Below, one piece after another: positions 1 to 64,000 of a stretch of 64,000 nucleotides of DNA. The stretch is from Chitinophagaceae bacterium (GTDB lineage: Bacteria > Bacteroidota > Bacteroidia > Chitinophagales > Chitinophagaceae), in assembly GCA_017882265.1 (NCBI GenBank), contig JADGPW010000140.1, forward strand, positions 25,368-89,367. Direction: 5' to 3'. Below the pieces are notes generated by a model. It saw only the letters and a list, made by a program, of their open reading frames with translations. It ran no database searches and had not been told where the DNA came from. Both the position numbers and the translations under genes were made by a program. The first letter of the stretch is position 1. Every line of letters begins with the position of its first letter.

Positions 1-1522
1 AATCACTAGTTTGAGTAAATAAGCCAAGTGGTTTAGAAAGAATAACAATAAAAGCTCTTGGAAACAAACCAATTGCCATTATCAAAAGCATTATAGCATA
101 CATGGGAATTAGTTTTCCAAATCCGGCTTCTCCGGGAGTGTGATTAAAATGGTGTCGGGGGATACCGAGAAAAACCGACCCAAAAGCTTTTGTAAAACAT
201 AACATGGCAAGTCCTCCTATGAGAGCTAATCCAAAAAGACCGCAAACAATAGACGAAAGTAAAGCATTGTCGGAACCGTTTAAGCCTTTGAACATTCCAT
301 TATAAATAAGGAACTCTGAAATAAATCCGTTGAAAGGGGGTAAACCGCAAATGGCAAGGGCAGCAATGAGGAACAGCAATGTAGTATGAGGCATTCGTTT
401 GCCCAGGCCGCCCAATTTTTCTATATCCATAGTGTGGGTAGACTGATATACATTACCAGCCCCATAAAATAAAAGCGATTTAAAAAGGGAGTGATTCAAT
501 GTATGAAGCAAGGCGCCGGCAAATCCTAAAACAGTTAATATATAGTTTCCCTTCCCCATTCCAATACAGCCCAGGCCAATACCCATTCCGATGATGCCGA
601 TGTTTTCAATACTGTGATAGGCCAGCAATTTTTTCAGGTTATGCTGGAGAATGGCCAGCATCACTCCATAAATTCCGGATAGGATAGAAAAAAACAGGAT
701 AATGTACCCGATTATAAGGTAATCACTTTTTATCAAAAGCAGCATCCGCAAAATACCGTATATACCGATTTTAATAATGACGCCAGACATGACGCCCGAT
801 ATATGCGATGGCGCTGCCGGATGCGCATAAGGCAACCAGGTATGAAAAGGGACGAAACCGGCTTTGATGGCAAATCCAATAAAAAAACATAGAAATAAAG
901 CAACACCGGTAAGCAAAGAATTAGAAGTGGTGAAAAGAGTGATGGCTTTAAAATCATAGGAATTCATCTTCAACGCTACCCAGATAAAACCCAGCGTTAA
1001 AAGCATAATGCAAATATGCGACTGGATTAAAAAATTTATTCCGGCGTTTAACGTCTCTCTTTTATGATGTTCAAAAATAACCACCAAAAAGGAAGACAAA
1101 GCCATTATTTCCCATGCAATAAGGAAAGCTATAGTATTTTGCAGGGAGCAAATACATAGTAAGCTTGACTGTACCATTATAAAACTGATACAATGAATGG
1201 ACAAATTAGCTTTTTGTGCCCGGTACACTTTCATATAATGCAATCCGTAAAAGGCTCCGGTAATGAAAGTGAAATTGATAATTAAGATAAACCAACCTGA
1301 TAATGCATCTATACGAACAGGAATCTTACCGGTTACCAATGATCCGTGAAACAAATATTCTGAATTGACGCCGTTCAACGCCCGAAGCGCGATGATACTG
1401 CTGAGAACTGAAACTACCATTACAGCCGTTAGGGTAATCATCCCTTTCCACGGTACGCTTACAAAAGGTATAAGCAAAACAGTTAAAAAGATAATTAGTA
1501 AAAACGCTGTAATAATTTCCAT
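1..1522 (-). CDS. Proton-conducting membrane transporter subunit, NuoL/HyfB-like (3' end runs off the left window edge)
   Basis: Own translation of the minus strand from the ATG at 1520-1522 is stop-free to position 1 (MEIITAFLLIIFLTVLLIPF...). It is absent from the ORF track because it leaves the window. It is paralogous to the 666-aa neighbour (WLPYAHPAAPSHISGVMSGVIIKIGIYG, LAYHSIENIGIIGMGIGLG, HTLNHSLFKSLLF). Its ATG overlaps the upstream stop (ATGA). Confidence 0.8.
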   Translation of the reverse strand, partial: MEIITAFLLIIFLTVLLIPFVSVPWKGMITLTAVMVVSVLSSIIALRALNGVNSEYLFHGSLVTGKIPVRIDALSGWFILIINFTFITGAFYGLHYMKVYRAQKANLSIHCISFIMVQSSLLCICSLQNTIAFLIAWEIMALSSFLVVIFEHHKRETLNAGINFLIQSHICIMLLTLGFIWVALKMNSYDFKAITLFTTSNSLLTGVALFLCFFIGFAIKAGFVPFHTWLPYAHPAAPSHISGVMSGVIIKIGIYGILRMLLLIKSDYLIIGYIILFFSILSGIYGVMLAILQHNLKKLLAYHSIENIGIIGMGIGLGCIGMGKGNYILTVLGFAGALLHTLNHSLFKSLLFYGAGNVYQSTHTMDIEKLGGLGKRMPHTTLLFLIAALAICGLPPFNGFISEFLIYNGMFKGLNGSDNALLSSIVCGLFGLALIGGLAMLCFTKAFGSVFLGIPRHHFNHTPGEAGFGKLIPMYAIMLLIMAIGLFPRAFIVILSKPLGLFTQTSD

Positions 1523-3522
1523 CAGATTAATTTAAAGATGGTTCCTAAAAACACCAGCACAATAAAAAAAATGCCATACATGATATACATTTGAATTTTA
1601 CCATTTTGAATAAACCGAAAATAATTCATGGAATACAAAAGCCTGTTAATAATAGTATTAAAAATCTTTGTTACAAAAAAATCATTGTAATGGGATGAAT
1701 GTTTTCTTTCTGCAGGAAATATTTCCTGAACTGTGATTTCTTTATATTTCTTCTTTTCCAGGACAATAAAATTCAACAGCTTTCCCAATGATTTTGAAAA
1801 TGATTTACCCGTGTACTGCATTCTTGATGTCGGTACGACGTATCCGCAACCCCAGGTTGAACGGCTTAACACAGGATGTTTACCGGAAAGACTTTTTCTT
1901 ATAAAATAAATTAAAATCAGCAGCAGTATAAACAACATAGTAAATTTCCCAATAGCAGTTATACTGTTAAGTAATGAGGCCGGGATCATCCTGTTTTCCA
2001 ATGAAGCCTTCGGGATAAATTCGAAAACGATTTTATTGACGACTGAAAAATAGTATTGAGGAAACAGGCCGATGGAAAGCATGATGAGTAAAATGAAATA
2101 TTGCGGCAATCGCATGTCCAATGTAACTTCCCTGGGTGGCTTGTGTAAATGGGTTCGTGGATTACCAAGAAATATTGTTCCAAAACTTTTTGTAAAAGTG
2201 AGCATGGAAATACCTCCGATTAAGGCCAGACCTGCCAGTGAAAATATCAACAGGGTAATATAATTAATCCCGATGGATTTGATGCCAAGCAGGATGCCAC
2301 TATATAACAGAAACTCTGAAACAAACCCATTAAAGGGAGGTAGTCCTCCGATGGCCATGCCACCTACCAGGAAAAGCATAGCTGTTTGCGGCATGCTGCG
2401 TACCAATCCACCCAGTTTTTCCATATCCCGTGTATGTGTTTGCTGATACACAGAGCCCGCAGTAAAGAAAAGGAGTGATTTAAAAAGTGAATGATTTAAT
2501 GTATGTAACAATGCCCCTGCAAATCCTAAAACAATCAACAAGGTATTTCCATTGCCTATTCCTAATAACCCGAGCCCGATACCTATACCAATGATCCCGA
2601 TATTTTCAATAGTGCAGTAAGCAAGCATTTTTTTAAAATCCCGGTGCACCGCTGCGTTCAGAATGCCGTACAACCCTGTCATGATAGAAAGGATGATTAT
2701 TATTTCTCCAATGACTGTATAATCGTATTTAAGGAAAAAAATGATCCGGAAAATTCCATAAATGCCCAACTTAACAATAACGCCTGACATCACTCCTGAA
2801 ATATGGGAAGGCGCTGCAGGGTGTGCCTGTGGCAGCCATGAATGTAAAGGAATAAACCCAGCTTTAATCCCAAACCCAACGAAAAATAAAAGGAACAGCC
2901 AAAGGTTAGCATGAGTGGTGAAGTATTTTTCAATGGCTGAAAACTCAAATGAACCTTCTGAAAAATACACCCAGATGAATGCAGTAGTAAGAAAGAGTAC
3001 CCCAATATGCATCTGAACAAGATAATTAATACCGGCCTGCAATGTTGCTTTATGCTGATGCTCAAAGATGACAAGAAGAAAAGAGGAAATGGACATCAAT
3101 TCCCATACAATCAGAAAAACCAAACCATTTTGTATAATGCAAACCCACAGCATAGAAGATTGAAACAACAAAAACATTATCCAGTGCATTGAAAGATTAG
3201 CCTTTTGCTGATCATATTGTTTCATATACCCTATACCATAAAAAGCCCCGTTAATACAGGTTAAATTTATAATAAGAATAAACCAGGATGACAGGCTGTC
3301 TATATGTAGTGAGATGTTTCCAAAGACCGGAGTTTGGCTAATGACAATATCAACAGCACTTCCTGTTAAGGCTTTAACAGCGGGAATTGATGTAATAACA
3401 GCTATTAAAAGCACAAAAAGAAAATTGACCTTAGCTCTGATTGAATGTGGAAGGAATGGAATTAAAATCATCCCCGCTATTGGCAAAAGTAAAGCCAAAG
3501 AAAGTAACAGAAAGCCCGTCAT
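1522..3522 (-). CDS. Proton-conducting membrane transporter subunit, NuoL/HyfB (hydrogenase-4 component B / Mrp antiporter D)-like
   Basis: 666-aa polytopic ORF with family motifs WLPQAHPAAPSHISGVMSGVIVKLGIYG, AYCTIENIGIIGIGIGLG, HTLNHSLFKSLLFFTAGSV and GGLPPFNGFVSEF. Confidence 0.9.
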   Translation of the reverse strand: MTGFLLLSLALLLPIAGMILIPFLPHSIRAKVNFLFVLLIAVITSIPAVKALTGSAVDIVISQTPVFGNISLHIDSLSSWFILIINLTCINGAFYGIGYMKQYDQQKANLSMHWIMFLLFQSSMLWVCIIQNGLVFLIVWELMSISSFLLVIFEHQHKATLQAGINYLVQMHIGVLFLTTAFIWVYFSEGSFEFSAIEKYFTTHANLWLFLLFFVGFGIKAGFIPLHSWLPQAHPAAPSHISGVMSGVIVKLGIYGIFRIIFFLKYDYTVIGEIIIILSIMTGLYGILNAAVHRDFKKMLAYCTIENIGIIGIGIGLGLLGIGNGNTLLIVLGFAGALLHTLNHSLFKSLLFFTAGSVYQQTHTRDMEKLGGLVRSMPQTAMLFLVGGMAIGGLPPFNGFVSEFLLYSGILLGIKSIGINYITLLIFSLAGLALIGGISMLTFTKSFGTIFLGNPRTHLHKPPREVTLDMRLPQYFILLIMLSIGLFPQYYFSVVNKIVFEFIPKASLENRMIPASLLNSITAIGKFTMLFILLLILIYFIRKSLSGKHPVLSRSTWGCGYVVPTSRMQYTGKSFSKSLGKLLNFIVLEKKKYKEITVQEIFPAERKHSSHYNDFFVTKIFNTIINRLLYSMNYFRFIQNGKIQMYIMYGIFFIVLVFLGTIFKLI

Positions 3523-3623
3523 AGATATTTGATAAAGTAGTTATTATTTGTTTACCTGGCAGTAGTAAGTTTTTATGACTAATAAAGTTATGCATATCTT
3601 TCAATTCACCTTCCTAATATTTA

Positions 3624-3893
3624 TTATTCTACCTTGCTGCGGTTATTATTCATTTGCTTTAAATAATTCAAAGCGTGTCGGATGTTACGCCTTGTCACGG
3701 AATCAAAATTTTCCCCTGAAAGTTTCTCCAATCCATTTTGCAGTACGTGCAAATAAATAATCACCAGGAACCTGTAGAGATCTTCTTCAGTGAATTGTTC
3801 AATAGAACGGTTGATGATCTGTTCGACTTCATCGCCATCAGCCGCTTTTTCTAATTCATGAAGAATCGTCTCTTTATATTCATCAATCATCAT
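3624..3893 (-). CDS. Hypothetical small acidic protein
   Basis: 89-aa ORF, same strand and immediately upstream of the HyfB-like genes. No motif recognised. Confidence 0.45.
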   Translation of the reverse strand: MMIDEYKETILHELEKAADGDEVEQIINRSIEQFTEEDLYRFLVIIYLHVLQNGLEKLSGENFDSVTRRNIRHALNYLKQMNNNRSKVE

Positions 3894-3909
3894 ACACTTT
3901 CCATTTAAT

Positions 3910-4206
3910 TCACATCTGAATAGTATTCATCCAGCTTTTCCAGTATGGCATTTTTAAAAGGGTATCTATAAAGCCAGCCGCATACCTGTAATTAGCTCCA
4001 TCCGCATTACCCCGGCAGGCTTCCCTCTTTTTAGCCAGCCAAACAGATAGCATTTTCAGGTACACGATGATTTTTTCATCATCAAAGCCATTGTCAAGCT
4101 GTTTTTTGATCGTGTATATAATTATCTTTTCACAATCCAAATACCCTTCCACCTGCTTTAGTTTATTGTGGATTTCTATACTTTCCGATTCAAAATCAAT
4201 TATCAT
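3910..4206 (-). CDS. Hypothetical protein
   Basis: 98-aa ORF, 16 nt upstream of the previous small ORF on the same strand. No motif recognised. Confidence 0.45.
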   Translation of the reverse strand: MIIDFESESIEIHNKLKQVEGYLDCEKIIIYTIKKQLDNGFDDEKIIVYLKMLSVWLAKKREACRGNADGANYRYAAGFIDTLLKMPYWKSWMNTIQM

Positions 4207-4228
4207 ACCCGTACCCTCCTTTTATTAA

Positions 4229-4834
4229 TTATACTTTGATCCAGTACTTAAGCAGGTTGTCAAATTCTGCTCCCACGAGCTGGTATCCCCGCGGCACTTC
4301 ATCTTCAAGACTGTGAAAAGTAGCCAGCCTGGTGCCTGACTCCATTTGTTCCAATTGTTTGTATAAATAGCGATTGTAATAATTGTACAGTTCACCGGAA
4401 TAAGCAATACTGTCATCTATTTTATCTGTTCCGGCCAGGTTTTCATAAAATGCATTGTAGAAATAAAAATGGTCGTAATTCTTAAAATCCAATTGGGTGA
4501 AATTGCCGTGGATAAAAGAAACATTTTCAGCATGAAGAATTTCTTTCGCTGTTTCCGCATAACTGATCAAACTGCTTCTTTGCTCAACTCCATAATAAAA
4601 CGCTTTGGATTTGTAATAAGAAGCCCCCAGGCAAAATTTCCCCACACCACTTCCAATATCTAAAATTCTTACATTGTTTTCGGCCGCTAAATAAATGGCT
4701 GCTTTCCTGGCTACGCGTAAAGGTGTCCAGTGTCTGCGGGCTAACCCCTGGATCGAATGAGGGTATAGCTGGTTAAACTGTTCATCGGAATTGAACCACT
4801 TTTTGGCCGGTATTATTTTTTCAAGCCAGGACAT
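4229..4834 (-). CDS. Class I SAM-dependent methyltransferase
   Basis: 201-aa ORF with the SAM-binding motif I VRILDIGSGVGKFCL. Confidence 0.75.
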   Translation of the reverse strand: MSWLEKIIPAKKWFNSDEQFNQLYPHSIQGLARRHWTPLRVARKAAIYLAAENNVRILDIGSGVGKFCLGASYYKSKAFYYGVEQRSSLISYAETAKEILHAENVSFIHGNFTQLDFKNYDHFYFYNAFYENLAGTDKIDDSIAYSGELYNYYNRYLYKQLEQMESGTRLATFHSLEDEVPRGYQLVGAEFDNLLKYWIKV

Positions 4835-4881
4835 AATTTTCTGCTTAAGGACGGGAACACAATTGATTTACTTCTGAATTG

Positions 4882-5289
4882 TCATTTTGCATATTTACTT
4901 TTACTATTCATCCCGTATTGCTTCGGAGGCAACAAATCCTGTCTTTCATAGGGTTGTGATGGTACAATTAAAGCGATCCACCCACTGGTTTCGGCATGAT
5001 GCAATAAGATATTTTGGTCGCCGGATACTATTTTGTCATTCATTTCAATCACTTTTCCATCAACAGGCATGTGCATTTCCACCTGATAATCATTATACTT
5101 AATAATAGCAATTATATCGCCCTGTTTCCGGAAACCCGGAGGGTTCGTAATAGTAATTTGATGTATTTGTTTAAAGCCCGGTAATTTAAAATGACATATA
5201 CCCGCATAGGCAACAGCTCCCTGGAAATCATTCCACTCATGATCCCGCGTAAAGAACAGGTCTTTGTTTATTGATTTTTCTTTATTCAT
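4882..5289 (-). CDS. Glycine-cleavage H-protein-like (lipoyl/biotinyl-domain fold) protein
   Basis: FTRDHEWNDFQGAVAYAGI...GDIIAIIKYNDYQVEMHMPVDGKVIEMNDKI...SGWIALI follows the GcvH layout (HEW, hairpin lysine region, PVxGxVxExN, GW). The canonical ESVKA context is not conserved. Confidence 0.6.
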   Translation of the reverse strand: MNKEKSINKDLFFTRDHEWNDFQGAVAYAGICHFKLPGFKQIHQITITNPPGFRKQGDIIAIIKYNDYQVEMHMPVDGKVIEMNDKIVSGDQNILLHHAETSGWIALIVPSQPYERQDLLPPKQYGMNSKSKYAK

Positions 5290-5293
5290 AATG

Positions 5294-5301
5294 CAAAGCT
5301 A
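5294..5301 (-). promoter_or_regulatory. Candidate Bacteroidota -7 promoter box (TAGCTTTG on minus strand)
   Basis: Matches the TAnnTTTG consensus, only ~5 nt upstream of the ATG of the GcvH-like gene. No -33 element was checked. Confidence 0.3.
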
Positions 5302-5371
5302 TTTTTCATATCTATGCATTACAGTAAACTTTATCACAGCAAAAAGTGATGTTTATCAATTTTTAAAGGAG

Positions 5372-5379
5372 TAAATTTG
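5372..5379 (+). promoter_or_regulatory. Candidate Bacteroidota -7 promoter box (TAAATTTG)
   Basis: Matches the TAnnTTTG consensus, 9 nt upstream of the ATG of the Crp/Fnr gene. Confidence 0.3.
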
Positions 5380-5387
5380 GTGACAAC

Positions 5388-6095
5388 ATGAGCATCAAAG
5401 GAATTTTTCCAATTGAAAAATGGGATTTTAAGAGTGAATCCGTTCTTGTCAATTTGCCACTTAAAGATGTAGAGCTATTAATGGCAAATAAAACGGAGCA
5501 GGTGTATAAGAAGGGCGGGATCATTTTCAGGGAAAGCGCTTACCCGACAGGTATCTTTTATATCATTGACGGAAAAGTTAAGAAATACAAAGTAGATAAA
5601 GACGGGAAAGAGCAAATTATTTATGTAGCCAACACAGGGGAATTATTAGGCTATCATGCCCTACTTTCCGAAGACCGGTATCCTGATTCTGCTGCTGCAA
5701 TAGAAGAAAGCCGGATTGCCTTTATACCCAGGGAAGATTTCCTTGTTACATTGGAACAATCAGATGTACTAAGCAGGCGGTTACTAAAAACACTGAGTCA
5801 TGAGTTTGCTGTTTTGGCAAACAGCCTTACGTTGTTTTCTCAAAAATCTGTCCGGGAACGTTTGGCATTGCAATTAGTAGTCATCCGGGAAAAGTATAAG
5901 ATCAATTTTCAACCTGGTATACCAATAGAAATCAATATGAGCAGGGATGATCTGGCCAGCCTGGTTGGTACCGCAAGAGAAAATGTAGTGAGAGTGCTTT
6001 CAGAATTTAAAGAACTCGGCATTTTAGAAACAAAAGGCAGAAAGATAATTGTACATGATGTAAATAAACTGGTTGAAATAGCAAATTACAGGTAA
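5388..6095 (+). CDS. Crp/Fnr family transcriptional regulator
   Basis: The N-terminal part is cNMP-binding beta-barrel-like (GGIIFRESAYPTGIFYIIDGKVKKYKVDKDGKEQII). The C-terminal part is an HTH (SRDDLASLVGTARENVVRVLSEFKELGIL). Confidence 0.9.
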   Translation: MSIKGIFPIEKWDFKSESVLVNLPLKDVELLMANKTEQVYKKGGIIFRESAYPTGIFYIIDGKVKKYKVDKDGKEQIIYVANTGELLGYHALLSEDRYPDSAAAIEESRIAFIPREDFLVTLEQSDVLSRRLLKTLSHEFAVLANSLTLFSQKSVRERLALQLVVIREKYKINFQPGIPIEINMSRDDLASLVGTARENVVRVLSEFKELGILETKGRKIIVHDVNKLVEIANYR

Positions 6096-6154
6096 ATTCA
6101 ATTTCGTTACCCTGCAAAGCTATTGCTGCTTTTTCCATTCTCCAGACAACACCT

Positions 6155-6448
6155 GTGGCCGATGGAACTATCTTAAGATGGGCATCTCTTATGGTGGATG
6201 AAATTATGTATATCGAAGGCATGAAGAATTATATCAAGATCTACACAGTTAACGGTATGCTGATCACAAAAAACTTCATGGCTGCGGTAGAGGCGATGCT
6301 TCCGGAAGAGTATTTTATAAGGGTCCACCGTTCCTTTATGGTTTCCAAATCAAAAATAAGATCATTGTCAACCGATATTATCGCCATCAATGACGTGGAA
6401 ATACCTATCGGAAAGCTTTTTAAACAAAATGTGATGAAATTATTGTAA
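6155..6448 (+). CDS. Stand-alone LytTR DNA-binding domain protein (no receiver domain)
   Basis: DEIMYIEGMKNYIKIYTVNGMLITKNFMAAVEAMLPEEYFIRVHRSFMVSKSKIRSL is a LytTR signature. The frame is closed by TGA at 6074-6076, so no REC domain can be attached. The start is GTG. Confidence 0.6.
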   Translation: MADGTILRWASLMVDEIMYIEGMKNYIKIYTVNGMLITKNFMAAVEAMLPEEYFIRVHRSFMVSKSKIRSLSTDIIAINDVEIPIGKLFKQNVMKLL

Positions 6449-6495
6449 TGGTAAATTTGGCCTTATTAATGTATGGGTTAATGTAAAGTAAAAAC

Positions 6496-7119
6496 CTATA
6501 TCAATTTATTCTCCACGGCTAATTTGATAAGTGTAGCGGTATTCTTTACATTCAGTTTTGCCAATAAATTTTTCCGGTGGCTGTCTACTGTAAAAGGGCT
6601 GAGAAATATTTTTTCAGCGATCTGCGGATTTGTGTATCCTTCGGCGATCAGTTCCAGCACTTCTTTTTCCCTGGGGGTCAACACCGGTAATGCCGATTTG
6701 GAATATTTCTGGTAATCGGCTAATGCCTGTCCAACTTCCCCGCTGAAAAAAATGTTCCCGTCCTTCACGGCGTGAATAGCGGCGATCAGGTCTTCTTTGG
6801 ACGAATTTTTTAATATATAACCCGAAGCACCATTCTCCATCATCTTTTTTATATACAAGCCCTGGTTGAATGTGCTTAACCCCAGGATAAAAACACCAGG
6901 ATATTTTTCTTTCATTACCGCACATAATTCCACTCCATCCATCCCCGGCATGCTGATGTCCATTAATACAATATCGGCCATATTGTTTACGAAAAAGCCC
7001 AGGCAGGAGGCTGCATTCATAGCATGTCCTGCCCATTCAATGCCATTTACATTTTGCAGTAAGGAATGGATCCCTTCAATCACCACAGGATGATCATCCA
7101 CGATAAATACACGAATCAT
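6496..7119 (-). CDS. Two-component response regulator, NarL/LuxR family
   Basis: REC domain (IRVFIVDDHP...IVLMDISMPGMDG) plus a LuxR-type HTH (LTPREKEVLELIAEGYTNPQIAEKIFLSPFTVDSHRKNL). Confidence 0.95.
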   Translation of the reverse strand: MIRVFIVDDHPVVIEGIHSLLQNVNGIEWAGHAMNAASCLGFFVNNMADIVLMDISMPGMDGVELCAVMKEKYPGVFILGLSTFNQGLYIKKMMENGASGYILKNSSKEDLIAAIHAVKDGNIFFSGEVGQALADYQKYSKSALPVLTPREKEVLELIAEGYTNPQIAEKIFLSPFTVDSHRKNLLAKLNVKNTATLIKLAVENKLI

Positions 7120-7120
7120 A

Positions 7121-9106
7121 TTATATATTAAATTCTATATTGACCAGTGTCCCTTTACCCGGACCTGTATGAATAGCCATTTGACCTTTTAAATATTCTA
7201 CCCGGCTGCGGACATTGACAAGGCCGGCCCCTTTACTATCTTCAGCGAGACCAGGATCAAATCCTTTCCCGTTATCCTCTACAACTACATTCAAACGATC
7301 TCCCTCCCGAATAAGTTGCACGAAAGTTTCTGTAGCCCCTGCATGTTTAAGAGTATTGTTCAATAATTCCTGCACAATACGGTAAATGATTATTTCAATG
7401 GACTTATCCAACCTGGTTTCCATGCCAAGTGACTGGTATTTTACCGTGATCAATTGTGCCGAATTGAGCATATTGCAATACTCCTTCAATGCTTCCTCCA
7501 AACCAAACTTTGACAGCATTTCCGGCATCATATTATGCGCCACCCTGCGCAATTCTTTAATGGAAGTATCGATCATGTCCAATGACCGTTCAAAAACAGC
7601 CATGTTATCCGGGGTAATAATTAAATTGTCTTTCATATTGCTCAGGGAAAATTTTACACCTGATAATAAACCGCCTAAACCATCGTGCAGGTCCTTGGCA
7701 AGCCGGCTTCTTTCCTCTTCCTGTCCTTTCAGCATGGAATCAACGGCAACTAATTGCTTATCTTTTTCCAGCTCACTGATGCGCTGCTGTTGTAATTCCG
7801 CTTCTTTTTTTGTGAGCATTTGCCGGTTACGGATATTGCGATAGATAAGAAATCCCGTCATCAGCAGGACGGCAATGGATCCAACCAGGATGATATTCAG
7901 AGTTGTTTTTTGTTTAATAGATAACAATTGCAGTTGTTTATCTTTTTGCAACTGGGCAATTACCAGTTGCTTTTTTTCATTCTGGTATTGTGCTTCAATA
8001 TCGGCTACCTTTTCACTGGTCTCCACTGTAAACAACGAATCACTCAGGATCAGGGTTTTTGAAAAGTATTCGCTGGCGGGTTTGTAATGACCGGCTTGTT
8101 GCTCGATCATTGCCCTTGTCTTGTATATTTCTTTCAGATCGGCCCGAGCCCCTACCCCCATCGCTAATTGTTCTGCTTTAATAATATAAAGTAAAGCAGA
8201 ATCTTCAAGGTTCAATTTATGATATACCTGTGCCAGCATGGAAAAAGAAGTACATAAATGATATTGATTGCCCATTTTCAATACATACTGATGTCCCTCC
8301 AGGTAATTACTTAAGGACGGCTGATATTGTTTTAGCTGGAAATAATAATCACCCAGGTTATCATACACCGTGGCAATTTGCTCTATATCTTCTCCTTTCT
8401 TTGCCAAAGGCAAAGCCTGTTGTAATAGTTCAAATTGTTTTCCAGGTTGCTGAAGAAGACCGTAGGTATTAGCCAGGTTTAGCAATGCATTTACCGAGGA
8501 ATAAGGATCGCCGATCTGTAGCGACAGCGCCACCGCTTTATTCCCATATTCAAGCGCTTTAATGTATTCTTTCTGATCGTTTAATAATGAATTGATATTG
8601 GAATACAATGCCGGCAAACGGTTCTTATCCGCACAGGTTTCCCATAAACGGGCGGCCTGCAGGTAATAGTCAATAGCTTTTACGCGATCATTTTTATGTA
8701 AATAGACATTCCCGATATTCGCTGTGATCCTGGCTACTTTTAATGTATCATTTAACATCCGGGCTACCGTGATGGCCTGTTCAAATGTCAGTACAGCGCT
8801 GTCCATTTTGTTTAGCTCAATATAGCAGACGCCAACATCGTTCAGGGATGATAACACCAGGGAATTGTTCTTCATTTGTTTACTGAGTGCCAGGGCCTGT
8901 TGGTAATAAACAAAACTTTTTTTAGTAGCAGTCGCTTCTATGGCTTCGCCAATGGCTAATAGTTTTCTTACTCTTACTGAATCATTGGCAGCTTTATTTA
9001 ATTGCCGGAGCAAGCTGTCCGGAACATTTTGCCCATGAATACCATAGCCGCAAACCAACAGTATCAGCGTCAACACAGAAAGCGAACAGGACTTAAATAG
9101 TTTCAT
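7121..9106 (-). CDS. Sensor histidine kinase with N-terminal TPR-repeat region (HisKA_3 / HATPase_c)
   Basis: TPR-like repeats over ~380 aa, one TM (ILVGSIAVLLMTGFLIY), a coiled coil, the H-box AKDLHDGLGGLLSG and an ATPase region (VEDNGKGF...GAGLVNV). The ORF-track start at 9166 is TTG. The ATG at 9106 gives the signal-like MKLFKSCSLSVLTLILLVCG. The stop lies 1 nt from the regulator start. Confidence 0.9.
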   Translation of the reverse strand: MKLFKSCSLSVLTLILLVCGYGIHGQNVPDSLLRQLNKAANDSVRVRKLLAIGEAIEATATKKSFVYYQQALALSKQMKNNSLVLSSLNDVGVCYIELNKMDSAVLTFEQAITVARMLNDTLKVARITANIGNVYLHKNDRVKAIDYYLQAARLWETCADKNRLPALYSNINSLLNDQKEYIKALEYGNKAVALSLQIGDPYSSVNALLNLANTYGLLQQPGKQFELLQQALPLAKKGEDIEQIATVYDNLGDYYFQLKQYQPSLSNYLEGHQYVLKMGNQYHLCTSFSMLAQVYHKLNLEDSALLYIIKAEQLAMGVGARADLKEIYKTRAMIEQQAGHYKPASEYFSKTLILSDSLFTVETSEKVADIEAQYQNEKKQLVIAQLQKDKQLQLLSIKQKTTLNIILVGSIAVLLMTGFLIYRNIRNRQMLTKKEAELQQQRISELEKDKQLVAVDSMLKGQEEERSRLAKDLHDGLGGLLSGVKFSLSNMKDNLIITPDNMAVFERSLDMIDTSIKELRRVAHNMMPEMLSKFGLEEALKEYCNMLNSAQLITVKYQSLGMETRLDKSIEIIIYRIVQELLNNTLKHAGATETFVQLIREGDRLNVVVEDNGKGFDPGLAEDSKGAGLVNVRSRVEYLKGQMAIHTGPGKGTLVNIEFNI

Positions 9107-9253
9107 GAATGTACAATATGGGTAATCCTCGTAAAGATTGCCATTCTCAATCACAAAATCAAACAATCCAATTAAAATACCCTTTTCGGGTGATTGGAAC
9201 CGGATTCAGTAGGAATCACTGTTTCGGGGGATAGGGAGGATGAGCTAAGTAAT

Positions 9254-9261
9254 TAAATTTG
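9254..9261 (+). promoter_or_regulatory. Candidate Bacteroidota -7 promoter box (TAAATTTG)
   Basis: Matches the TAnnTTTG consensus, 38 nt upstream of the ATG at 9299. Confidence 0.35.
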
Positions 9262-9298
9262 AAACATTCATTTGTTAGACTCCTCAATACACTTCTAT

Positions 9299-9640
9299 AT
9301 GAGAAAGGAATCTGCATGGCAAAAAATTAACTTAGTTGCTACTATTATGATAACTGGTTTAGCCAGCCAGGCACAGCAACAATTCACTCAAATAGTTACC
9401 ACTCAAAACAGGAATTGCAATTCGGTTTGTTCAGTGCTTGATATTCCCGCACTCGCTAACAACACAGCCGCCATCATATTGGCAACTCCGGTTACAACCA
9501 ATGGTGTGAACCCGAATCCACACCCCTTCGATGCTTATTATATGTATCTGAACAAATGGAGTATCCATAACCTGGATGGAACAGCCATTGGCGTGGGAGC
9601 CCTATTCAAGGTAGAGTATAGGGTAAATCGGCTGGCTTAA
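9299..9640 (+). CDS. Hypothetical secreted protein
   Basis: The ORF-track start at 9272 is TTG. The ATG at 9299 gives MRKESAWQKINLVATIMITGLASQAQQ (signal peptide). No domain recognised. Confidence 0.55.
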   Translation: MRKESAWQKINLVATIMITGLASQAQQQFTQIVTTQNRNCNSVCSVLDIPALANNTAAIILATPVTTNGVNPNPHPFDAYYMYLNKWSIHNLDGTAIGVGALFKVEYRVNRLA

Positions 9641-9696
9641 ATGTTTCTATATCGGGGAAGAAAACAAATGAAATAATCGATAAAAAAGTTTTGTAT

Positions 9697-11439
9697 ATGA
9701 AAATTATTTTCACTCTCTTATTAATTACTGCCATTATGCAACCCGCTATTGCCCAGCGGGAAACATTTGATATTGCTACCTACACCCCGCCCAAAAACTG
9801 GAAGAAGGATGCCAATACGGGAGTGGTCGCCTATACAGATATCAATTCCAGCACGGGTGGTTTCTGTATATTGGCCATGTATGCCTGTTCGGCAAGCCTG
9901 GGTGATGCGCAAAAAGATTTTAGCGTAGAATGGAAAGATCGGGTAGTAACCCCCCATCATGCGGAAGCCAATCCAAAAACAGAAATAGAAACCACACCCG
10001 ATGGATGGAAAGTAGTTTCCGCGGCTGCTCCCATTAAACTTCAGGGTCTTGATGCGGTTGCCATCCTCGCCGTTTTCAGCGGCTTTGGAAAAAAATTCAG
10101 CGTGATGACAATGCTAAATGATCAATCATATACAAACGGGGTAGATTCCCTTTTGAAGAATATGAAATTAAATAAGGCAGGAACCGCCCCTGTTTTACAA
10201 ACAAATATTCCAACGATAACCAGGACGAATGAAGCAAATGGACAATTTGGTTCGGTGATGTATGCAACACCCGCCGGATGGAAAGTGACAAAATACCCGG
10301 ATGGCGATATCCTGACCCCGGCTGACCTGCCAAAGGATGAATTCATGGAAATATGGGTACATCCTTCCCTGAGTTTTTCAGGTACCATGGAACAGGCTTT
10401 GCAAAAAAGTTATGATGAGACGGCGGGAAATTTGAAGGCTACGAAAATGAGCGATGTCAATGGCGGTAATTATAATAAGGAAGCCGTAAAAATATCATTC
10501 AGGGGTTGGGAATATATTCGTTGCAGCGGGGGGATAAAAATGGGCGGCGGCGAGTACCCGCCCGAATACGGTCTTGACCTTTTTGTAATAAAAGTGAATG
10601 GACGGTTTGAAAGAATATCGATTGTCAAATCAAGAAAAAGCTGCAGCTATTCCACGTATTATCCATCCGACCGTCGAAAATATCATAATGCCATTGAGAA
10701 TTTTTTATTCTCCCTGCAATTTTCCGATTGGAAAGAACCAGTGATGAAAGCCGGTATATTGAAAGGTGATGAAATTACCGGTGTCTGGCAGGGTATTGCG
10801 ATGTCGGTAGGAGTATCAAAACCGGGTGCTGGGCTGGGGGCTGAGTTAAAAGGAAAGCAACTCATTTTCTTTTCAAATGGCCAGGCCTTTTTTGGAGATA
10901 ATTTTCCTATGGAAGGACTGGATGAAATAAACACCTGGGTAATGGCGGAGAACAACCGGCGTGACTGGGGAACCTATACTTTCAGCAATGGCAGTGGTGT
11001 GTTGAAACTGCCGTATGCTGAGATCCCCCTCAAGATGGGAAACGGTCAACTCGTTATCACCACTAATAAAACCGACCATAACTTTATTAAACTAAATGCT
11101 GTTGATGGCGCAAGGTTCAATGGTGCCTATGCTTTAAGCAGTAAGACTTTCCTGGGAGAGGAAACCGGGAAAACGCCTTTGATCCATTTTACCGCAGACG
11201 GACAATTTACAGATAACGGAGCCCTAAAGATCCTGGATCATGAAATAATTGATTGTATAAACACGGCGAAAGATCCTGGCTCGGGTACCTATGAAGTAAA
11301 AAATTATTCGGTACTATTCAATTATACTGACGGGAGAAAAATAAAGATCGCTTTCCTTGGATCTGATTACGACAAAAGGAACCCTGGTCCCGCCACACTT
11401 TCGATGAGTTCAAATGAGGATATTATGAAAAGACAATAG
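9697..11439 (+). CDS. Hypothetical secreted protein (~580 aa)
   Basis: The ATG at 9697 gives MKIIFTLLLITAIMQPAIAQ (signal peptide). It is a long uninterrupted ORF with no domain recognised. Confidence 0.7.
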   Translation: MKIIFTLLLITAIMQPAIAQRETFDIATYTPPKNWKKDANTGVVAYTDINSSTGGFCILAMYACSASLGDAQKDFSVEWKDRVVTPHHAEANPKTEIETTPDGWKVVSAAAPIKLQGLDAVAILAVFSGFGKKFSVMTMLNDQSYTNGVDSLLKNMKLNKAGTAPVLQTNIPTITRTNEANGQFGSVMYATPAGWKVTKYPDGDILTPADLPKDEFMEIWVHPSLSFSGTMEQALQKSYDETAGNLKATKMSDVNGGNYNKEAVKISFRGWEYIRCSGGIKMGGGEYPPEYGLDLFVIKVNGRFERISIVKSRKSCSYSTYYPSDRRKYHNAIENFLFSLQFSDWKEPVMKAGILKGDEITGVWQGIAMSVGVSKPGAGLGAELKGKQLIFFSNGQAFFGDNFPMEGLDEINTWVMAENNRRDWGTYTFSNGSGVLKLPYAEIPLKMGNGQLVITTNKTDHNFIKLNAVDGARFNGAYALSSKTFLGEETGKTPLIHFTADGQFTDNGALKILDHEIIDCINTAKDPGSGTYEVKNYSVLFNYTDGRKIKIAFLGSDYDKRNPGPATLSMSSNEDIMKRQ

Positions 11440-11565
11440 GGGGCTGTGGAATATCCTTAACTCCGCCCGGTTCCTTTGGGTACTGATTATTGAACTTGTC
11501 ATGTGATCACCGGGAGACCGGGCGCAAAGAAGATAATGATGGCATAAATATTTAATAAAGCTAAC

Positions 11566-13647
11566 ATGAAAAAAAACTCAATTCTTCTGTCTTTTCTGAC
11601 GGTAACAGTTTTTGCCAATGCCCAAAATGTCGGTATCGGGACTTCTACACCCTTGCAAAAACTGCATGTAGAAGGAGCCACTTTTTTAAATGGTAATGTG
11701 GGTATTGGCATCAGCACAGTGGTATTTCCATTAAGTTTTGCCCCGGCTCTTGGAGATAAAATTTCTCTCTGGAGCAATTCCACCAATAGTTATGGGTTTG
11801 GCATTCAAAGTTCTTTATTACAAATTCATACGGATATATCGGCTGCAGATATTGCTTTTGGCTATGGCTCCAGTGCTGCATTGATTGAAACAATGCGCAT
11901 AAAAGGAAATGGCAATGTTGGTATTGGTATCAGCAATCCTTTATTTAAGCTCGATGTAAGAACGGGGAGCATTAATACTGATTCGGTTTATCGTATTGGC
12001 ACCATTACCGTGCTTACGACGCCTGACTATGGCAATCTTTTTATAGGAAAATTTTCCGGCAGGGACAATACAGGTACTTATAATACATTCAGTGGCTATC
12101 AAACCGGTTATTCTAATACAACAGGTGCAGGAAATTCATTTTATGGCCAGGCAGCAGGTTTCTTCAGCACATCAGGTGATGACAATTCTTTTTTTGGCCG
12201 GGACGCAGGTTATGCTAATACTTCAGGTAGTTTTAATTCTTTTTTTGGAACTGGCTCTGGAGCGGCCAATACGACGGGTTCTGTAAATTCTTTTTTTGGA
12301 CACGACGCCGGTCGCTACAACACCACAGGAAATAATAATTCATTTTTTGGCGAGGATGCCGGTAGTGAAAACACAATAGGTGTATACAATTCATTTTTTG
12401 GTGCGAACGCCGGTCAATTTAATACGGAGGGTTTATATAATTCATTTTTTGGCTTTTCCGCTGGTATGTTCAACTCAACCGGAAATAACAATTCATTTTT
12501 TGGCTTTTACGCCGGCCGTGCCAACACAACAGGCAGCGAAAATTCATTATTTGGCCTCAATGCGGGTTATTCCAACACGATCGGGTTAAAGAATTCCTTT
12601 TATGGATTATCTGCCGGTTCTTCAAACAATTCAGGTAGTTATAACTCTTTTTTTGGTCATGAAGTTGGTTACGCCAATACCACCGGGAATTACAATTCCT
12701 TTTTTGGCCAGAATACTGGTCACGACAACACGATCGGTGAGTACAATTCTTTTTTTGGCCTGGGGGCCGGATCCAAAAACTATTCAGGAAATTACAATTC
12801 TTTTTTTGGCCTGGGGGCCGGAAACGGGAACACTACCGGTCAATTTAACACGTCAAACGGGAGCTTTTCTTTGCACACTAACATTTTCGGTTCATACAAT
12901 ACGACGATGGGCTACAATTCAGATGTATTTACCGCTTCACTTACTAATGCAACGGCCATTGGGGCGAATGCAAGAGCTGATTGCAGTAATTGCCTTGTAC
13001 TAGGCTCTGTATTTGGGCTTAATGGTGCCACATCTGGTGTAAATGTAGGCATCGGCACAACCAACCCCCTGGTCATTTTACATGTGTTGCAGGGACATTC
13101 CGGTAACGTGAGCCCATTTTCTCCCCTGGTTGTTGAAAGCAATACGAATACTTATATCAATTTATTAAGTCCCGATGCAAATGAAACAGCCATCCTGTTT
13201 GGCAAGGCAGAGAATGCTGCCAGTGGCGGCATTGTGTATAACAACGTAAATAATCTAAATGGTCTTCAATTCAGGCTGAATGGCAATTCAACCAAAATGG
13301 AGCTCTATCCCAATGGTAATGGATGGTTGCAGGGAATACTCGTTCAGCTTTCTGACCTGCGGCTAAAAAAAGATATTCAACCACTGCAGAACTCTTTACA
13401 AAAAATCACACAGCTCAACGGTTATAATTATTATTGGAAGAATGAAAATGCGGATAACACTATGCAAACAGGCGTACTGGCGCAGGAGGTCCAAAAAATA
13501 TTTCCGCAGCTGGTGAAAGAAGATAAGCAGGGAATATTGGCGGTTAATTATACCGGTCTGATACCTGTATTAATTGAAAGCATTAAAGAACAGCAAAAAC
13601 AAATTGAAAGACTAAATAAAATGATGGAGAAACTACTGAAACAATAA
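11566..13647 (+). CDS. Tail-fibre-like surface protein with 17-aa repeat fibre and C-terminal Peptidase_S74-type intramolecular chaperone domain
   Basis: Signal peptide, then the shared module [31 protein letters not shown], then about 16 copies of an NSFFGxxAGxxNTxGxx repeat. The C-terminus is LSDLRLKKDIQPL...LNGYNYYWKNE...GVLAQEVQKIFPQLV...VNYTGLIPVLIESIKEQQKQIERL, typical of the endosialidase-chaperone domain. Confidence 0.85.
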   Translation: MKKNSILLSFLTVTVFANAQNVGIGTSTPLQKLHVEGATFLNGNVGIGISTVVFPLSFAPALGDKISLWSNSTNSYGFGIQSSLLQIHTDISAADIAFGYGSSAALIETMRIKGNGNVGIGISNPLFKLDVRTGSINTDSVYRIGTITVLTTPDYGNLFIGKFSGRDNTGTYNTFSGYQTGYSNTTGAGNSFYGQAAGFFSTSGDDNSFFGRDAGYANTSGSFNSFFGTGSGAANTTGSVNSFFGHDAGRYNTTGNNNSFFGEDAGSENTIGVYNSFFGANAGQFNTEGLYNSFFGFSAGMFNSTGNNNSFFGFYAGRANTTGSENSLFGLNAGYSNTIGLKNSFYGLSAGSSNNSGSYNSFFGHEVGYANTTGNYNSFFGQNTGHDNTIGEYNSFFGLGAGSKNYSGNYNSFFGLGAGNGNTTGQFNTSNGSFSLHTNIFGSYNTTMGYNSDVFTASLTNATAIGANARADCSNCLVLGSVFGLNGATSGVNVGIGTTNPLVILHVLQGHSGNVSPFSPLVVESNTNTYINLLSPDANETAILFGKAENAASGGIVYNNVNNLNGLQFRLNGNSTKMELYPNGNGWLQGILVQLSDLRLKKDIQPLQNSLQKITQLNGYNYYWKNENADNTMQTGVLAQEVQKIFPQLVKEDKQGILAVNYTGLIPVLIESIKEQQKQIERLNKMMEKLLKQ
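12082..12897 (+). repeat. In-frame tandem repeat, period 51 nt (17 aa), about 16 copies
   Basis: AAT TCN TTT TTT GG recurs at 12133, 12184, 12235, 12286, 12337, 12388, 12439, 12490, 12541, 12592, 12643, 12694, 12745 and 12796. That is exact 51-nt spacing, in frame with the CDS starting at 11566. Copies at both ends are degenerate. Confidence 0.85.
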
Positions 13648-13665
13648 TTCTTTCATCAATACTAA

Positions 13666-15090
13666 ATGAAAAAATATATATTATTTCTATCCCTGCTTTC
13701 AGTTACTTTTTTTGCCTATGCCCAAAACGTAGGTATTGGTACCTCTACTCCCTTGCAAAAACTGCATGTGGAAGGAACCACATTTTTAAATGGTAATGTG
13801 GGTATTGGGATTGCTATTCCTCTTGCCAGGCTGCATGTAAACGACAGTAGTGTATTATTCGCTGCTACTGGAGATATACCTGTGCTTCCGGGATTAATTC
13901 CCTTAAATGGTGCAGGGAGAAGATTGATGTGGTACCCCGACCTGGCGGCATTCAGGGTAGGGTTTGTCACCTATGATCAATGGAACCAGAATAATATCGG
14001 GAAATATTCTTTTGCTGCTGGAAATAGTACCATTGCTTCCGGGAATAATTCAACTGCTATGGGCTTTATGACAGGAGCTTTCGGTAATAATTCTACTGCA
14101 TTAGGTAATACTACAACAGCTTCAGGATTTAGTTCAACTGCTTTAGGTGGATCAAGTATTTCTTCCGGTAGTATTTCAACTGCTATGGGAACGAATACAG
14201 AAGCTTCCGGGTATGCATCTACCGCCATGGGAGAAACAACGATTGCTTCGGGTACTGTAGCAACAGCAATAGGTGGTGCCACCAAAGCCAGTGGTAATTA
14301 CTCAACAGCAATGGGTTATGCCGGGGAAGCTAACGCTGAGTATAGTATTGCTATTGGCGAATATGTTAAAGCTAATGCATGGAACTCAATTTCATTTGGC
14401 AGTTACAACGATCCTATTCTATCATCTCCCACTTCCAGTTGGATATTAACGGAACCACTATTAATAGTAGGTAACGGTACCAGTTTTTTTGATAAAAAAA
14501 ATGCATTGGTTATTTTAAAAAACGGCAACACCGGCATTGGCATCAATAACCCCAATGCCCCGCTTGCTTTTGCCAATACCACCGGCAAAAAAATCAGCCT
14601 CTATGAAAGCTCGGCCAATTCACAGTATGGTTTTGCTGTTCAGGGTGGGCAATTGCAATTATACAGTGATGCTGCAGCCGCCAAAATTAGTTTTGGCTAT
14701 TATACCAGTGATGTTTATACAGAACGGATGTACCTGAATAACAGTACAGGCATTTTAACAGTTGCCGGTACCAATTACCCTTCTGATGCCCGGTACAAAA
14801 AACAAATTACCCCGCTGCAAAATCCCCTGGATAAAATTATGGCTATTAACGGGGTTGAATATTTTATGCGCACAGATGAATTCCCCGCTAAACATTTTGA
14901 TACCGGTTTGCAGGTCGGCCTTATTGCGCAGGAAGTGGAAAAAGTACTGCCCCAGGTGGTGCAAACAGGTACAGATGGTTATAAAGCCATTGATTACGCA
15001 AGGGTAGTTCCCTTATTGGTAGAAGGGATTAAAGAGCAGCAACGACAAATTGATGAGTTAAAGAAAATGGTGGAAAGACTACTAAAATAA
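13666..15090 (+). CDS. Tail-fibre-like surface protein with YadA-head-like (Hep_Hag-type) repeats and C-terminal Peptidase_S74-type chaperone domain
   Basis: It has the same N-terminal module as the previous gene. About 95 nt are near-identical around GCCCAAAA..TTGCAAAAACTGCATGT..AATGGTAATGTGGGTATTGG. Repeats of the form xSTAMG/xSTALG..TxASG span 14014-14409. The C-terminus is [13 protein letters not shown]...INGVEYFMR...[15 protein letters not shown]...[24 protein letters not shown]. Confidence 0.85.
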
Positions 15091-15114
15091 TAATTGAATA
15101 ATTAATTAATTAAA

Positions 15115-16131
15115 ATGAAAAAGAAATTATTGCTCCTGAACTTCCTGACTGTCCCATTTTTTGCACCTGCACAATATGTAGGTATTGGGACCACTACGCC
15201 ATTAACCAACCTACATATCCGTAACGGAGCATCCGGTGCTACGCCATTTGCTTTTTCGCCGCTGGCAGTTGAAAGCAATAGCCACACGTATATTAATTTG
15301 TTAAGTCCTGCTGCCTTTGAAACAGCCATATTGTTTGGGCAACCCGGCAATGCAGCCAATGGAGTACTGATGTATAATAATGTAAGCACTCCAAATGGTT
15401 TTCAATTTAGGAATAATGGCAATGTGACCAGAATGGTTATTGATAATTCAGGCAGTGTGGGTATTGGTCTCGTGACCCCGAATTCCAGCGCATTATTAGA
15501 TATAAGCAGCACCATAAAAGGATTTCTTCCTCCACGAATGAGTATGACAGAGAGGGATGCCATTGCCACACCTGCTGCGGGATTAATATTGCATTGCACA
15601 GATTGTATACCTGCAGGGCCTTATAGTTACAATGGCGCTGCCTGGATATCTATGACCTCCTCCGTTACAAGTACTGCTTATACCATTGGCCAGTCTGCAC
15701 AGGGTGGAATAGTATTTTGGGTGGATGACTACGGTCAGCATGGCCTGGTTGCTTCTACCGGAGATGAAAGTGCAGGGATACAATGGTACAACGGTACAAG
15801 TGTTTTTTGCAACCATATAAGGGCAGATGGTATTTATATAGGTCAGATCAACACCGATAGCATTATTGAAAAGCAAGGCCCTGGTTCTTATGCTGCCCAG
15901 GTATGTGCTAACTACCTGGGAGGAGGGTACGGTGACTGGTATCTGCCATCATTCGAGGAATTAACACTATTGTATAATCAAAGGTTGGTGGTTGGCGGCT
16001 TTTCAGGAATATATTGGAGTTCTACAGAGAGCAATATCGATAATGCCTATTTCCGGACATTCTCAGGGAACGGTACAGGAGCGGGTTCTAAGGCATTTCC
16101 AAATAGAGTCAGGGCTATTCGAAAGTTTTAA
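15115..16131 (+). CDS. Surface protein with tail-fibre-like N-terminal module and DUF1566 (Lcl C-terminal-like) domain
   Basis: The N-terminus [17 protein letters not shown]...[29 protein letters not shown] parallels an internal segment of the 693-aa protein (NVGIGTTNPLVILHV...[29 protein letters not shown]). The C-terminus [18 protein letters not shown]...[15 protein letters not shown]...YWSSTE resembles DUF1566. Confidence 0.8.
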
Positions 16132-16234
16132 TTTATAAAATAATAATGTAACAAGGTTCTCTGCGGGAAAGAAAAAGAAAACAATAATGCCTTCAATCAG
16201 CGATCATACTAAATCAACGCACTTTATTGATTGC

Positions 16235-16284
16235 GACTTACTTCATCTGTTCTGAAATCCTTGTTCCTCTGTTCGATATTCATT
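16235..16284. repeat. Half copy (right-arm type) of the GAATGTCGAA/TTCATCTGTTCGATATTC intergenic repeat family
   Basis: GACTTACTTCATCTGTTCTGAAATCCTTGTTCCTCTGTTCGATATTCATT aligns at about 85% with 63777-63826. It lies between convergent genes and touches the cytochrome c stop codon. Confidence 0.6.
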
Positions 16285-16765
16285 AGAGATTTAAGGCCGG
16301 TTTTACTTCGCCTCTATGACAGGTTGTGCAGTTAATGATGGCGGGTGAACTTTTCAGGCCCTGGATATTTTTTAACAGATCAGTATTGATTGTATTTGAC
16401 ATAGCAGCCATTTGCCTCGTAATTTCTTTTTGTTGTTTTTCTTCTGAAGAAAAATCGGTTGTATTATGACAATGTGCGCAACTGATCCCCAACGCGCGGC
16501 TATAGCCAAATTGCATAACTCTTACTAAGCGGCCGGCAGGTATTTTTAGCATTTTAATATTTTTGAAAACAGAATCGGCTCTCATATTCTCTTTTCCTTT
16601 TATGGCTTCCAGCACCTGGGCTGCATATTTTGCCCTGTCTTTTTCCAGAGAGTCCTCGATCACCTGATTTTGAGTTGATGGGCTGGCATCCCTTTTATTA
16701 TCAAAGGAAGAAATGATGATCGTGATACAACTGATAACCAGGAAGGGGATAAGTAGCTTTATCAT
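16283..16765 (-). CDS. c-type cytochrome, two haem-binding sites
   Basis: Signal/TM N-terminus and two CxxCH motifs (CAHCHN, CTTCHRG). Confidence 0.8.
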   Translation of the reverse strand: MIKLLIPFLVISCITIIISSFDNKRDASPSTQNQVIEDSLEKDRAKYAAQVLEAIKGKENMRADSVFKNIKMLKIPAGRLVRVMQFGYSRALGISCAHCHNTTDFSSEEKQQKEITRQMAAMSNTINTDLLKNIQGLKSSPAIINCTTCHRGEVKPALNL

Positions 16766-17519
16766 ATTTCTATAATTTATATAAAATGAATGTAGCTAAT
16801 AAATATTCTTAAAACATAAAATAAATGATGAGCTGCATTCATGGTCCATTATCATTTCCCCAATAAAAGTCGCTTAAGCCGGTTTTTGTGGTACTTATTG
16901 CAAATAACCGACCCTGGATGGCTGATATAGATACCCGGATATTTTTGTCGGACGGTAATCTGCCTATTTAGTTTTATAAATTTCCAATCCTGCTTCATCC
17001 AATCGTAACTATCCTGAGGGACAATCGCAACCTTTATTTTTTGCAAGGTTTGTTTCCTAAAAAAACAATTCTTTTATTTTTTTATGCCCTGTTTGTAACC
17101 GTTGTAATTAATATTAGTAGAATTGAATTGATGCATTGGCCAACATAACTTCTCAGTATGGGTGCATTGAGATTTGTTAAACAAACGCCAATTCAATATT
17201 TAATAACACCGGCACCGGTAAAAACAGACCTACATTACTTTATGGCATTTGCTTTTAGACAGGAACATTTGTAATAATTATACTGTCAGTTTCGGACTCG
17301 CATAAAGTTTTACTAGATCCTCCCCGGAAAACAAATCAATTGTTGTTCAGACCCTTTTAAAAGAAACAACGTATCCATTTTTGTGATCGAGAGATGTTAT
17401 TAGATCCCACCCTTATTGAAATTGATTGATTTGAGTTGTAGCCTATCCTTCCCGATGAATTCCTCTTTTCATGAATGAACAAAATATACATACACAAACC
17501 AAAATCAAAAATCAACATT

Positions 17520-18257
17520 ATGAAAAAAGCAATTCTACTCCTGCGTGCAGCCTTCATGCTTCTTGTATTTGTTTCCTGTGCCGGGAAATCGAAGAAAAAT
17601 GACCGGGCTGTGGCTGTTGTACCTAATAAATTGGATAATAAAGCGCGATTATCACCACCCGAACAAGCTGTCGTAAATTTCAAGAGCATCAAAATTGGCA
17701 AACAGGTCTGGATGGCCGAGAACCTGAATGTAAGTACCTACCGGAATGGCGACTCGGTGCTCCAGGTACAAAACGCAGAAACATGGAACAATTTAGAGAC
17801 CGGAGCCTTTTGTTTTTATGAGAACAAGGTAGCAAACGGCTCAAAATATGGCAAGCTATACAACTGGTATGCAGCGAACGATCCCCGTGGCCTGGCACCA
17901 AAGGGCTGGCATATACCCAGCGATGCAGAATGGAAACAGCTTATTGATTATTTAGGGGGAGAAATTGAAGCCAGTAGAAGATTGAAAAACAACAGTGGAT
18001 GGAATGAATGTGATGGAAAGTCCGGAAATGGCAATAATAACACCGGATTTTCAGCTTTACCAACTGGTTTCCGTGACTTCTTCGGGCCTTTCAACTCGAT
18101 TGGTTCGTATGCTCTATGGTGGAGTGCTAACGAGGATGCTATTCATACAAATGATGGCATATTCCGTTGTGTGTGTTACAACTGCAGCCGTGTTTTTCGT
18201 AATAATTTTACCAAGCGACGTGGGATCTCCGTGCGTTGTATTAAGGACCCCGATTAG
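17520..18257 (+). CDS. FISUMP-domain (Fibrobacter succinogenes major paralogous domain) lipoprotein
   Basis: The ATG at 17520 gives MKKAILLLRAAFMLLVFVSCAGK (lipobox). Family motifs are GKQVWMAENLNV, WYAANDPRGLAPKGWHIPSDAEWKQL, FSALPTGFR, YALWWSA and GISVRCIKD. Confidence 0.85.
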   Translation: MKKAILLLRAAFMLLVFVSCAGKSKKNDRAVAVVPNKLDNKARLSPPEQAVVNFKSIKIGKQVWMAENLNVSTYRNGDSVLQVQNAETWNNLETGAFCFYENKVANGSKYGKLYNWYAANDPRGLAPKGWHIPSDAEWKQLIDYLGGEIEASRRLKNNSGWNECDGKSGNGNNNTGFSALPTGFRDFFGPFNSIGSYALWWSANEDAIHTNDGIFRCVCYNCSRVFRNNFTKRRGISVRCIKDPD

Positions 18258-18427
18258 GCTATTTGTTTTTCCCATCGTTGCTGGTACGCTGAGCTTGTCG
18301 GAGTATATTCTACCCATAACCGAACAGAATTAAAGTTTTGGCTGATCATCATTATGGAGGTCAAAATTCTTATTGTTGGTAGAAATACTTCGATTAGCTC
18401 AATTCATTAACTGTGGCGGGCTAGCTG

Positions 18428-20881
18428 CTAATTTGATATACAGTCACCCACCCGTTTCATAACAATCGGTTTGTTAACGGGAAAGCGATTTATGAAAACC
18501 ATTAATAGTTTATTATTTTTATTCCAAATGGCACCTTCTTGCAGATTGGTGTTATTTCCAGTGACCTGAACAGGTTTCATTTTAACCCCGTTTACTTCCA
18601 CACAAAACGGTTTTGAAACCCCGTGAAAGACCAGTTGCCAGGCCCGTTGTACAGGTGCCTTGTTATAATTGCCATGAGTGGCTGCTATCGCCAATGAAAA
18701 GGGTGATTGGGTAAAATTGATAAGTGTAGTTCTTTTTTGGTTTTGGTTTTTGTAAGCTTCAGAAACCCCGTCGTCTTCATACAATTCGAAGACCGCATCT
18801 TTTCCCGGGTATATATGGATGGTCAGGCTATCATTATGAATGAACGCTGTGCTCAAAGCAAAATTCGCCATGGGTATGATGGACCCGGCTTTAACAAACA
18901 AGGGAAGTTTTCCAACAGGAGCCTCGTATTTTATTTCCTGATCTCCTTTTATGGGTGCATCGTTCCAGAAATCGTACCATTCGCCCTTAGGTAGCCAGAC
19001 AGATACCGTAGAGTTGGCGGAACAATTGGGTGCTACCAGCATTTCATTTCCCCACATGTATTGAAGATCGTGTTTCCAGGCCTGTGGATCATCCTGGTGA
19101 TCAATGACCATGGCCTGTGCAATAGGTAATCCTGTTTCATTTGCCTGGTGAGCGTAAGTATAAATGTAGGGGATGAGCTGATACCTTAGCCTGGTGTACT
19201 TTTTTGCATCATTCTGTACATACACCGGACGGTCAAGTGGCCAGCGCGATTGGCCTACACCGTGTGGTTTCCAGAAGGGAGTGAAACTGCCAAAAGCCAT
19301 TGACCATTGACGATACATAGAATCGGTAGGGCCTTGTTTTAATTCATAATCATAAAACCCTCCGGCATCATGTCCCCAGAAAGGGAATCCTGAAATACCC
19401 GCCAGTTGTAGGGCGCGGACCTGCGTTTTCATATCACTGTAAGTACTTTTTATATCCCCGCTCCATAAGGTGGCGTAACGTTGACCACCAGCCGTCATAC
19501 CACGTACCCATACAAAAGGCCGCCGGGTGCCTTTAAATTTTTTATCCCATCCTTCCTGTACCAATGATTTTGCCACCAGCATGAACCAGTAATTCTTTCT
19601 TTCCTCCCAAGTGGTTCCGTCGGCGAATTTCATGGAAAGAGGAGCTTTTCCCATTTCATCAAATTCATCTATCCATAAAGCATCTCCGGGAAAACTCAAG
19701 GCGGGATTTAATGTTTTATTCCACATTAAATTCCAAAACCATTCTCTAACTTCTTTCTTTGTAAAGTCGGGAGCACTGGTATTAAAATCAATTCCCTCAT
19801 TTTGAGGAAGATTGAACGAAGGTTTCCATCCTTCGCTTTGCACGGCGATACAGCGGTTGAAATCCAAAGTCAATATAAGGCCGTTTGAATGAACCCAGCG
19901 GGCATATTCATCCGGATGAGGGTATCGTACAGAGTCCCAGGCAAAATAGGATACACAGCGCTGACCTCCTCCCGCTCTCCAGCGATTATCATTAATAATA
20001 TGATCAATCGGGAATCCTGCATTCCTATGATCCGTGATTTTCTTTTTCCACCAATTTTCATCAGAGGGGTCGGAAGACTTTTCATCATTTCCCTTGTCCG
20101 AAAGCGCAAGTCCGAAGAATGCTTTAAGCGGTAACCTTGGTCTACCCGTAAGTTGTGTATAACGATCGATGATGGTGGAGAAACCAGGACCTGCAATCAC
20201 AAAGTAGTCCATCCGTCCTGTTCCCCGGATGGAGAATTCATATCCACCATTTTCACCGAAATTGAATGTATTGGGGAATGTGCTGTTCAGGAAAACGCCA
20301 TATCCTTTACCCGATAAATAAAATGGAACGATTAAAGGCGCCTGCTGTCCGTGTTCTGTCCCATAATTCCGTGAAACAGTTTTACCCTTTAGGTCAATAC
20401 TTTCTTCCCTCCCAAAATAACCATGTCCAAGACCTGTAAAATGTTCATTCGGATCATTTACAAATGATGACCGTATGGAATCTCCATTCCAACGTGGTAA
20501 ACCTGTTTCGGTAAGAAATGCAACGGCCTTTCCATTCATAGAAAAGGAAAGATTCATAGCGGATTTACTTACCCGGATAACCAGCCCATCTTTTTCACCG
20601 GTCTTTATGATAAAAGATGTTTTTTCTTCTACCCAGTTCAATTTTCCAGGCCATTGATGAGATACGACCATTTCATTCCTGTTATCCGGGAAAAAATCCT
20701 CATCTTTTCGGACCAGTTGAACACGCATGATATATTTTCCATAAGGCGTCAGTCGCAATCGTTCACCCTTTGTATCAGATAAGATAATGCTCCTGTGGAT
20801 CTGGATAAGCTTCAATCCGGATTGGGCTTTGCCTATTATCATGTCAACCATCAGGCCGGTAATGAAGAACCATTTTCTCAT
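18428..20881 (-). CDS. Glycoside hydrolase family 31 (alpha-glucosidase/alpha-xylosidase-like)
   Basis: 817 aa with a signal peptide. The nucleophile region is GDALWIDEFDE. The motif LWSGDIKSTYSDMKTQVRALQLAGISGFPFWGHDAGGF matches the GH31 WxGD...GxDxGGF acid/base region. Confidence 0.9.
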   Translation of the reverse strand: MRKWFFITGLMVDMIIGKAQSGLKLIQIHRSIILSDTKGERLRLTPYGKYIMRVQLVRKDEDFFPDNRNEMVVSHQWPGKLNWVEEKTSFIIKTGEKDGLVIRVSKSAMNLSFSMNGKAVAFLTETGLPRWNGDSIRSSFVNDPNEHFTGLGHGYFGREESIDLKGKTVSRNYGTEHGQQAPLIVPFYLSGKGYGVFLNSTFPNTFNFGENGGYEFSIRGTGRMDYFVIAGPGFSTIIDRYTQLTGRPRLPLKAFFGLALSDKGNDEKSSDPSDENWWKKKITDHRNAGFPIDHIINDNRWRAGGGQRCVSYFAWDSVRYPHPDEYARWVHSNGLILTLDFNRCIAVQSEGWKPSFNLPQNEGIDFNTSAPDFTKKEVREWFWNLMWNKTLNPALSFPGDALWIDEFDEMGKAPLSMKFADGTTWEERKNYWFMLVAKSLVQEGWDKKFKGTRRPFVWVRGMTAGGQRYATLWSGDIKSTYSDMKTQVRALQLAGISGFPFWGHDAGGFYDYELKQGPTDSMYRQWSMAFGSFTPFWKPHGVGQSRWPLDRPVYVQNDAKKYTRLRYQLIPYIYTYAHQANETGLPIAQAMVIDHQDDPQAWKHDLQYMWGNEMLVAPNCSANSTVSVWLPKGEWYDFWNDAPIKGDQEIKYEAPVGKLPLFVKAGSIIPMANFALSTAFIHNDSLTIHIYPGKDAVFELYEDDGVSEAYKNQNQKRTTLINFTQSPFSLAIAATHGNYNKAPVQRAWQLVFHGVSKPFCVEVNGVKMKPVQVTGNNTNLQEGAIWNKNNKLLMVFINRFPVNKPIVMKRVGDCISN

Positions 20882-21369
20882 TTCACATTTTTAATTTATT
20901 AAGAAAATAAAATACAGAATTATGCAATTTATTGTTTTCTCAAATGAATGGCCCGGGACAAAGAATGCTTTTGTTACAGTGATCTCTCAAATTACAAATA
21001 ATATATTAGGTACATTACTTATTGAAAAGTTCAATATGGGATGAAAATACATTTCACAAAGAATACCCGTTTATCCGGAATCATCTTGTGTGCAGGCTGC
21101 ACCACTTTGTTATTCAGGGAAATCTTTATATGTTTGATGGTTGCCTCATAATGAACGCAACCGGGGTTTATGGCAAAAACCTTTGCTGCTGTAATTTTTA
21201 TTTCCATTCTTGTTTCCATGGGAGCAGACATTGATCAACTGATCTTCCGGGCGGGAAATAAAAACAGCAGCCGTCGTTTGGAAACAATGATAAATTTCGG
21301 CGTATGGGTTTATAAAAAAAGTACAACAAAAAATAATAATCGATCATTAATAAAAAAGGAGCGTCTCAA

Positions 21370-22596
21370 ATGCATTTTGACAGCGGAATTACCGGGTTTA
21401 TGCTTCTGGCAACATCATTGGTGATGTTGATGACACCAGGGCTTGCTTTCTTTTACGGAGGACTGGCTAATAAAAGGAATATCCTTGGTATCATGATACA
21501 GAGTTTTGTATCCATGGGGATAACAACCATTCTTTGGTTTATCGCCGGGTACTCACTATGTTTCAGCGGTGGAGAGGGCGCTGTGATAGGTGACCTTCAT
21601 AAAGCATTTATGAATGGGGTCACGCTCAACACCCCTTTTCCGGGGAACACGAAACTTCCGGAATTTGTTTTCATGGCCTACCAGATGATGTTTGCCATCA
21701 TCACGCCCGCGCTCATCACCGGAGCATTCGTCGGTCGTGTTACTTTTAAAGCCTATTTGATATTCCTTGTATTATGGCAACTACTTGTGTATTATCCATT
21801 CGTACACATGATATGGGGTGGAGGTTTGCTGGCTCAATGGGGTGTACTCGATTTCGCCGGTGGTATTGTGGTTCATGCGAGTGCCGGGTTTGCAGCCCTG
21901 GCTTCGGTCATTTATTTGGGAAAAAGAAGAAACACAGAAAATAAGCCCAACAGCATTCCGCTTATTGCATTGGGCACAGGTTTGCTTTGGTTCGGTTGGT
22001 ATGGATTTAATGCTGGCAGTGCGCTTGACGTGAATGCCATAACAGGTCTTGCTTTTATCAATACAGATGTAGCTGCTTCCTTCGCTGCAGTAACCTGGCT
22101 CGTCATTGAATGGAGCCGCGGGGCTAAACAACCCAAATTTGTGGGGCTGCTTACCGGAGCGGTAGCAGGGTTAGCTACCATTACGCCTGCAGCGGGTTAT
22201 GTTTCACTTCCATTTGCGGCATTAATTGGCATTTTATCCGGGGGGATGTGCTATCTGGCTGTTGACTTTAAAAATAAGAGGGGATGGGATGATGCACTTG
22301 ATGTATGGGGGGTGCATGGAATTGGTGGTGTGTTGGGAACGATTTGTTTAGGAATTTTTGCCTCTAAGGTCGTTAACCCGGCAGGTGCGGATGGATTGAT
22401 AACCGGTAGCAGTCATTTTCTCGTGAAGCAGGTCATTGCTACCCTGGGTGCAGCTGCCTATGCTTTTATTTTTACCTATGTGATGCTGATTGTTATCAAT
22501 GCCATCACGAAAGTCCGTGTGGCGGAACATATAGAAGATAAAGGCCTGGATTCGGGTATTCATGGGGAAGCGGCCTATGACGAGGGGGTATTGTAG
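21370..22596 (+). CDS. amtB: Ammonium transporter (Amt family)
   Basis: TGFMLLATSLVMLMTPGLAFFYGGL, LDFAGGIVVHASAGFAAL, FGWYGFNAGS and DVWGVHGIGGVLGT. No P-II gene is adjacent. Confidence 0.95.
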   Translation: MHFDSGITGFMLLATSLVMLMTPGLAFFYGGLANKRNILGIMIQSFVSMGITTILWFIAGYSLCFSGGEGAVIGDLHKAFMNGVTLNTPFPGNTKLPEFVFMAYQMMFAIITPALITGAFVGRVTFKAYLIFLVLWQLLVYYPFVHMIWGGGLLAQWGVLDFAGGIVVHASAGFAALASVIYLGKRRNTENKPNSIPLIALGTGLLWFGWYGFNAGSALDVNAITGLAFINTDVAASFAAVTWLVIEWSRGAKQPKFVGLLTGAVAGLATITPAAGYVSLPFAALIGILSGGMCYLAVDFKNKRGWDDALDVWGVHGIGGVLGTICLGIFASKVVNPAGADGLITGSSHFLVKQVIATLGAAAYAFIFTYVMLIVINAITKVRVAEHIEDKGLDSGIHGEAAYDEGVL

Positions 22597-22709
22597 GACG
22601 AATTTATAATTACAGGATATGCGGATCTTGCGTTGTTGGAAAGAATTAATATAGTAAGAAATGAATACCGATAACCAGGAACAAAAAAGTTTGGGCCTCC
22701 AACTAATTA

Positions 22710-23933
22710 TCAGTTTTTTTCTAAACCCTTATAACCTACTGATTCACTCACCTGTCTCAATGATTTTTCCCATAATACGGTTTGCCTCCCTTTCATGAAT
22801 TTGATGAATCCTTTTACGAGGCAATAGTTCATAAATACGAAATAAAAAGGTATGGTAAAAAGACCGGCCCGTTTTCCGGAGCGGATGAGTATCCAGCCGG
22901 AGATAGCAAATAAATAAAACAGGATCTGCGCATAAAAAATCCAGTTATACCAATCGTAAAAGGGATGGTAACTGACAATAATGATATCTGATAATAGTAA
23001 AATAACAAGCATGATCGGGCAAAATATCCAGCGCAATAACCTTCTTGAAATGTATTGAAAGCTCAATAGCGGGTATTTAAATATATTCAGGCAGCTTTTT
23101 AAATACCCGATGGATTGATAGGCCCCGGCTGATATCCTGACTTTTCTCTTTTCCTCTTCCGCCAGGGAAGCAGAAGGCGATTCGGTAGCAAAAGCCCCCG
23201 GCTCGTATTCTATTTTATATCCCTGCAGGCAGACCCACATGGAGATGACAAAATCATCCAGTATCAGCTCATCATCCCATTCTTTAAATAAACGGGTCCG
23301 TATAGAATATAATTCTCCCGCCGCCCCGGCCACAGTATTAAATTCCGCATCAAGACTTTTCATGAATGATTCATACCGCCAATAAAGGCCTTCGGCTTCG
23401 CCCACTGCGGACAAATGCCGGTTAAACACAATTTTTTTCTCTCCTGCCACGCCACCCACTTTTGGATTCGAATAATGAGCAACCATACGCGTAATACATT
23501 CTTTATTCAGCATAGTATTGGCATCGCTGAATACGGTGATGGGTGTTTGTACCTGCAGCATTGCCCGTTTAACAGCGGCATACTTGCCTTTTCGAACGGG
23601 TTGATGTAGTACCGTTATGGCAGGATATTTTTTGATGAGCTCATAAGATCCATCCGTGGATCCATCGGTAATAAATATCAGGTGAAGTTTATCCGCCGGG
23701 TAATCGATCAACAGACTGTTCCGGATCTTTTGTTCCAGTACCGCTTCTTCATTATACGCGGTGACGATTAACGTAACGGGTAATAATTCAATGCCGGCAT
23801 TTTTTATTTTTTTGCTCAGGAAAATGTCGCGCATGGTATTCCGGATAAAGATCAGAATTCCATAACCGGCATAACAGTAGAACAAGACAGAAAGGCTTAT
23901 CCAGAAAAGAATGATCATAATGAAAATTACCAT
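22710..23933 (-). CDS. Membrane-embedded family 2 glycosyltransferase, processive-synthase-like
   Basis: N-terminal TM, GT-A core (VTLIVTAYNEE, ITDGSTDGS, VFSDANT) and C-terminal TM helices following an RRLLRW segment that resembles the QxxRW motif of processive GT2 synthases. Confidence 0.8.
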   Translation of the reverse strand: MVIFIMIILFWISLSVLFYCYAGYGILIFIRNTMRDIFLSKKIKNAGIELLPVTLIVTAYNEEAVLEQKIRNSLLIDYPADKLHLIFITDGSTDGSYELIKKYPAITVLHQPVRKGKYAAVKRAMLQVQTPITVFSDANTMLNKECITRMVAHYSNPKVGGVAGEKKIVFNRHLSAVGEAEGLYWRYESFMKSLDAEFNTVAGAAGELYSIRTRLFKEWDDELILDDFVISMWVCLQGYKIEYEPGAFATESPSASLAEEEKRKVRISAGAYQSIGYLKSCLNIFKYPLLSFQYISRRLLRWIFCPIMLVILLLSDIIIVSYHPFYDWYNWIFYAQILFYLFAISGWILIRSGKRAGLFTIPFYFVFMNYCLVKGFIKFMKGRQTVLWEKSLRQVSESVGYKGLEKN

Positions 23934-24350
23934 TTTCCCCGGGATGCAGGATGTGAAAATTTAGATCGTTGAATTCCTCAAGAGAAATAATGAAGGGCAC
24001 GGATGGCACAGATTGAGCGGAAGTCTGACTGAACTGGTAAGGATTTTACGGATTGATTTTAACGGATTCCCGACTCTCCATATTGATCCCTTTGCATCCG
24101 GGTCAGTAGGCCGTTTAAACACAATTTCTGAAAGCCAGGGCGGATTGTCCTTGTTCTACAATAATTATTTTGAATGTATAATTTACTGTCTTAGGATAGC
24201 AAATTTCCCAACCGGCTGACGAAATACTACTATACCCTTAAGGAAAAACTGATTTTAGTCATATTATTATTAAAAACCCTTGTCATTGCTGAATAATCAC
24301 TCTATTTTAGGTTTCAGAATCCAATACCTGGTTATCACAACAGGGTACGA

Positions 24351-25469
24351 ATGAAAAACCATATCCACTTTTTACAGCTTGACCTGTATTTCCATGACTT
24401 CAGGTTTGCCCTACTTTGTTTTATTACTGCTTTTGTAGTAACACTGATGGCTATACCTCCCATCATGGGATTGGTCAAAAGATACCAGTTATTTGATATA
24501 CCTTCTGCCAGGAAAGAACATGCTTCGCCAATTCCTACTATGGGTGGAGTTGCCATTATTGCCGGGATGATGGTGGCTCTTTTTCTTTGGTTTCCTTTCG
24601 GCAACCAGGAGGCCCAGATCTGTTTTTTCTTTTCCATTACCATATTGTTTGGTGTCGGTATCATGGATGATCTCAAAGATCTTTCAGCAAAATATAAGTT
24701 CATTATCCAGGCAGGGCTGGCCATGCTTATTGCTTTATCCGGTATCCGGATTACTTCTTTTGATGGTTTGTTCGGTATTCATGAACTGCCGCTGGCTGCC
24801 CAATATACATTGACCATTCTGGCCATCACCGGTATTACAAACGCTTTTAACATGATCGATGGAATTGATGGCCTGGCCGGAGGTTTAGGTTTTATGAGCC
24901 TTGTTACATTGGGCATATTTTTGACATTGGATGGCGATGTGAACACCGCTTTAATCGCTTTTGCGCTGGCGGGAGGGCTATTTGCCTTTCTATATTTCAA
25001 TTTTAATCCAGCCCGGATTTTTATGGGTGACACCGGTTCCCTTGTCCTGGGTTTTGTGATCGCCGTTCTTTGTATCCGTTTGATGCAGGTAAACCTAGCA
25101 GTAACCAACCCGGTATTGAACCATGCACCTGTATTTGTATTGGGCATTGTACTCATCCCTGTCTATGATACGCTACGGGTATTATCCATGAGAATATGGA
25201 AAGGCAGATCGCCTTTTATGGCCGATAAAACGCATATTCATCACATACTTACGAGAGCAGGTTTTAGCCATGGCTTTGCCGCAAAGCTGATCTGCTTTAT
25301 TCATGGCTTTGTATTAATAGAAGTATATTGGATGAGGTTCCTGCCCCAGGAGCTGATCGTGGCTATCCTGATTGCCATTATGTTACTGGTGACCTTTATT
25401 CTTAAAAATACAGGAATATTGTTCAAAAGATCTTCTGCGTTAAAATCATCGTCAATTACAGAAATCTGA
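24351..25469 (+). CDS. Polyprenyl-phosphate N-acetylhexosamine-1-phosphate transferase, MraY/WecA family
   Basis: Polytopic protein with GIMDDLKDLSAKYKF, NAFNMIDGIDGLAGG and IFMGDTGSLVLGF. Confidence 0.9.
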   Translation: MKNHIHFLQLDLYFHDFRFALLCFITAFVVTLMAIPPIMGLVKRYQLFDIPSARKEHASPIPTMGGVAIIAGMMVALFLWFPFGNQEAQICFFFSITILFGVGIMDDLKDLSAKYKFIIQAGLAMLIALSGIRITSFDGLFGIHELPLAAQYTLTILAITGITNAFNMIDGIDGLAGGLGFMSLVTLGIFLTLDGDVNTALIAFALAGGLFAFLYFNFNPARIFMGDTGSLVLGFVIAVLCIRLMQVNLAVTNPVLNHAPVFVLGIVLIPVYDTLRVLSMRIWKGRSPFMADKTHIHHILTRAGFSHGFAAKLICFIHGFVLIEVYWMRFLPQELIVAILIAIMLLVTFILKNTGILFKRSSALKSSSITEI

Positions 25470-25481
25470 GGAAGATCAGAT

Positions 25482-25503
25482 GGGCAGGGAACAGATGAAC
25501 AAG
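25482..25503. repeat. Inverted 22-nt exact copy of a repeat-family arm
   Basis: GGGCAGGGAACAGATGAACAAG is the exact reverse complement of CTTGTTCATCTGTTCCCTGCCC at 55742-55763. Confidence 0.7.
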
Positions 25504-25573
25504 TCCGCCTAATCTGATGGGCATGGGGTAATGAATGAGGGATTAAGGAAACTTCATCTGCCCGGCATTCAAT

Positions 25574-26302
25574 TCAGGGTTTTTTCTTTTTCTTTAATGA
25601 ACGTACGCCCATAACGAACAGGTTACGAATTCCCTGGCTTATGGTAATGGCAATGATCCTCATATCCAGCCACAAACCGGCTTTACGAACGTATTGCGCA
25701 TCCCAGAAATAACGGATCACTATGCTTTCATAATCGGTAGTAGGCCCATGATAACCGTTTACCTGTGCCAGACCAGTGATCCCGGGTCGTACAAGATTGC
25801 GGAACTGGTAGGAGGAGATTACAAAGGAGAAGCGGATACAATCTGCCAGCATATGAGGTCTTGGCCCCACCACACTCATATCCCCCACCAGCACGTTGAA
25901 AAATTGCGGTAACTCATCAATATTGGTTTTACGAAGAAAACGACCAATTCGTGTGACACGGGGATCGTTCTCATTGGCTTGTATTTCGTCGGCTTCGGCA
26001 TTTAATACCATCGTCCGGAATTTGATACACATAAAAGATAATCCTTTTGCACCCACCCGTTTCTGCCTGAAAAATATAGGCCCCTTTGAACTCAGCCTGA
26101 TAAGTAAGGCTATCGCTGGCAGCAGCCAACTCATTACCAGCACGATAATTAGCAAGGCGAATAAAATGTCGAAACATCGTTTTACAAATAAATACTTCTT
26201 TTTACTGGCAACGAAGCTGCGGATAATTCCGTTTTGGTTCCAGGCAGGGATTTTCCCGGCCGGAGAAATATGAAGGTTCGTATGATAATTTGCTTCGGGC
26301 AA
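25574..26302 (-). CDS. Small monotopic polyprenyl-phosphate sugar phosphotransferase (bacterial sugar transferase family)
   Basis: KRCFDILFALLIIVL (re-entrant helix), RQKRVGAKGLSFMCIKFRTM, DPRVTRIGRFLRKTNIDELPQFFNVLVGDMSVVGPRP and RPGITGLAQVNG. The track start is TTG, so the exact start is uncertain. Confidence 0.85.
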   Translation of the reverse strand: MPEANYHTNLHISPAGKIPAWNQNGIIRSFVASKKKYLFVKRCFDILFALLIIVLVMSWLLPAIALLIRLSSKGPIFFRQKRVGAKGLSFMCIKFRTMVLNAEADEIQANENDPRVTRIGRFLRKTNIDELPQFFNVLVGDMSVVGPRPHMLADCIRFSFVISSYQFRNLVRPGITGLAQVNGYHGPTTDYESIVIRYFWDAQYVRKAGLWLDMRIIAITISQGIRNLFVMGVRSLKKKKKP

Positions 26303-26388
26303 AATACGTTTCAGATTTTGTTAATGACAGACCTGGTATTAAATCGGCCAGTCCGTTAGAAAGGTTGCTTGATTTTATTTATTGATCT

Positions 26389-27384
26389 ATGCAAACAGCT
26401 TCATATCAAAAGCGGATCCATATTGCGGAAAATATTCATACCACCGATTGTACGGAGGTCAGCATATTGAAGGCCCTCGCTTATTTTGATATATTTCAGT
26501 ACCCCCTGACAAATAAGGAAATAAAACAGTACCTGGATAAACCGGTAACTGATAATGAACTGGAGAGGGCTATTCACCGCTTGGTGGAAGATGCCACTAT
26601 TTTCCGGATTGCAGATTTTTATTCATTGCAGGATAATTTGTTCCTGGCGGAGAAAAGAGCTGCAGGAAATTTGCGGGCTGAAAGATTGCTGCAAAAAGCC
26701 GCCAGGATCGGACGGTTCCTTTTTCAATTTCCATTTGTAAGAGCGATCGGTATCTCCGGCTCTTTATCTAAGAACTTTGCCGATGAAAAGGCCGACATCG
26801 ATTTTTTTATTATTGCAAAATCAAACAGGCTTTGGATTGCAAGGACATTCATGCATATTTTCAAAAAATTCACTTTTTGTACCGGCAACCAGCATATGTA
26901 TTGTATGAACTACTACATAGATGAAGAATCGCTGGGGATAGAAGAAAAAAATATTTTTACGGCTCTTGAAATAAAAACCCTTTTACCCGTATGTGGAAAA
27001 ACAGCGATGGAGTGTTTTTTTGCTGCCAATAACTGGACGAATGATCTTTTACCGGCCTGTAACTTCCGGCAACAAGTTCGACAGGAACCAAGGCTATCCT
27101 GGCTGAAACAGTTTATCGAATGGATCTTCGATAACAAAATGGGTAATCGTTTCGACGATCACCTTGCAGGAATCACGAGCCGGCGCTGGAAAAAGAAAGA
27201 AGAAAAAGGGAAACTCAATGAAAAAGGACAGCCGATGGGCCTGATCACCGGGAAACATTTTGCCCGGTCTAACCCTGATTCTTTCCAGGAGAAAGTGCTT
27301 TCGGTTTACAGCAGGCAACTGTCCACATTGGGATCGAAGTTGCCACAGTGGTTTGATGAGATCAGTCTTTCTTTCTCAGCGTAA
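26389..27384 (+). CDS. Hypothetical protein; possible winged-helix plus nucleotidyltransferase-fold domain
   Basis: The N-terminus ILKALAYFDIFQYPLTNKEIKQYL is wHTH-like. GISGSLSKNFADEKADIDFFII fits the G[SG]-x(9-13)-DxD pattern of Pol-beta-type NTases. This is a motif-level call only. Confidence 0.55.
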   Translation: MQTASYQKRIHIAENIHTTDCTEVSILKALAYFDIFQYPLTNKEIKQYLDKPVTDNELERAIHRLVEDATIFRIADFYSLQDNLFLAEKRAAGNLRAERLLQKAARIGRFLFQFPFVRAIGISGSLSKNFADEKADIDFFIIAKSNRLWIARTFMHIFKKFTFCTGNQHMYCMNYYIDEESLGIEEKNIFTALEIKTLLPVCGKTAMECFFAANNWTNDLLPACNFRQQVRQEPRLSWLKQFIEWIFDNKMGNRFDDHLAGITSRRWKKKEEKGKLNEKGQPMGLITGKHFARSNPDSFQEKVLSVYSRQLSTLGSKLPQWFDEISLSFSA

Positions 27385-28186
27385 TGATAAAATAATCTCC
27401 TATACTTTTCCAGGGCCATCTGGCTTTCCATTTATCTTCTTTTTTCTCCAGCCACCGGTACAATTTTGGATGTTTCACTGCAAAATTTTCCATATAGGAT
27501 GGAGCCACCAGGGTACACAATCCTTCAAGGTTTATTGTTTCAAATGATCCCCCGAGTTTTTTTTGAATGAATGAAGGAGCATAATACCAACACCTGAAAT
27601 ATTCACCTTCTATATGTGCCGGGGTTCCTCTATGCCCTGAAAACCTCCGGAAAGCGGTTTTAAACTTTCCTTTAAAAAGTAACATAAATTCCCATAAACA
27701 GAACCGGGGTAATACGACAAGGGTTACCAAGCCTCCCGGCTTGACCAAAAAAGCAAATGAATCCAATACCTTTTCGAGATTTGGAGTGCAGTTCAAACCG
27801 GCAAAATTCGAAAAAATAAGGTCATAGGGTCCGGGTTGCCGGAGGTTTTCCAATTCAGTAAATGAACAGATCTCCCGGGTAACCTTATTTTCCAGTTGCG
27901 CCTCGCTAATTTTTTTTTCTAATACGCGTTGCATACCGGCCGAAATATCGGTAGCATGGATCGTATGACCTTGTTGGGCGAAATAAACAGCATCATCTCC
28001 TGTCCCGGCATTTAGCTCCAGTATATGAGATCCGGCAGGAAGGAATCGCATCACATGTTCTCTAACTCTTTTTCTTTTGTACTGAATGATGTTATCCCTG
28101 CCATAGAGCAAATCAAACAGCGGGGCTTGTTTGCTAAAAGCCGCTGTGGCTGCCTGTTCATGAACATGAAGGAGGGGTTCGTTCAT
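27362..28186 (-). CDS. Class I SAM-dependent methyltransferase
   Basis: Motif I HILELNAGTGDDAVYFAQQGHTIHATDIS. The start overlaps the upstream radical SAM stop by 1 nt. Confidence 0.85.
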   Translation of the reverse strand: MNEPLLHVHEQAATAAFSKQAPLFDLLYGRDNIIQYKRKRVREHVMRFLPAGSHILELNAGTGDDAVYFAQQGHTIHATDISAGMQRVLEKKISEAQLENKVTREICSFTELENLRQPGPYDLIFSNFAGLNCTPNLEKVLDSFAFLVKPGGLVTLVVLPRFCLWEFMLLFKGKFKTAFRRFSGHRGTPAHIEGEYFRCWYYAPSFIQKKLGGSFETINLEGLCTLVAPSYMENFAVKHPKLYRWLEKKEDKWKARWPWKSIGDYFIITLRKKD

Positions 28187-29649
28187 TAAATATTTTTTTC
28201 AATTTCCGAAAGCCGTTGCCGGGCTAACCAGGCGGACGGTGTATAATAGATCAATGATAGTGCCTTTTTGATCCTGATAAAATTCATGGAAGCAGGTTTG
28301 ACTATCAGGTTCCTGATCGATTCAAGAGCCAGATGTTTACGATAGCATTTATGAACATAACGATGGAGTTGTTTGTAAAATGCAGGTCCATACGTATTGC
28401 GGAACATCAGGGCCAGTTCATCCGAGTCGGTCCAGTTGGTCTTTTCTTTCAGATCATTTTTTACTTTTTCGAAAAAACTGGTACCCGGCAAAGGATAAGA
28501 AACTGAAATGCCGATCTCGTAGGGTAGTAACTCATTGATCATATTGATCGTTCTTACGATATCCTCCTTTGTTTCACCCGGGTAGCCAAACTGAATGAAA
28601 AAGGAGGGATTGATCGAATGTTTTTTCAGTAGCCGGGTGGCCTCGTAAATCTGCGGTACGGTGGTGCCTTTATCCATGGCATCTAATATCTTTTGTGAGC
28701 CGCTTTCAGCGCCCATCCAAATCGTTGAGCAGCCAGCCCTGGCAAGGTCCCTGATATAATTCTCCTGGAGCAAAAGATCCGCTCTTGCCTGGATCTTAAA
28801 CTTGAACTGCAATTTTTCTTTTTCAAGAAGATCGGCAAAGGTATGCACCCAGCCAGGAGTCAAACCAAAAATATCGTCACAAAACCAGATATGATCGAAT
28901 CCGAATTTATTCTTCAACATTATTAATTCTGCTACCACGTTTTCGGGGGACCGGGAATTATAACGGTTGCCATATATCGGTTTAGCGCACCAGTTGCATT
29001 TAAAAGGACAGCCTCGGGTAGTGGCCAAATTCAGGGAGAAATAGCCTTTTTGTTTTGACCATGTTTTTCGATACATATCTATGTCCACGAGATCCCAGGC
29101 TGGAAAAGGCAGACTATCCAGTTCTTTAAGCACCGTGCGCCTGACCGTTTTGATCACCGCGTCATTTTGTTTGAAAGCGATCCCAGGTATAGAAAGAAAA
29201 TCCGTTTGTTGCTGATCTAGCGAAGTTATTAATTGCGCCAATGCTTGTTCAGCTTCACCAAGGATTACAAAATCGGCGCCTTCATCCAGGTATTGTTCAT
29301 AATGATCGGTGGAATCCGAGCTGGATACAAGGACCGTACAACCTTTTTGCCGGGCAAATTTCATCATTTCAAATGCGGCTTCCCGCATATTGGTCAGACA
29401 CATCTTGGTCAGGTAATTGAAACCGTCATCATAGATCACGAAATAACGCGGATCCTGGGTTTCCAGAGGTGGTATCACTTCTTCCGGCCCATAAGCGAAC
29501 ATCGTATCAAGAAAAGAAACTTTATGTCCTTTCTCTCTCATCAACGCGGCGGCATATAGTGTGCCGATGGGTGGATAGGGCTGACCGGTGGCCCATTGCT
29601 TGGGGTCGAACCGCATAAAATAAGAATGAGAGAAGAGTATTTTGCTCAT
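28186..29649 (-). CDS. B12-binding-domain radical SAM protein (class B radical SAM methylase-like)
   Basis: N-terminal Rossmann-like region (GTLYAAALMREKGHKVSFLD...VLVSSS) followed by TTRGCPFKCNWCAKP (CxxxCxxC). Confidence 0.9.
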   Translation of the reverse strand: MSKILFSHSYFMRFDPKQWATGQPYPPIGTLYAAALMREKGHKVSFLDTMFAYGPEEVIPPLETQDPRYFVIYDDGFNYLTKMCLTNMREAAFEMMKFARQKGCTVLVSSSDSTDHYEQYLDEGADFVILGEAEQALAQLITSLDQQQTDFLSIPGIAFKQNDAVIKTVRRTVLKELDSLPFPAWDLVDIDMYRKTWSKQKGYFSLNLATTRGCPFKCNWCAKPIYGNRYNSRSPENVVAELIMLKNKFGFDHIWFCDDIFGLTPGWVHTFADLLEKEKLQFKFKIQARADLLLQENYIRDLARAGCSTIWMGAESGSQKILDAMDKGTTVPQIYEATRLLKKHSINPSFFIQFGYPGETKEDIVRTINMINELLPYEIGISVSYPLPGTSFFEKVKNDLKEKTNWTDSDELALMFRNTYGPAFYKQLHRYVHKCYRKHLALESIRNLIVKPASMNFIRIKKALSLIYYTPSAWLARQRLSEIEKNI

Positions 29650-29683
29650 ATGTTTATATTAATAGCCAGAAATAGAAAGATAT

Positions 29684-29772
29684 GGAATTGGTAATTTGGA
29701 ATTTGGAATTGGGCCTTGATGCGGAATGATCCGAATGCACTGAGGATTCCCTAATTCCAAATAACTAATTCC
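29684..29772. repeat. Intergenic hairpin element with self-similar arms (GGAATTGG-type words)
   Basis: Left arm GGAATTGGTAATTTGGAATTTGGAATTGGG (29684-29713). Right arm CCCTAATTCCAAATAACTAATTCC (29749-29772). The two form an imperfect inverted repeat around a ~35-nt loop. Confidence 0.7.
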
Positions 29773-29797
29773 TTTTCGCCCTAGCCGGCAAAAAAAA

Positions 29798-30862
29798 TCA
29801 AATCAATTTCGTTCCCGGCGAAAGGTTCAGGTAGCATACACATTTTTTACATGTATTGTTTGTATTCATATCAAGTTCCTTCCTGAACCGCATTCCTTGT
29901 TCACCATTTAAAATACTTTCCAGCGATTGATCCCTGATATTTCCCAACGGGGCATGAAAAAAACAGGGTCTTACAGTTCCATCCGCTTCCACGACGGTCG
30001 ATACCCAGGGCGCATTACATTTTTTGTAAGGAAAAGGGTTCAGTCCGTAAAATGCGGAATAATAACCGGGTATCTTCCTCAATTTATCGGGACTTTCAGC
30101 AATGAAATGCGAGGCGAAATCCGGCGCATATTTTTTTATGATATCTTCCGTACCGTTTTTTAATTCGGTTGTTTCATTTTGAGTTAACAGGATCTCATGT
30201 TGTCGCTGATTACTCCATAGTACTTCCCTGTTAAAAGCATGACTACTCGTATCCGCCGGTAAAAAACTGCACTGATCAAGCCCCATCTCTCTGGCACTGT
30301 CAATAATGGCAGGCCAATACCGGAAATTCAGGCGGTGGATCACCGTTCTGGAAGTGATCTTAAATGCCGGATCAAGACTTTTGAGATATTGTACTCCTTC
30401 TCTTAACTTTTGAAAGGCATTCGGGATATTCCTGATCCGGTTATGTATCTCTTCATTCCCATCCAGTGAGACGATGATATCATTTACCCAGGTCAGAATC
30501 CGGGGTGCGTTTTTTTTCAGGGTGAGCCCGGTAGACAGCAACGACACTTTAATATTTTGTCCTTTAAGTATCTCACAAAACCTGAAAAAGTTAGGGTTCA
30601 GCAAGGCCTCACCGCCTGACATGACCACTTGTTGTGTTCCCAGTTTAGTTAATGAACGCATTAACCCGTGTATATCTTTTTCCGTCAATTGTTTCAGGTT
30701 CTTATTGTCCTTCCAGATATCACACATAACGCACTGGCAATTGCAGGCGCTGTGGGGCATCAGGATCGCGATAGGAAGGGCCTTAATATGATCAGTCTGT
30801 AACGTACGGTGACGCTTAAAACGATGATATAATGATTGGGTAATTGTCATTTTAATTGTCAT
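29798..30862 (-). CDS. Radical SAM protein with abbreviated SPASM/twitch-like C-terminal Cys cluster
   Basis: MPHSACNCQCVMCDIW (CxxxCxxC) and SGGEALLNP. The C-terminus has C-x12-G-x4-C (CNAPWVSTVVEADGTVRPC) and CKKCVC. Confidence 0.85.
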   Translation of the reverse strand: MTIKMTITQSLYHRFKRHRTLQTDHIKALPIAILMPHSACNCQCVMCDIWKDNKNLKQLTEKDIHGLMRSLTKLGTQQVVMSGGEALLNPNFFRFCEILKGQNIKVSLLSTGLTLKKNAPRILTWVNDIIVSLDGNEEIHNRIRNIPNAFQKLREGVQYLKSLDPAFKITSRTVIHRLNFRYWPAIIDSAREMGLDQCSFLPADTSSHAFNREVLWSNQRQHEILLTQNETTELKNGTEDIIKKYAPDFASHFIAESPDKLRKIPGYYSAFYGLNPFPYKKCNAPWVSTVVEADGTVRPCFFHAPLGNIRDQSLESILNGEQGMRFRKELDMNTNNTCKKCVCYLNLSPGTKLI

Positions 30863-31622
30863 CTTTTTTTATACAAACCCATGTAAATGGATTGCTGTTC
30901 CGGAATATGATCCCGGCAAATGGGTGGGGTTTGTATAATATGGAATTGCTGAAAAGGTCGAGTTCCTCAAACGTATGATGAAAATACTGGCGGGCCATTT
31001 CCGGAAAACCCATTTGCCGGTAATAGGATTCCGTTCTTTTTTTGGCAGCCGCTGATTCATTTTTCTTATAAAAGGGACTGTCCATAATATGCAGTTCACC
31101 GCCCGGGTTCAGTAATTGTAAAGCGATATTGATGATCTCGCGCAGGGAAGGAAAATATTGAACCGAAGCGGCAAATAGAATAATATCGAATTTCATATGA
31201 TCCAAAACCCCGGACCTGATATCTCCGTAAATGAACTCCAGGCCGGGAATATTCCTGTACACTCTGGCCGCCTGTTGCAATTCAGTGAAATTGATATCAG
31301 AACCGATCACTTCACTGGTAACGGAATGGGAAAGCTGGAACGAAAGCCAGCCATTTCCACAGCCGGCCTCTAGTATCTTCAGGGTGGATTGTTTTTGTTG
31401 CAGGTAATGGATCAGTTTTCTGCAGGAACCTTTGCGAATCAGCCATTCCCTGAAATGAGGATGTTGTGTTGAAATGTCAGGAAGATGCAGGACCTCTTCA
31501 TCACTGTACATTCTTTTCTCTAGCCACCGGATGTCATTGTATTTCTTTTCAAACAAAGTATCAGGCTTCACTCTTTCCGGAATGTAGACATGGTTGGTGA
31601 TAGTAAAACCTGAGAGGTTCAT
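30852..31622 (-). CDS. Class I SAM-dependent methyltransferase
   Basis: Motif I LKILEAGCGNGWLSFQL. It overlaps the downstream radical SAM start by 11 nt. Confidence 0.85.
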   Translation of the reverse strand: MNLSGFTITNHVYIPERVKPDTLFEKKYNDIRWLEKRMYSDEEVLHLPDISTQHPHFREWLIRKGSCRKLIHYLQQKQSTLKILEAGCGNGWLSFQLSHSVTSEVIGSDINFTELQQAARVYRNIPGLEFIYGDIRSGVLDHMKFDIILFAASVQYFPSLREIINIALQLLNPGGELHIMDSPFYKKNESAAAKKRTESYYRQMGFPEMARQYFHHTFEELDLFSNSILYKPHPFAGIIFRNSNPFTWVCIKKDDN

Positions 31623-31654
31623 GAATGTTTATTTTAATTGACCCTGTTCGATAT

Positions 31655-33157
31655 TCAAAACCCCTGTATCTCCGGTTGACGGTATTTCCAAAGGCGGTGT
31701 AATAATTTTATTTCGTATGGGAAACGGTAAAAACTGGTCTTATAGCGCAATCCGGCAACTGTCCGAATCAGTTTCCGTTTTACCGAATTGAGCCGGATAT
31801 CTGAAACGGTGGGAAAGTAACCATTTAATACTGTTTCAAAATTCCTGATCTTATCGATCATTTCAGGAGTGAGCCAGGGGGTCAATGGATTTTTCCGCAT
31901 ATCGAACCGTTCCCATTGGGGTGTGATCCAATCCTCCAGTTTCCTTGGATATTCAAACCCGCTTGCCAGCACTTCATTATACAGATCAGAACCTTCTGTT
32001 GGGACCGGACTGTATGTATACAAAACGATCTCTGTTCTTGGATTGACAGCTTTTACTTTTTTGATAAAACGGATATCAAATTCGATCTGTTCCATCACTT
32101 TTTCAGGAGTAGGAGCAGGGGTACCCAGTACGAAGGAATACTCGGGAATGATGTCAAATTTTTTCAGGCGTCCGGCAAATCGGACGATCTGCTCCCCGGT
32201 TTGTGTCCCACCTTTGTCCAATTGCTTCAGCACAGCATCATTACCGCTTTCCGCACCAAAGAAAATTATTTTACAACCTGCTTCACGGATCAGGGCCAAT
32301 GATTCATCTTTGAATTTATCCATGGTATCAATCCTTGCCATCCCCCACCAGTTCATCTTCTCTGGCTTTATCAGTTTTGAAAACTCCACTGTTCTTTTCT
32401 CGGATACAAAAAAATTGTTATCATGAAACTCAATGGCATTAGCGCCCCATCTTTCTTTGATATATTTAATGTCCTTATACACAGTGGAAGCTGATTTGGC
32501 TTTCCATCTGGCTTCGTAGGTAGGTACCACTGCGCAAAATGAGCAGGTGAACGGGCAGCCGATGCTGGAATGATAAGCAAGGGTGCGGGTTCCCAAATAC
32601 GTTTTACCCAAATAGTATTTATCTACGGAATAAAATCTGTTCAGTTTATCATAGGGTAAAGGGGGAAGACTGTCCTGTTCGATCAGGTCTTCTTTTGCAT
32701 TTTTAAGGATGGCATCTCCGGAACGATAAATAAGATTCTTAATAAGCTCATAGGGCTTATTATTTTCCAATGCCTCCAGTAATTGGGGGAAAGCACGATC
32801 CCCAGGGCCATTGATCACAAAATCTACATACCCGGATTGCAAAACGATCTTGTAATGATTGGTTGGGAAATAGCCTCCCCATATCAGGATAGTATCGGGA
32901 AATTCTTCTTTTATTTTTTTGGAAAAAGGGATAGCCTGCTTGGTTTGGGGTCCGGGCATGATCGTAAAACCTACATACCTGAACTGACCTGTTTTTAAAT
33001 AGCGGCTGATCGCTGCATAAGGATCTTTTTCGCAATTACCATCTACGATTACCCAATCAAATATTCCATCAACGGAAGCTGCAATATTCATGATGGAATT
33101 GGGAATACGATGTTTCGCATTGGCACTTTTGGGATTAAAAAGCAGGACCTTATTCAT
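31655..33157 (-). CDS. B12-binding-domain radical SAM protein (class B radical SAM methylase-like)
   Basis: N-terminal Rossmann-like region (VGFTIMPGPQTKQAIPFSKKIKEEFPDTILIWGG) followed by HSSIGCPFTCSFCAV (CxxxCxxC). It is a divergent paralogue of 28186-29649. Confidence 0.9.
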   Translation of the reverse strand: MNKVLLFNPKSANAKHRIPNSIMNIAASVDGIFDWVIVDGNCEKDPYAAISRYLKTGQFRYVGFTIMPGPQTKQAIPFSKKIKEEFPDTILIWGGYFPTNHYKIVLQSGYVDFVINGPGDRAFPQLLEALENNKPYELIKNLIYRSGDAILKNAKEDLIEQDSLPPLPYDKLNRFYSVDKYYLGKTYLGTRTLAYHSSIGCPFTCSFCAVVPTYEARWKAKSASTVYKDIKYIKERWGANAIEFHDNNFFVSEKRTVEFSKLIKPEKMNWWGMARIDTMDKFKDESLALIREAGCKIIFFGAESGNDAVLKQLDKGGTQTGEQIVRFAGRLKKFDIIPEYSFVLGTPAPTPEKVMEQIEFDIRFIKKVKAVNPRTEIVLYTYSPVPTEGSDLYNEVLASGFEYPRKLEDWITPQWERFDMRKNPLTPWLTPEMIDKIRNFETVLNGYFPTVSDIRLNSVKRKLIRTVAGLRYKTSFYRFPYEIKLLHRLWKYRQPEIQGF

Positions 33158-33248
33158 AACTCTTTCAGAACGAAATCAAAACACAGGGGGTTGCCTTCTA
33201 TTCTTTGTTCTTTATGCTTATTTTTAGCACAATTACTCAAGATAGGAT

Positions 33249-33977
33249 ATGTCATTACCCCGCCAACTAAAGAGGCTATTCTTCGGCAAAAAAGAAACCG
33301 ATCCTGCCAGGGCTTACGGGCTCTGGGCCGCAAGTTATGATGTACAACCTGGCAACCTGATGCTGGACATGGATGAGGACCTATTTACCGGGTTTTTGAA
33401 TGAAACACCTGTTTCCGGGAAAAGGGTTGTGGATATTGGCTGTGGCACCGGTCGTCATTGGAAGAAGATCATGCAAAAAAACCCGGCCCGATTGATCGGT
33501 TATGATGTTTCCGCAGAAATGTTGGATAAACTGAAACAGAAATTCCCGGGAGCGGAAACCCATGTTATAGTAGATCATGTGCTTCCTGGCCTGGAAGATA
33601 ATTCCTGCGATCTTATTATTTCGACACTTACCATTGCCCATATACCCGCTATTGAAAAAGCCATGTTGGAATGGAACCGGGTTTTAAAACCGGGTGGGGA
33701 GATCATCATCACTGATTATCATCCTGAAGCATTGGCCAGAGGGGGTAAAAGGACATTCAGGCACGAAGGAAAACTCGTGGCTGTTAAAAACTATATTCAC
33801 TCCGTGAAGAAGATGAGGTTGTTAGCCAAGCAACTGCAATTCAAAGAACTTCGTTTTGCCGAAAGGGTCATTAATGATTCAGTAAAAGGCTATTATGAAA
33901 GACAAAATGCGCTTCTGCTATTTGAGCAATTCAGGGAGGTTCCAATTATTTATGGTATTCATTTAAAGAAAGTATGA
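33249..33977 (+). CDS. Class I SAM-dependent methyltransferase
   Basis: Motif I KRVVDIGCGTGRHW, then LKPGGEIIITDYHP. The stop overlaps the next start (ATGA). Confidence 0.85.
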   Translation: MSLPRQLKRLFFGKKETDPARAYGLWAASYDVQPGNLMLDMDEDLFTGFLNETPVSGKRVVDIGCGTGRHWKKIMQKNPARLIGYDVSAEMLDKLKQKFPGAETHVIVDHVLPGLEDNSCDLIISTLTIAHIPAIEKAMLEWNRVLKPGGEIIITDYHPEALARGGKRTFRHEGKLVAVKNYIHSVKKMRLLAKQLQFKELRFAERVINDSVKGYYERQNALLLFEQFREVPIIYGIHLKKV

Positions 33978-35104
33978 TCCTTCATGATCTTCACATTTTA
34001 GGAACTACGGCCATAAAACATATTCATGTTGAGCAGGGGAAAATAAAAGCTATTACGAATTACAGGGAGGATCTGGGCCATCTGTCCGGTGAGCAGCACC
34101 TGGAACTTGACAAGGCGATGGCTTTCCCGGGACTTATCAACTCACATGATCATCTTGACTTTAATTTATTTCCCAGGCTTGGCAACAGGATATATGATAA
34201 CTATACGGAATGGGGAGCTGATATACACCTGGTCAATAGTGAAATTATAAAACAGGTATTGCGGATACCCTTACCGCTTCGAATAAAATGGGGGCTCTAT
34301 AAAAATCTTCTGAATGGTTTTACTACGGTGGTCAATCATGGCGATCTGCTCAGGATTGAAGACGAACTTATCACTGTTGTCCAGGATGGCTATACACTTC
34401 ATTCTCCGGCATTTGAAAAGAACTGGAAATGGAAATTGAATAAACCCTTTAAAAAACATGACCTCTTCGTGATGCATATTGGTGAGGGCACGGATCCGGC
34501 TGCGGAAAAAGAGATCAGTGAAGTGATTCGTTGGAATCTCTTTAAACGGAAGATCATTGCCGTTCATGGCGTGGCGATGAAAGAGAGCCAGGCGGCTTCA
34601 TTTGCTGGGCTGGTATGGTGTCCTGCTTCCAATTATTTCTTATTGAAAAGGACGGCGGCAATTGACAAACTTAAAAGCAAAACAAAAATAGTTTTTGGAT
34701 CAGACTCCACTTTAACAGCACCCTGGAATTTGTGGGAACATATCCGGCAGGCAAAAAAAACAGGTATGATGACAGATGAGGAACTCATTGAGGCATTAAC
34801 AACGATTCCGGCTGAATTGTGGGGAAGGAAGGAAGTGGGAACAATTGAAGCAAATAAAACTGCGGATATGGTTGTGACAAGAAAAAACGACGATTTTTTC
34901 AACCTGAACCCGGAAGATATTTTGCTTGTCATTCACCAGGGAAATATCCGGATGTTTGACAGCAGCCTTTCAATGCAACTAAATAACCTGGTGGGTAAGG
35001 ATTTTGAAAGCATAGCGCTAAATGTATCCGTAAAATATGTGCAGGGAGATTTAAGCGCCCTGATAGATGAAATAAAAAGCTATGGTATTCAAACCAATTT
35101 GTAA
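33974..35104 (+). CDS. Amidohydrolase-superfamily metal-dependent hydrolase
   Basis: The motif FPGLINSHDHLDFN gives an HxH metal site. Further candidate ligands lie in IAVHGVAM and FGSDS. Confidence 0.8.
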   Translation: MILHDLHILGTTAIKHIHVEQGKIKAITNYREDLGHLSGEQHLELDKAMAFPGLINSHDHLDFNLFPRLGNRIYDNYTEWGADIHLVNSEIIKQVLRIPLPLRIKWGLYKNLLNGFTTVVNHGDLLRIEDELITVVQDGYTLHSPAFEKNWKWKLNKPFKKHDLFVMHIGEGTDPAAEKEISEVIRWNLFKRKIIAVHGVAMKESQAASFAGLVWCPASNYFLLKRTAAIDKLKSKTKIVFGSDSTLTAPWNLWEHIRQAKKTGMMTDEELIEALTTIPAELWGRKEVGTIEANKTADMVVTRKNDDFFNLNPEDILLVIHQGNIRMFDSSLSMQLNNLVGKDFESIALNVSVKYVQGDLSALIDEIKSYGIQTNL

Positions 35105-36009
35105 TGACGGCCTTTTCTTTCCTGGTGCAGGAACAACAGGAAATGGATATGATAAAAACCAGGGGAAGGTTCCTTGATTTTTTCTTCCTGAGCTGTTTCA
35201 CCCCACATCAGCATATGACTTCCCAGGTTGATGGTCTTTACAATCCTGATCTCTTTATAGGAGCTTGCCCAGGCCGGAACCGGAAACCCAAACATTTTAC
35301 TGGGAGATGTTGTAAAAGGAAGGAGATCCAATGAAGGCGGAGATGTACTATGATGTTTTCCCAGTTTATATATCTCATCCTTGTGTTCAAATGAAACTTC
35401 TGAAACGACTATTTTTCCTGTTTCGATTATTTTGGCCAATGTACGGTTGGTATGTCTTAGTCCAAATACAAATTTGTTGGAACCGGGAATGGGAGCAAGC
35501 AGGTCCATCGGGAAGATATTAAAATGACCACCTTCTTTGAATGAAATGATTCTTACCCTTCGCGGGTAACTGTAGGCTGTCACCAGAGCTTTGAATTTCT
35601 TAAAAGAATGACCGGGCTTGCGGTAGTATCGGGAGAATAAAAATCTTGCTTCAGCGAAATTGGTATGATAGATATTTCCCTCTTCATATTTCATTAAGTA
35701 CAGGCTGCCTTCTTCTTCTTCCATTTTACTAAATACTTTGAGCTTTACTTTCGCCAGGGTTTTTTCCGGATCCCGTATGATCATTTTCAGATCCTGGTCG
35801 TCGGGATCAAAAGGGGGCTCTCCTTTTTTCAGCCAAACCCCAAAGATTACCGGTTCCAGGCAAAGTACCCAATGACAGGTGGATATCTCCAGTAGCTTGT
35901 CTTTTGCTTCTAAAAAAACTTTTTCATAGATTTCCCTGTCCACTGTTATACCAGAGTATTCCGTGATCACAATATTTTTATAAATCATTTTTTTCAAAAA
36001 GCTCATCAT
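35089..36009 (-). CDS. Hypothetical protein; possible flavin-reductase-like split-barrel region
   Basis: 306-aa ORF translationally coupled (4-nt overlap) to the upstream methyltransferase. YPRRVRIISFKEGGHFNIFPMDLLAPI...FVFGLRHTNRTLAKIIETGKIVVSEV loosely resembles FMN-binding split-barrel proteins. This is a weak call. Confidence 0.55.
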   Translation of the reverse strand: MMSFLKKMIYKNIVITEYSGITVDREIYEKVFLEAKDKLLEISTCHWVLCLEPVIFGVWLKKGEPPFDPDDQDLKMIIRDPEKTLAKVKLKVFSKMEEEEGSLYLMKYEEGNIYHTNFAEARFLFSRYYRKPGHSFKKFKALVTAYSYPRRVRIISFKEGGHFNIFPMDLLAPIPGSNKFVFGLRHTNRTLAKIIETGKIVVSEVSFEHKDEIYKLGKHHSTSPPSLDLLPFTTSPSKMFGFPVPAWASSYKEIRIVKTINLGSHMLMWGETAQEEKIKEPSPGFYHIHFLLFLHQERKGRHYKLV

Positions 36010-36728
36010 TTCCTTATGAGGTGTATCAATGAAAATTCGTTTTCTTTCAATGCTGTAATATGATGAAGATCAAAATGGCTCCCCGAAGCTTTTATGATCT
36101 TCTCCAGAGTATGCAGGTACACGGTTTGTTGCCGATGGCCGAATTCAACTGTTATTTGAACAGTGGCCCCGGAAAATAGGGATGCGATTGTGCCCCTGCG
36201 ATTGGAGCGCCATCTTTTTTTGAATGAGCTGTTGAGCACAAGAGCGAATAACTGCGCCCCCGGCCGGGTAACCATCGCAAGACTTTTAAATAATATGCTC
36301 AGTGCGGGAATGCAGTTGATAACCGCGAAATTACAAAGCACTGCATCCGCTTTTGATTCGAAGGGAAGGGTTTCCTGCCATCCCCGGAAATCGGTCTTTG
36401 CTTCATCGAGGAATAAAATATCGCGGTCCTGAAGCTTTTCTTTATTAAACCGCATCGCTATTTCACGCATAGCTGTGGAGGGTTCACAAACTATGACCTG
36501 GTAATTATTTTTGCTTAGCCAAGCCAGGTCTTTTCCCGTACCGGCCCCAAAATCCAGCACCGTTCCTCCGGGCACTTTTCTCAAAAAAAGTCCTGCTACT
36601 GTATTCCTGGTAACGGCATTCTCCTTATCCTGGTCAAGAATATGATCGTATTGCGAAGCGATCTTATCGTAGTACAAGATATTCTGCTGCATGATCATCG
36701 CTTCATTTACATTGGAACTGCTTATCAT
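36006..36728 (-). CDS. Class I SAM-dependent methyltransferase
   Basis: Motif I GTVLDFGAGTGKDLAWL. Confidence 0.85.
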   Translation of the reverse strand: MISSSNVNEAMIMQQNILYYDKIASQYDHILDQDKENAVTRNTVAGLFLRKVPGGTVLDFGAGTGKDLAWLSKNNYQVIVCEPSTAMREIAMRFNKEKLQDRDILFLDEAKTDFRGWQETLPFESKADAVLCNFAVINCIPALSILFKSLAMVTRPGAQLFALVLNSSFKKRWRSNRRGTIASLFSGATVQITVEFGHRQQTVYLHTLEKIIKASGSHFDLHHITALKENEFSLIHLIRK

Positions 36729-36832
36729 ATATTATTTGATCTTGCAACTTACATATAAAATTGTAGCGGGCTATTCTTACTTTCGTAACGGGTATGTTAT
36801 TGCAATGGTGGTCTGCCCGGTATATTTTTTTT

Positions 36833-37942
36833 ATGAAGATCGTTTTTATAGCCTATAATCATCTGCCGGGATATCATTCACCAGAACAATGGATCAAAAG
36901 GATCAAGCCTTTTGCAGGCGTTATGGAATCGCTCAGCCGGTATTGTCAGGTGTATTATGCCGGACAGATCAATTATGCGGGTATATGGTCACAGGATGGC
37001 GTTGAATATCATTTTTTGCAATCCTCAAAAATGAGATCCCGGGTTCCCTTTCATTTGCATCAAACTATAAAAAAGCTCCGGCCTGATATCGTTATTGTGT
37101 TGGGGCTACATTTTCCTTTAGAGATATTACAATTGCGATGGAGTTTGGGAAAAAAAGTAAAAATCATTGCCCGGCATCATGCCGACAGCCCGCCAGGAGG
37201 TATCAGAAAAATCTTGCTGCGGATAGCGGATCATTATGTGAATGCTTACCTGTTCACTACACAATGGCACGCCGGGGAATGGGTGGATGCAAGGATCATC
37301 AGAAACAGAAATAAGATCCATGAGCTTTTTGAAGCTTCTACAGATTTTACGCGGGAGGATAAGGAGCAAAGCAAAAAAAAGACTGGGATGCGGGGAGATC
37401 ACAATTTTCTTTGGGTAGGAAGGCTAAATGAAAATAAGGACCCCATCACTGTATTGGCAGGATTTGAAAAATATCTATCTGAAAACCCTGTTGCCAGGCT
37501 GCACATGATCTTTCAGGAAGACGATCTTCTGCCGGCAGTGAGATCAAAGATCCGGAAAAGTTCATGGCTGAGCAATGCCGTTCATCTTCATGGTTTAATT
37601 GATTATAATGAATTACCTGCTTGGTACAGCGCTGCTGATTTTTTTATTTCAGGAAGCCACCGTGAAGGCGGCAGTTATGCTTTATTAGAAGCAATGGCCT
37701 GTGGCTGCATACCTGTTGTTACCGCCATTCCCGCATCCCTGAAAACGATCTGTAATGATAAATATGGCCTGAGCTACAAAGCAGGGAATGTCGATGAGCT
37801 GGCCGATAAACTTTCAATGGCCGGTAAACTTTCAAAAGTTGAATTCTCTGCTAACATCGAAACCTATTTCAAAAAAGAACTTTCATCACAGGCCATTGCC
37901 GGGAAGCTTTACAGGATTGTTGAAAATTTACAGGCCATATAG
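36833..37942 (+). CDS. Glycosyltransferase family 4 (GT-B fold)
   Basis: The ATG at 36833 gives MKIVFIAYNH. The C-terminal motif is GSHREGGSYALLEAMACGCIPVVT (EX7E-type). Confidence 0.85.
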   Translation: MKIVFIAYNHLPGYHSPEQWIKRIKPFAGVMESLSRYCQVYYAGQINYAGIWSQDGVEYHFLQSSKMRSRVPFHLHQTIKKLRPDIVIVLGLHFPLEILQLRWSLGKKVKIIARHHADSPPGGIRKILLRIADHYVNAYLFTTQWHAGEWVDARIIRNRNKIHELFEASTDFTREDKEQSKKKTGMRGDHNFLWVGRLNENKDPITVLAGFEKYLSENPVARLHMIFQEDDLLPAVRSKIRKSSWLSNAVHLHGLIDYNELPAWYSAADFFISGSHREGGSYALLEAMACGCIPVVTAIPASLKTICNDKYGLSYKAGNVDELADKLSMAGKLSKVEFSANIETYFKKELSSQAIAGKLYRIVENLQAI

Positions 37943-38986
37943 GTGCATGACCTTCTTTATCGTATTATCTACCCTATAAGGCAGCACAGGATCATATTCA
38001 GTAGGACTCCGTTGCAGGAGTTCAAGTGTCTTTTGCTGCATGGCTTCTTTTGAACCAGTAATATGCCAATGACGGATCTCCTCATTCATGATCCTGCAAA
38101 AACTGATAACGTGTGCCCCGGCGAATAGGGCTTCCAGGCATACTACACCGAAACCTTCATAAGACGAAGGGTGAAGAAATAGTTTGCTTCGTTGCATGAA
38201 TTTCAGTACATCAGCATGAGGGATTTCTCCCGTCAAGTTAACATTCTCATGCAATTGAAGGCGGTCAATCTGAGCCCGTAAATTTTCTGTTTCCGGACCT
38301 TTGCCACAGAGTACGGCTTTGATGCCGGGAATATATTTTTTTATTTCACTGATGATATCAAGAAATAGATTGAATTGCTTCAGCGGGATGAGTGACCCGG
38401 CTCCGAGGATATCAATATCTTTTTTGAGCGGATTGACAGGGAATTGTCGGGGATCGACACCGGGGCTGATCACATGATCCGGTCTTATTGAATAATTTTT
38501 TTCAAATTCTGACTGGAGGAAATCTGATAAAGCCACCAGTTCATTACTGGCAGGATGGATCCGCTTTACATATTTATTTCCTTTCCTGGCATCCTGACCC
38601 TGCAACCAGCAATAGTGCGGCACATCATGTTTACGGCTGAATTTTTTTCCGATCCACGCGTATTCCCCGCACCAAAAACTCAACATACCGATCAATTTGT
38701 TCTGAGCCTGGATATTTTTAAGCACTTTCAGTATCCTTCTCCACAATACTAATTTTAGCAATGGCCCTTTTTTGTAGCCATTAAAAGGTATCACCTCCAC
38801 ACCCTGCCATTGGTAGGATGCCCGGTGAAAAGGATAGTGAAAAGCAAGAATTATAATGGTAAGACCGGGAAAATTTTCTTTCAATGCCTTTACAAATGTT
38901 TGATGAAAAGGTAAACAAGTGCTATCCGTTTCATCTGCTGCGAACCCGGGTGTGAGAATAAGGAAAGTTGACTTTTTATGGCTCAT
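37928..38986 (-). CDS. Glycosyltransferase family 4 (GT-B fold)
   Basis: PSSYEGFGVVCLEALFAGAHVIS. The ATG at 38986 (MSHKKSTFLILTPGF) is preferred over the track start at 39031 because it minimises overlap with the ABC gene. Confidence 0.85.
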   Translation of the reverse strand: MSHKKSTFLILTPGFAADETDSTCLPFHQTFVKALKENFPGLTIIILAFHYPFHRASYQWQGVEVIPFNGYKKGPLLKLVLWRRILKVLKNIQAQNKLIGMLSFWCGEYAWIGKKFSRKHDVPHYCWLQGQDARKGNKYVKRIHPASNELVALSDFLQSEFEKNYSIRPDHVISPGVDPRQFPVNPLKKDIDILGAGSLIPLKQFNLFLDIISEIKKYIPGIKAVLCGKGPETENLRAQIDRLQLHENVNLTGEIPHADVLKFMQRSKLFLHPSSYEGFGVVCLEALFAGAHVISFCRIMNEEIRHWHITGSKEAMQQKTLELLQRSPTEYDPVLPYRVDNTIKKVMHLYGL

Positions 38987-40637
38987 CCAGGGAAATAATT
39001 TTACTGCAATAGGAAAAGCTTTCTTTATCATGAGTGATCAGGATAATAATTTTACCGGACTTTGCCATCATTTTTAAATGATACAAAATACTGTTTTCCG
39101 ATTCCTTGTCCAGCTCATTGAAGGGTTCATCCAGGATGATCAGGTCCGCATTTTTATACAGGGCCCTTGCCAGCGCAATGCGCTGTCTTTGCCCGCCGCT
39201 TATATTTTTTCCATCCTCCGTCACAGGTTTTTCCAGGCCTCCTGGCATATTCCCGGTCAATTCGTTCAATCCTGTTATTTTGATGACATCGTTAAGACGT
39301 TGCCAATCGTGATCGTTCTCCTGCAAGGTGATATTATGCAAAATTGTATCATTGATCAGGAAAGACTGTTGCTGGACATAAGAAATATTTTTCCAATAAC
39401 AACGGCGATCGGGAGCTTCTTTAGCTAAACCGTTTATCAATAAAAAACCTGAATGGGGTTCCAGGAAGCCAAGCAATAAATTTATAGCTGTTGTTTTACC
39501 CTTTCCAGACTTTCCTGACAATCCTATAAAATCGCCACTTTTTATTTCAAGGTTAAAATTATTCAAAACATCCTTGTTTGGATATCCAAAAGCAACGTTT
39601 GAGAAAGTAACCGATGTGATCGTTTCATTTTGCAGTAGTTTATTTTGCCGGTCAATAGGTTGATTTTGCAGCAGGCTCTGAACAATGAATTCATGCGCTT
39701 TGATTTGTCCCAGGCTATTCAGGATCTTTACAATACCCGGGATGATTTTATAGGCAGCTGCCATAAATGCCCCAATGGTAATCAGGTCAATCGCTTTGTT
39801 CCCGGTATAAAAATTTATAACAACGAGAATGAATAAACCAAAGACTGCAAACACTTCAATAAGTCGTGGCGGAAAGCTTTGTATGATCTGTTGCTCTGTA
39901 AAGCTACGGCTTTGCTGAACCAGGTAGTTTAAAAAACGATTGAGAAAAAAATGTTTCCTGTCATAAATATTGCTTTCTACGAACCCCGTAATAGCTTCCT
40001 TTAAATGCTGAATCAGTTTGCTGTGGATAGTTTTGGCAGAATCATGGATGACCTGCATTTTTTTTTTCATGAAAAATAATAGAAAAAAAACAGGAGGTAG
40101 CAATATCAGCAGCAGGAGTGAAAACAGCACCGGTTTAAAAATAATTATGGGAATGAGGGCAAAAATAATCAGGATAGCCTGGCTGATAATCTGCTGTGAC
40201 CCTCTTAATACATAATGGGCAAACTCCAGGGGATTATTGAAGATGGTACGAAAGTGTACCGATGAATCAATATTGACATAATTGCTGTAGCTTCCTTCAA
40301 GATAATTGGACAGCTTGTTTTCTGATATCCTCAAGGCTATTCCGTAAATGAAATAATACTGTTTTTTAGAAACGGATAAAGCAAGCCAGTTTTTAAGCGC
40401 AAAGAGCAAGGTAAAGATTCCGATCAATAACAGAGGTTTTTTATTCAAAATTTGTACAGGCCAGGAATCAGCAGTTACAAACCTGGCGGACCTGGTATAG
40501 TAACCAATGACAAACAGCAATATAATGAGAAAGAAAATGTCGAGCAGGCTTATGATCACGTCAAGAATGATAAGCTGCCACATTTTCTGCTTTTCTTTTT
40601 TTTGCAGGATGCCGAAAATGTTTTTTATAAGCTGCAT
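38976..40637 (-). CDS. ABC exporter, fused permease/ATPase (MsbA/PglK-like half transporter)
   Basis: Six predicted N-terminal TM helices, Walker A GLSGKSGKGKTT, signature ISGGQRQRIALARAL and Walker B LIILDEP. There is no N-terminal C39 peptidase domain. Confidence 0.9.
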   Translation of the reverse strand: MQLIKNIFGILQKKEKQKMWQLIILDVIISLLDIFFLIILLFVIGYYTRSARFVTADSWPVQILNKKPLLLIGIFTLLFALKNWLALSVSKKQYYFIYGIALRISENKLSNYLEGSYSNYVNIDSSVHFRTIFNNPLEFAHYVLRGSQQIISQAILIIFALIPIIIFKPVLFSLLLLILLPPVFFLLFFMKKKMQVIHDSAKTIHSKLIQHLKEAITGFVESNIYDRKHFFLNRFLNYLVQQSRSFTEQQIIQSFPPRLIEVFAVFGLFILVVINFYTGNKAIDLITIGAFMAAAYKIIPGIVKILNSLGQIKAHEFIVQSLLQNQPIDRQNKLLQNETITSVTFSNVAFGYPNKDVLNNFNLEIKSGDFIGLSGKSGKGKTTAINLLLGFLEPHSGFLLINGLAKEAPDRRCYWKNISYVQQQSFLINDTILHNITLQENDHDWQRLNDVIKITGLNELTGNMPGGLEKPVTEDGKNISGGQRQRIALARALYKNADLIILDEPFNELDKESENSILYHLKMMAKSGKIIILITHDKESFSYCSKIISLDEP

Positions 40638-41568
40638 AGATTCCCCTTTTTAAAGCGGACAGCCAGTGTCCTGGTTTATCTCTCATCCAAAGCGATTGGC
40701 TAAGTTGCCGCAATGCCACCCTGTATTCTCTCTTTGCAAAACGATGTATGGAAGCTTCTGACAAAAGAAAAGCAATATGCGTGCGGGCAAGTTTTTCAAA
40801 TTCTTTTCCTGGCTTTAGGTTGATGAATGCCTGGTAAACTGAGGCCGAACGTTCATGCGGATAAGTAGCTGATTTATAGGTACGGTTCGGGTGATCTCTT
40901 ACCCGCAAAATAATTTCTTTTGTAATCGCTGCTTCAGCATTCAAAGCCAATCGTAATACGAATTCATAATCTCCTTTGATTTCCAGATGAGGTGAGAATC
41001 CCCCGATTTCATCAAAAAGTTTTTTTTCAACAATTAGTGAGCAAATACAAATCCCGGCTTTGCCCATAATTATTTCTTTGACAACATGGCCGGAAAATGG
41101 AGCAAATTTTTCAGGGCTTTTATATATCATTTTTTGATTTTCATCTCTGTACTCAAATAAGCCATAGGCCCATCTTTTTTTCTCTTTTTTCAGGGTTTCT
41201 AATTGCCGTTCCAGTTTTTGTGGCATCCAAAGATCATCAGAATCTAAAAATGCCAGCCATTCTCCTTTGCTTGTTTTTACGCCGGCATTCCTTACGTTAC
41301 TGATATGACCCGTATGGGGCAACCCGATTAACCGGATCCTTGGATCACCCATTCTTTGAATGGTCTCTGCCGTATTATCCGTTGAACCATCATCTGCAAC
41401 AATTAGCTCCCATTTGGTATAGGTTTGTGCCCTTACAGATGCAATGGCTTCCAGCAGCATAGCAAGCCGATTGTAAGTGGGTATTACGACGGAAACGAGT
41501 GGGTAGTTTCCACCGCTAAGGCCCCAATCAATATCATATGGTACCGACCCGGTAATGGAGTTTGACAA
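40561..41568 (-). CDS. Glycosyltransferase family 2
   Basis: VSVVIPTYNR, VADDGSTD and AFLDSDDLW. The track start is TTG. The 3' end overlaps the ABC gene start by 77 nt. Confidence 0.85.
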   Translation of the reverse strand: MSNSITGSVPYDIDWGLSGGNYPLVSVVIPTYNRLAMLLEAIASVRAQTYTKWELIVADDGSTDNTAETIQRMGDPRIRLIGLPHTGHISNVRNAGVKTSKGEWLAFLDSDDLWMPQKLERQLETLKKEKKRWAYGLFEYRDENQKMIYKSPEKFAPFSGHVVKEIIMGKAGICICSLIVEKKLFDEIGGFSPHLEIKGDYEFVLRLALNAEAAITKEIILRVRDHPNRTYKSATYPHERSASVYQAFINLKPGKEFEKLARTHIAFLLSEASIHRFAKREYRVALRQLSQSLWMRDKPGHWLSALKRGIYAAYKKHFRHPAKKRKAENVAAYHS

Positions 41569-41722
41569 AATTCTTAAGGATTTATTTTGTGTAAATGGAT
41601 AACAAATCTTTTACGTGTCACTTTCTTATCAATTTAAAGTTACTTTAAGTAAAAAAGATGACCTCATACTAACCGCCAAATATTTTAACAGGTGCCACAA
41701 ATAAAAACTAAATATCCGGTAT

Positions 41723-41860
41723 TATTGATCAATGTAGATGGTAAGTATATTTAGCCGAACCCTGGTTTTCATTTTCCGTTTATCATCCTCCTGACCTGAA
41801 AGACCGGCAACATGCGCCAGTCGGGTGATGCCCGGTTTTAAATAATGAATTATCTTTTTT
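41723..41860 (-). pseudogene. Relic of the C-terminal part of a polyprenyl-phosphate sugar phosphotransferase
   Basis: Own translation gives KKIIHYLKPGITRLAHVAGLSGQEDDKRKMKTRVRLNILTIYIDQ*. It aligns with the ...RPGITGLAQVNGYHGP...YV... region of the intact transferase at 25574-26302. It has no start codon or N-terminal domain and is too short for the ORF track. Confidence 0.45.
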
Positions 41861-41861
41861 C

Positions 41862-42686
41862 TCAGCCCTCTCCTGCAATAGATTTCTTTTCGGCTAGCAA
41901 CAGTTTTGTTATCTGGGATGAGGATTTTATTTGCTTGGAGCGCTGGAGCCGGTACAACTTGCTGTATTTTAAAAAAACCTGATGTGAAGTATTGATAGCG
42001 ATCGTGAAACCATCAAACCCATCCCAGAAACCGAGGCGGAAGAAATAACCGTTAATAAAAGCCCATGCCGGGCGGAACAGGATCTTCAACCAGGAACTGC
42101 GGCGACCGATATTATACAAGGAGATGGCCGCTATAGTACTTAGCCGGTTATTTTGCCAAATATGATCATCCACTGTGTTAAATGAATAATGAAGAATATC
42201 GCCCTCTAGGTGTTTAACCGGGATATCATTTTGGAGCCCGATCTTATCATGGGGATTCAGGCCTCCCCATTTGGCGATCCTCCTGTCAAATAAACGGATC
42301 TTCTTATCCGGGTACCAGAGTCCGTGACGGATAAAACGACCGCAATAACTGGTGCATCGGTTCATGCGGTAAGCACGGAAGGAAAATGAATGTTTTGCTT
42401 CAAGGATCGAATCAACAAGTGTATCATCCAGGGTTTCATCGGCATCAAGGCTTAAAATATAATTATGGGAAGCCAGTTGCATGGCAAAATTCTTTTGCCC
42501 GATATAACCTCTGAATTTTTCATGATGAACAATAGCGCCCCGGTTTCGGGCTATTTCCACCGTGCTGTCGGTAGAATAAGAATCAAGAACGATGATCTCA
42601 TCGGCAACTTTTTTTACCGAATCTATACATCTCCCGATATTTTGTTCTTCGTTAAAAGTAATGATGACAACTGATAAACAGGGCAT
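41862..42686 (-). CDS. Glycosyltransferase family 2
   Basis: The ATG at 42686 gives MPCLSVVIITFNEEQNIGRCIDSV. Further motifs are VLDSYSTDSTVEIA and LSLDADE. The track start at 42728 is TTG. Confidence 0.85.
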   Translation of the reverse strand: MPCLSVVIITFNEEQNIGRCIDSVKKVADEIIVLDSYSTDSTVEIARNRGAIVHHEKFRGYIGQKNFAMQLASHNYILSLDADETLDDTLVDSILEAKHSFSFRAYRMNRCTSYCGRFIRHGLWYPDKKIRLFDRRIAKWGGLNPHDKIGLQNDIPVKHLEGDILHYSFNTVDDHIWQNNRLSTIAAISLYNIGRRSSWLKILFRPAWAFINGYFFRLGFWDGFDGFTIAINTSHQVFLKYSKLYRLQRSKQIKSSSQITKLLLAEKKSIAGEG

Positions 42687-42878
42687 CTGAATTGGGTTTG
42701 TCAACGGTTCAACGCTTTTTTTTACCAATCGGGTAAATTGGTTAAAAGGTTTGCTGGGCAGAAAAAAGGATCACGGATGATTCACAAAGAGGGAGATAAT
42801 AAAGATGAAACGGATTTTACACCAAAACAGAACAAATACCGGTGTTTATCCCCGCCTAAGATTCCTTCGGGCTGGTGT

Positions 42879-44144
42879 TCATTCCGTAAAATCTGTGCTC
42901 ATGAAAGGGAAAAAAGTAAAGATCAAAATACCATACTGGGTTTCAAACACGGATTCATTGAGTAACCAGGCCAGCAATAATATAATAATAAAGCTGGCCC
43001 CCCTGCTTTTCTTCTTCCAGGCCATCCTCAAAAGTGAAAAACAGATAAGCAATAAAATAAATAAGCCCGTAATCCCCGTTTGTAATAAGGTTTCAAGAAA
43101 TTGGTTATGAGTATTGTACCCCAGGAAACCCCTGTCTCCACGAACGGGATCGCCGATGTACATATTTTTTGATATATATTTCTGGTCAAGGTAATATTGA
43201 GCATCTCCCGGACTTACGCCTAACGGCCAGCTTTGATTTTTACGCAGTATCCCGGTTACAAATCTCCACTGAAGCAGCCTGAACTGCAGGCCATTAAAAT
43301 AATCCCCGGGGTCAAACCGATCCTTTGTCACCAATTGAATATCCCCTTTCAAGATCTCATCAAACCGTTTACTCACGGGATTATGATTGATAAATACCAG
43401 GCTGCCGATACTGATGAATAGCAGTAAAACCCCGATACCTGCCGTTTTGTTTATTGTGCTGTTTTTGATAAATCCAATAAAATAATAAAGCAAGTACAAC
43501 AGGTAGAAAGCGATGACCAGTTTGGATGAAAGAAGAAATAGGAATCCGGAAAAGAATATGACGAAGAAAATAGTAATGCTCTTACTTATACGGGCATCAT
43601 TTTTCCTTATATTTTCAAATAAAAATACCAGGGCTATAAACACTAATATGGAAAAATATATGGCATGTTGCTTCAGGGGACTCACCAGGGTATGATAGAA
43701 GAACACAGAAAATTCATTAGTTTGTGAATAATGGAATACGGCCATCCCCAAACAATACAAACAGGCTCCGGCAAGTAGCAGACAAAAATGAAGGGATAAT
43801 TTTTGAAGCTTATTCCCTTTGAGGTAACCGGAATAGCACACAGCAAAAGGAGTCAACAGCAGCCCGGTCTTGATGCGCAGATCATTCCATCCCTCCTGCA
43901 TATTATGAGTATAGATCAGGGAAATTACATGAAGGAGAAAGAACAGGATGCAACCCGCAAGAAACAGATTTTTTGCGCGCCATTGGAATAAAACTTTAAT
44001 ATCTGACCTGTTCGTTATTATCCCTATGACAAGGATGAGCCCAATACTTATGCTGCTAATGACCCGGAAAGAGCTGATCAGGCTGGTAAAAAAAATAAGA
44101 TAGAGAAGGTGGTTGAGCAGCGAAAGATCTTTAGCCTGGTTCAT
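42879..44144 (-). CDS. O-antigen ligase/polymerase family membrane protein (Wzy_C-like)
   Basis: About 10 TM helices. GYNTHNQFLETLLQTGITGLFILLL matches the conserved loop of the O-antigen ligase family. Confidence 0.75.
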   Translation of the reverse strand: MNQAKDLSLLNHLLYLIFFTSLISSFRVISSISIGLILVIGIITNRSDIKVLFQWRAKNLFLAGCILFFLLHVISLIYTHNMQEGWNDLRIKTGLLLTPFAVCYSGYLKGNKLQKLSLHFCLLLAGACLYCLGMAVFHYSQTNEFSVFFYHTLVSPLKQHAIYFSILVFIALVFLFENIRKNDARISKSITIFFVIFFSGFLFLLSSKLVIAFYLLYLLYYFIGFIKNSTINKTAGIGVLLLFISIGSLVFINHNPVSKRFDEILKGDIQLVTKDRFDPGDYFNGLQFRLLQWRFVTGILRKNQSWPLGVSPGDAQYYLDQKYISKNMYIGDPVRGDRGFLGYNTHNQFLETLLQTGITGLFILLLICFSLLRMAWKKKSRGASFIIILLLAWLLNESVFETQYGILIFTFFPFMSTDFTE

Positions 44145-44163
44145 TTACTACTGGGATTTAGAT

Positions 44164-44235
44164 CACGGATAACACGGATTAAAATGGATTTCACAGATTG
44201 GAGTGATTATCCGTGAAATTCATTTTAATCCGCGT
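44164..44235. repeat. Intergenic hairpin element with self-similar arms (ACGGAT-type words)
   Basis: Left arm CACGGATAACACGGATTAAAATGGATTTCAC (44164-44193). Right arm GTGATTATCCGTGAAATTCATTTTAATCCGCGT (44203-44235). The right arm contains the last codons and stop of the Wzz-like gene. Confidence 0.7.
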
Positions 44236-45086
44236 ACTGCGTGCTTCCGTGCTTTCAATTTCTGGTTTATCGAACTAAACAATGCATATACATAAGCAAG
44301 GGAAAGAAAGAAAAGGAGACCTATAATAAGCCAGGGGATAAGTTTAGGGCCGACCGGTTTTTGAAATTTACTAAATCCCTGCAATACCTGTACAGCATTG
44401 GTGAACTTCAGCTCGCCTTTAAAAGACAATAGCTTTTCGTTCATCTCAATTAGTTGCCTGTTAATGCTGGAGCCGTCGATGATCAGTGAAGAGCTGATTT
44501 TTTCTTTACCACCAATGATATCTTCCATTATCTTTTTGGTGGAATCAAGTTTTTTGATCTCCGTGCTTGTTTTGTCAATAAGCACCTGTAAGTCAGCTCT
44601 TTTTAGTGCCAGCCGTTGTTTGATATATACGCTATTTTCAAATCCAAACACGATCCCGTTTTGGAGTTCATCCAATATGGAGTTATCCGTAACATTTACT
44701 TCAATAGTGAATCCATGTGGGTTTTCGGAAGAAAATACCTTTTGGATCTCTTCCGCCTTCATTTGTTTTAGTTGATGGAGGATTTTTTCACTGCAATGGA
44801 GGGTGGTAGCCAATTCAGCATATTCCTTATTCTTTAAAAGGCTATTCCAGTTATTCAGGATCTGGATCTGCTCCTGGTTCGTCAGCGTAAAAGAGTGAAT
44901 GATGAGCCGGGACCGGTAGATCCGGGGAAGAGCGGAGTAAACAAATATGCCCAGTGAAAGGCCCAGGATGATGGCGATGATAAAAATCCACCTGAATTTT
45001 CTGAAAAATAATATACACCGCTCTATCAATAAAAGCAAGTCAATATCCTCTGGTGCAATATCCGGATCTTTTGTCGCCAAACTCAT
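44220..45086 (-). CDS. Polysaccharide co-polymerase (Wzz-like chain-length determinant), no kinase domain
   Basis: The topology is TM1 (WIFIIAIILGLSLGIFVY), then a ~190-aa coiled-coil-rich segment, then a proline motif KPVGPKLIPW and TM2. The assignment rests on architecture, not on a family motif. Confidence 0.6.
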   Translation of the reverse strand: MSLATKDPDIAPEDIDLLLLIERCILFFRKFRWIFIIAIILGLSLGIFVYSALPRIYRSRLIIHSFTLTNQEQIQILNNWNSLLKNKEYAELATTLHCSEKILHQLKQMKAEEIQKVFSSENPHGFTIEVNVTDNSILDELQNGIVFGFENSVYIKQRLALKRADLQVLIDKTSTEIKKLDSTKKIMEDIIGGKEKISSSLIIDGSSINRQLIEMNEKLLSFKGELKFTNAVQVLQGFSKFQKPVGPKLIPWLIIGLLFFLSLAYVYALFSSINQKLKARKHAVRGLK

Positions 45087-45106
45087 ATAATTGTTATAGC
45101 GTGAAT

Positions 45107-45213
45107 TTATAAAATAAAAAGATAATAGTGAATAGATAATAGATAAAAGTGTTTTAAACCCTTCATTACCAATCCTGACTTTAATTCACTATCATCTGTT
45201 CACTTTTAACTAT
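45107..45213. repeat. Hairpin/MITE-like element, GATAATAGTGAA family, copy 1
   Basis: Left arm AAAAGATAATAGTGAATAGATAATAGATAAAAGTG. Right arm CACTATCATCTGTTCACTTTTAACTATAAGTTTTATC. The arms are about 90% identical to those of the copy at 47518-47646. Confidence 0.75.
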
Positions 45214-45383
45214 AAGTTTTATCTGTATCAAGGGACATAACAATCCCTTTCGGGATATCATGTCACTTAACGGGATTTATCATACCGGGGTTGCTTTTAT
45301 CTTTTTTCTTTGCTTCTGTATGGTCAGTATTATCTTCGTCAACAGCGATGTTAATTGAAATAAACAAACTGGTTACTAATTTA

Positions 45384-46349
45384 ATGATGCAGGAACCGAA
45401 AGTATATATTGTCATGCTCAACTTCCGGCAATGGGAGGATTCCCGTGATTGTCTTGCGTCCATCTTATGTTCTTCGTATACCAATTTTTCAGTGGTATTG
45501 GTTGATAACAACTCGGAAAATAATTCGCTTGAGCATTTAATAGAATGGCTTGAAAATTCCATTTACGGAAATATGCGTTCAACCGAAAACCCGATTGGTC
45601 ATATTTTAATGTTAAGATCAGCAATCACTGAGTCCACTGAACCTGCCAAGCTGCCAAAAATAACCTTTATACAAAATGATAATAATGACGGGTTTGCCGG
45701 AGGAAATAATATTGCATTAAAGCTTTTTCCGGACCAGGATGCGTATGTATGGTTATTGAATCCGGATATGACCATACGAGAAAACACATTGGAAGAGCTG
45801 GTGAATTACACGGTGGAGCAACCGGCTACGGCGGTCGTAGGGGCGACGGTTCAATCTTATTCAGGCAACCATGAGCTGCTTTTTTACGGTGGTGGTACGA
45901 TAAACTTTTGGACCGCTACAGTAAGAATGGCCAGGAAAACCAGTCTCATTCCACTACTTGATTATATTTCGGGCGGTTGTTTGTTTACCCATGCATCAAA
46001 TTTAAAACGGACCGGGCTGCTACCCGAGGCGTATTTTTTATATTGGGAAGAAACAGATTGGTGTTACCAGGCTAAGCGATCAGGGTGTCAGTTGTTGGTT
46101 TGTACCTCAGCGATTTGTTACGACAAGATCAGCACAGTGATTGGTAAAAGTTTTATGGCTGATTACTATTATGTGCGAAATGGATTGTTGTTTATTTCAA
46201 AATACAGGAAGAAGAACCTCCCGGTGATTATTTTTTTTAATAGCGTCAGGTTCATGAAACGAATCATCACCGGTCAGTGGAAAAGGGCAAAGGGCGTATT
46301 CAAAGGGACGATGGATTTTTTTAAAATGAATCGGGATGAAGCTAAATAA
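45384..46349 (+). CDS. Glycosyltransferase family 2
   Basis: The ATG at 45384 gives MMQEPKVYIVMLNFRQWEDSRDCLASI. Further motifs are VLVDNNSEN and DGFAGGNNIAL. The track start at 45291 is TTG and lies inside the intergenic repeat region. Confidence 0.8.
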   Translation: MMQEPKVYIVMLNFRQWEDSRDCLASILCSSYTNFSVVLVDNNSENNSLEHLIEWLENSIYGNMRSTENPIGHILMLRSAITESTEPAKLPKITFIQNDNNDGFAGGNNIALKLFPDQDAYVWLLNPDMTIRENTLEELVNYTVEQPATAVVGATVQSYSGNHELLFYGGGTINFWTATVRMARKTSLIPLLDYISGGCLFTHASNLKRTGLLPEAYFLYWEETDWCYQAKRSGCQLLVCTSAICYDKISTVIGKSFMADYYYVRNGLLFISKYRKKNLPVIIFFNSVRFMKRIITGQWKRAKGVFKGTMDFFKMNRDEAK

Positions 46350-47529
46350 GTATTTCCCCTTCGCGGTAATATATTTTTTCATCAATTCGCTTGCGCTTCC
46401 ATTCGGGCTGACTTACATGTCGCTGATGGCCCCGCTTTTTTATGTATGGATACTGTTGAAAAGAAAAAAGGAGATCCTTCTGCCTTTTTTAACGATCCTG
46501 TTACCCTTTATCATTATCCATATAGTAAAAGGAGTTGAGCAAAAAACCTATTTCCTGTCACTCGCCAATCTTTTACTGGTCTATATCTTCTGCCAGGCTG
46601 TATACACATTCCTGAAACAATGTAAAGACCCGGAATTAATATTCCGGAGGATACTGGTTTTGAATTTCATTTTTTGCATGGTCGCCGGGGTGGTTTATTT
46701 CACCCCCTGGTATAATACGTTATGGCTGGAACAGAACCTTTCGCTTGGGGTGGGGCATTTCCGGCGGCTGAAACTTCTCACCTATGAGCCGTCCTACTAT
46801 GCTTTTTTATTCATTCCCTTATTTTTCTTTTACGGGCTACAATATTTCTTTCGTCAGAATACTATACCTGGCGGAGTATTATTGCTAATGTTGTTTATAC
46901 CACTTGTCCTTTCTTTTTCAATTGGAGTCATCAGCGCAGCCCTGCTGGCAGGATTTCTAACATGGCTGATCTACTTCAGGCGATTAACAAAGAAACGAAG
47001 GATCCTGAATGCCCTTATCAATACCGGCGCTGTGCTGGGATCAGGGATGGCTGTGGGATTATTATTTTTCCGGAATAATCCGCTACTATCCCGCTTGGGG
47101 AATATTCTTTCAGGGAAGGATACATCGGGGAATGGTCGTACGGTGGATGCTTTTATTTTAGCTCAAAAATTAATAAAGGATGGAAATGAATATTGGGGAG
47201 TGGGGATCGGCCAGATCAAGATAGTCGGAGAGGAGCTGATCCGTAGTTTTTATCTTTACTATAATGATTTTACTGTGGCGATACCGAATGCCGCTGCCGA
47301 AACACTGGCCATATTTGGTTGGGTAGGTCTTTCCCTTCGCCTGTTCCTTGAGGTAATGCTTTTCTTTTATACAAGGGTATGGACAAACTATTATCGCTTA
47401 TTGCTATTTATATTCATGTTCATTTACCAGTTCACGGGAAGTTTTATAACAAATGGCGCAGAATATGTGATCTGGATTTTGGCTTTCACTAATGTTTTCC
47501 GGCAGTTTGACATACAAGATAAAAGATAA
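46336..47529 (+). CDS. Polytopic membrane protein, oligosaccharide repeat-unit polymerase (Wzy)-like
   Basis: About 10-11 TM helices. The motif RRLKLLTYEPSYYAFLF resembles the R-x-x-x-f-x-EP/NP loop of Wzy/ligase families. It overlaps the upstream GT2 by 14 nt. Confidence 0.55.
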   Translation: MKLNKYFPFAVIYFFINSLALPFGLTYMSLMAPLFYVWILLKRKKEILLPFLTILLPFIIIHIVKGVEQKTYFLSLANLLLVYIFCQAVYTFLKQCKDPELIFRRILVLNFIFCMVAGVVYFTPWYNTLWLEQNLSLGVGHFRRLKLLTYEPSYYAFLFIPLFFFYGLQYFFRQNTIPGGVLLLMLFIPLVLSFSIGVISAALLAGFLTWLIYFRRLTKKRRILNALINTGAVLGSGMAVGLLFFRNNPLLSRLGNILSGKDTSGNGRTVDAFILAQKLIKDGNEYWGVGIGQIKIVGEELIRSFYLYYNDFTVAIPNAAAETLAIFGWVGLSLRLFLEVMLFFYTRVWTNYYRLLLFIFMFIYQFTGSFITNGAEYVIWILAFTNVFRQFDIQDKR

Positions 47530-47646
47530 TAGTGAACAGATAATAGTGTCCTTATTCGAAAAGACTTAACAGCTTTGGGAAATTATTAAAGTGCTAAGAT
47601 CTTTTCGACCTGAGACACTATTATCTATTCACTTTTAACTTTTATC
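47518..47646. repeat. Hairpin/MITE-like element, GATAATAGTGAA family, copy 2
   Basis: Left arm GATAAAAGATAATAGTGAACAGATAATAGTGTC (47518-47550). Right arm GACACTATTATCTATTCACTTTTAACTTTTATC (47614-47646). The ~33-nt arms are an imperfect inverted repeat. The element fills the whole gap between two convergent genes and includes the stop of the left one. Confidence 0.8.
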
Positions 47647-47648
47647 TA

Positions 47649-48743
47649 TCACCTGGCATTTAGCATCATATATTCATAGTCATCAATGACAACCGAGTGG
47701 TTGTAAATGTTAAGGATCTTCTCTGTATTCAATTCTTTCCTTTGTCTGGTTATGAAGAGATCCGGTTGAGTGCCAATGATCATCCTTACACCATTTTCAT
47801 CAGAAAAGTAATCGGCTTCCTCCTGTAATACCGCTCTGTTAAAGGGATTGTCATGCGCCGCGATCCTGCATCCACAGGCCATAGCCTCCAGTAAAGAGGG
47901 GTTGGTTCCCCCCACGGAATGTCCGTGAAAATACAGTGATGAATAAAAACGAAGATTATTTATAATGGCCTGGTCATAGATGGGCCCCGTGAATTGTAAA
48001 CCGGGATGATGATAACAGGTCTTTATATATTTTCCGAATTTATTGCCGGTATCGCCTACGACCACTAAAGGGTAATTCCGGTCCGAAGCCATCCATCCCC
48101 GTATGATCATTTCAATATTGTTCTCTTTTTCCATCCTGGCGATTAACAAATAATATTGAAGTGGCTGAATTCCATATTTTTCCAATATAGCAGGATCACC
48201 CTCCCTAAATAATTCAGCCCCGTAGGGTATGCATACTGCCTTTTTTTGATACCTGTCAAAAAGATAGGTTTGTATTTCTGGTGAATCTGCCACCATCACC
48301 TGGGCATGTTTAGCAGCCAGTGATTCTGACCATTTTAAAAACCGTTGCACCGGTCTGCTGTATTTACTCCTTTTCCATTCCAACCCATCCATGTTCACGA
48401 TGTTGATCGTTTTCTTTGGCCAACGGCAATACCAGATAGCATCACTGGAATAACCAAGATGGAGGAGGATATCGAATTTTCTCCTGCGCGCGTCCTGATT
48501 ACAATTCAGGTCATAATAAAACTGACCCCAGGTACCCACTTTATGCTCCCAATCCCTGCAATGAATGATCTGAACCCCCTTCCATTCTTTTTCTTTAAAA
48601 GGATGCTGGTCAGAATTATAGACATAAACTTCGTGGCCCTTCTTCAACAATCCCAAAGAAAGATGTTGGGCAAACTGTTCAAACCCTCCATAGTTGTTGG
48701 GAATGCCTCTTGTTCCTGATATGCCGATCTTAAGTTTTCTCAA
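47649..48743 (-). CDS. Glycosyltransferase family 4 with DUF1972-type N-terminus
   Basis: KIGISGTRGIPNNYGGFEQF (DUF1972 signature) and HSVGGTNPSLLEAMACG. The TTG start overlaps the upstream stop (TTGA). Confidence 0.85.
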   Translation of the reverse strand: MRKLKIGISGTRGIPNNYGGFEQFAQHLSLGLLKKGHEVYVYNSDQHPFKEKEWKGVQIIHCRDWEHKVGTWGQFYYDLNCNQDARRRKFDILLHLGYSSDAIWYCRWPKKTINIVNMDGLEWKRSKYSRPVQRFLKWSESLAAKHAQVMVADSPEIQTYLFDRYQKKAVCIPYGAELFREGDPAILEKYGIQPLQYYLLIARMEKENNIEMIIRGWMASDRNYPLVVVGDTGNKFGKYIKTCYHHPGLQFTGPIYDQAIINNLRFYSSLYFHGHSVGGTNPSLLEAMACGCRIAAHDNPFNRAVLQEEADYFSDENGVRMIIGTQPDLFITRQRKELNTEKILNIYNHSVVIDDYEYMMLNAR

Positions 48744-49819
48744 ACCGGTATGATTTTCTTGTATGCTTCCAAGGTAAGGGCTGCAGCCCGTGGCCAGGTA
48801 TAGTTATTTATGATTCTTTGTTGTAAGGCGCTATTTCCACCGCTTTGCGCCGCTTTTTCAATAGCGTTGAAGATGGAACCGGGGTTAGCCGGGTCACAAT
48901 AGATTCCTTCCTCTCTGAAATAGTCCCGCGTATATCCTCTATCTGAGATCACGATATTGCATCCCATGGCAGCAGCCTCCAGTGAAGAAAGTCCACAGGT
49001 CTCAAACCAGCTCGGTAAGGCATGTACCTTGGCTCTTTTGTAATAATCAATTAAGGCTTCCTGTGATACCCTCTCATGAAATAATATATTGGAAGAGGCT
49101 ATTTTCCTGCAGGCTGAATAATATTTTTTTTGGTTAGGTGCCGGGGAACCAATTAGCATCAGCGTATAAGAAGTATCATTCAGTGCTTTAATAAGATTTA
49201 GTTGATTTTTGATCCCTTCGATCCTGGCTGCACAAAGAACCAGTTTATTATCTTTTTTGGCCTGGTCATCCGGAACAAACAATATAGGATCAATTCCGTT
49301 AGGGATCACCACATAGTTCTTTTCCAGTTTATATAATGTAGTAAGCCTCCTGTATTCCGCTTCCGAATTGGGTAATATCAGGGTCATCTTTTTTAAAATA
49401 CGGGTTATACTTTTTCGTTGTCCTTTCCATATATAAACTTTGCTGGCCAGCGTATCCTTTCCGGTTATCCACCGGGAAAGGGTTTTGATATATTCATGAA
49501 CGCCGGAAGGGAACTGCCTTAAAATAAACCCCGATAATCCTTTCCGGTGCCCTTTGTCATATTCACTATAATCAACCAGTATAGGTGACAGGACCATCGT
49601 TTTATTGGTTTTTTCAATATGGCAAAGAATATCCGAGGGTCTTGTAATGTTGAAAAAGTGAATCAGGTCGTACCCGGAATAGTGAATCCTGCCATTGCTC
49701 AAGCATATATCAACATCCACCCCTAAAGCTCTCAGGTGTTTGGCTGTTTGCAATATATGGATGGTATCGCCGCCCGGAACATGATACAAAGTTGACCGTG
49801 TAATAAACGCAATTCTCAT
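48740..49819 (-). CDS. Glycosyltransferase family 4 (GT-B fold)
   Basis: PSWFETCGLSSLEAAAMGCNIVIS. Confidence 0.85.
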   Translation of the reverse strand: MRIAFITRSTLYHVPGGDTIHILQTAKHLRALGVDVDICLSNGRIHYSGYDLIHFFNITRPSDILCHIEKTNKTMVLSPILVDYSEYDKGHRKGLSGFILRQFPSGVHEYIKTLSRWITGKDTLASKVYIWKGQRKSITRILKKMTLILPNSEAEYRRLTTLYKLEKNYVVIPNGIDPILFVPDDQAKKDNKLVLCAARIEGIKNQLNLIKALNDTSYTLMLIGSPAPNQKKYYSACRKIASSNILFHERVSQEALIDYYKRAKVHALPSWFETCGLSSLEAAAMGCNIVISDRGYTRDYFREEGIYCDPANPGSIFNAIEKAAQSGGNSALQQRIINNYTWPRAAALTLEAYKKIIPV

Positions 49820-49890
49820 CCGGACAAACTTAATACTATTTCGCTGTCCGGGTATTCGGTTTCATGATGGAGCTCTTAAAAAAGTAAATT

Positions 49891-49955
49891 GTCAGATAAT
49901 CAGTGAATTTTTTTGAAATATAGTGTAACACCCACTGACTTACTGACTAACTGAC
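49891..49955. repeat. Intergenic hairpin element with self-similar arms (GTCAG/CTGAC words)
   Basis: Left arm GTCAGATAATCAGTGAA (49891-49907). Right arm CCACTGACTTACTGACTAACTGAC (49932-49955). The right arm ends 3 nt before the stop of the 174-aa ORF. Confidence 0.6.
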
Positions 49956-49958
49956 CTT

Positions 49959-50483
49959 TTAAGCGCCCGGAAAAACAAGACCATGGGAAATAGCCATGAT
50001 AATGACAATCAGATCAATGGCCACGCTTAAAAAGAATATGGGAAGAGTAATTTTCATAGGCAATGCTGCCAGGTTAGTGACCAAGCACATAACCATTGCT
50101 GTCATTACTAACGCCCATGAGAGCATTGAATTACCCGAGGACAAAACAAAAAAAACGGTCAAAGGAGTAAGCACACAACCATGACCCAAAATTATTACTC
50201 CCAGCCACAATAGCCGGTTCTCTTCCTGAGTTTTACACCAAGCCATAAATTTCTGAACTATTGTTCTTTTTCTTTCATGGGCAAAAACTGCCGTCGCATA
50301 GGAATGATGAATTACGTCCATATAATGGGTTTTAGAACTCAAAGATGTATGTCCCGGAGAAGTCATTAAATGATATTCGACAATACCGGTATTGATTTTG
50401 ATCAGGAAAATAGAAAGGCCGGGAGTCATATTGGGTAAATGAATCATATTGGGCAAATGAGTCATATAAGTCAAATGGGTCAA
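49959..50483 (-). CDS. Small membrane protein; true start uncertain
   Basis: The C-terminal ~100 aa has 3 TM helices (LLWLGVIILGHGCVLTPLTVFFVL...). The N-terminal 20 codons are an 18-nt tandem repeat and may be non-coding. Internal ATGs exist (MTSPGH..., MDVIHH...). Confidence 0.45.
   Translation of the reverse strand: MTHLTYMTHLPNMIHLPNMTPGLSIFLIKINTGIVEYHLMTSPGHTSLSSKTHYMDVIHHSYATAVFAHERKRTIVQKFMAWCKTQEENRLLWLGVIILGHGCVLTPLTVFFVLSSGNSMLSWALVMTAMVMCLVTNLAALPMKITLPIFFLSVAIDLIVIIMAISHGLVFPGA
50430..50483 (-). repeat. 18-nt tandem repeat x3 (plus a partial fourth), each unit beginning with a start codon
   Basis: The minus strand reads TTGACCCATTTGACTTAT / ATGACTCATTTGCCCAAT / ATGATTCATTTACCCAAT / ATGACTCCCGGC. 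Confidence 0.75.
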
Positions 50484-50631
50484 ATTTTATTACCAAATCG
50501 GTTGTTAAAAATAATTGACTTCATTTCCAATGAGCGGGGTAGTAGCCATTTCCATCGGGGGAATATCCCTTCGATCAAAAAAGAAAACACCTAAACACCT
50601 TTATTAAGAGTACATTACAGAAACTCTAAAA

Positions 50632-51681
50632 ATGAAAAAAATAGTTGAGCTGATCGTTATAAGTGTATTTACCATTATTGTACCCTGCCAGAGTCATGAA
50701 CAGGAAACTACTCCGGCTTTAAAAGTTTACCAGAATTATGATTTTGTTCCCGGTGATAAGATCTTATTTGAAGATAATTTTATCGACGACAGGGATGGAG
50801 AATTTCCGGCTCATTGGGAGTTAAAAGGTGGGCAGGCCGTTTTAAATAAAGTTCCAACAGGCGAAGAAGGCTTATTTCTTACCGATGGGAATTATGTAAT
50901 TGTTGCTCCGCGAATGAAAACACAAAATTACCTGACTGATCCTTTCACCATTGAATATGATTTTTTTGCTCAAACGGGAGGTTCCTTTGGATTAATAACG
51001 GATTTTAAAACTAAAGATGAAGGAGAAGAAGCTCCCCTGTTTATCAATTTTGCCGAAGCGTCTTTTACCCCTATCGGGGGCAATACACTCTCTAAAGGCT
51101 CTGCCGGACAAGATTGGACCGAAGATTTCAGGAACAAATGGCATCATATCGCCATTGCCTGCAAAAACCATCAACTCAAAGTTTATATTGATCAAACAAG
51201 GACATTAGTGGTCCCCGATACGCATGGAGATTTTGTAAGCCTGGTATTTGAAGGTATAGGTACGCAGGATCAGCCTGTTATTTTTAAAAATGTACGGATT
51301 GCTTCGGGTGGAGAAATGAATATGATCGGTAAAAAATTTACCGAATCAAAGATTGTAACGCATGGCATCAACTTCGACATTGACAAAGCTACCATCAGGC
51401 CCGAGAGCATGGGGACGCTGAATATGATTGTGCAGGTAATGAAAGATAACCCCGAAATAAAGTTTGAAGTGGACGGACATACCGACAATTCAGGCACAGC
51501 AGCACATAATCTTAATTTATCCCAACAAAGGTCCAATGCTGTAAAAGATCAATTGATAAAAATGGGAATCGACGCATCGAGGCTCACCACCAAAGGATGG
51601 GGAGATACAAAACCCATGGATGATAATGCAACAGGGGAAGGCAGAGCTAACAACAGGAGGGTAGAATTCGTGAAAATATGA
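50632..51681 (+). CDS. OmpA-family protein with N-terminal lectin/glucanase-like (ConA-fold-like) domain
   Basis: Signal peptide, then a C-terminal OmpA domain (INFDIDKATIRPES...VDGHTDNSGTAAHNLNLSQQRSNAVKDQL...GWGDTKP...NRRVEFV). Confidence 0.9.
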   Translation: MKKIVELIVISVFTIIVPCQSHEQETTPALKVYQNYDFVPGDKILFEDNFIDDRDGEFPAHWELKGGQAVLNKVPTGEEGLFLTDGNYVIVAPRMKTQNYLTDPFTIEYDFFAQTGGSFGLITDFKTKDEGEEAPLFINFAEASFTPIGGNTLSKGSAGQDWTEDFRNKWHHIAIACKNHQLKVYIDQTRTLVVPDTHGDFVSLVFEGIGTQDQPVIFKNVRIASGGEMNMIGKKFTESKIVTHGINFDIDKATIRPESMGTLNMIVQVMKDNPEIKFEVDGHTDNSGTAAHNLNLSQQRSNAVKDQLIKMGIDASRLTTKGWGDTKPMDDNATGEGRANNRRVEFVKI

Positions 51682-51852
51682 CTTGATTGATTTACTAATA
51701 ATCCTCAAACAAAATTCTGAAGCATTAATAAGATTCTCTTATATAGCTTTTTCATCGGTTACAGTTCACAGGTCCTTCTTGCACAGCAAACTGTAAAATG
51801 GCAGGTAAGCTTTACCTACGAAGAAACACAAACCAGCTCCAGGAAAAACGGG

Positions 51853-54108
51853 TTGGCCTGGTCAAACCATTCACTAAAAATCGTTGGTGCGGGAGAAATG
51901 ATCATTGAAGCAGCGGATATATCAAATGGCCATTGCCAGATCACGATGGAGCAGGGTGATAAGGTCCTCTCCTCAATTACATCGGGCTATGTTAAGGAAA
52001 CAACAGAAGGCGAAAACCGGGATGCTGTAATGGGTTTAGAGAATTCCCGGAAGGATTATTATACCGGAAAGCCTGAAGGGACACCGGGAATTAATTTTGA
52101 ATATGATCCCTCACCCGATGGGACGAAAGGATTAAATGGCGGCCTTTCCTTTGATCAAAGCGGTACCTATGAGGTTCACCAGTACACGCCCTATTATCCG
52201 GAACGACTAGACGCAACCTACCCTGTAACCACTGAAAATGCATACCGGGCGAACCTGGGAAATCAAAAGGATATTATCACCCCATTTAAAAATGGGTTTA
52301 TGATCGACTATTCGGTATCTGAAATAACCGAACCTAAAAAAATGGATGAAGTTCAGGTCAGGAGTGAGAAAAAGGTCGAGTACCATGTTCTCATTATGAA
52401 AGAAACAAGTGTAGAAGCATTTATTATTCCGGCTGCGGGTACAGAGGTGTATCAAAACTGGCTTCCGGAAGGGCCTGATCCAAAAGATGCAAAAACGACA
52501 GGTAACAACCTTTCTTTTACGATCATTACAAAAGATAAAAAGAACCCTGAACAAAAAAGTATGGCTGCTATCCGGTCAGTTATTTATTCCCTGGCGGATG
52601 TTTCTCATGAACCTGGGTATTCCATGAACTATCCTTCGGAAAAACCAGGCACAAAACCCGATCTGCAATTACTGGCCAAAAATGAAAAACCGGATCCTGA
52701 AACAGAAAAACTGAACCGAACCCTTGCTGCCGGCGAAGGCAGGGATATAACTATTGCCTGCTTTGATTATGGCGCTTACGGATGCATAAGAGCCATTGTA
52801 TTGTTAGAAGATGGCACGCTACTCATTGCCAAAGACGAGATAACAAAAAAGACCTATGCCACTATTCCCTATCGTACAAATGACGATTCCCGGATTGCAG
52901 ATAGCTGGAAGAAGCAACAGCAGGCAATGGATCTGAAAGATACGGCCGATGATGAGGAAGGAGATAAACTGGAAAACAACCCCTACAAGGGTGATGGGTA
53001 TAGTTTATATGAAGAATACCGCGGCTTCATAGAGAACCAGGTACATATACGGACCGATCCGCATAAAAAAGATGTGATGGTTTGTGACAAGGTTCGTGAG
53101 GCATTAGTAACTGCAGCAGATGCATTGCCTTCCACAACCCCATTAGAGAAAGCGAAGAAAGCCGCGCTCCCCGGGCGTTCACAGGATGGGATCAATATGT
53201 TTGCGGGGGTCACCGGTTTTAGTATACATAGTAAATTCAAGCCTGAAGAATTTGGAGAGGATATGGGGAAGAATATTTATGCCGGTGTGGAGTCCCTGGA
53301 GACCATTAATTTACCGGCATTTACCCATAACAAGATTTTAAATTTTAATACTTCCGGATATGCTCACCTGCATGAACAAAGTGGTTTACTTCTTTTACCC
53401 TCAGCAGAATCCCTGGGCTATGCCAAAGCTTTTGCTAAAGTAACAGGTCATGTCAGACCGCTTAAAGATTGGTATTGCCTTGTTATCACAGCAGATTTTG
53501 ACCCCCAAATGGAAGGCTACAGCATTGTAAAAGGTGATATTACTGAGAAAAAAGATGTCGCTGTGAACCCCAATGGGGAAGCGAAAATAATTACGGATGA
53601 ATACGCGGTAACCGTGGCCCATGAAATGCTGCATTATTGTAATGTGAAACACCATGGGGATGTAAATGAGAATCGTAAACTTACTGAATTCCGGGCTTCT
53701 TCCGATAATCCCACACAGGTTTATATGGGCGGAATGTTTGACGCAGTACCGGTAAAGCTTTTTTGGGACGATCTGAAAGTTACACCGATAACAGCGCAGG
53801 ATAATATATTCAAAAATCCGGGTAAAAGCATTTCCGTTACGCTTAGACTTAAGGGTGGCACTTGTAGCGGTGTGGAAGATTGCATAATGCGTTATGATGA
53901 TGCAACAGCCTATAAAGCCGCAGATGGAAATTATTACCTGCTTATGGATTGGCAAAAACCCTATGCTGAACTAACCGGCATCACTTTGTGTAACTCCCAA
54001 ACAGGCACCGGGGTGAATGCTGCTGATCACCTGCCGCGCTCCCGTTACGGCGATGCCACCAATGGTAATTGCCAGGTGCAGGTTTGCGTTAATGATAAAT
54101 ACCAATAA
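51853..54108 (+). CDS. Large hypothetical protein with HExxH zinc-protease-like motif; start probably upstream (about 51724)
   Basis: The motif VAHEMLHYCNVKHHGD follows an HExxHxxxxxH spacing. The track start is TTG at 51853. The frame is open from 51721 and encodes a signal-peptide-like NKILLYSFFIGYSSQVLLAQQ upstream of it. Confidence 0.7.
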   Translation: MAWSNHSLKIVGAGEMIIEAADISNGHCQITMEQGDKVLSSITSGYVKETTEGENRDAVMGLENSRKDYYTGKPEGTPGINFEYDPSPDGTKGLNGGLSFDQSGTYEVHQYTPYYPERLDATYPVTTENAYRANLGNQKDIITPFKNGFMIDYSVSEITEPKKMDEVQVRSEKKVEYHVLIMKETSVEAFIIPAAGTEVYQNWLPEGPDPKDAKTTGNNLSFTIITKDKKNPEQKSMAAIRSVIYSLADVSHEPGYSMNYPSEKPGTKPDLQLLAKNEKPDPETEKLNRTLAAGEGRDITIACFDYGAYGCIRAIVLLEDGTLLIAKDEITKKTYATIPYRTNDDSRIADSWKKQQQAMDLKDTADDEEGDKLENNPYKGDGYSLYEEYRGFIENQVHIRTDPHKKDVMVCDKVREALVTAADALPSTTPLEKAKKAALPGRSQDGINMFAGVTGFSIHSKFKPEEFGEDMGKNIYAGVESLETINLPAFTHNKILNFNTSGYAHLHEQSGLLLLPSAESLGYAKAFAKVTGHVRPLKDWYCLVITADFDPQMEGYSIVKGDITEKKDVAVNPNGEAKIITDEYAVTVAHEMLHYCNVKHHGDVNENRKLTEFRASSDNPTQVYMGGMFDAVPVKLFWDDLKVTPITAQDNIFKNPGKSISVTLRLKGGTCSGVEDCIMRYDDATAYKAADGNYYLLMDWQKPYAELTGITLCNSQTGTGVNAADHLPRSRYGDATNGNCQVQVCVNDKYQ

Positions 54109-54109
54109 A

Positions 54110-54308
54110 GTGTTAGGTGTTAAGCTTTAAGTGCTAAGTGTTTTATCGGGGTTAATTTTTCTTTTCTTCAAAAGATATCCTATCTGCCACTGATAGATAT
54201 TCACGAAGAAATCAATTGTCTGCAGGTCTGTATATAATTAAATCTTTCCCCAATTTATAATAACTCTTACTTCTCTTTACTTAACACTTAAAAATTAGCA
54301 CTTAACAC
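54110..54308. repeat. Intergenic hairpin element with self-similar arms (GTGTTAAG/GTGCTAAG words)
   Basis: Left arm GTGTTAGGTGTTAAGCTTTAAGTGCTAAGTG (54110-54140). Right arm ACTTAACACTTAAAAATTAGCACTTAACAC (54279-54308). The loop is ~140 nt. It lies between convergent genes and starts 2 nt after a stop codon. Confidence 0.7.
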
Positions 54309-54409
54309 TACCTGCAACCTCTCCAACTTATTCAAAAAATCCGCCTGCTTGGTCCGGGAAACCGGGATATTGGCACCGCTTAATGGGTGGCTAACCCTTT
54401 GAGTTTTTT

Positions 54410-54799
54410 CTATTTTTCCTCCACTTCTTTTTCCATTTGTTTTCTGTCGGTAACATCCCTGGCAATGGCAAATACAATCTCTTTATCCCGTAAATAAACC
54501 GAGGTCCATTCCAGCCACACTATATTCCCGGTTTTTGTTAAATAACGATTTTTAAAATTATGCAGCGCTTTACCATCGAGTAAATTGGTTCTCCGCTGAT
54601 GGGTAAGGTCCTTATCTTCCGGGTGTATAAAGCTGGCAATGGGCCTGGCAAATAATCCCTCCCGGGTAAACCCTAATTTATCTATAACAGCAGGATTCAC
54701 TTTTTTGAAATACCCATCCTTGCCAGCTATACATAACAGCACTGGTGTCAGTTCAAAAAAATCAAACAGATCAAATTCAGAGCTTTTCACATTTGCCAT
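54410..54799 (-). CDS. Stand-alone PAS-domain protein
   Basis: 129 aa with a PAS fold signature: LLCIAGKDGYFKKVNPAVIDKLGFTREGLFARPIASFIHPED...GNIVWLEWTSV...VFAIARDVTDRKQME. Confidence 0.8.
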   Translation of the reverse strand: MANVKSSEFDLFDFFELTPVLLCIAGKDGYFKKVNPAVIDKLGFTREGLFARPIASFIHPEDKDLTHQRRTNLLDGKALHNFKNRYLTKTGNIVWLEWTSVYLRDKEIVFAIARDVTDRKQMEKEVEEK

Positions 54800-55112
54800 G
54801 TTCTGTTATTTAACCGGGTATTATTTCCCACCAGTAAAGCATAGATATAGTTGCAATTATGTCGCCAAAATAACAGTAAGTTCATTTTTCAAGCCATTTA
54901 CCTTATTAGGTTACAAAATAGAGCAAAACTAATAACACCAACCGGGTAGAAACCTGGAGTAGCCATTCAAAAAGTTTGAAGGCTTTTAACTATATCCCTG
55001 ATCAGGTTGTTCATTTATTTTCCCATTGTGTTTCAAAATCGGTTACACACGCATCGGTTTGCCCGTAAATTAAACCTGAAAACAGGTTTATCACCTGTTT
55101 TCCAGCTGGCAT

Positions 55113-55120
55113 TATTTTTG
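55113..55120 (+). promoter_or_regulatory. Candidate Bacteroidota -7 promoter box (TATTTTTG)
   Basis: Matches the TAnnTTTG consensus, 34 nt upstream of the ATG at 55154. Confidence 0.35.
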
Positions 55121-55153
55121 GTCGACATTATACATTATCAAAAAATATAAAAT

Positions 55154-55576
55154 ATGAAAAAGTTCTTCTTTTCGCTATTTCTATTAAGTACTACGGTGGC
55201 GTTTGCACAGAACAATGTCCCCTCATCGGTACGTCGATCCTTTCAGAGAGACAACCCCTCGGTCAATGATGCTCAATGGAACCAAAAAAATGGGCAATGG
55301 CATGCAAACTACAAGGATAATAACAATAGAAATGTGGACGCTTCTTATGATCGTTATGGAAAAAGGGTGGATACACATATAGGCTGGGACAGAAAAGATG
55401 TCCCCCAGCAAGTGGACACCAGGGTCAACAGCAGGTACCACCCCAACGGAGATTACACCGTAAATAGAATTGAGCGTCCCAAGGCTAAACCCCTGTTTGA
55501 AATAAGAATTGGAACCAAGCGGCCTGTCTACATGGATGAGCAGGGCAGAGAACAAAAGTATAATGACCATCATTAA
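55154..55576 (+). CDS. Hypothetical small secreted protein
   Basis: Signal peptide MKKFFFSLFLLSTTVAFAQ. It is basic and N/D/R-rich, with no domain recognised. Confidence 0.65.
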   Translation: MKKFFFSLFLLSTTVAFAQNNVPSSVRRSFQRDNPSVNDAQWNQKNGQWHANYKDNNNRNVDASYDRYGKRVDTHIGWDRKDVPQQVDTRVNSRYHPNGDYTVNRIERPKAKPLFEIRIGTKRPVYMDEQGREQKYNDHH

Positions 55577-55645
55577 ATGGGGTTATTAATAATACTAATT
55601 TTCGCCGGTGAAATCTAAAAGCAGAATATTTGCTTGGAAGGTGAA

Positions 55646-55764
55646 GAATGTCGAATAGATGAATCCCGCATGGCGCGGGACAGGCAAGGAATTTACAATA
55701 GTAGAGACAGGGCATGCCCTGTCTCTACAACTTCTGCAATCCTTGTTCATCTGTTCCCTGCCCG
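55646..55764. repeat. Intergenic repeat element (GAATGTCGAA family) with a central perfect 26-nt palindrome
   Basis: The 42-mer GAATGTCGAATAGATGAATCCCGCATGGCGCGGGACAGGCAA matches 63676-63717 with one mismatch. The palindrome TAGAGACAGGGCATGCCCTGTCTCTA lies at 55702-55727. The right arm CTTGTTCATCTGTTCCCTGCCC recurs inverted at 25482-25503. Confidence 0.8.
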
Positions 55765-56197
55765 TACAGTAAAGTGGGGATATTTCTTTCTTCCCGGCTA
55801 TTTATATAAAAGGAGTTTTGGGACTGCCTCCTTTGGATTAATGAACCACAAGCTCACTAATCCGTTAGCCTTACTGTCTTACTCTCACTCTGACTTTGTC
55901 TTAAAAATGTGAATAATATAACATATTTCAATAATTGTATAACATTTCTATGATAACGATCCTCTCTTTTTCTTATGAAGAAAACTACTGCAATTAGCCA
56001 ACTGCTATGACTGAAATGTGACCAATTCATTAAGCTGAATGTTGTTTACGCGTAAGAAGAAAATAAAGGTTATATTAGTAGCCGGAAATTAAGGAAGTGG
56101 TATCCCACCCACCCAGTAACACTCCTGTATTTTCTTCACCCTTTTTGTAAATAAGATTGCTATGGTACCTGCTGTTTATAAATCATCATTTTATTAT

Positions 56198-59100
56198 ATG
56201 AGAAGGATATCAAAATCATTTTTGATAAGTGTACTTACAATCATTTTACTTACGATAGTTTGCCTGCAGGTTTCAGCAAATGGAAGGGACCGGCATAAGG
56301 CGATTGACCCTGGACCGGGTGAAATGAAAAAAACGCCGCCCCCAATTGAAAAGAATAACGGTTACCGTTTCGTATACAACGAGACCTCCACACCGGTAGA
56401 AAAAGGAATCGGCATTTTAGCCAATACCGATCAACTGAAAATAACCGGCAGGGTTTTATCTGAATCCGGGGAGCCGCTTTCGGGCGTATCAATAATAGTG
56501 AAAGGGTCCAAAACAGGCACCACTACGGATGTGAATGGTAATTTCAGCATCACTGTGCCGGACAATGCGGTACTTATCTTTTCAGCGGTGGGATATGAGA
56601 ACCAGGAAGTAAGCGTATCAGGAAAAAGTACCTTGACAATTTCTCTTGTTCAAAGCAACAAAGTGATGGACCAGGTGGTCGTGGTAGGTTATGGAACGCA
56701 AAGAAAGATCGATATTACCGGTTCTGTCAGTTCGGTGAAAGGAGCGGATATCAGCAAGCAATCTTCTCAAAACGCCATCAGTTCCTTACAGGGAAAAGTG
56801 GCCGGCGTACAAATAATAAATTCCGGCGCACCAGGGTCTTCCCCCAGTGTCAGGATCAGGGGAGTAGGTTCGATCAGCAATACAGACCCCATGTATATCG
56901 TGGATGGCGCTATTGTTAATGACCTGAGTTTCTTAAATCCCAATGATATCGAATCCATTGATATCTTAAAAGATGCGTCCAGCCTTTCCATTTACGGGGT
57001 CAGGGCGGCCAATGGTGTCATATTAGTAACGACAAAAAAAGGACGCACGGGCAAACCACAAATAAGTTATAATAGTTATGTGGGAGCTCAGCTTGTTACC
57101 AATAAACTGCTGATGTCAAGCGCCGCGAAATATGCTTTTCTTATTAATGAAAAGCTGGGCACAGCCGTTTTGGGTCCCTATCCCACTACCGATTGGTTTG
57201 ATCAGATCACCCGGTCGGCGGCTATCACCCACAATCATCAATTAGGAGTAACCGGTGGTACAAACAAGATCACTTACAATGCCAGCGCAGGGTATTATAA
57301 TCAACAAGGTCTTGTAAATAAAAATGATTATGGTAAAATGACCGGCAGGATCCAGGCCGATTATAAAGCATCCAAAAACCTGAGATTCGGTGTACAAGCG
57401 GTCTATTATCATTATAATTCGGTCGACATACCCGGTGATATTTTTTACCAGGCTTATGTAGCTCCACCCGTGATGGCCGTTCGAAAAACCAATGGCCATT
57501 ATGGCGATCCCATAGATTATCCATTAGGCAATTTCGCCAACCCCCAGGCTTCGCTGGATTGGTTTAATCAAAGATCAAAAGGACACAGCATTACCGCTTC
57601 TGCATATGGAGAATATAAATTCAAAACCAATTTTACATTCCGTTCTTCCTTTGGCATTACGGATGGCAACAACCAGGTAAGAAATTACAAAACGAAGGAT
57701 TCGCTAACCACCGTTCAACATTCAACTACCAGCATACTGGAAAGAGATACATCTTCCACCAGGAAATGGGTATGGGATAATACGCTTACATACGAAAAGA
57801 CCTTTGACAAACACAGAATAAAAGCGTTAATTGGTTATTCATCATCAGAAGACAGGTTCCTGTCTGACGCCTGGTCGGTAAATGGAGTACCTGATAATGG
57901 CGAAGGATCTTATATATTAAGCAAAGGCGACCCCACAACGTTGAAACATAGCTTTGGGGGAAACCGGGCTACGTTCATCTCCTATTTTGCACGCTTGAAC
58001 TATGCCTATAATGATAAGTATTTGCTGACGGCTACCATCCGGAGAGATGGCTCTTCTAAATTTCCAAAAGATAACCGGTTTGATAATTTTCCCTCCTTTG
58101 GTGCAGGCTGGATTATAACCAAAGAAGATTTTATGAAAAACCAGCATGTATTTGATAACCTGAAACTAAAGGGATCCTGGGGTAAATTAGGTAATGCCAA
58201 TATTCCCACTAATATTTCCGTGGCTACCGTAGATTCCGGTGGCGTCTATAATTATGGTTTTGGCGGCACCAGCAGCATCATCTGGCATGGGGCTAATAAT
58301 ACCCGGTTTCCACCGAATAGTTTGGTCTGGGAAGTAGTAAAGGAATCTGACCTCGGTTTGGAGATGGCCTCATTCCATAACCGGCTTTTTATAGAAATGG
58401 ATTACTATAACCGCCAAACCGACAATGCAATTTTTTCTTTACCTATACTTGGCACGGTGGGCGCCTCTAATAGTTCTATCTTGGGAAACTTTGCCACCTA
58501 TAAAAATAAAGGATTCGAATTTTCTGCAAACTGGAGGGAGAGTACAGGGAAACTTAAATACAATATTGGTGTCAACCTTTCGACCAATAAAAACCAGGTC
58601 GTAAATATCCTGGGCGGGAATGTTGATCTCTATGGCGGAGGGTTACCTGTGGGTGGATACTTAACTACATTGGCAAGGATAGGCCAGCCGATCGGCTCTT
58701 TTTATGGATATGTCGTTGACGGCGTTTTTCAAACCAATGCCGAGGCCGCCGCCTCAGCACAACCACAGGCCCAGGCGGGTTGGTTTAAATACAAAGATCA
58801 AAATGGCGACGGGGTTATTGATTCTAAAGATAAAGTGATCATAGGAAACCCTAACCCCAAATTAACTTATGGTATCAATACCGGGTTTGAGTATAAACAT
58901 TTTGATCTCCAGTTAGACCTGCAGGGAGTAGCCGGCGTGGATGTTTATAATGCCATGAAGGGTGTACGCTATGGAAACGAAAATTATACAGACGATTTTT
59001 ATAATAACAGGTGGCATGGCGCCGGTACTTCCAATACCTATCCTTCGGCGGATCTGAGTGGCCCCAATCTTGACCCCAATTCATGGTTCGTGGAAAAAGG

Positions 59101-59335
59101 CGATTATATCCGCATCCGGAATGCGCAGTTGGGGTATACGTTTTCAAATACTGTATTAAAAAAATGGAAACTGCAGAAATTAAGATTGTATCTCAATGCG
59201 CAGAATCCACTTACCATTTTCGGCTACAAAGGATTTACGCCCGAGGTGGGGGGTGCGCCTATGAGTACAGGCATTGATCTGAATGTATACCCATTATCGG
59301 CGACTTATAATTTCGGTGTCAACCTAACTTTTTGA
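56198..59335 (+). CDS. SusC/RagA-family TonB-dependent outer-membrane transporter
   Basis: The ATG at 56198 gives MRRISKSFLISVLTIILLTIVCLQVSANG. It has a CarboxypepD_reg-like domain (ITGRVLSESGEPLSGVSIIVKGSKTGTTTDVNGNFSI) and a plug (VVVGYGTQRKIDITGSVSSV). The C-terminal residue is F. Confidence 0.95.
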   Translation: MRRISKSFLISVLTIILLTIVCLQVSANGRDRHKAIDPGPGEMKKTPPPIEKNNGYRFVYNETSTPVEKGIGILANTDQLKITGRVLSESGEPLSGVSIIVKGSKTGTTTDVNGNFSITVPDNAVLIFSAVGYENQEVSVSGKSTLTISLVQSNKVMDQVVVVGYGTQRKIDITGSVSSVKGADISKQSSQNAISSLQGKVAGVQIINSGAPGSSPSVRIRGVGSISNTDPMYIVDGAIVNDLSFLNPNDIESIDILKDASSLSIYGVRAANGVILVTTKKGRTGKPQISYNSYVGAQLVTNKLLMSSAAKYAFLINEKLGTAVLGPYPTTDWFDQITRSAAITHNHQLGVTGGTNKITYNASAGYYNQQGLVNKNDYGKMTGRIQADYKASKNLRFGVQAVYYHYNSVDIPGDIFYQAYVAPPVMAVRKTNGHYGDPIDYPLGNFANPQASLDWFNQRSKGHSITASAYGEYKFKTNFTFRSSFGITDGNNQVRNYKTKDSLTTVQHSTTSILERDTSSTRKWVWDNTLTYEKTFDKHRIKALIGYSSSEDRFLSDAWSVNGVPDNGEGSYILSKGDPTTLKHSFGGNRATFISYFARLNYAYNDKYLLTATIRRDGSSKFPKDNRFDNFPSFGAGWIITKEDFMKNQHVFDNLKLKGSWGKLGNANIPTNISVATVDSGGVYNYGFGGTSSIIWHGANNTRFPPNSLVWEVVKESDLGLEMASFHNRLFIEMDYYNRQTDNAIFSLPILGTVGASNSSILGNFATYKNKGFEFSANWRESTGKLKYNIGVNLSTNKNQVVNILGGNVDLYGGGLPVGGYLTTLARIGQPIGSFYGYVVDGVFQTNAEAAASAQPQAQAGWFKYKDQNGDGVIDSKDKVIIGNPNPKLTYGINTGFEYKHFDLQLDLQGVAGVDVYNAMKGVRYGNENYTDDFYNNRWHGAGTSNTYPSADLSGPNLDPNSWFVEKGDYIRIRNAQLGYTFSNTVLKKWKLQKLRLYLNAQNPLTIFGYKGFTPEVGGAPMSTGIDLNVYPLSATYNFGVNLTF

Positions 59336-59355
59336 TAATAATTAATCTTTATAAA

Positions 59356-60822
59356 ATGAACCCGTCACGATCCATTCATTTGCAAAAAATATTGTTTGGA
59401 ATAGTTATAGGAGGCAGCCTGGTTTTTCTTGATGGCTGCAACAAAAAGTTCTTAGACGTCGCGCCTATTGGCCAGCAGACCAGCTCCACTTTTTTTGCCA
59501 ATAGCGCAGATGCTCAAAAAGCAGTCACTTCCTGTTATGGCCACCTCAATGAATGGAAAGTAGCTGCCTTTGCCAACCTGGCTATTACCAGCATTACATC
59601 GGATGATGCGGAAAAAGGAAGTGTGCCCGGTGACGCCGGCTTTTTGAATGATTTTGACAATTTTACGTTTACTTCCACCGAGTTCACCATCGATGATTAC
59701 TGGACCGGTCAATATGCCGGCATCAATCTTTGCAATCAATGTATTGACAATATTCCAAAGATCAGCATGGATGCAGCCTTACAGGCAAGACTTATCGCCG
59801 AAGCAAAATTCATACGGGCCTACCATTATTTTAATTTAGTCCGGGCTTTTGGAGATGTTCCTAAAGTGGACCATTTGCCGGTAACTCCGGATGAACTAAA
59901 TCCGGTAAGAGCCCCGAAGGCGGATATTTATGCTTTAATAGAAAGCGATCTGAATGAGGCGGCGAATATATTGCCGGCCGCATATCCCGTCACGGAAACA
60001 GGCAGAGCGACAAAAGGCGCCGCGTTGGGAACCCTGGCTAAAGTAAAGATGTATGAAAAAAAATGGACGGAAGTATTAGCCCTGACCGACCAGGTGCTCG
60101 CCATGCCTTATGCATTGATGAGCGATTATTACAAGATGTTCAGGGTGGCTTATGAAAATAACAGCGAATCGCTTTTTGAAACGCAAGCCAATACGTTTGC
60201 CAATGATTGCGGCACCTATTGCCAGTATTCCGAAGTACAATGGGTGAGACCGGTTGGCTGGGGTTTTAATGTGCCCACCCAGGACCTCGTCAATGCGTAT
60301 GAGCCCGGTGACCTGAGAAAAGCAGCCACAATCATATTCAGTGGGGAGACAACACAGGATGGCGATGTGATACCCGCCAACTCTCCTAATCCCCGCTACA
60401 ACAAAAAAATATATGTCCCCTCCAGTGTCCCCAATGCCTGTGGTTATGGTTACGGCCGTGATCAAAACAGGAGAATTCTGAGACTGGGAGAGATATACCT
60501 GATCCGTGCGGAAGCAGCCAATGAACTGAATGATACCGTAAAAGCGAAAGCGGCATTGAATATAATAAGAAACAGGGCGGGTCTTCCTTCCATCAATGCG
60601 CTCAGCCAGGCCAACCTGCGCACAAAAATATGGAACGAAAGACATGTGGAATTGGCCATGGAAGAAGACAGGTTTTTTGACCTGGTGCGCCAGGGGAGGG
60701 CCGGGCAGGTATTAAGGGCTCAGGGAAAACAATTCGTGGATGGTAAAAACGAAGTATTCCCGATACCCGACAGGCAGATCGTTTTAAGCGGTAATAAATT
60801 AACACAAAATCCAAATTATTAG
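59356..60822 (+). CDS. SusD/RagB-family outer-membrane lipoprotein
   Basis: The ATG at 59356 gives a protein with the lipobox FLDGC. It lies immediately downstream of the SusC-like gene. SusD-like C-terminal region: RAEAANELN...RNRAGLP...ERHVELAMEEDRFFDLVR. Confidence 0.9.
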   Translation: MNPSRSIHLQKILFGIVIGGSLVFLDGCNKKFLDVAPIGQQTSSTFFANSADAQKAVTSCYGHLNEWKVAAFANLAITSITSDDAEKGSVPGDAGFLNDFDNFTFTSTEFTIDDYWTGQYAGINLCNQCIDNIPKISMDAALQARLIAEAKFIRAYHYFNLVRAFGDVPKVDHLPVTPDELNPVRAPKADIYALIESDLNEAANILPAAYPVTETGRATKGAALGTLAKVKMYEKKWTEVLALTDQVLAMPYALMSDYYKMFRVAYENNSESLFETQANTFANDCGTYCQYSEVQWVRPVGWGFNVPTQDLVNAYEPGDLRKAATIIFSGETTQDGDVIPANSPNPRYNKKIYVPSSVPNACGYGYGRDQNRRILRLGEIYLIRAEAANELNDTVKAKAALNIIRNRAGLPSINALSQANLRTKIWNERHVELAMEEDRFFDLVRQGRAGQVLRAQGKQFVDGKNEVFPIPDRQIVLSGNKLTQNPNY

Positions 60823-61022
60823 TTTCTATTATTATGTAGTTGAATTTAAAGTTCCAATATCAATTTAACATGAGAAAAATGATCTATACCCGATTCAACG
60901 CTATTATTTGTTGGTTGATAGAAAACAGTAAACATATTCGTGGTTCTCCAAAAGGTAAATTCCACTGAGCTTTTTTAAACGGATCGTAAACATTTTTTAA
61001 ATAAAACAAAAAAACAAACACA

Positions 61023-61949
61023 ATGAAAAAAGTAACAAAGAACCTGTCGCTCTTATTGGCCGGAGGGATTGTATTGTCGTTGGTGACAATAAGTTCCTGT
61101 AAGAAAAAAAGCTCAGACCCGGTACTCCCTCCCATAGGTGGCTACAACAATTCCAATGAAGTTGCAGCCGCCAATTTATTGGCTCACTGGACTTTTGATG
61201 GCACTTTAAACGAGGATAAAGCGGGTGCTGTTCCAACCACGAAAATCAACAATACGTTTGTAACAGGTGTAAAAGGGCAGGCATTAAATCTTGCCAACGG
61301 GTATGTATTATACCCGGCTATCGCTGCGCTTAGCACGGCGAGTGCCATACCAAGTGTTACAGTCAGTGGCTGGGTTAACATTACAAATAATAATACATCG
61401 CCGACCTGCATATTTGCTTTAACACAGGCTACCGGTGTCCAAACAGACTGGAATACTGGCCCGGTTGATTATTATGCAGAAACAGGCCATCCGCTAAGTA
61501 CCAATGATACCCTGGTTTTACACTCCTCTTTCAGCACTTACATAGGCGCCAGCAGGTTTGGAGGAGATAATATCAATGATTATGGTGTCCGTGGAACCGA
61601 TTTTCAAACAGTAAAAGGCACCGGGAAATGGGTACATTATGTAATGGAATATGATGGCGCAGGATCTAATATAGATATTTATGCCAATGGGATATTAGTA
61701 TCTAATAATCAATTCAGGCACAGAACCATGGGAGCCCCTCCGGTAGGAATAGGCAATATTACGACTACCCCACCTATTCAGGCGCTTTTCGGAGCTTTCC
61801 CTAATGCGGCTTCCGGTTTTCCGCTTTCTGCTACCCAGGCATGGCAAACGTACATGACCGGTTCGGTTGATGAATTAAGAGTGTTTAGCAAAGCATTAAC
61901 CGCTGCTGAGATCACTGCCCTTTATCAATTAGAGTTGGCAGGAAGATAA
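61023..61949 (+). CDS. LamG-like (concanavalin A-like lectin) domain lipoprotein
   Basis: Lipobox TISSC. Motifs LAHWTFDGTLNED...ALNLANGYVLYP...WVHYVMEYDG...VDELRVFSKALTAAEITALY. Confidence 0.8.
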   Translation: MKKVTKNLSLLLAGGIVLSLVTISSCKKKSSDPVLPPIGGYNNSNEVAAANLLAHWTFDGTLNEDKAGAVPTTKINNTFVTGVKGQALNLANGYVLYPAIAALSTASAIPSVTVSGWVNITNNNTSPTCIFALTQATGVQTDWNTGPVDYYAETGHPLSTNDTLVLHSSFSTYIGASRFGGDNINDYGVRGTDFQTVKGTGKWVHYVMEYDGAGSNIDIYANGILVSNNQFRHRTMGAPPVGIGNITTTPPIQALFGAFPNAASGFPLSATQAWQTYMTGSVDELRVFSKALTAAEITALYQLELAGR

Positions 61950-61966
61950 TCTTGTTTGTTTTTTAT

Positions 61967-62002
61967 AAAGGCTGCCGGCTTTCGTTGACGGCAGCCTTTT
62001 TT
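61967..62002 (+). terminator. Rho-independent terminator-like hairpin
   Basis: AAAGGCTGCCG-(11-nt loop)-CGGCAGCCTTTTTT. An 8-bp GC-rich stem is followed by a T-run, 18 nt after the LamG-gene stop. Confidence 0.7.
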
Positions 62003-62024
62003 CTATTTACTTAATTAGCATTAA

Positions 62025-63674
62025 ATGAAAAGGAGTTTATTTTTTTTTCTTTCACTTACTTTATTTTTTTCATGCAAGAAAAATAATAGCCCTTTACCTT
62101 CCGTAGAGATCTTTACAGTTAATGGATCTTCTATCAACGGAAACAGTGCTTCGGTTCAATACAATATTGGCTATTCCCCCATCATTAAAATAAACTTCTC
62201 CGCCCCTGTAAACAGAAGTGGGGTTATTAATAATGTTTTATTAGTATTAAATGGGGCATTAACCATACCGGTAAATTTTACTTATCAAAATAATGACAGC
62301 ACCCTTATTCTTCAGCCTGTTGGTGCATTGGTGCCCATTTCAAAATATATGGTTTCCGTCAGCACCAGTTTACCATCAGTGCAGAACACCAATTTGCAAA
62401 GCGCTTATGCTATTACTTTTATAACGCAGATTGATTCCACAGATAAATTTCCGCTGCTTTCAGATAACCAGTTACTCGACACGGTACAACGCCGTACTTT
62501 TCGCTATTTCTGGGAATTTGGTCACCCTATAAGCGGAATGGCCAGGGAACGCAATACCAGCGGTGACCTGGTAACCAGCGGGGGAACAGGTTTCGGAGTG
62601 ATGGCCATGATCGCCGCTGTCAACAGGAATTTTATAACAAGAACAGAAGCAAGGGACCGCATTTTATTGATCAGCAATTTTCTCACCAATAATTGCACCC
62701 GGTATCATGGCGCATTCGCTCATTGGATCAATGGATCCAGTGGCGCGACCATTCCTTTTAGTACAAATGACAACGGGGCCGACCTCGTTGAAACGGCTTA
62801 CCTCATGGAAGGACTGATCACCGCCCGCCAGTATTTTAATACAGCCGATCCGGTAGAAACAGATCTGCGTAATAAAATAAATGTCTTATTGAATGGGGTG
62901 GAATGGAACTGGTTCCGGCAGAGTAGCCAGAATGTTCTGTACTGGCACTGGAGCCCCGATAAGGCCTGGATCATTAACGCCCAGGTGAGAGGATGGATGG
63001 AAGCGTTGATCACTTATGTAATGGCTTCTTCTTCCCTCACTGATTCTATTCCAAAGATCGTGTATGATAACGGCTGGGCCGTCAATGGAAATATCCGGAA
63101 CAATAATACTTACTATACTTATCAATTACCCATGGGGCCATCCAATGGAGGTCCTTTGTTTTTTGAACACTATTCATTCCTGGGGATCAATCCGAATGGT
63201 TTAAATGACACCTATGCCAATTACCAGGTGCAAACTACCAACCATACAAAGATCAACTATGAATATTGCAAGGCCAATCCGCGTGGCTGGAATGGCTATA
63301 GTAATTTATGCTGGGGCCTCACGGCCAGTGATATTCCCACCGGGTATAATGCCAACGAACCCAATAATGATCCGGGTGTAATATCCCCGACAGCGGCATT
63401 ATCCTCCATGCCCTATACACCTGTGGAGTCAATAAATGCTTTAAAATTCTTTTATTATAAACTCGGTGATAAGATCTGGGGACAATACGGATTCGTGGAT
63501 GCTTTTAAATTAAGCGACCCCTGGTTTGCCATTTCAAATCTCGCCATTGACCAGGGGCCTATTATAGTTATGATCGAAAACTACCGCAGTGGGTTGTTGT
63601 GGAATTTATTTACCAGTGCGCCGGAGATAAAAAATGGGATGAGGAGGCTGGGATTTACAGCGCCATATCTCTGA
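62025..63674 (+). CDS. Putative-glucoamylase family (PF10091-like; GH144 endo-beta-1,2-glucanase-like) lipoprotein with N-terminal Ig-like domain
   Basis: Lipobox FFSC. FRYFWEFGHPISGMARERNTSG...GGTGFGVMAMIAAVNRNFITR...AFAHWINGSSG...ETAYLMEGL resembles the alpha/alpha-barrel family that includes Chitinophaga endo-beta-1,2-glucanase. Recalled from memory, not searched. Confidence 0.7.
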   Translation: MKRSLFFFLSLTLFFSCKKNNSPLPSVEIFTVNGSSINGNSASVQYNIGYSPIIKINFSAPVNRSGVINNVLLVLNGALTIPVNFTYQNNDSTLILQPVGALVPISKYMVSVSTSLPSVQNTNLQSAYAITFITQIDSTDKFPLLSDNQLLDTVQRRTFRYFWEFGHPISGMARERNTSGDLVTSGGTGFGVMAMIAAVNRNFITRTEARDRILLISNFLTNNCTRYHGAFAHWINGSSGATIPFSTNDNGADLVETAYLMEGLITARQYFNTADPVETDLRNKINVLLNGVEWNWFRQSSQNVLYWHWSPDKAWIINAQVRGWMEALITYVMASSSLTDSIPKIVYDNGWAVNGNIRNNNTYYTYQLPMGPSNGGPLFFEHYSFLGINPNGLNDTYANYQVQTTNHTKINYEYCKANPRGWNGYSNLCWGLTASDIPTGYNANEPNNDPGVISPTAALSSMPYTPVESINALKFFYYKLGDKIWGQYGFVDAFKLSDPWFAISNLAIDQGPIIVMIENYRSGLLWNLFTSAPEIKNGMRRLGFTAPYL

Positions 63675-63675
63675 T

Positions 63676-63843
63676 GAATGTCGAACAGATGAATCCCGCA
63701 TGGCGCGGGACAGGCAAAATGTAGAATGTCGAAGGTGTACATTTCCTATATTACCAACTGCCTCTATGTTCGTGGATTACTTCTTCTGTTCTGCATTCCT
63801 TGTTCATCTGTTCGATATTCTATTGTTCATCTGTTTGACATTC
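63676..63843. repeat. MITE-like intergenic element (GAATGTCGAA family), full copy with 18-nt terminal inverted repeats
   Basis: GAATGTCGAACAGATGAA (63676-63693) pairs with TTCATCTGTTTGACATTC (63826-63843) with one mismatch. Internal extra arm copies lie at 63725-63734 and 63803-63820. It starts 2 nt after the stop of the preceding gene. Confidence 0.8.
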
Positions 63844-63887
63844 TATTTCGACCATTACTAAAATATTGTAAACTTATAAGGAAGGAT

Positions 63888-64000
63888 CATGTTTTTATCA
63901 TCATTAAGAAAATATGCCGGCTTATCGTTAAGTGTTCTGCTGATCCTTTCCTGCAACAATCATACTGCTAAAAGAAGTGTCGCCCCATCAGGTATTTATA
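63888..64000 (+). CDS. 5' end of a lipoprotein gene (continues beyond the window)
   Basis: Own translation gives MFLSSLRKYAGLSLSVLLILSCNNHTAKRSVAPSGIY, with a signal peptide and lipobox, open to the window end. It is not in the ORF track because it is truncated. Confidence 0.4.

Follow-up and report, generated by a model that had tools for sequence, protein, structure and literature searches.

Three neighbouring genes in a Chitinophagaceae contig encode proteins that resemble phage tail fibres. The locus raises the question of whether these proteins belong to a phage-like particle or are surface fibres of the host carrying different distal domains on one shared attachment module, as an earlier note on this DNA had proposed. 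We analyzed the three open reading frames, here called g1, g2 and g3, within a 64,000-nucleotide stretch of the contig (the window). All are on the plus strand, with intergenic gaps of 18 and 24 nt. g2 is the archetype of the fibre family, g3 is a non-S74 fibre, and g1 is a mosaic S74-type fibre (Table 1).

Table 1. Positions within the window of the fibre genes, their domains and the neighbouring genes.
Feature	Position	Strand	Remarks
Response regulator (receiver + GerE/LuxR HTH)	6496..7119	-	Pfam; partner of the kinase
TPR-HisKA_3-HATPase sensor kinase	7121..9166	-	Pfam; divergent from the fibre array; candidate regulator, linkage suggested by synteny
DUF7452 exported protein	9272..9640	+	Between kinase and fibres; DUF7452 E 7e-9
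582-aa exported protein	9691..11439	+	Between kinase and fibres; no assigned family
g1	11566..13647	+	ORF, 693 aa; signal peptide, 23-aa unit, module B, 17-aa repeat stalk, module C, S74 chaperone
g1 signal peptide	11566..11622	+	aa 1-19; leader MKKNSILLSFLTVTVFANA; predicted SPase I site between ANA and Q
g1/g2-shared N-terminal peptide	11623..11712	+	One 23-residue repeat unit and the start of the next
g1 module B	11689..11904	+	aa 42-113; beta-rich; usual place directly ahead of S74; module HMM E 1.8e-22
g1 17-aa (51-nt) repeat array	12082..12860	+	NSFFG-x2-AG-x2-NTTG-x2; DNA repeat search: 14 copies, 51-nt spacing
g1 module C	13045..13305	+	aa 494-580; homologous to first domain of g3
g1 S74 intramolecular chaperone/self-cleaving domain	13351..13644	+	aa 596-693; catalytic motif S596-D-L-R-L-K601
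g2	13666..15090	+	ORF, 474 aa; signal peptide, 23-aa unit, family first domain, YadA-like beta-roll, neck, module B, S74
g2 YadA-head-like 14-aa repeats	14002..14415	+	aa 113-250; Pfam YadA_head x5, E 2.2e-15
g2 S74 domain	14782..15087	+	aa 373-474; catalytic motif S373-D-A-R-Y-K378
g3	15115..16131	+	ORF, 338 aa; signal peptide, module C, PTL_trimer segment, Lcl_C (C-type-lectin-like) head
g3 Lcl_C/DUF1566 head	15670..16128	+	aa 186-338; pLDDT 90-98

Export signals and domain content

Each product starts with a Sec-type signal peptide that ends in A-x-A and is followed by Q-(N/Y)-VGIGT..P...LH(V/I), as described previously. The g1 leader has an MKK n-region and a hydrophobic core with a Kyte-Doolittle value of 2.49, with the A-x-A ahead of Q; the g2 and g3 leaders end in ...FAYA and ...FAPA at their predicted cleavage sites. 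Signal peptides are also found in approximately 90% of 240 relatives, and a glutamine immediately precedes the motif, at median position 20, in 109 of 120 g2 relatives, the same layout as in g1. The earlier note saw no T9SS C-terminal sorting domain, and neither Pfam nor NCBIfam identifies one in g1–g3; these searches also find no lipobox and no autotransporter barrel.

The distal domains named previously are all recovered. The g1 array, given as sixteen 17-aa NSFFG repeats, contains 15 strict N[ST][FL]xG units at exact 17-aa spacing (aa 173-427) and about 16-18 if degenerate flanking units are counted; Tandem Repeats Finder (TRF) returns a period of 51. The array presumably folds into a stalk, as a beta-helix or a beta-roll. 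The Peptidase_S74 domain matches Pfam in both g1 (aa 596-651, E 7.7e-19) and g2 (aa 373-432, E 2.8e-15). The SD.R.K motif is found in the g1 domain, whose PDB sequence matches include the phage long-tail-fibre distal subunit 6f45 and MyRF (7dc3). The g2 domain matches 6f45 as well (5e-11), and its S373, D374 and K378 are invariant across 40 homologues.

The YadA-head-like repeats of g2, which account for five YadA_head matches, also match the trimeric autotransporters BpaC (7o23, 1.2e-17) and BoaA (3s6l) in PDB sequence searches. An AF2 monomer model of g2 has a pLDDT of 76.9 overall and 93-98 in the YadA-like roll, and Foldseek matches it to the BpaC head (1.5e-5) and the MyRF ICA domain (4e-5), an ICA fold that also matches endoNF. 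Two parts are modelled with poor confidence (pLDDT 36-66): module C in g3, and in g2 the N-terminal 20-60 residues.

The DUF1566/Lcl-like domain attributed to g3 falls under the Pfam cut-off (Lcl_C, aa 217-336, E 1.6e-6, 28.8 bits against 34.9) and is confirmed by three further comparisons. NCBIfam adhesin_Lcl matches with E 3e-12, at a score of 45.7 against a cut-off of 500, the C-terminal domain of Lcl (8q4e) matches in sequence (7e-9), and the g3 head superimposes on that structure (Foldseek E 3.5e-10, TM 0.84, rmsd 1.6 A). The complete g3 model has a pLDDT of 79.8. P0121, a protein identical to g3, carries precomputed Pfam assignments to PF26696 (PTL_trimer) and PF07603.

Exchange of modules between fibres

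Several domains recur at different positions within the array. An internal segment of g1 was previously noted to be homologous to the N-terminal half of g3, and BLASTP aligns g1 aa 494-580 with g3 aa 22-109 at 63% identity (E 8e-28), with the DNA at 13117-13300 and 15253-15436 being 74% identical. A second homology, between g1 aa 42-112 and g2 aa 286-357 (49% identity), had gone unnoticed.

The cassette construction of these genes is real and extends across the family, whose members show many permutations of module order. Blocks 72-83% identical to parts of g1–g3 occur in relatives that are otherwise unrelated in sequence. A 472-aa protein from locus L028 is 75% identical to g1 over the N-terminal 130 aa and 76% over S74, with an unrelated middle. 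Module B of g1 has counterparts of 74-80% identity inside P0059, P0013 and P0040. For its module C the counterparts, of 72-79% identity, are the N-termini of P0128 and P0145, both Lcl-type proteins. At 78-83% identity, the final 200 aa of g2 match the ends of 567-780-aa proteins; the opening 122 aa of g3 match N-termini of S74-type fibres at 72-75% identity. Cassette exchange is more extensive than first described.

The N-terminal motif is a repeat unit

The proposal of a single shared attachment module does not hold. Past the signal peptide, the only element common to g1, g2 and g3 is the motif of about 16 aa, which in g1 and g2 corresponds exactly to a single unit of a 23-aa tandem repeat, and the first domains that follow are different in all three proteins. 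The motif, GNVGIG..P...L, occurs four times in g1 (aa 22, 45, 118 and 494), three times in g2 (aa 22, 45 and 289) and twice in g3 (aa 22, and a looser copy at aa 116). Tandem 23-aa units are found in P0290 (about nine, by reading its sequence) and in the 472-aa protein of L028.

The first domain typical of the family is not confined to N-termini either: 86 of 120 relatives have two or three internal copies of it. The N-terminal query region of motif unit plus first domain is found in more than 17,000 protein clusters, and up to 44 stretches match it in giant relatives. We therefore reject a dedicated attachment role for the N-terminal element: the motif opens internal modules too, and represents a repeated unit of structure rather than a specific anchor.

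The 5' regions of g1 and g2 had been called near-identical over about 95 nt. They are strongly similar, but at 86 of 98 matching nucleotides (87.8%; 11615-11712 and 13715-13812) that description is too strong. Over codons 19-49, 11 of 12 nucleotide differences are synonymous, which points to purifying selection on the peptide and not to very recent conversion. The recent duplication or gene conversion suggested earlier is thus only weakly supported.

Relationship to known fibres and adhesins

The closest described system is the mosaic adhesive trimer (MAT) fibre superfamily of Bdellovibrio bacteriovorus (Caulton et al., Nat Microbiol 2024, PMC10769870). MAT fibres have signal peptides and a surface location, and comprise S74-terminated (SDxxxK) and non-S74 subtypes, the latter with swapped tips including C-type lectins. 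They carry a loop motif, V-G-G/N-pi-x-x-P-x-x-x-L, and show evidence of tip swapping; examples from the FCB group, including Bacteroidota, are 417-854 aa long with S74-like and invasin/intimin-type tips. g1–g3 have in common with these fibres the signal peptide, tips that are either S74 or an alternative, and a loop motif of similar form, and a profile of the family matches the MAT fibre Bd2133 (8ond) over the neck and motif region (E 7.7e-6). However, Bdellovibrio MATs are about 1000 aa long and all have one conserved N-terminal domain of about 130 aa, whereas g1–g3 have three first domains and share the motif alone. Their motif is one residue longer (V-G-I-G-T-x-x-P), g2 differs in having a YadA-head-type roll for a stalk, and the host, unlike Bdellovibrio, is not a known predator.

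Parts of g1–g3 also resemble other systems. g2 shares a roll of 14-aa repeats and a neck-like connector with the trimeric autotransporter adhesins YadA, BpaC, BoaA and UspA1. However, it lacks the C-terminal YadA anchor barrel, its NCBIfam scores for these families are far under the cut-offs, and S74 presumably trimerizes the protein instead. Lcl, the collagen-like protein of Legionella, is a trimeric lollipop (PMC11162425) that shares with g3 the fold of the head, export, and a stalk-plus-head layout; g3 has no collagen-like repeats or N-terminal helix, and its stalk consists of module C and PTL_trimer. The MyRF ICA domain shares the S74/ICA fold and also matches in sequence (1.5e-4). MyRF, for which PMC10769870 reports a MAT-type loop motif as well, is a eukaryotic membrane-bound transcription factor and its context is unrelated.

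We consider it probable, at roughly 60%, that g1–g3 are host-encoded, Sec-exported mosaic trimeric adhesin fibres of the MAT kind, similar to phage tail fibres. The precursors would cross the inner membrane via Sec, and signal peptidase I would cleave them behind A-x-A, so that the mature proteins start with glutamine. From what is known of the family, the C-terminal S74 domains of g1 and g2 would then trimerize, template the folding of the upstream beta-structure and cleave themselves at Ser596 and Ser373, respectively, by a Ser/Lys dyad. g3, which has no S74 domain, presumably trimerizes through its PTL_trimer segment and Lcl-type head, the latter being trimeric in Legionella Lcl. The mature fibres would be chains of modules, each opening with (G/N)-V-G-I-G-x3-P-x3-L, whose binding parts vary (the 17-aa-repeat stalk, the YadA-like roll, the C-type-lectin-like head) and probably target glycans or surfaces of other cells or particles. 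The repertoire may evolve through module exchange at the motif junctions.

Where the mature proteins reside

The combination of SPase I leaders with no T9SS domain, lipobox or barrel also fits proteins confined to the periplasm or to outer-membrane vesicles, with a role in the envelope or as vesicle cargo, and PMC10769870 describes several Bdellovibrio MAT fibres that finish in a deposited vesicle. We regard this as unlikely, as YadA-like and Lcl-type lectin heads are known from extracellular proteins, and the same paper places MATs on the predator cell surface before prey is encountered as well.

Release into the medium without anchoring, for a role as soluble lectins, agglutinins or antagonists, would account for the missing dedicated anchor domain and for three proteins with no N-terminal domain in common. 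Legionella Lcl is itself secreted and attached only peripherally (PMC11162425). However, we find no toxin or enzymatic domain in g1–g3 and no immunity-like gene among their neighbours, and we give this explanation the same low standing. A location at the cell surface is presumed for g1–g3.

Phage or host origin

Phage tailspikes and fibres (K1F endosialidase 3gw6, S16 gp37 6f45, T5 pb1) carry, as g1 and g2 do, a C-terminal S74 domain with a Ser/Lys dyad, on a beta-structure that is trimeric, as presumed for g1 and g2. There are strong matches to PHROG tail-fibre families (E down to 1e-28) and to phage S74 domains. In g1 the PHROG tail-fibre matches are mostly to the S74 end, and the 17-aa repeat region (aa 224-400) is in addition matched by two PHROG virion-structural families. 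However, coverage of g2 by a phage record never reaches 80%; the best attains 51%, and the similarity lies mainly in the C-terminal S74 domain. The ORFs of 150 aa or more in the window, all of which were covered, include no capsid, terminase, sheath, baseplate or integrase family, and neither the window nor nine related loci contain phage, tailocin or injection-system genes.

It is therefore very improbable that g1–g3 are remnant or domesticated tail fibres supplied in trans to a prophage, tailocin or contractile injection system whose genes lie elsewhere, since their signal peptides, shared by most relatives, direct them out of the cytoplasm where such particles are assembled, and the family runs to more than 17,000 clusters, giant multi-repeat members included. 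The evidence supports the earlier view that these are chromosomal genes of the host.

A two-component system beside the fibre genes

The neighbourhood of g1–g3 offers a candidate for their regulation. A HisKA_3 kinase adjoins fibre genes in seven of nine fibre loci with long flanks (raw count; among them L001, L002, L021/22, L023, L027 and L028), and the partner response regulator is present in six of these seven, L021/22 being cut by the locus edge. In L002 and L028, orthologues of the response regulator with 84-85% identity adjoin the fibre genes. The available text of PMC10769870 contains no mention that we found of such a TPR-HisKA_3/LuxR neighbour.

The reverse does not apply. Among 37 kinase-centred loci with full upstream flanks there are no S74 matches, and fibre-family genes occur in only two; the closest kinase orthologue (L029) adjoins a small outer-membrane beta-barrel, not fibres. 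The link between kinase and fibres is one-directional. The kinase family mostly borders other exported proteins. Relatives of the 582-aa protein recur beside homologous kinases (L037, L040, L043, L063 and L067) and in fibre locus L023.

The only plus-strand Bacteroidetes-type -7 box upstream of the array is TAAATTTG at 9254-9261, and the DUF7452 and 582-aa proteins may be co-transcribed with g1–g3. Gene spacing and synteny suggest that the three fibres are expressed jointly, probably with these two proteins, and that the divergent kinase and LuxR-type regulator probably control their expression.

g1–g3 are the Bacteroidota counterpart of the Bdellovibrio MAT fibres, and so represent well a kind that is already known, not a new one. 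The new point is that fibre loci of this family usually lie beside a TPR-HisKA_3 kinase and a LuxR-type regulator.

Domain composition of the fibre genes

Three tandem genes on the forward strand (genes 1–3) each encode a protein with a signal peptide, and are separated by gaps of 18 nt (genes 1 and 2) and 24 nt (genes 2 and 3). The GC content and skew of the region are unremarkable. The products of genes 1 and 2 carry a Peptidase_S74 (S74) intramolecular chaperone domain (Pfam E values 7.7e-19 and 2.8e-15; 68.2 and 56.8 bits against a curated cut-off of 22), which in gene 2 follows five YadA_head repeats (E 2.2e-15). The S74 catalytic motif SDxxxK reads SDLRLK in gene 1 and SDARYK in gene 2, with the lysine five residues after the serine nucleophile. 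The Ser, Asp and Lys of the S-D-x-R-x-K pattern are invariant in an alignment of 40 homologues.

The C-terminal head of gene 3 matches Lcl_C with a Pfam E value of 1.6e-6, under the Pfam cut-off. However, the assignment is backed by the NCBIfam adhesin_Lcl model (E 3e-12), by a PDB sequence search that returned the Legionella Lcl-CTD (8q4e), and by superposition of the AF2 model of this domain on 8q4e (TM 0.84, rmsd 1.6 Å). By fold match, the tip of gene 3 is thus a lectin-like Lcl_C domain. The S74 domains, the YadA-like repeats of gene 2 and the DUF1566/Lcl head of gene 3 had all been called in the earlier note, and Pfam bears out each of them. The array of 17-aa repeats that it described in gene 1 also holds, with 15 strict, exactly spaced units and degenerate units on either flank; at the DNA level the period is 51 nt. 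No C-terminal sorting domain of type A or type B for the type IX secretion system (T9SS) was found in the three proteins by Pfam and NCBIfam scans, in agreement with the earlier reading, and their C-termini are S74 or Lcl_C.

Features of the fibre locus and its flanks (window coordinates)
Feature	Position	Strand	Basis or location
NuoL-type subunit, methyltransferase, Crp regulator			Left flank; Pfam
LuxR-type response regulator	6496-7119	-	Pfam
TPR-HisKA_3 kinase	7121-9166	-	Pfam
Small exported DUF7452 protein	9272-9640	+	Between kinase and gene 1
582-aa exported protein, family unassigned	9691-11439	+	Between kinase and gene 1
Gene 1	11566-13647	+	ORF, 693 aa
Gene 2	13666-15090	+	ORF, 474 aa
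Gene 3	15115-16131	+	ORF, 338 aa
Polysaccharide biosynthesis cluster (EPS or O-antigen type), ~27 kb	22710-49819		Right flank
Cytochrome c, FISUMP lipoprotein, GH31 enzyme, ammonium transporter, OmpA, SusC/SusD pair			Right flank; Pfam

Exchange of modules within and between genomes

The three proteins share internal segments. Residues 494-580 of gene 1 (module C) are 63% identical to residues 22-109 of gene 3, a correspondence already seen in the earlier note. Two further features were absent from it: gene 1 residues 42-112 (module B) are 49% identical to gene 2 residues 286-357, and each protein contains two to four copies of the motif GNVGIG..P...L.

A pattern of a constant end with a variable middle or tip is also found between genomes, where closely similar blocks adjoin unrelated sequence. 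Compared with a 472-aa fibre protein at the related locus L028, gene 1 is 75% identical over the first 130 aa and 76% identical over the S74 domain, while the middle parts are unrelated. Over its last ~200 aa, gene 2 has 78-83% identity with the ends of 567-780-aa proteins that have different front parts. Module B of gene 1 recurs at 74-80% identity inside ~750-aa proteins, and module C of gene 1 at 72-79% identity at the N-termini of Lcl-type proteins. The first 122 aa of gene 3 match the N-termini of S74-type fibres (72-75% identity), among them the related proteins P0007 and P0134.

The homologous blocks begin at the motif, and the DNA encoding it is repeated at 11688, 11907, 13788, 14520 and 15451 (repeat families D7 and D8). 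We infer that this DNA is plausibly a recombination junction. Exchange by a shufflon or invertible cassettes was considered and rejected, as all three genes lie on one strand and 9000-17500 has no meaningful inverted repeats (longest 28 nt, 71% complementarity).

The shared N-terminal element

The 5' regions of genes 1 and 2 are similar (86/98 nt, 11615-11712 versus 13715-13812), which the earlier note took as a sign of recent duplication or gene conversion. Across codons 19-49, however, 11 of the 12 nucleotide differences are synonymous, which points to purifying selection on the encoded peptide rather than to the trace of a very recent conversion.

The 30-aa peptide common to genes 1 and 2 consists of one 23-residue tandem-repeat unit and the start of the next. 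Such units begin at residues 282, 305, 328 and 352 of the 472-aa fibre at L028. The 484-aa related protein P0290 has about nine consecutive 23-aa units (read by eye) ahead of a C-terminal domain that lacks a Pfam match. An exhaustive HMMER search with gene 2 residues 20-115 matched 17,310 representative clusters (50% identity clusters) at E<=1e-3 and 3,387 at E<=1e-10, including proteins of 2,000-5,500 aa in which up to 44 stretches match. One related protein of 2721 aa, P0242, contains dozens of GNVGIG units but no S74 domain and no Pfam match.

Conservation past the signal peptide is real, a point on which the earlier note had left room for doubt: in 109 of 120 gene 2 relatives a signal peptide ending in small-x-A is followed by Q-NVGIGT..P.ARLHV (median position 20). 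The domain that comes after the motif differs among the three proteins, being module B in gene 1, the family-typical first domain in gene 2 (residues 44-112) and module C in gene 3. In a census with module HMMs, filtered by coverage and E value because all of the HMMs share the motif, the family-typical first domain also has two to three internal occurrences in 86 of the 120 relatives. Together the tandem units, their wide and repeated occurrence and the internal first domains show that what the N-termini share is a structural repeat unit rather than an anchor. The single attachment module proposed for all three proteins is accordingly not retained.

A large family in Bacteroidota

More than 3000 relatives of gene 2 were found at E<=1e-5, a lower bound because only the 8000 candidate proteins sharing most words were scored. 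Those that are named come from Ferruginibacter or Chitinophagaceae, and NCBI calls the Bacteroidota family only 'tail fiber domain-containing protein'. Gene 3 has over 1100 relatives, the majority with PTL_trimer (PF26696) and Lcl_C. The PTL_trimer type has an alternative N-terminus, Q-S-x-A-I-N-T-D-G-S...LDVKS..KG.L.PR.T. A search of contigs with the gene 2 protein alone returned 17 loci, mostly distant or truncated. Literature searches for signal-peptide S74 or tail-fibre proteins in Bacteroidetes, TPR-HisKA_3 kinases and 'PTL_trimer' found nothing.

The densest array seen is at the related locus L025 (1-16320), with eight fibre-family genes in 16 kb: five S74 fibres, two PTL_trimer proteins (one with Lcl_C) and one DUF7452 protein of 623 aa. 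A two-component system is absent within 10 kb of this array. Another related locus, L001 (13786-21986), has a second kinase-regulator pair, after which come a protein with RCC1 repeats and two module B proteins without S74, so the modules are also used outside S74 and Lcl fibres.

Relationship to MAT fibres and other known systems

AF2 models of genes 2 and 3 were made as monomers. The gene 2 model has a mean pLDDT of 76.9, with a very confident YadA-like roll at residues 110-290 and a moderately confident S74 domain. Residues 19-62 of gene 2, which contain the motif region, and module C of gene 3 are poorly modelled, as would be expected if these parts fold only as intertwined trimers. Foldseek searches with the gene 2 model returned the BpaC head (1.5e-5), the MyRF ICA domain (4e-5), CbpF, the endoNF ICA domain and, weakly, fibres of Bdellovibrio. 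These last matches identified the mosaic adhesive trimer (MAT) fibres of Bdellovibrio bacteriovorus as the closest known system.

B. bacteriovorus encodes 21 chromosomal MAT fibres (Caulton et al. 2024, PMC10769870). In that description every MAT begins with a signal peptide and a conserved ~130-aa beta-rich N-terminal domain, and the C-termini comprise 13 S74 domains (SDxxxK) and eight others, namely TNF-like, C-type lectin and novel sandwich folds. A capping-loop motif, V-G-G/N-pi-x-x-P-x-x-x-L, recurs in their beta-helix or beta-prism stalks and is present in MyRF as well. The fibres were seen on the predator surface, and several also in a vesicle deposited in prey. Table S3 of the same paper includes MAT-like proteins of the FCB group from Saprospiraceae, Salinivirga, Kordia, Patiriisocius (with an invasin/intimin-type tip) and Dokdonia (S74-like, 481 aa).

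Genes 1–3 fit this kind by layout and termini, and have a possible counterpart of the capping-loop motif. They are chromosomal in a non-phage context, begin with a signal peptide, and end in S74 with SDxxxK (genes 1 and 2) or in an alternative adhesive tip (gene 3). Their motif, written as V-G-I-G-(T/I)-x-x-P-x-x-x-L, closely resembles the published one and is one residue longer. A profile of the gene 2 family matches Bd2133 (8ond) with an E value of 7.7e-6 over the neck-plus-motif region. The comparison shows the Bacteroidota family to be tied by sequence, beyond analogy, to the Bdellovibrio MAT fibres. There are also differences. Unlike the MATs as published, genes 1–3 have no common ~130-aa first domain, and the family's first domain is often internal. 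They are also shorter than the Bdellovibrio proteins, and the stalk of gene 2 is a YadA-type roll.

Unlike trimeric autotransporter adhesins, gene 2 has no YadA anchor barrel; its Pfam domains are YadA_head and S74 only, with S74 at the C-terminus, and it scores 16-30 bits with NCBIfam models for such adhesins against cut-offs of 600-3000. Gene 3 has an Lcl head domain but lacks the collagen-like repeats of Lcl, and scores 45.7 with the NCBIfam Lcl equivalog against a cut-off of 500.

Phage and defence interpretations

A tail fibre of a prophage, tailocin or eCIS was considered as an alternative. The PHROG matches of genes 1–3 are to tail-fibre families, mainly over the S74 end, and two virion-structural families also match the 17-aa repeat region of gene 1. 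However, a Pfam scan of all window ORFs >=150 aa found no virion, sheath, baseplate or integrase genes in the 64 kb, upholding what had been noted by inspection. The window has no tRNA genes, and no phage records covering >=80% of gene 2 were found. We rejected this alternative on the lack of a surrounding virion or contractile-tail cluster and on the signal peptides of all three proteins, since such tail fibres assemble in the cytoplasm and have none. An anti-phage defence system is dismissed, as a PADLOC scan gave nothing for the fibres.

The PTL_trimer segment of gene 3 (residues 112-179) is 44-47% identical to hypothetical proteins of two phages (matches H18 and H19/H20; the Leptolyngbya cyanophage Lbo-JY46 and an uncultured 735-kb jumbo phage). 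Phages thus carry this module too, independently of S74.

Genes surrounding the fibres

The 582-aa protein between the kinase and gene 1 has no Pfam, PHROG, NCBIfam or PDB match. Its relatives (25-51% identity) adjoin homologous TPR-HisKA_3 kinases at five loci (L037, L040, L043, L063 and L067), and the fibre locus L023 also has one. From this distribution, the protein is judged to be an uncharacterised family linked to kinase and fibre loci. A Bacteroidetes-type -7 box (TAAATTTG, 9254-9261), the only one in the kinase-fibre intergenic region, is a plausible site, and the DUF7452 gene starts directly after it. No such box was found directly upstream of gene 1, and scans for sigma-70 promoters and terminators gave counts equal to the shuffled expectation.

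Beyond the fibres, a FISUMP (Fib_succ_major) lipoprotein-like gene (17475-18257, +; E 1.6e-48) has relatives near kinase homologues at L063 and L065. The polysaccharide cluster contains many glycosyltransferases, a Wzy-like polymerase and an ABC exporter, and unusually (27362-36728) two B12-binding radical SAM enzymes, one radical SAM/SPASM enzyme and four class I methyltransferases. A 751-aa ORF without a Pfam match (51853-54108, +) has an HExxH-like HEMLH motif near its C-terminus and may be an unclassified metallopeptidase. It sits in the part of the window richest in A, with AT skew up to 0.195.

Association with a two-component system

A HisKA_3 kinase, usually of the TPR type, adjoins the fibre genes in seven of nine independent loci with 10-kb flanks (the window, L001, L002, L021/22, L023, L027 and, with two pairs, L028, versus L025 and L026). 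Six of the seven also have a LuxR/GerE regulator with the kinase; at L021/22 only kinases are seen, at the locus edge. A distant locus from a metagenome-assembled genome, L009, has the order kinase-regulator-S74.

This arrangement could mean that the kinase is dedicated to the fibres. The reverse test used 80 metagenome loci with kinase homologues, and no S74 genes were found beside the kinase in the 37 with full upstream flanks, so the link is reduced to a one-directional association and a dedicated kinase is rejected. Fibre-family genes occur in only two of the kinase-centred loci (L040 and L066). The closest kinase orthologues face small outer-membrane beta-barrel proteins (a cluster in seven loci), and other homologues face relatives of the 582-aa protein or TPR proteins. 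The kinase family thus appears generally to adjoin arrays of exported or envelope proteins, with fibres as one kind of cargo.

In comparisons of the window kinase with those at L002, L023, L028, L034-L037, L042 and L103, identity in the TPR sensor is only 22-25% between loci that have 75-86% identity in the catalytic part, and a similar sensor (59-65%) is kept in few loci only. On these alignments the sensor part diverges far faster than the catalytic part. For genes 1–3, we limit ourselves to inferring that control by the kinase and regulator is reasonable.

Significance

The locus encodes MAT-like secreted fibres, a known kind of protein whose family is huge in this phylum. The earlier note was right in kind in describing host-encoded, exported and modular fibres. 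In Bacteroidota, exported tail-fibre-like proteins make up a very large family (>17,000 clusters at 50% identity matched by the N-terminal query region alone), and this locus is a compact, readable example of its construction rule, in which a conserved loop or repeat motif forms the junction between modules and the far end is an S74 chaperone, with predicted self-cleavage, or a lectin-like head.

The T9SS is the known export route in Bacteroidota. The most interesting points here are export or anchoring without its signals and possible control by a sensor kinase. Fibre arrays with an adjacent TPR-sensor kinase and LuxR-type regulator could form an inducible surface-fibre system that depends on an undescribed, T9SS-independent route carrying folded trimers across the Bacteroidota outer membrane or anchoring them to it. 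The fast-evolving periplasmic TPR sensor might then read a fibre-related signal, such as a released S74 fragment or unassembled fibre N-termini. We regard this combined proposal as unlikely to hold. The export route of the fibres and their possible two-component control would bear on adhesion, predation and other cell-cell interactions, and on the engineering of modular binders.

Follow-up and report, generated by a model that had tools for sequence, protein, structure and literature searches.

Class B radical SAM enzymes, which carry a B12-binding domain, act on sugars in more than one way: GenK, GenD1 and MoeK5 catalyze C-methylation (PMC12931638), and HpnJ and Cds catalyze ring contraction (PMC13459092). 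Methylating and non-methylating members of the class are indistinguishable by sequence (PMC12931638). For the BHT cyclitol ether the combined logic of a glycosyltransferase (GT), a deacetylase and a B12-radical SAM enzyme is established, and comparable chemistry is performed by Cds (PMC13459092). Here we describe a module from a Chitinophagaceae bacterium in which two class B enzymes (rSAM1 and rSAM2) stand beside a twitch-type radical SAM enzyme, four class I SAM methyltransferases (MT1-MT4), an amidohydrolase, a nucleotidyltransferase-like (NTase-like) protein and a flavin-reductase-like protein. No published description of the module was found in the literature searched and, to judge from their sequences, none of its enzymes falls in a characterized family.

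Organization and conservation of the locus

The ten open reading frames (positions 26389-36728 of the 64,000-nt window, that is, the whole stretch of DNA analyzed) lie within a glycan locus of about 27 kb (22710-49819). All ten frames of the first-pass annotation stand at their coordinates; the divergent gaps (33158-33248 and 36729-36793) and the overlaps of 1, 11, 4 and 4 nt between neighboring frames are likewise correct. The segment had also been described as a nested island, a description that we reject, since GC content is flat at 0.42-0.43 across 22-40 kb, without a compositional break, and the segment is the most conserved part of the glycan locus.

Comparison with 49 full-length loci, drawn from Chitinophagia, Sphingobacteriia and Cytophagia, revealed a gene order that is fixed across these three Bacteroidota classes: the ABC half-transporter and one GT4 in forward orientation, the second GT4, the amidohydrolase and MT3 in reverse, then rSAM2, MT2, the twitch enzyme, rSAM1 and MT1 forward, and the NTase-like gene in reverse. 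This order takes in eight of the ten segment genes together with the two adjacent GT4 genes and the transporter. The genes at 35089-36009 and 36006-36728 are accessory, being present in 16 and 11 of the 49 loci, respectively. Core genes occur in 46-49 loci and the two linked GT4 genes in 46-47. Relatives carry extra genes in or beside the module (GNAT, polysaccharide deacetylase, Wzx, GT9), and in 10 loci a GT-C/PMT_2 gene is inserted between the twitch enzyme and rSAM1.

Orthologs at 28-53% identity are found in Acidobacteriota-type and other high-GC loci, where the B12-radical SAM genes expand to about five copies and a phosphoglycosyl transferase, GT4, flippase, Wzy_C or ABC-2 gene always adjoins. 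The neighborhoods outside the Bacteroidota vary, comprising Bac_transf with GT4 and a MurJ-like flippase, Wzx with GT4 and Wzy_C, Wzy_C, or an ABC-2 transporter. Together with the co-occurrence of the module and glycan-assembly genes in 46-49 of the 49 Bacteroidota loci, these neighborhoods uphold the proposed tie to a glycan that is lipid-linked or exported.

The radical SAM genes show median identities of 65-77%, as against 40-50% for the linked GTs, and this far higher conservation would also fit a non-glycan substrate. The module may make or modify a non-sugar aglycone (a lipid chain, the polyprenyl carrier or a small metabolite) that the GT4 enzymes then glycosylate and the ABC protein exports, yielding a tailored glycolipid or glycosylated metabolite instead of a glycan. 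We regard this as possible but doubtful. Two Acidobacteriota-type loci, L085 and L086, hold five B12-radical SAM genes with no GT found within 10 kb, sets of several class B enzymes typically accompany iterative modification of alkyl chains or lipids (PMC13459092), a PEMT/ICMT-type membrane methyltransferase lies nearby in L086, and rSAM1 also matches the NCBIfam model of ladderane-lipid radical SAM enzymes, at 112 bits. However, fatty-acid, polyketide, isoprenoid and other scaffold genes are absent from every locus examined, and what recurs instead is an initiating phosphoglycosyl transferase, a flippase and Wzy_C; the ladderane score of rSAM1 is also far under its cutoff of 360 bits.

The class B radical SAM enzymes

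The two genes that had been annotated as B12-domain radical SAM proteins encode rSAM1 (28186-29649, minus strand; Pfam Radical_SAM E 3e-22), a core protein, and rSAM2 (31655-33157, minus strand; E 1e-12), and their motifs CPFKCNWC and CPFTCSFC are present in the translations. In the B12-binding domain rSAM2 scores 36.6 bits, above the Pfam gathering score of 32.1, whereas rSAM1 at 29.8 bits stays under it, although its alignment to the BchE model runs through this domain. Cobalamin binding is predicted, with considerable uncertainty given the score of rSAM1 and the presence of AprD4, a cobalamin-free dehydratase, among the best solved relatives (rSAM1 against PDB: QCMT 9CCB, E 1.4e-18; AprD4, E 2.7e-12).

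rSAM1 is present in all 49 loci (median identity 66%; 46-53% in other phyla). No other gene of the locus is conserved as strongly as rSAM2 (median 77% over 49 loci), which is 74-88% identical between the three classes and 37-44% identical to its orthologs in other phyla. Its homologs make up over 120 clusters at ≥80% identity and reach at least 568 species genomes. A homolog in Chloroflexota is solitary.

In NCBIfam, rSAM1 matches BchE (147 bits), HpnJ (119) and PhpK (118), and rSAM2 matches HpnJ (107), BchE (104) and PhpK (101). Across the module every NCBIfam hit lies far under its curated threshold, which places the radical SAM proteins in no characterized clade of known substrate. The top family matches of both, BchE and HpnJ, are not methylases, and the earlier estimate of up to six methyl groups is therefore not secure, since sequence does not separate methylating from non-methylating class B enzymes (PMC12931638).

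With HpnJ ranking first or second for both proteins, a route resembling that of HpnI, HpnK and HpnJ deserves consideration: a GT4 would add an N-acetyl-amino sugar, the amidohydrolase would strip the acyl or amino group from it, and ring contraction by a class B enzyme would give a carbocyclic (cyclitol-type) unit for subsequent methylation. Such a route would be a variant of the reading we prefer, with another role for the amidohydrolase and without C-methylation. It is consistent with the BHT precedent, with the WecA-like GlcNAc-1-P transferase in the window and with the accessory polysaccharide deacetylase and GNAT genes of relatives; the HpnJ scores of 107-119 bits, however, compare with a cutoff of 578, and the amidohydrolase bears an HxxE deaminase signature, is closest to SAH/MTA deaminases and resembles neither HpnK (YdjC-type) nor NagA-type deacetylases. 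We consider the route unlikely.

The twitch-type enzyme and the question of a peptide substrate

The third radical SAM enzyme (29798-30862, minus strand; Radical_SAM E 8e-14, SPASM E 5e-13) is a core protein with an abbreviated, twitch-like SPASM C-terminus, found in all 49 loci (median identity 65%; 40% in other phyla). The motifs CNCQCVMC, C-x12-G-x4-C and CKKCVC were verified in its translation, and its invariant residues are C40/C44/C47 and C282-x17-C300-x37-C338-x2-C341 (+C343).

Most SPASM enzymes are peptide maturases and class B enzymes such as PoyB/C C-methylate peptides, which raises the question of a RiPP-type cluster in which a ribosomal peptide, overlooked here or with its gene at another site, is modified by the radical SAM enzymes and methyltransferases in a proteusin/polytheonamide-like manner, decorated by glycocin-like GTs and exported by the ABC protein. 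Weak matches to ApyD (87-103 bits) and rSAM_ocin_1 (86-99 bits), an ABC protein as similar to bacteriocin exporters as to MsbA, and the presence in L086 of an NTP_transf_5 gene and of a 98-aa open reading frame point in this direction. These model scores, though, are far under cutoff, and the 98-aa frame has no core-peptide character. The first-pass view that no peptide substrate is visible holds: no conserved small frame lies outside the large genes in the 49 loci, the gaps of the module span 0-150 nt and are not conserved, and Pfam detected no PqqD/RRE domain in any module or flank protein. The radical core of the twitch enzyme begins at about residue 38, leaving no room for an N-terminal RRE. 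No leader peptidase was found, the ABC protein lacks a C39 domain, and Und-P glycan genes accompany the module consistently. A peptide product appears very improbable.

The 148-nt stretch between rSAM1 and the twitch gene (29650-29797) lies outside the conserved design, shrinking to about 10-17 nt in L005, L014 and L023, and contains one weak terminator-like hairpin and no peptide frame. The gap at 33158-33248, between the divergent rSAM2 and MT3-amidohydrolase operons, holds no conserved frame, and no Rfam element was found there or elsewhere.

Methyltransferases and auxiliary proteins

Each of the four methyltransferases has its GxGxG motif and a Pfam match (E 1e-11 to 2e-20), as first annotated; in the module family as a whole the count is three core enzymes plus the accessory MT4. 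MT1 (27362-28186, minus strand; Methyltransf_25, E 1e-11) and MT3 (33249-33977, plus strand; Methyltransf_11, E 2e-20) occur in all 49 loci, at median identities of 59 and 50%, with orthologs at 29-31% (MT1; L085, L086, L087) and 28-30% (MT3; L085, L086). MT2 (30852-31622, minus strand; Methyltransf_31, E 3e-14) is semi-core, found in 36 loci and missing, for example, from L070. MT4 (36006-36728, minus strand; Methyltransf_23, E 1e-11) is 25% identical to MT1.

The HxH amidohydrolase (33974-35104, plus strand; Amidohydro_1 E 2e-15, motif NSHDH), again as annotated, is present in all 49 loci, in L085 (30% identity) and on a non-Bacteroidota JGI contig. Its invariant residues (H58, H60, H168-x-x-E171, H198, D244; HxH/HxxE/H/D) form a deaminase-type active site, and its profile is closest in PDB to the SAH/MTA deaminase Tm0936 (E 2.2e-11), followed by 4F0R (MTA/SAH deaminase) and 7LKJ (aminofutalosine deaminase). 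It thus looks like a nucleobase (SAH/MTA/5'-dA-type) deaminase, not a generic hydrolase.

The two other assignments survive as marginal ones. The core wHTH and pol-beta-type NTase-like protein (26389-27384, plus strand) matches NTP_transf_2 at E 2e-3, under Pfam gathering; its AF2 model (pLDDT 84.9) retrieves MNT/ANT/AAD nucleotidyltransferases and wHTH regulators as best Foldseek hits, all at E≥0.019. G124-S125...D136-x-D138 are invariant, and the gene is found in 46 of 49 loci and, at E 1e-35, in L087. The accessory flavin-reductase-like (FMN split-barrel) protein (35089-36009, minus strand) reaches 26.6 bits for Flavin_Reduct against a gathering score of 27; it aligns with the FMN-binding protein PH0856 at E 0.017, and its profile has no match in PDB. 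None of the tailoring proteins has hydrophobic segments, which fits cytoplasmic action.

Glycan assembly genes and a proposed pathway

Most of the flanking genes had been recognized correctly. To the left lie a GT2 (22710-23933, minus; Glycos_transf_2 E 1e-18) that marks the left edge of the locus and is absent from the 10 kb around the module in relatives; a WecA-like polyprenyl-phosphate GlcNAc-1-P transferase of the MraY family (24351-25469, plus; Glycos_transf_4 E 1e-42; ECA_wecA 186 bits, cutoff 326) with about 11-13 hydrophobic segments; and a small monotopic phosphoglycosyl transferase (25574-26302, minus; Bac_transf E 3e-61) whose catalytic domain is WcaJ-like (WcaJ_sugtrans, 277 bits) and whose gene adjoins the module in 17 of 49 loci and one non-Bacteroidota contig. 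The Wzz-like protein reported in the flank was not found: 18428-20881 encodes a GH31 hydrolase, and searches detected no Wzz/Wza-type export protein. Nucleotide-sugar biosynthesis genes are likewise absent from the locus.

To the right follow the two GT4 genes of fixed position (36794-37942, plus, E 1e-19, 46/49 loci; 37928-39031, minus, E 1e-23, 47/49; both Glycos_transf_1) and a fused TMD-NBD ABC half-transporter of MsbA/PglK/CydD-like type (38976-40637, minus; ABC_tran E 1e-27). The latter, a candidate flippase or exporter, scores 196 bits for MsbA and 174 for PglK (full-length alignment), all under cutoffs, and is present in 35 of 49 loci, a count limited by flank length. Beyond it are GT2 genes at 40561-41568 (minus; Glycos_transf_2 E 1e-34; family in 26 loci), 41862-42728 (minus; E 6e-21; 15/49 loci, median identity 66%) and 45291-46349 (plus; E 5e-13), and a membrane protein of the Wzy_C (O-antigen ligase/polymerase) family (42879-44144, minus; E 4e-10; 9 hydrophobic segments), divergent versions of which occur in 35 further loci and in L085 and L087. 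Two proteins have no Pfam or NCBIfam match, one with 2-3 hydrophobic segments (44220-45086, minus; 7 loci) and one polytopic, with about 8 (46336-47529, plus; 5 loci). Last come a Cps2T-like GT4 (47649-48743, minus; DUF1972 E 4e-21; Cps2T 186 bits, cutoff 500; 36/49 loci) and, at the right edge, a further GT4 (48740-49819, minus; Glycos_transf_1 E 6e-19; 25-27 loci). Cps2T is a rhamnosyltransferase acting on Und-PP-Glc, and with the WcaJ-like transferase the Cps2T-like enzyme indicates a primer of Und-PP-Glc-Rha type.

We favor, with a probability of roughly 0.55, a pathway in which radical and methyl chemistry in the cytoplasm tailors an undecaprenyl-linked oligosaccharide ahead of flipping and ligation. 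Counting against this reading, besides the conservation gap between radical SAM and GT genes, are the lack of a GT within 10 kb in L085 and L086, the solitary Chloroflexota homolog of rSAM2 and the missing nucleotide-sugar biosynthesis and Wzz/Wza-type genes. At the cytoplasmic face the Bac_transf and/or WecA-like transferase would begin the sugar chain on undecaprenyl phosphate. The two linked GT4s, the Cps2T-like GT4 and further GT2/GT4 enzymes would extend it, and the soluble enzymes would remodel one or more sugars while the chain is still cytoplasmic. The twitch-type enzyme may abstract a sugar hydrogen, leading to oxidation, epimerization or a cross-link, and the class B enzymes may work on unactivated sugar carbons through C-methylation or a radical rearrangement, for example ring contraction; O- or N-methyl groups would come from the three core methyltransferases (four in this genome). 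The NTase-like protein could provide a transient nucleotidyl handle or play a regulatory role. The amidohydrolase most likely clears the inhibitory by-products 5'-deoxyadenosine, SAH and MTA, or alternatively deaminates or deacylates an intermediate. The ABC half-transporter would flip or export the product, which the Wzy_C-family protein may then ligate or polymerize.

The module is, as recognized by sequence, not confined to the Bacteroidota but recurs in several phyla. We suggest, at somewhat better than even odds, that the ten-gene segment serves as the tailoring core in a conserved pathway for a cell-envelope glycan.

A conserved core of a glycan locus

The ten open reading frames at 26389-36728 were called exactly where the first-pass annotation had placed them. 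This module encodes an NTase-like protein (26389-27384), the methyltransferase MT1 (27362-28186), the class B (B12-binding-domain) radical SAM protein rSAM1 (28186-29649), a SPASM-type radical SAM partner with an abbreviated C-terminus (twitch rSAM, 29798-30862), MT2 (30852-31622), a second class B protein, rSAM2 (31655-33157), MT3 (33249-33977), an amidohydrolase (33974-35104), a flavin-reductase-like protein (35089-36009) and MT4 (36006-36728). The motifs CPFKCNWC, CPFTCSFC, CNCQCVMC, C-x12-G-x4-C and CKKCVC, four GxGxG motifs and the HDH are all legible in the translations, the overlaps of 1, 11, 4 and 4 nt and the two divergent gaps are correct, and Pfam searches returned two Radical_SAM plus B12-binding proteins, one Radical_SAM plus SPASM protein, four class I methyltransferases and one Amidohydro_1 protein. 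The flanks likewise contain the expected glycan-assembly genes (GT2, WecA-like, Bac_transf, four GT4, three more GT2, Wzy_C and an ABC half-transporter), except for a supposed Wzz-like protein left of the module, an 817-aa ORF that is a GH31 hydrolase by Pfam. All tailoring proteins lack hydrophobic segments, and the Wzy_C, WecA and ABC proteins and the unannotated product of 46336-47529 are polytopic.

Co-occurrence of the module with glycosyltransferases is strong, both across 49 full-length Bacteroidota loci and in other phyla. Six genes are present in all 49 loci, namely those for rSAM2 (median identity 77%), rSAM1 (66%), twitch rSAM (65%), MT1 (59%), MT3 (50%) and the amidohydrolase (50%). 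Nearly as constant are two GT4 genes at 37928-39031 (47 loci, 47%) and 36794-37942 (46 loci, 40%) and the NTase-like gene (46 loci, 47%), followed by MT2 (36 loci, 47%), a Cps2T-like GT4 (36 loci, 50%) and the ABC half-transporter (48%; 35 loci, a count limited by flank length); the flavin-reductase-like protein (16 loci, 34%) and MT4 (11 loci, 28%) are sporadic. Gene order is fixed: the ABC gene and one GT4 gene face a run of GT4, amidohydrolase and MT3 genes, which diverges from rSAM2, MT2, twitch rSAM, rSAM1 and MT1, with the NTase-like gene converging on the last of these. Accessory genes in the relatives are all of envelope-glycan character, comprising a divergent Wzy_C (35 loci), GNAT (17), polysaccharide deacetylase (14), GT-C/PMT_2 (10), Wzx (5) and GT9 (3).

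Sequence identity is clearly higher for the tailoring genes than for the glycosyltransferases. This contrast speaks for purifying selection acting on a conserved substrate and against a recent transfer of the entire block. Homologues of rSAM2 at ≥80% identity fall into more than 120 clusters, and at least 568 genomes contain relatives of it in a scan with one genome per species. The best 80 of these genomes come from Chitinophagaceae (Hanamia, Ferruginibacter, Ginsengibacter, Puia, Pinibacter; 80-88%), Mucilaginibacter (74-77%) and Runella (75%), so that identity follows taxonomy. Together with the flat base composition of the region and the vertical-looking synteny, these values lead us to reject the earlier proposal of a nested, foreign island; the module itself forms the locus's conserved core. 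Its conservation over Bacteroidota classes equals that usual for housekeeping genes.

Several further features of the locus were recorded. The GT-C gene (PMT_2/Alg9-like, a membrane glycosyltransferase) lies inside the radical SAM operon, between twitch rSAM and rSAM1, in 10/49 loci (e.g., 13368-14843 in L059). A 7-kb contig titled “MAG: Bordetella parapertussis” (L004, CALRSN020000109.1) carries an rSAM2 copy 88% identical to that of the window, and almost certainly belongs to Chitinophagales, having been mis-binned or mislabelled. An OmpA-family protein at the locus edge, found at 50632-51681 in the window and at 3177-3890 in Mucilaginibacter sp. SP1R1 (L044), may be a loosely linked member. 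Directly upstream of the rSAM2 start codon, the blocks GGCAACCC and TTTCGTTYTGAARGA are common to window 33158-33200 and positions 9950-10000 of the related locus L002 and may represent a leader or a regulatory element; in Mucilaginibacter (L044, L064, L066, L068 and L071, about 9660-10000) this divergent region is enlarged from 91 nt to 230-340 nt and holds no conserved ORF or Rfam match. A riboswitch or other structured RNA in the divergent gap was considered and rejected, as no Rfam family reached its gathering score in the window or in six loci, and a promoter and terminator scan, using a sigma-70 consensus ill-suited to Bacteroidota, gave uninformative counts at the level of shuffled sequence.

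Elsewhere in the window, two tandem large proteins ending in Peptidase_S74 (endosialidase intramolecular chaperone), one with YadA-head repeats, are followed by an Lcl_C-domain protein (11566-16131); these look like tail-fibre or adhesin proteins unrelated to the module. A 160-aa multihaem cytochrome c-like protein (CytoC_RC/Cytochrome_C7, 16283-16765) stands alone between surface-protein genes, and 56162-63674 is a polysaccharide-utilisation locus, in which a SusC/SusD pair precedes the genes for a Laminin_G_3 protein and a putative glucoamylase. The proteins at 51853-54108 (751 aa) and 9691-11439 (582 aa) had no Pfam match at E≤1e-4.

Recurrence of the module in other phyla

In an exhaustive HMMER search, with the Bacteroidota orthologues represented by a single 50%-identity representative, about ten full-length relatives at 36-43% identity were followed by the class B background at roughly 30%. 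A profile of these relatives retrieved proteins named from Chloroflexota, Acidobacteriota, Planctomycetota and Gemmatimonadota. In one such locus (L085, GC 57%), Wzy_C is followed by four to five B12-radical SAM genes including orthologues of rSAM1 (47%) and rSAM2 (37%), and then by MT1-, MT2- and MT3-like genes, the amidohydrolase (30%) and twitch rSAM (40%); a locus of Candidatus Sulfotelmatobacter (L086) combines the same type of core, with five B12-radical SAM genes, with an ABC-2 transporter pair and an NTP_transf_5 protein. A third locus (L087, GC 59%) encodes an NTase-like orthologue (E 1e-35), rSAM1 (53%), MT1, twitch rSAM (40%) and rSAM2 (44%) and then Wzx, a methyltransferase, GT4 and Wzy_C, and on a JGI 3300047160 contig a MurJ-like flippase, GT4 and Bac_transf are divergent from four B12-radical SAM genes, methyltransferases, an amidohydrolase and a SPASM protein. 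The exception is a locus from Chloroflexota (L084), where the rSAM2 homologue is solitary, near a GT87 gene. The kernel is thus rSAM1, rSAM2, twitch rSAM and MT1/MT3-type methyltransferases, with or without the amidohydrolase and NTase, and in all four non-Bacteroidota kernel loci it adjoins at least one gene to initiate, flip, export or ligate a polyprenyl-linked glycan.

The number of B12-radical SAM genes rises from two here to about five in the Acidobacteriota-type relatives (L085 2109-11464; L086 3661-11464; JGI 3300047160), an expansion suggesting that one scaffold is modified iteratively or at several sites. These Acidobacteriota-type loci include two (L085, L086) without a glycosyltransferase within 10 kb and, like the conservation gap between radical SAM proteins and glycosyltransferases, would suit a non-sugar aglycone that is built first and glycosylated only later. 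Genes for building such a scaffold are, however, absent from the loci examined, and we regard this alternative as unlikely.

Three radical SAM enzymes outside characterized families

Both class B proteins contain the CX3CX2C core (PF04055, E 3e-22 for rSAM1 and 1e-12 for rSAM2), with Cys triads that are invariant in the orthologues. The B12-binding domain (PF02310) scores 36.6 bits in rSAM2, over the gathering threshold of 32.1, and 29.8 bits in rSAM1, just under it. rSAM1 and rSAM2 share only 30% identity, and the solved structures nearest to them are QCMT (E 1.4e-18), AprD4, CysS, OxsB and TokK; AprD4, which is among the best of these matches, has a related N-terminal domain yet binds no cobalamin (PMC12931638). 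Neither falls in a characterized family. Their best NCBIfam matches, BchE, HpnJ and PhpK, score 101-147 bits against curated cutoffs of 481-600 (at the top, rSAM1 with BchE at 147 bits, cutoff 481, and rSAM2 with HpnJ at 107 bits, cutoff 578); none of the cutoffs for BchE, HpnJ, HpnR, PhpK, QCMT, BzaD, AprD4 or KedN5 was reached, and both also score below those of the TsrM-type, RiPP C-methyltransferase and ladderane radical SAM models. The class B superfamily exceeds 220,000 members, and most of its sequence-similarity groups have no known function (PMC12931638).

Precedent for C-methylation of carbohydrates is provided by GenK, GenD1 and MoeK5 (PMC12931638). As predicted for rSAM1 and rSAM2, the enzymes GenK, GenD1/GntE, Fms7 and MoeK5 combine an N-terminal B12-binding-type Rossmann domain with a CX3CX2C core, and the genes for GenK, GenD1, Fms7 and MoeK5 are also set among glycosyltransferases and class I methyltransferases; the substrate of MoeK5 is a lipid-linked saccharide, as would be that of the module. 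The differences are that the module lies outside these family models, with all class B scores far below cutoff, that it sits in an envelope glycan locus built on undecaprenyl phosphate (Und-P) rather than an antibiotic cluster, that it pairs two 30%-identical paralogues with a twitch rSAM, and that methyl transfer is putative. Since methylating and non-methylating class B members are not separated by sequence (PMC12931638), the previously proposed “up to six methyl groups” is best read as an upper bound on assumed methylation, and one of the methyltransferases counted is accessory.

Ring contraction of a lipid-anchored sugar, as catalysed by HpnJ and Cds (PMC13459092), is the other chemistry with precedent, and rSAM1 and rSAM2 may catalyse either. 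In the HpnI-HpnK-HpnJ route to the BHT cyclitol ether and in archaeal Cds, glycosyltransferase and hydrolase steps precede the action of a class B enzyme on a lipid-anchored sugar head group, and HpnJ ranks first or second among the family matches of rSAM1 and rSAM2, but at only 107-119 bits against the cutoff of 578. Moreover, hopanoid and tetraether genes are absent here, the hydrolase is deaminase-like and not of YdjC type, and three radical enzymes and three to four methyltransferases take the place of a single radical enzyme. A cyclitol route of the HpnIJK kind appears improbable.

In twitch rSAM the SPASM domain (PF13186) scores above gathering (E 5e-13), and the cysteines C282-x17-C300-x37-C338-x2-C341 and C343 are invariant in 49 orthologues. 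With only five C-terminal cysteines, a single auxiliary cluster (twitch-like) is more likely than a two-cluster full SPASM domain, and we take the spacing to resemble that of the single auxiliary cluster of BtrN. As in BtrN, BlsE and anSME, the CX3CX2C core lies right at the N-terminus; the C-terminal C-x17-C...C-x2-C arrangement is that of twitch rSAM. Weak matches to solved structures were SkfB and, at E 1e-7 to 1e-9, anSME and the sugar decarboxylase BlsE, and BtrN was not recovered at E≤1e-3.

The accompanying enzymes and a candidate by-product deaminase

The four methyltransferases are pairwise 21-25% identical, a divergence that marks them as old, distinct enzymes at the sequence level. 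Two earlier assignments proved marginal: the proposed FMN split-barrel protein scores 26.6 bits with Flavin_Reduct (gathering 27), and a profile search of the PDB returned no match for it, and the NTase call rests on NTP_transf_2 (PF01909, E 2e-3, below gathering); two homologues carry precomputed PF18765 or PF01909 assignments. The catalytic motif of pol-beta superfamily nucleotidyltransferases, hG[GS]...[DE]h[DE]h on a mixed beta-sheet, is discernible as invariant G124-S125 and D136-x-D138, on predicted strands E117-123 and E138-143 of an AlphaFold model calculated with an alignment (pLDDT 84.9; the single-sequence model, pLDDT 38, was unusable). The top Foldseek matches of this model, to MNT/ANT/AAD nucleotidyltransferases and wHTH regulators, were not significant (E≥0.019, TM≤0.25 on the query).

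The amidohydrolase displays HxH on strand 1, HxxE on strand 5, His on strand 6 and Asp on strand 8 (H58, H60, H168, E171, H198 and D244), all invariant in 19-49 orthologues including the Acidobacteriota-type copy. A single-sequence phmmer search of the PDB gave no match; a profile search found the SAH/MTA deaminase Tm0936 (E 2.2e-11), with catalytic motifs aligned, the MTA/SAH deaminase 4F0R and aminofutalosine deaminase. The invariant HxH, HxxE, His and Asp are shared with Tm0936/MtaD/DadD-type deaminases (cog0402), but the match is at E ~1e-11, and membership of a specific MTA/SAH or 5'-deoxyadenosine deaminase equivalog finds no support at 17-44 bits against NCBIfam cutoffs of 320-543. Because the module enzymes release 5'-deoxyadenosine and SAH at each turnover, the most economical reading of this sequence is a putative dedicated deaminase of these by-products; alternatively, it would deaminate or deacylate an intermediate. 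Such a copy, dedicated to one pathway and placed in a glycan locus, would be without a described precedent known to us. If true, a pathway-embedded SAH/5'-deoxyadenosine deaminase would be a new answer to product inhibition in SAM-intensive pathways.

No conserved precursor peptide

The first-pass annotation had seen no peptide substrate, and our two independent six-frame small-ORF screens of the 49 loci agree, as they found no conserved precursor ORF. Every conserved small ORF in these loci lies within a large gene, either on the opposite strand or in a shifted frame, and intergenic ORFs, in the screens and on direct reading, are common only to near-identical genomes or at most a few close relatives. 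Two candidates were dismissed, a 30-aa ORF upstream of rSAM2 in L002 that is confined to three near-identical loci, and a 98-aa ORF in L086 without core-peptide character. No PqqD/RRE or peptidase domain was detected in about 38 window proteins scanned, and the radical core of the SPASM protein starts at residue ~38. A RiPP whose precursor is encoded remotely is accordingly a very improbable alternative. The 148-nt gap between rSAM1 and twitch rSAM (29650-29797) is only about 12 nt long in relatives; within it, at 29700-29730, lies a direct-repeat-like AATTCCAAATTCCAAATTACCAATTCC tract.

A proposed envelope glycan pathway

An initiating phosphoglycosyl transferase is present (Bac_transf, E 3e-61; WecA-like, E 1e-42), as are a flippase or exporter and a ligase or polymerase (the ABC half-transporter and Wzy_C, with Wzx, MurJ-like or ABC-2 proteins instead in relatives). 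Among the window proteins scanned, spanning 7-64 kb, there is no Wzz, Wzc or Wza, which argues for a ligated oligosaccharide of the LOS or glycoprotein type over a capsule. Matches to the GT of the GG-Bacteroidales peptide system (TIGR04157) and the MSMEG_0565 GT, at 43-59 bits against cutoffs of 260-400, reflect generic GT4 similarity. The locus is reminiscent of Campylobacter pgl- or LOS-type loci in its small monotopic phosphoglycosyl transferase, several GT4/GT2 proteins, Wzy_C-family protein and lack of Wzz/Wza, and its ABC protein (fused TMD-NBD) aligns end to end with PglK of the pgl-type pathway, but all scores are below equivalog cutoffs. We know of no pgl-type pathway with radical SAM tailoring enzymes.

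We suggest that a WcaJ-like and/or WecA-like transferase would prime undecaprenyl phosphate, that the conserved GT4 pair and the Cps2T-like GT4 would extend the chain, that the soluble radical SAM enzymes and methyltransferases would remodel it at the cytoplasmic face, and that the MsbA/PglK-like ABC protein would flip the product for the Wzy_C protein to ligate or polymerize. Past domain content and synteny, we infer the roles of the module enzymes. A more far-reaching and tentative reading, with a probability of roughly 0.3, is that an ancient, previously unrecognized enzyme set takes an ordinary sugar linked to undecaprenyl and remodels it heavily, by multiple C-methylation, branching or conversion to a carbocycle. 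The resulting unit would be a conserved, functionally constrained outer-surface component in Bacteroidota of soil and freshwater, in Acidobacteriota and in related groups, and the enzyme set would have its own 5'-deoxyadenosine/SAH deaminase to keep three radical SAM enzymes and three to four methyltransferases running. If true, it would represent the first radical-SAM-tailored envelope glycan pathway and two or three new functions of class B enzymes.

A full-text literature search found no description of such a module, and none of the curated family models captures any of its enzymes. Sugars are known to be tailored by radical SAM enzymes in antibiotic and lipid head-group pathways, but such tailoring is not known as a conserved, cross-phylum part of Und-P envelope glycan loci. 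Two distinct class B members and a twitch partner are fixed in the module, which turns up again in further dominant soil phyla. As a system it is well delimited, widespread and amenable to experiment, and the locus is present in cultured strains of Mucilaginibacter, Hanamia and Pinibacter. If the module does tailor an envelope glycan, these strains would be tractable systems for a new class of bacterial surface sugar, and the surface chemistry of B12-auxotrophic soil bacteria would be coupled to cobalamin supply.
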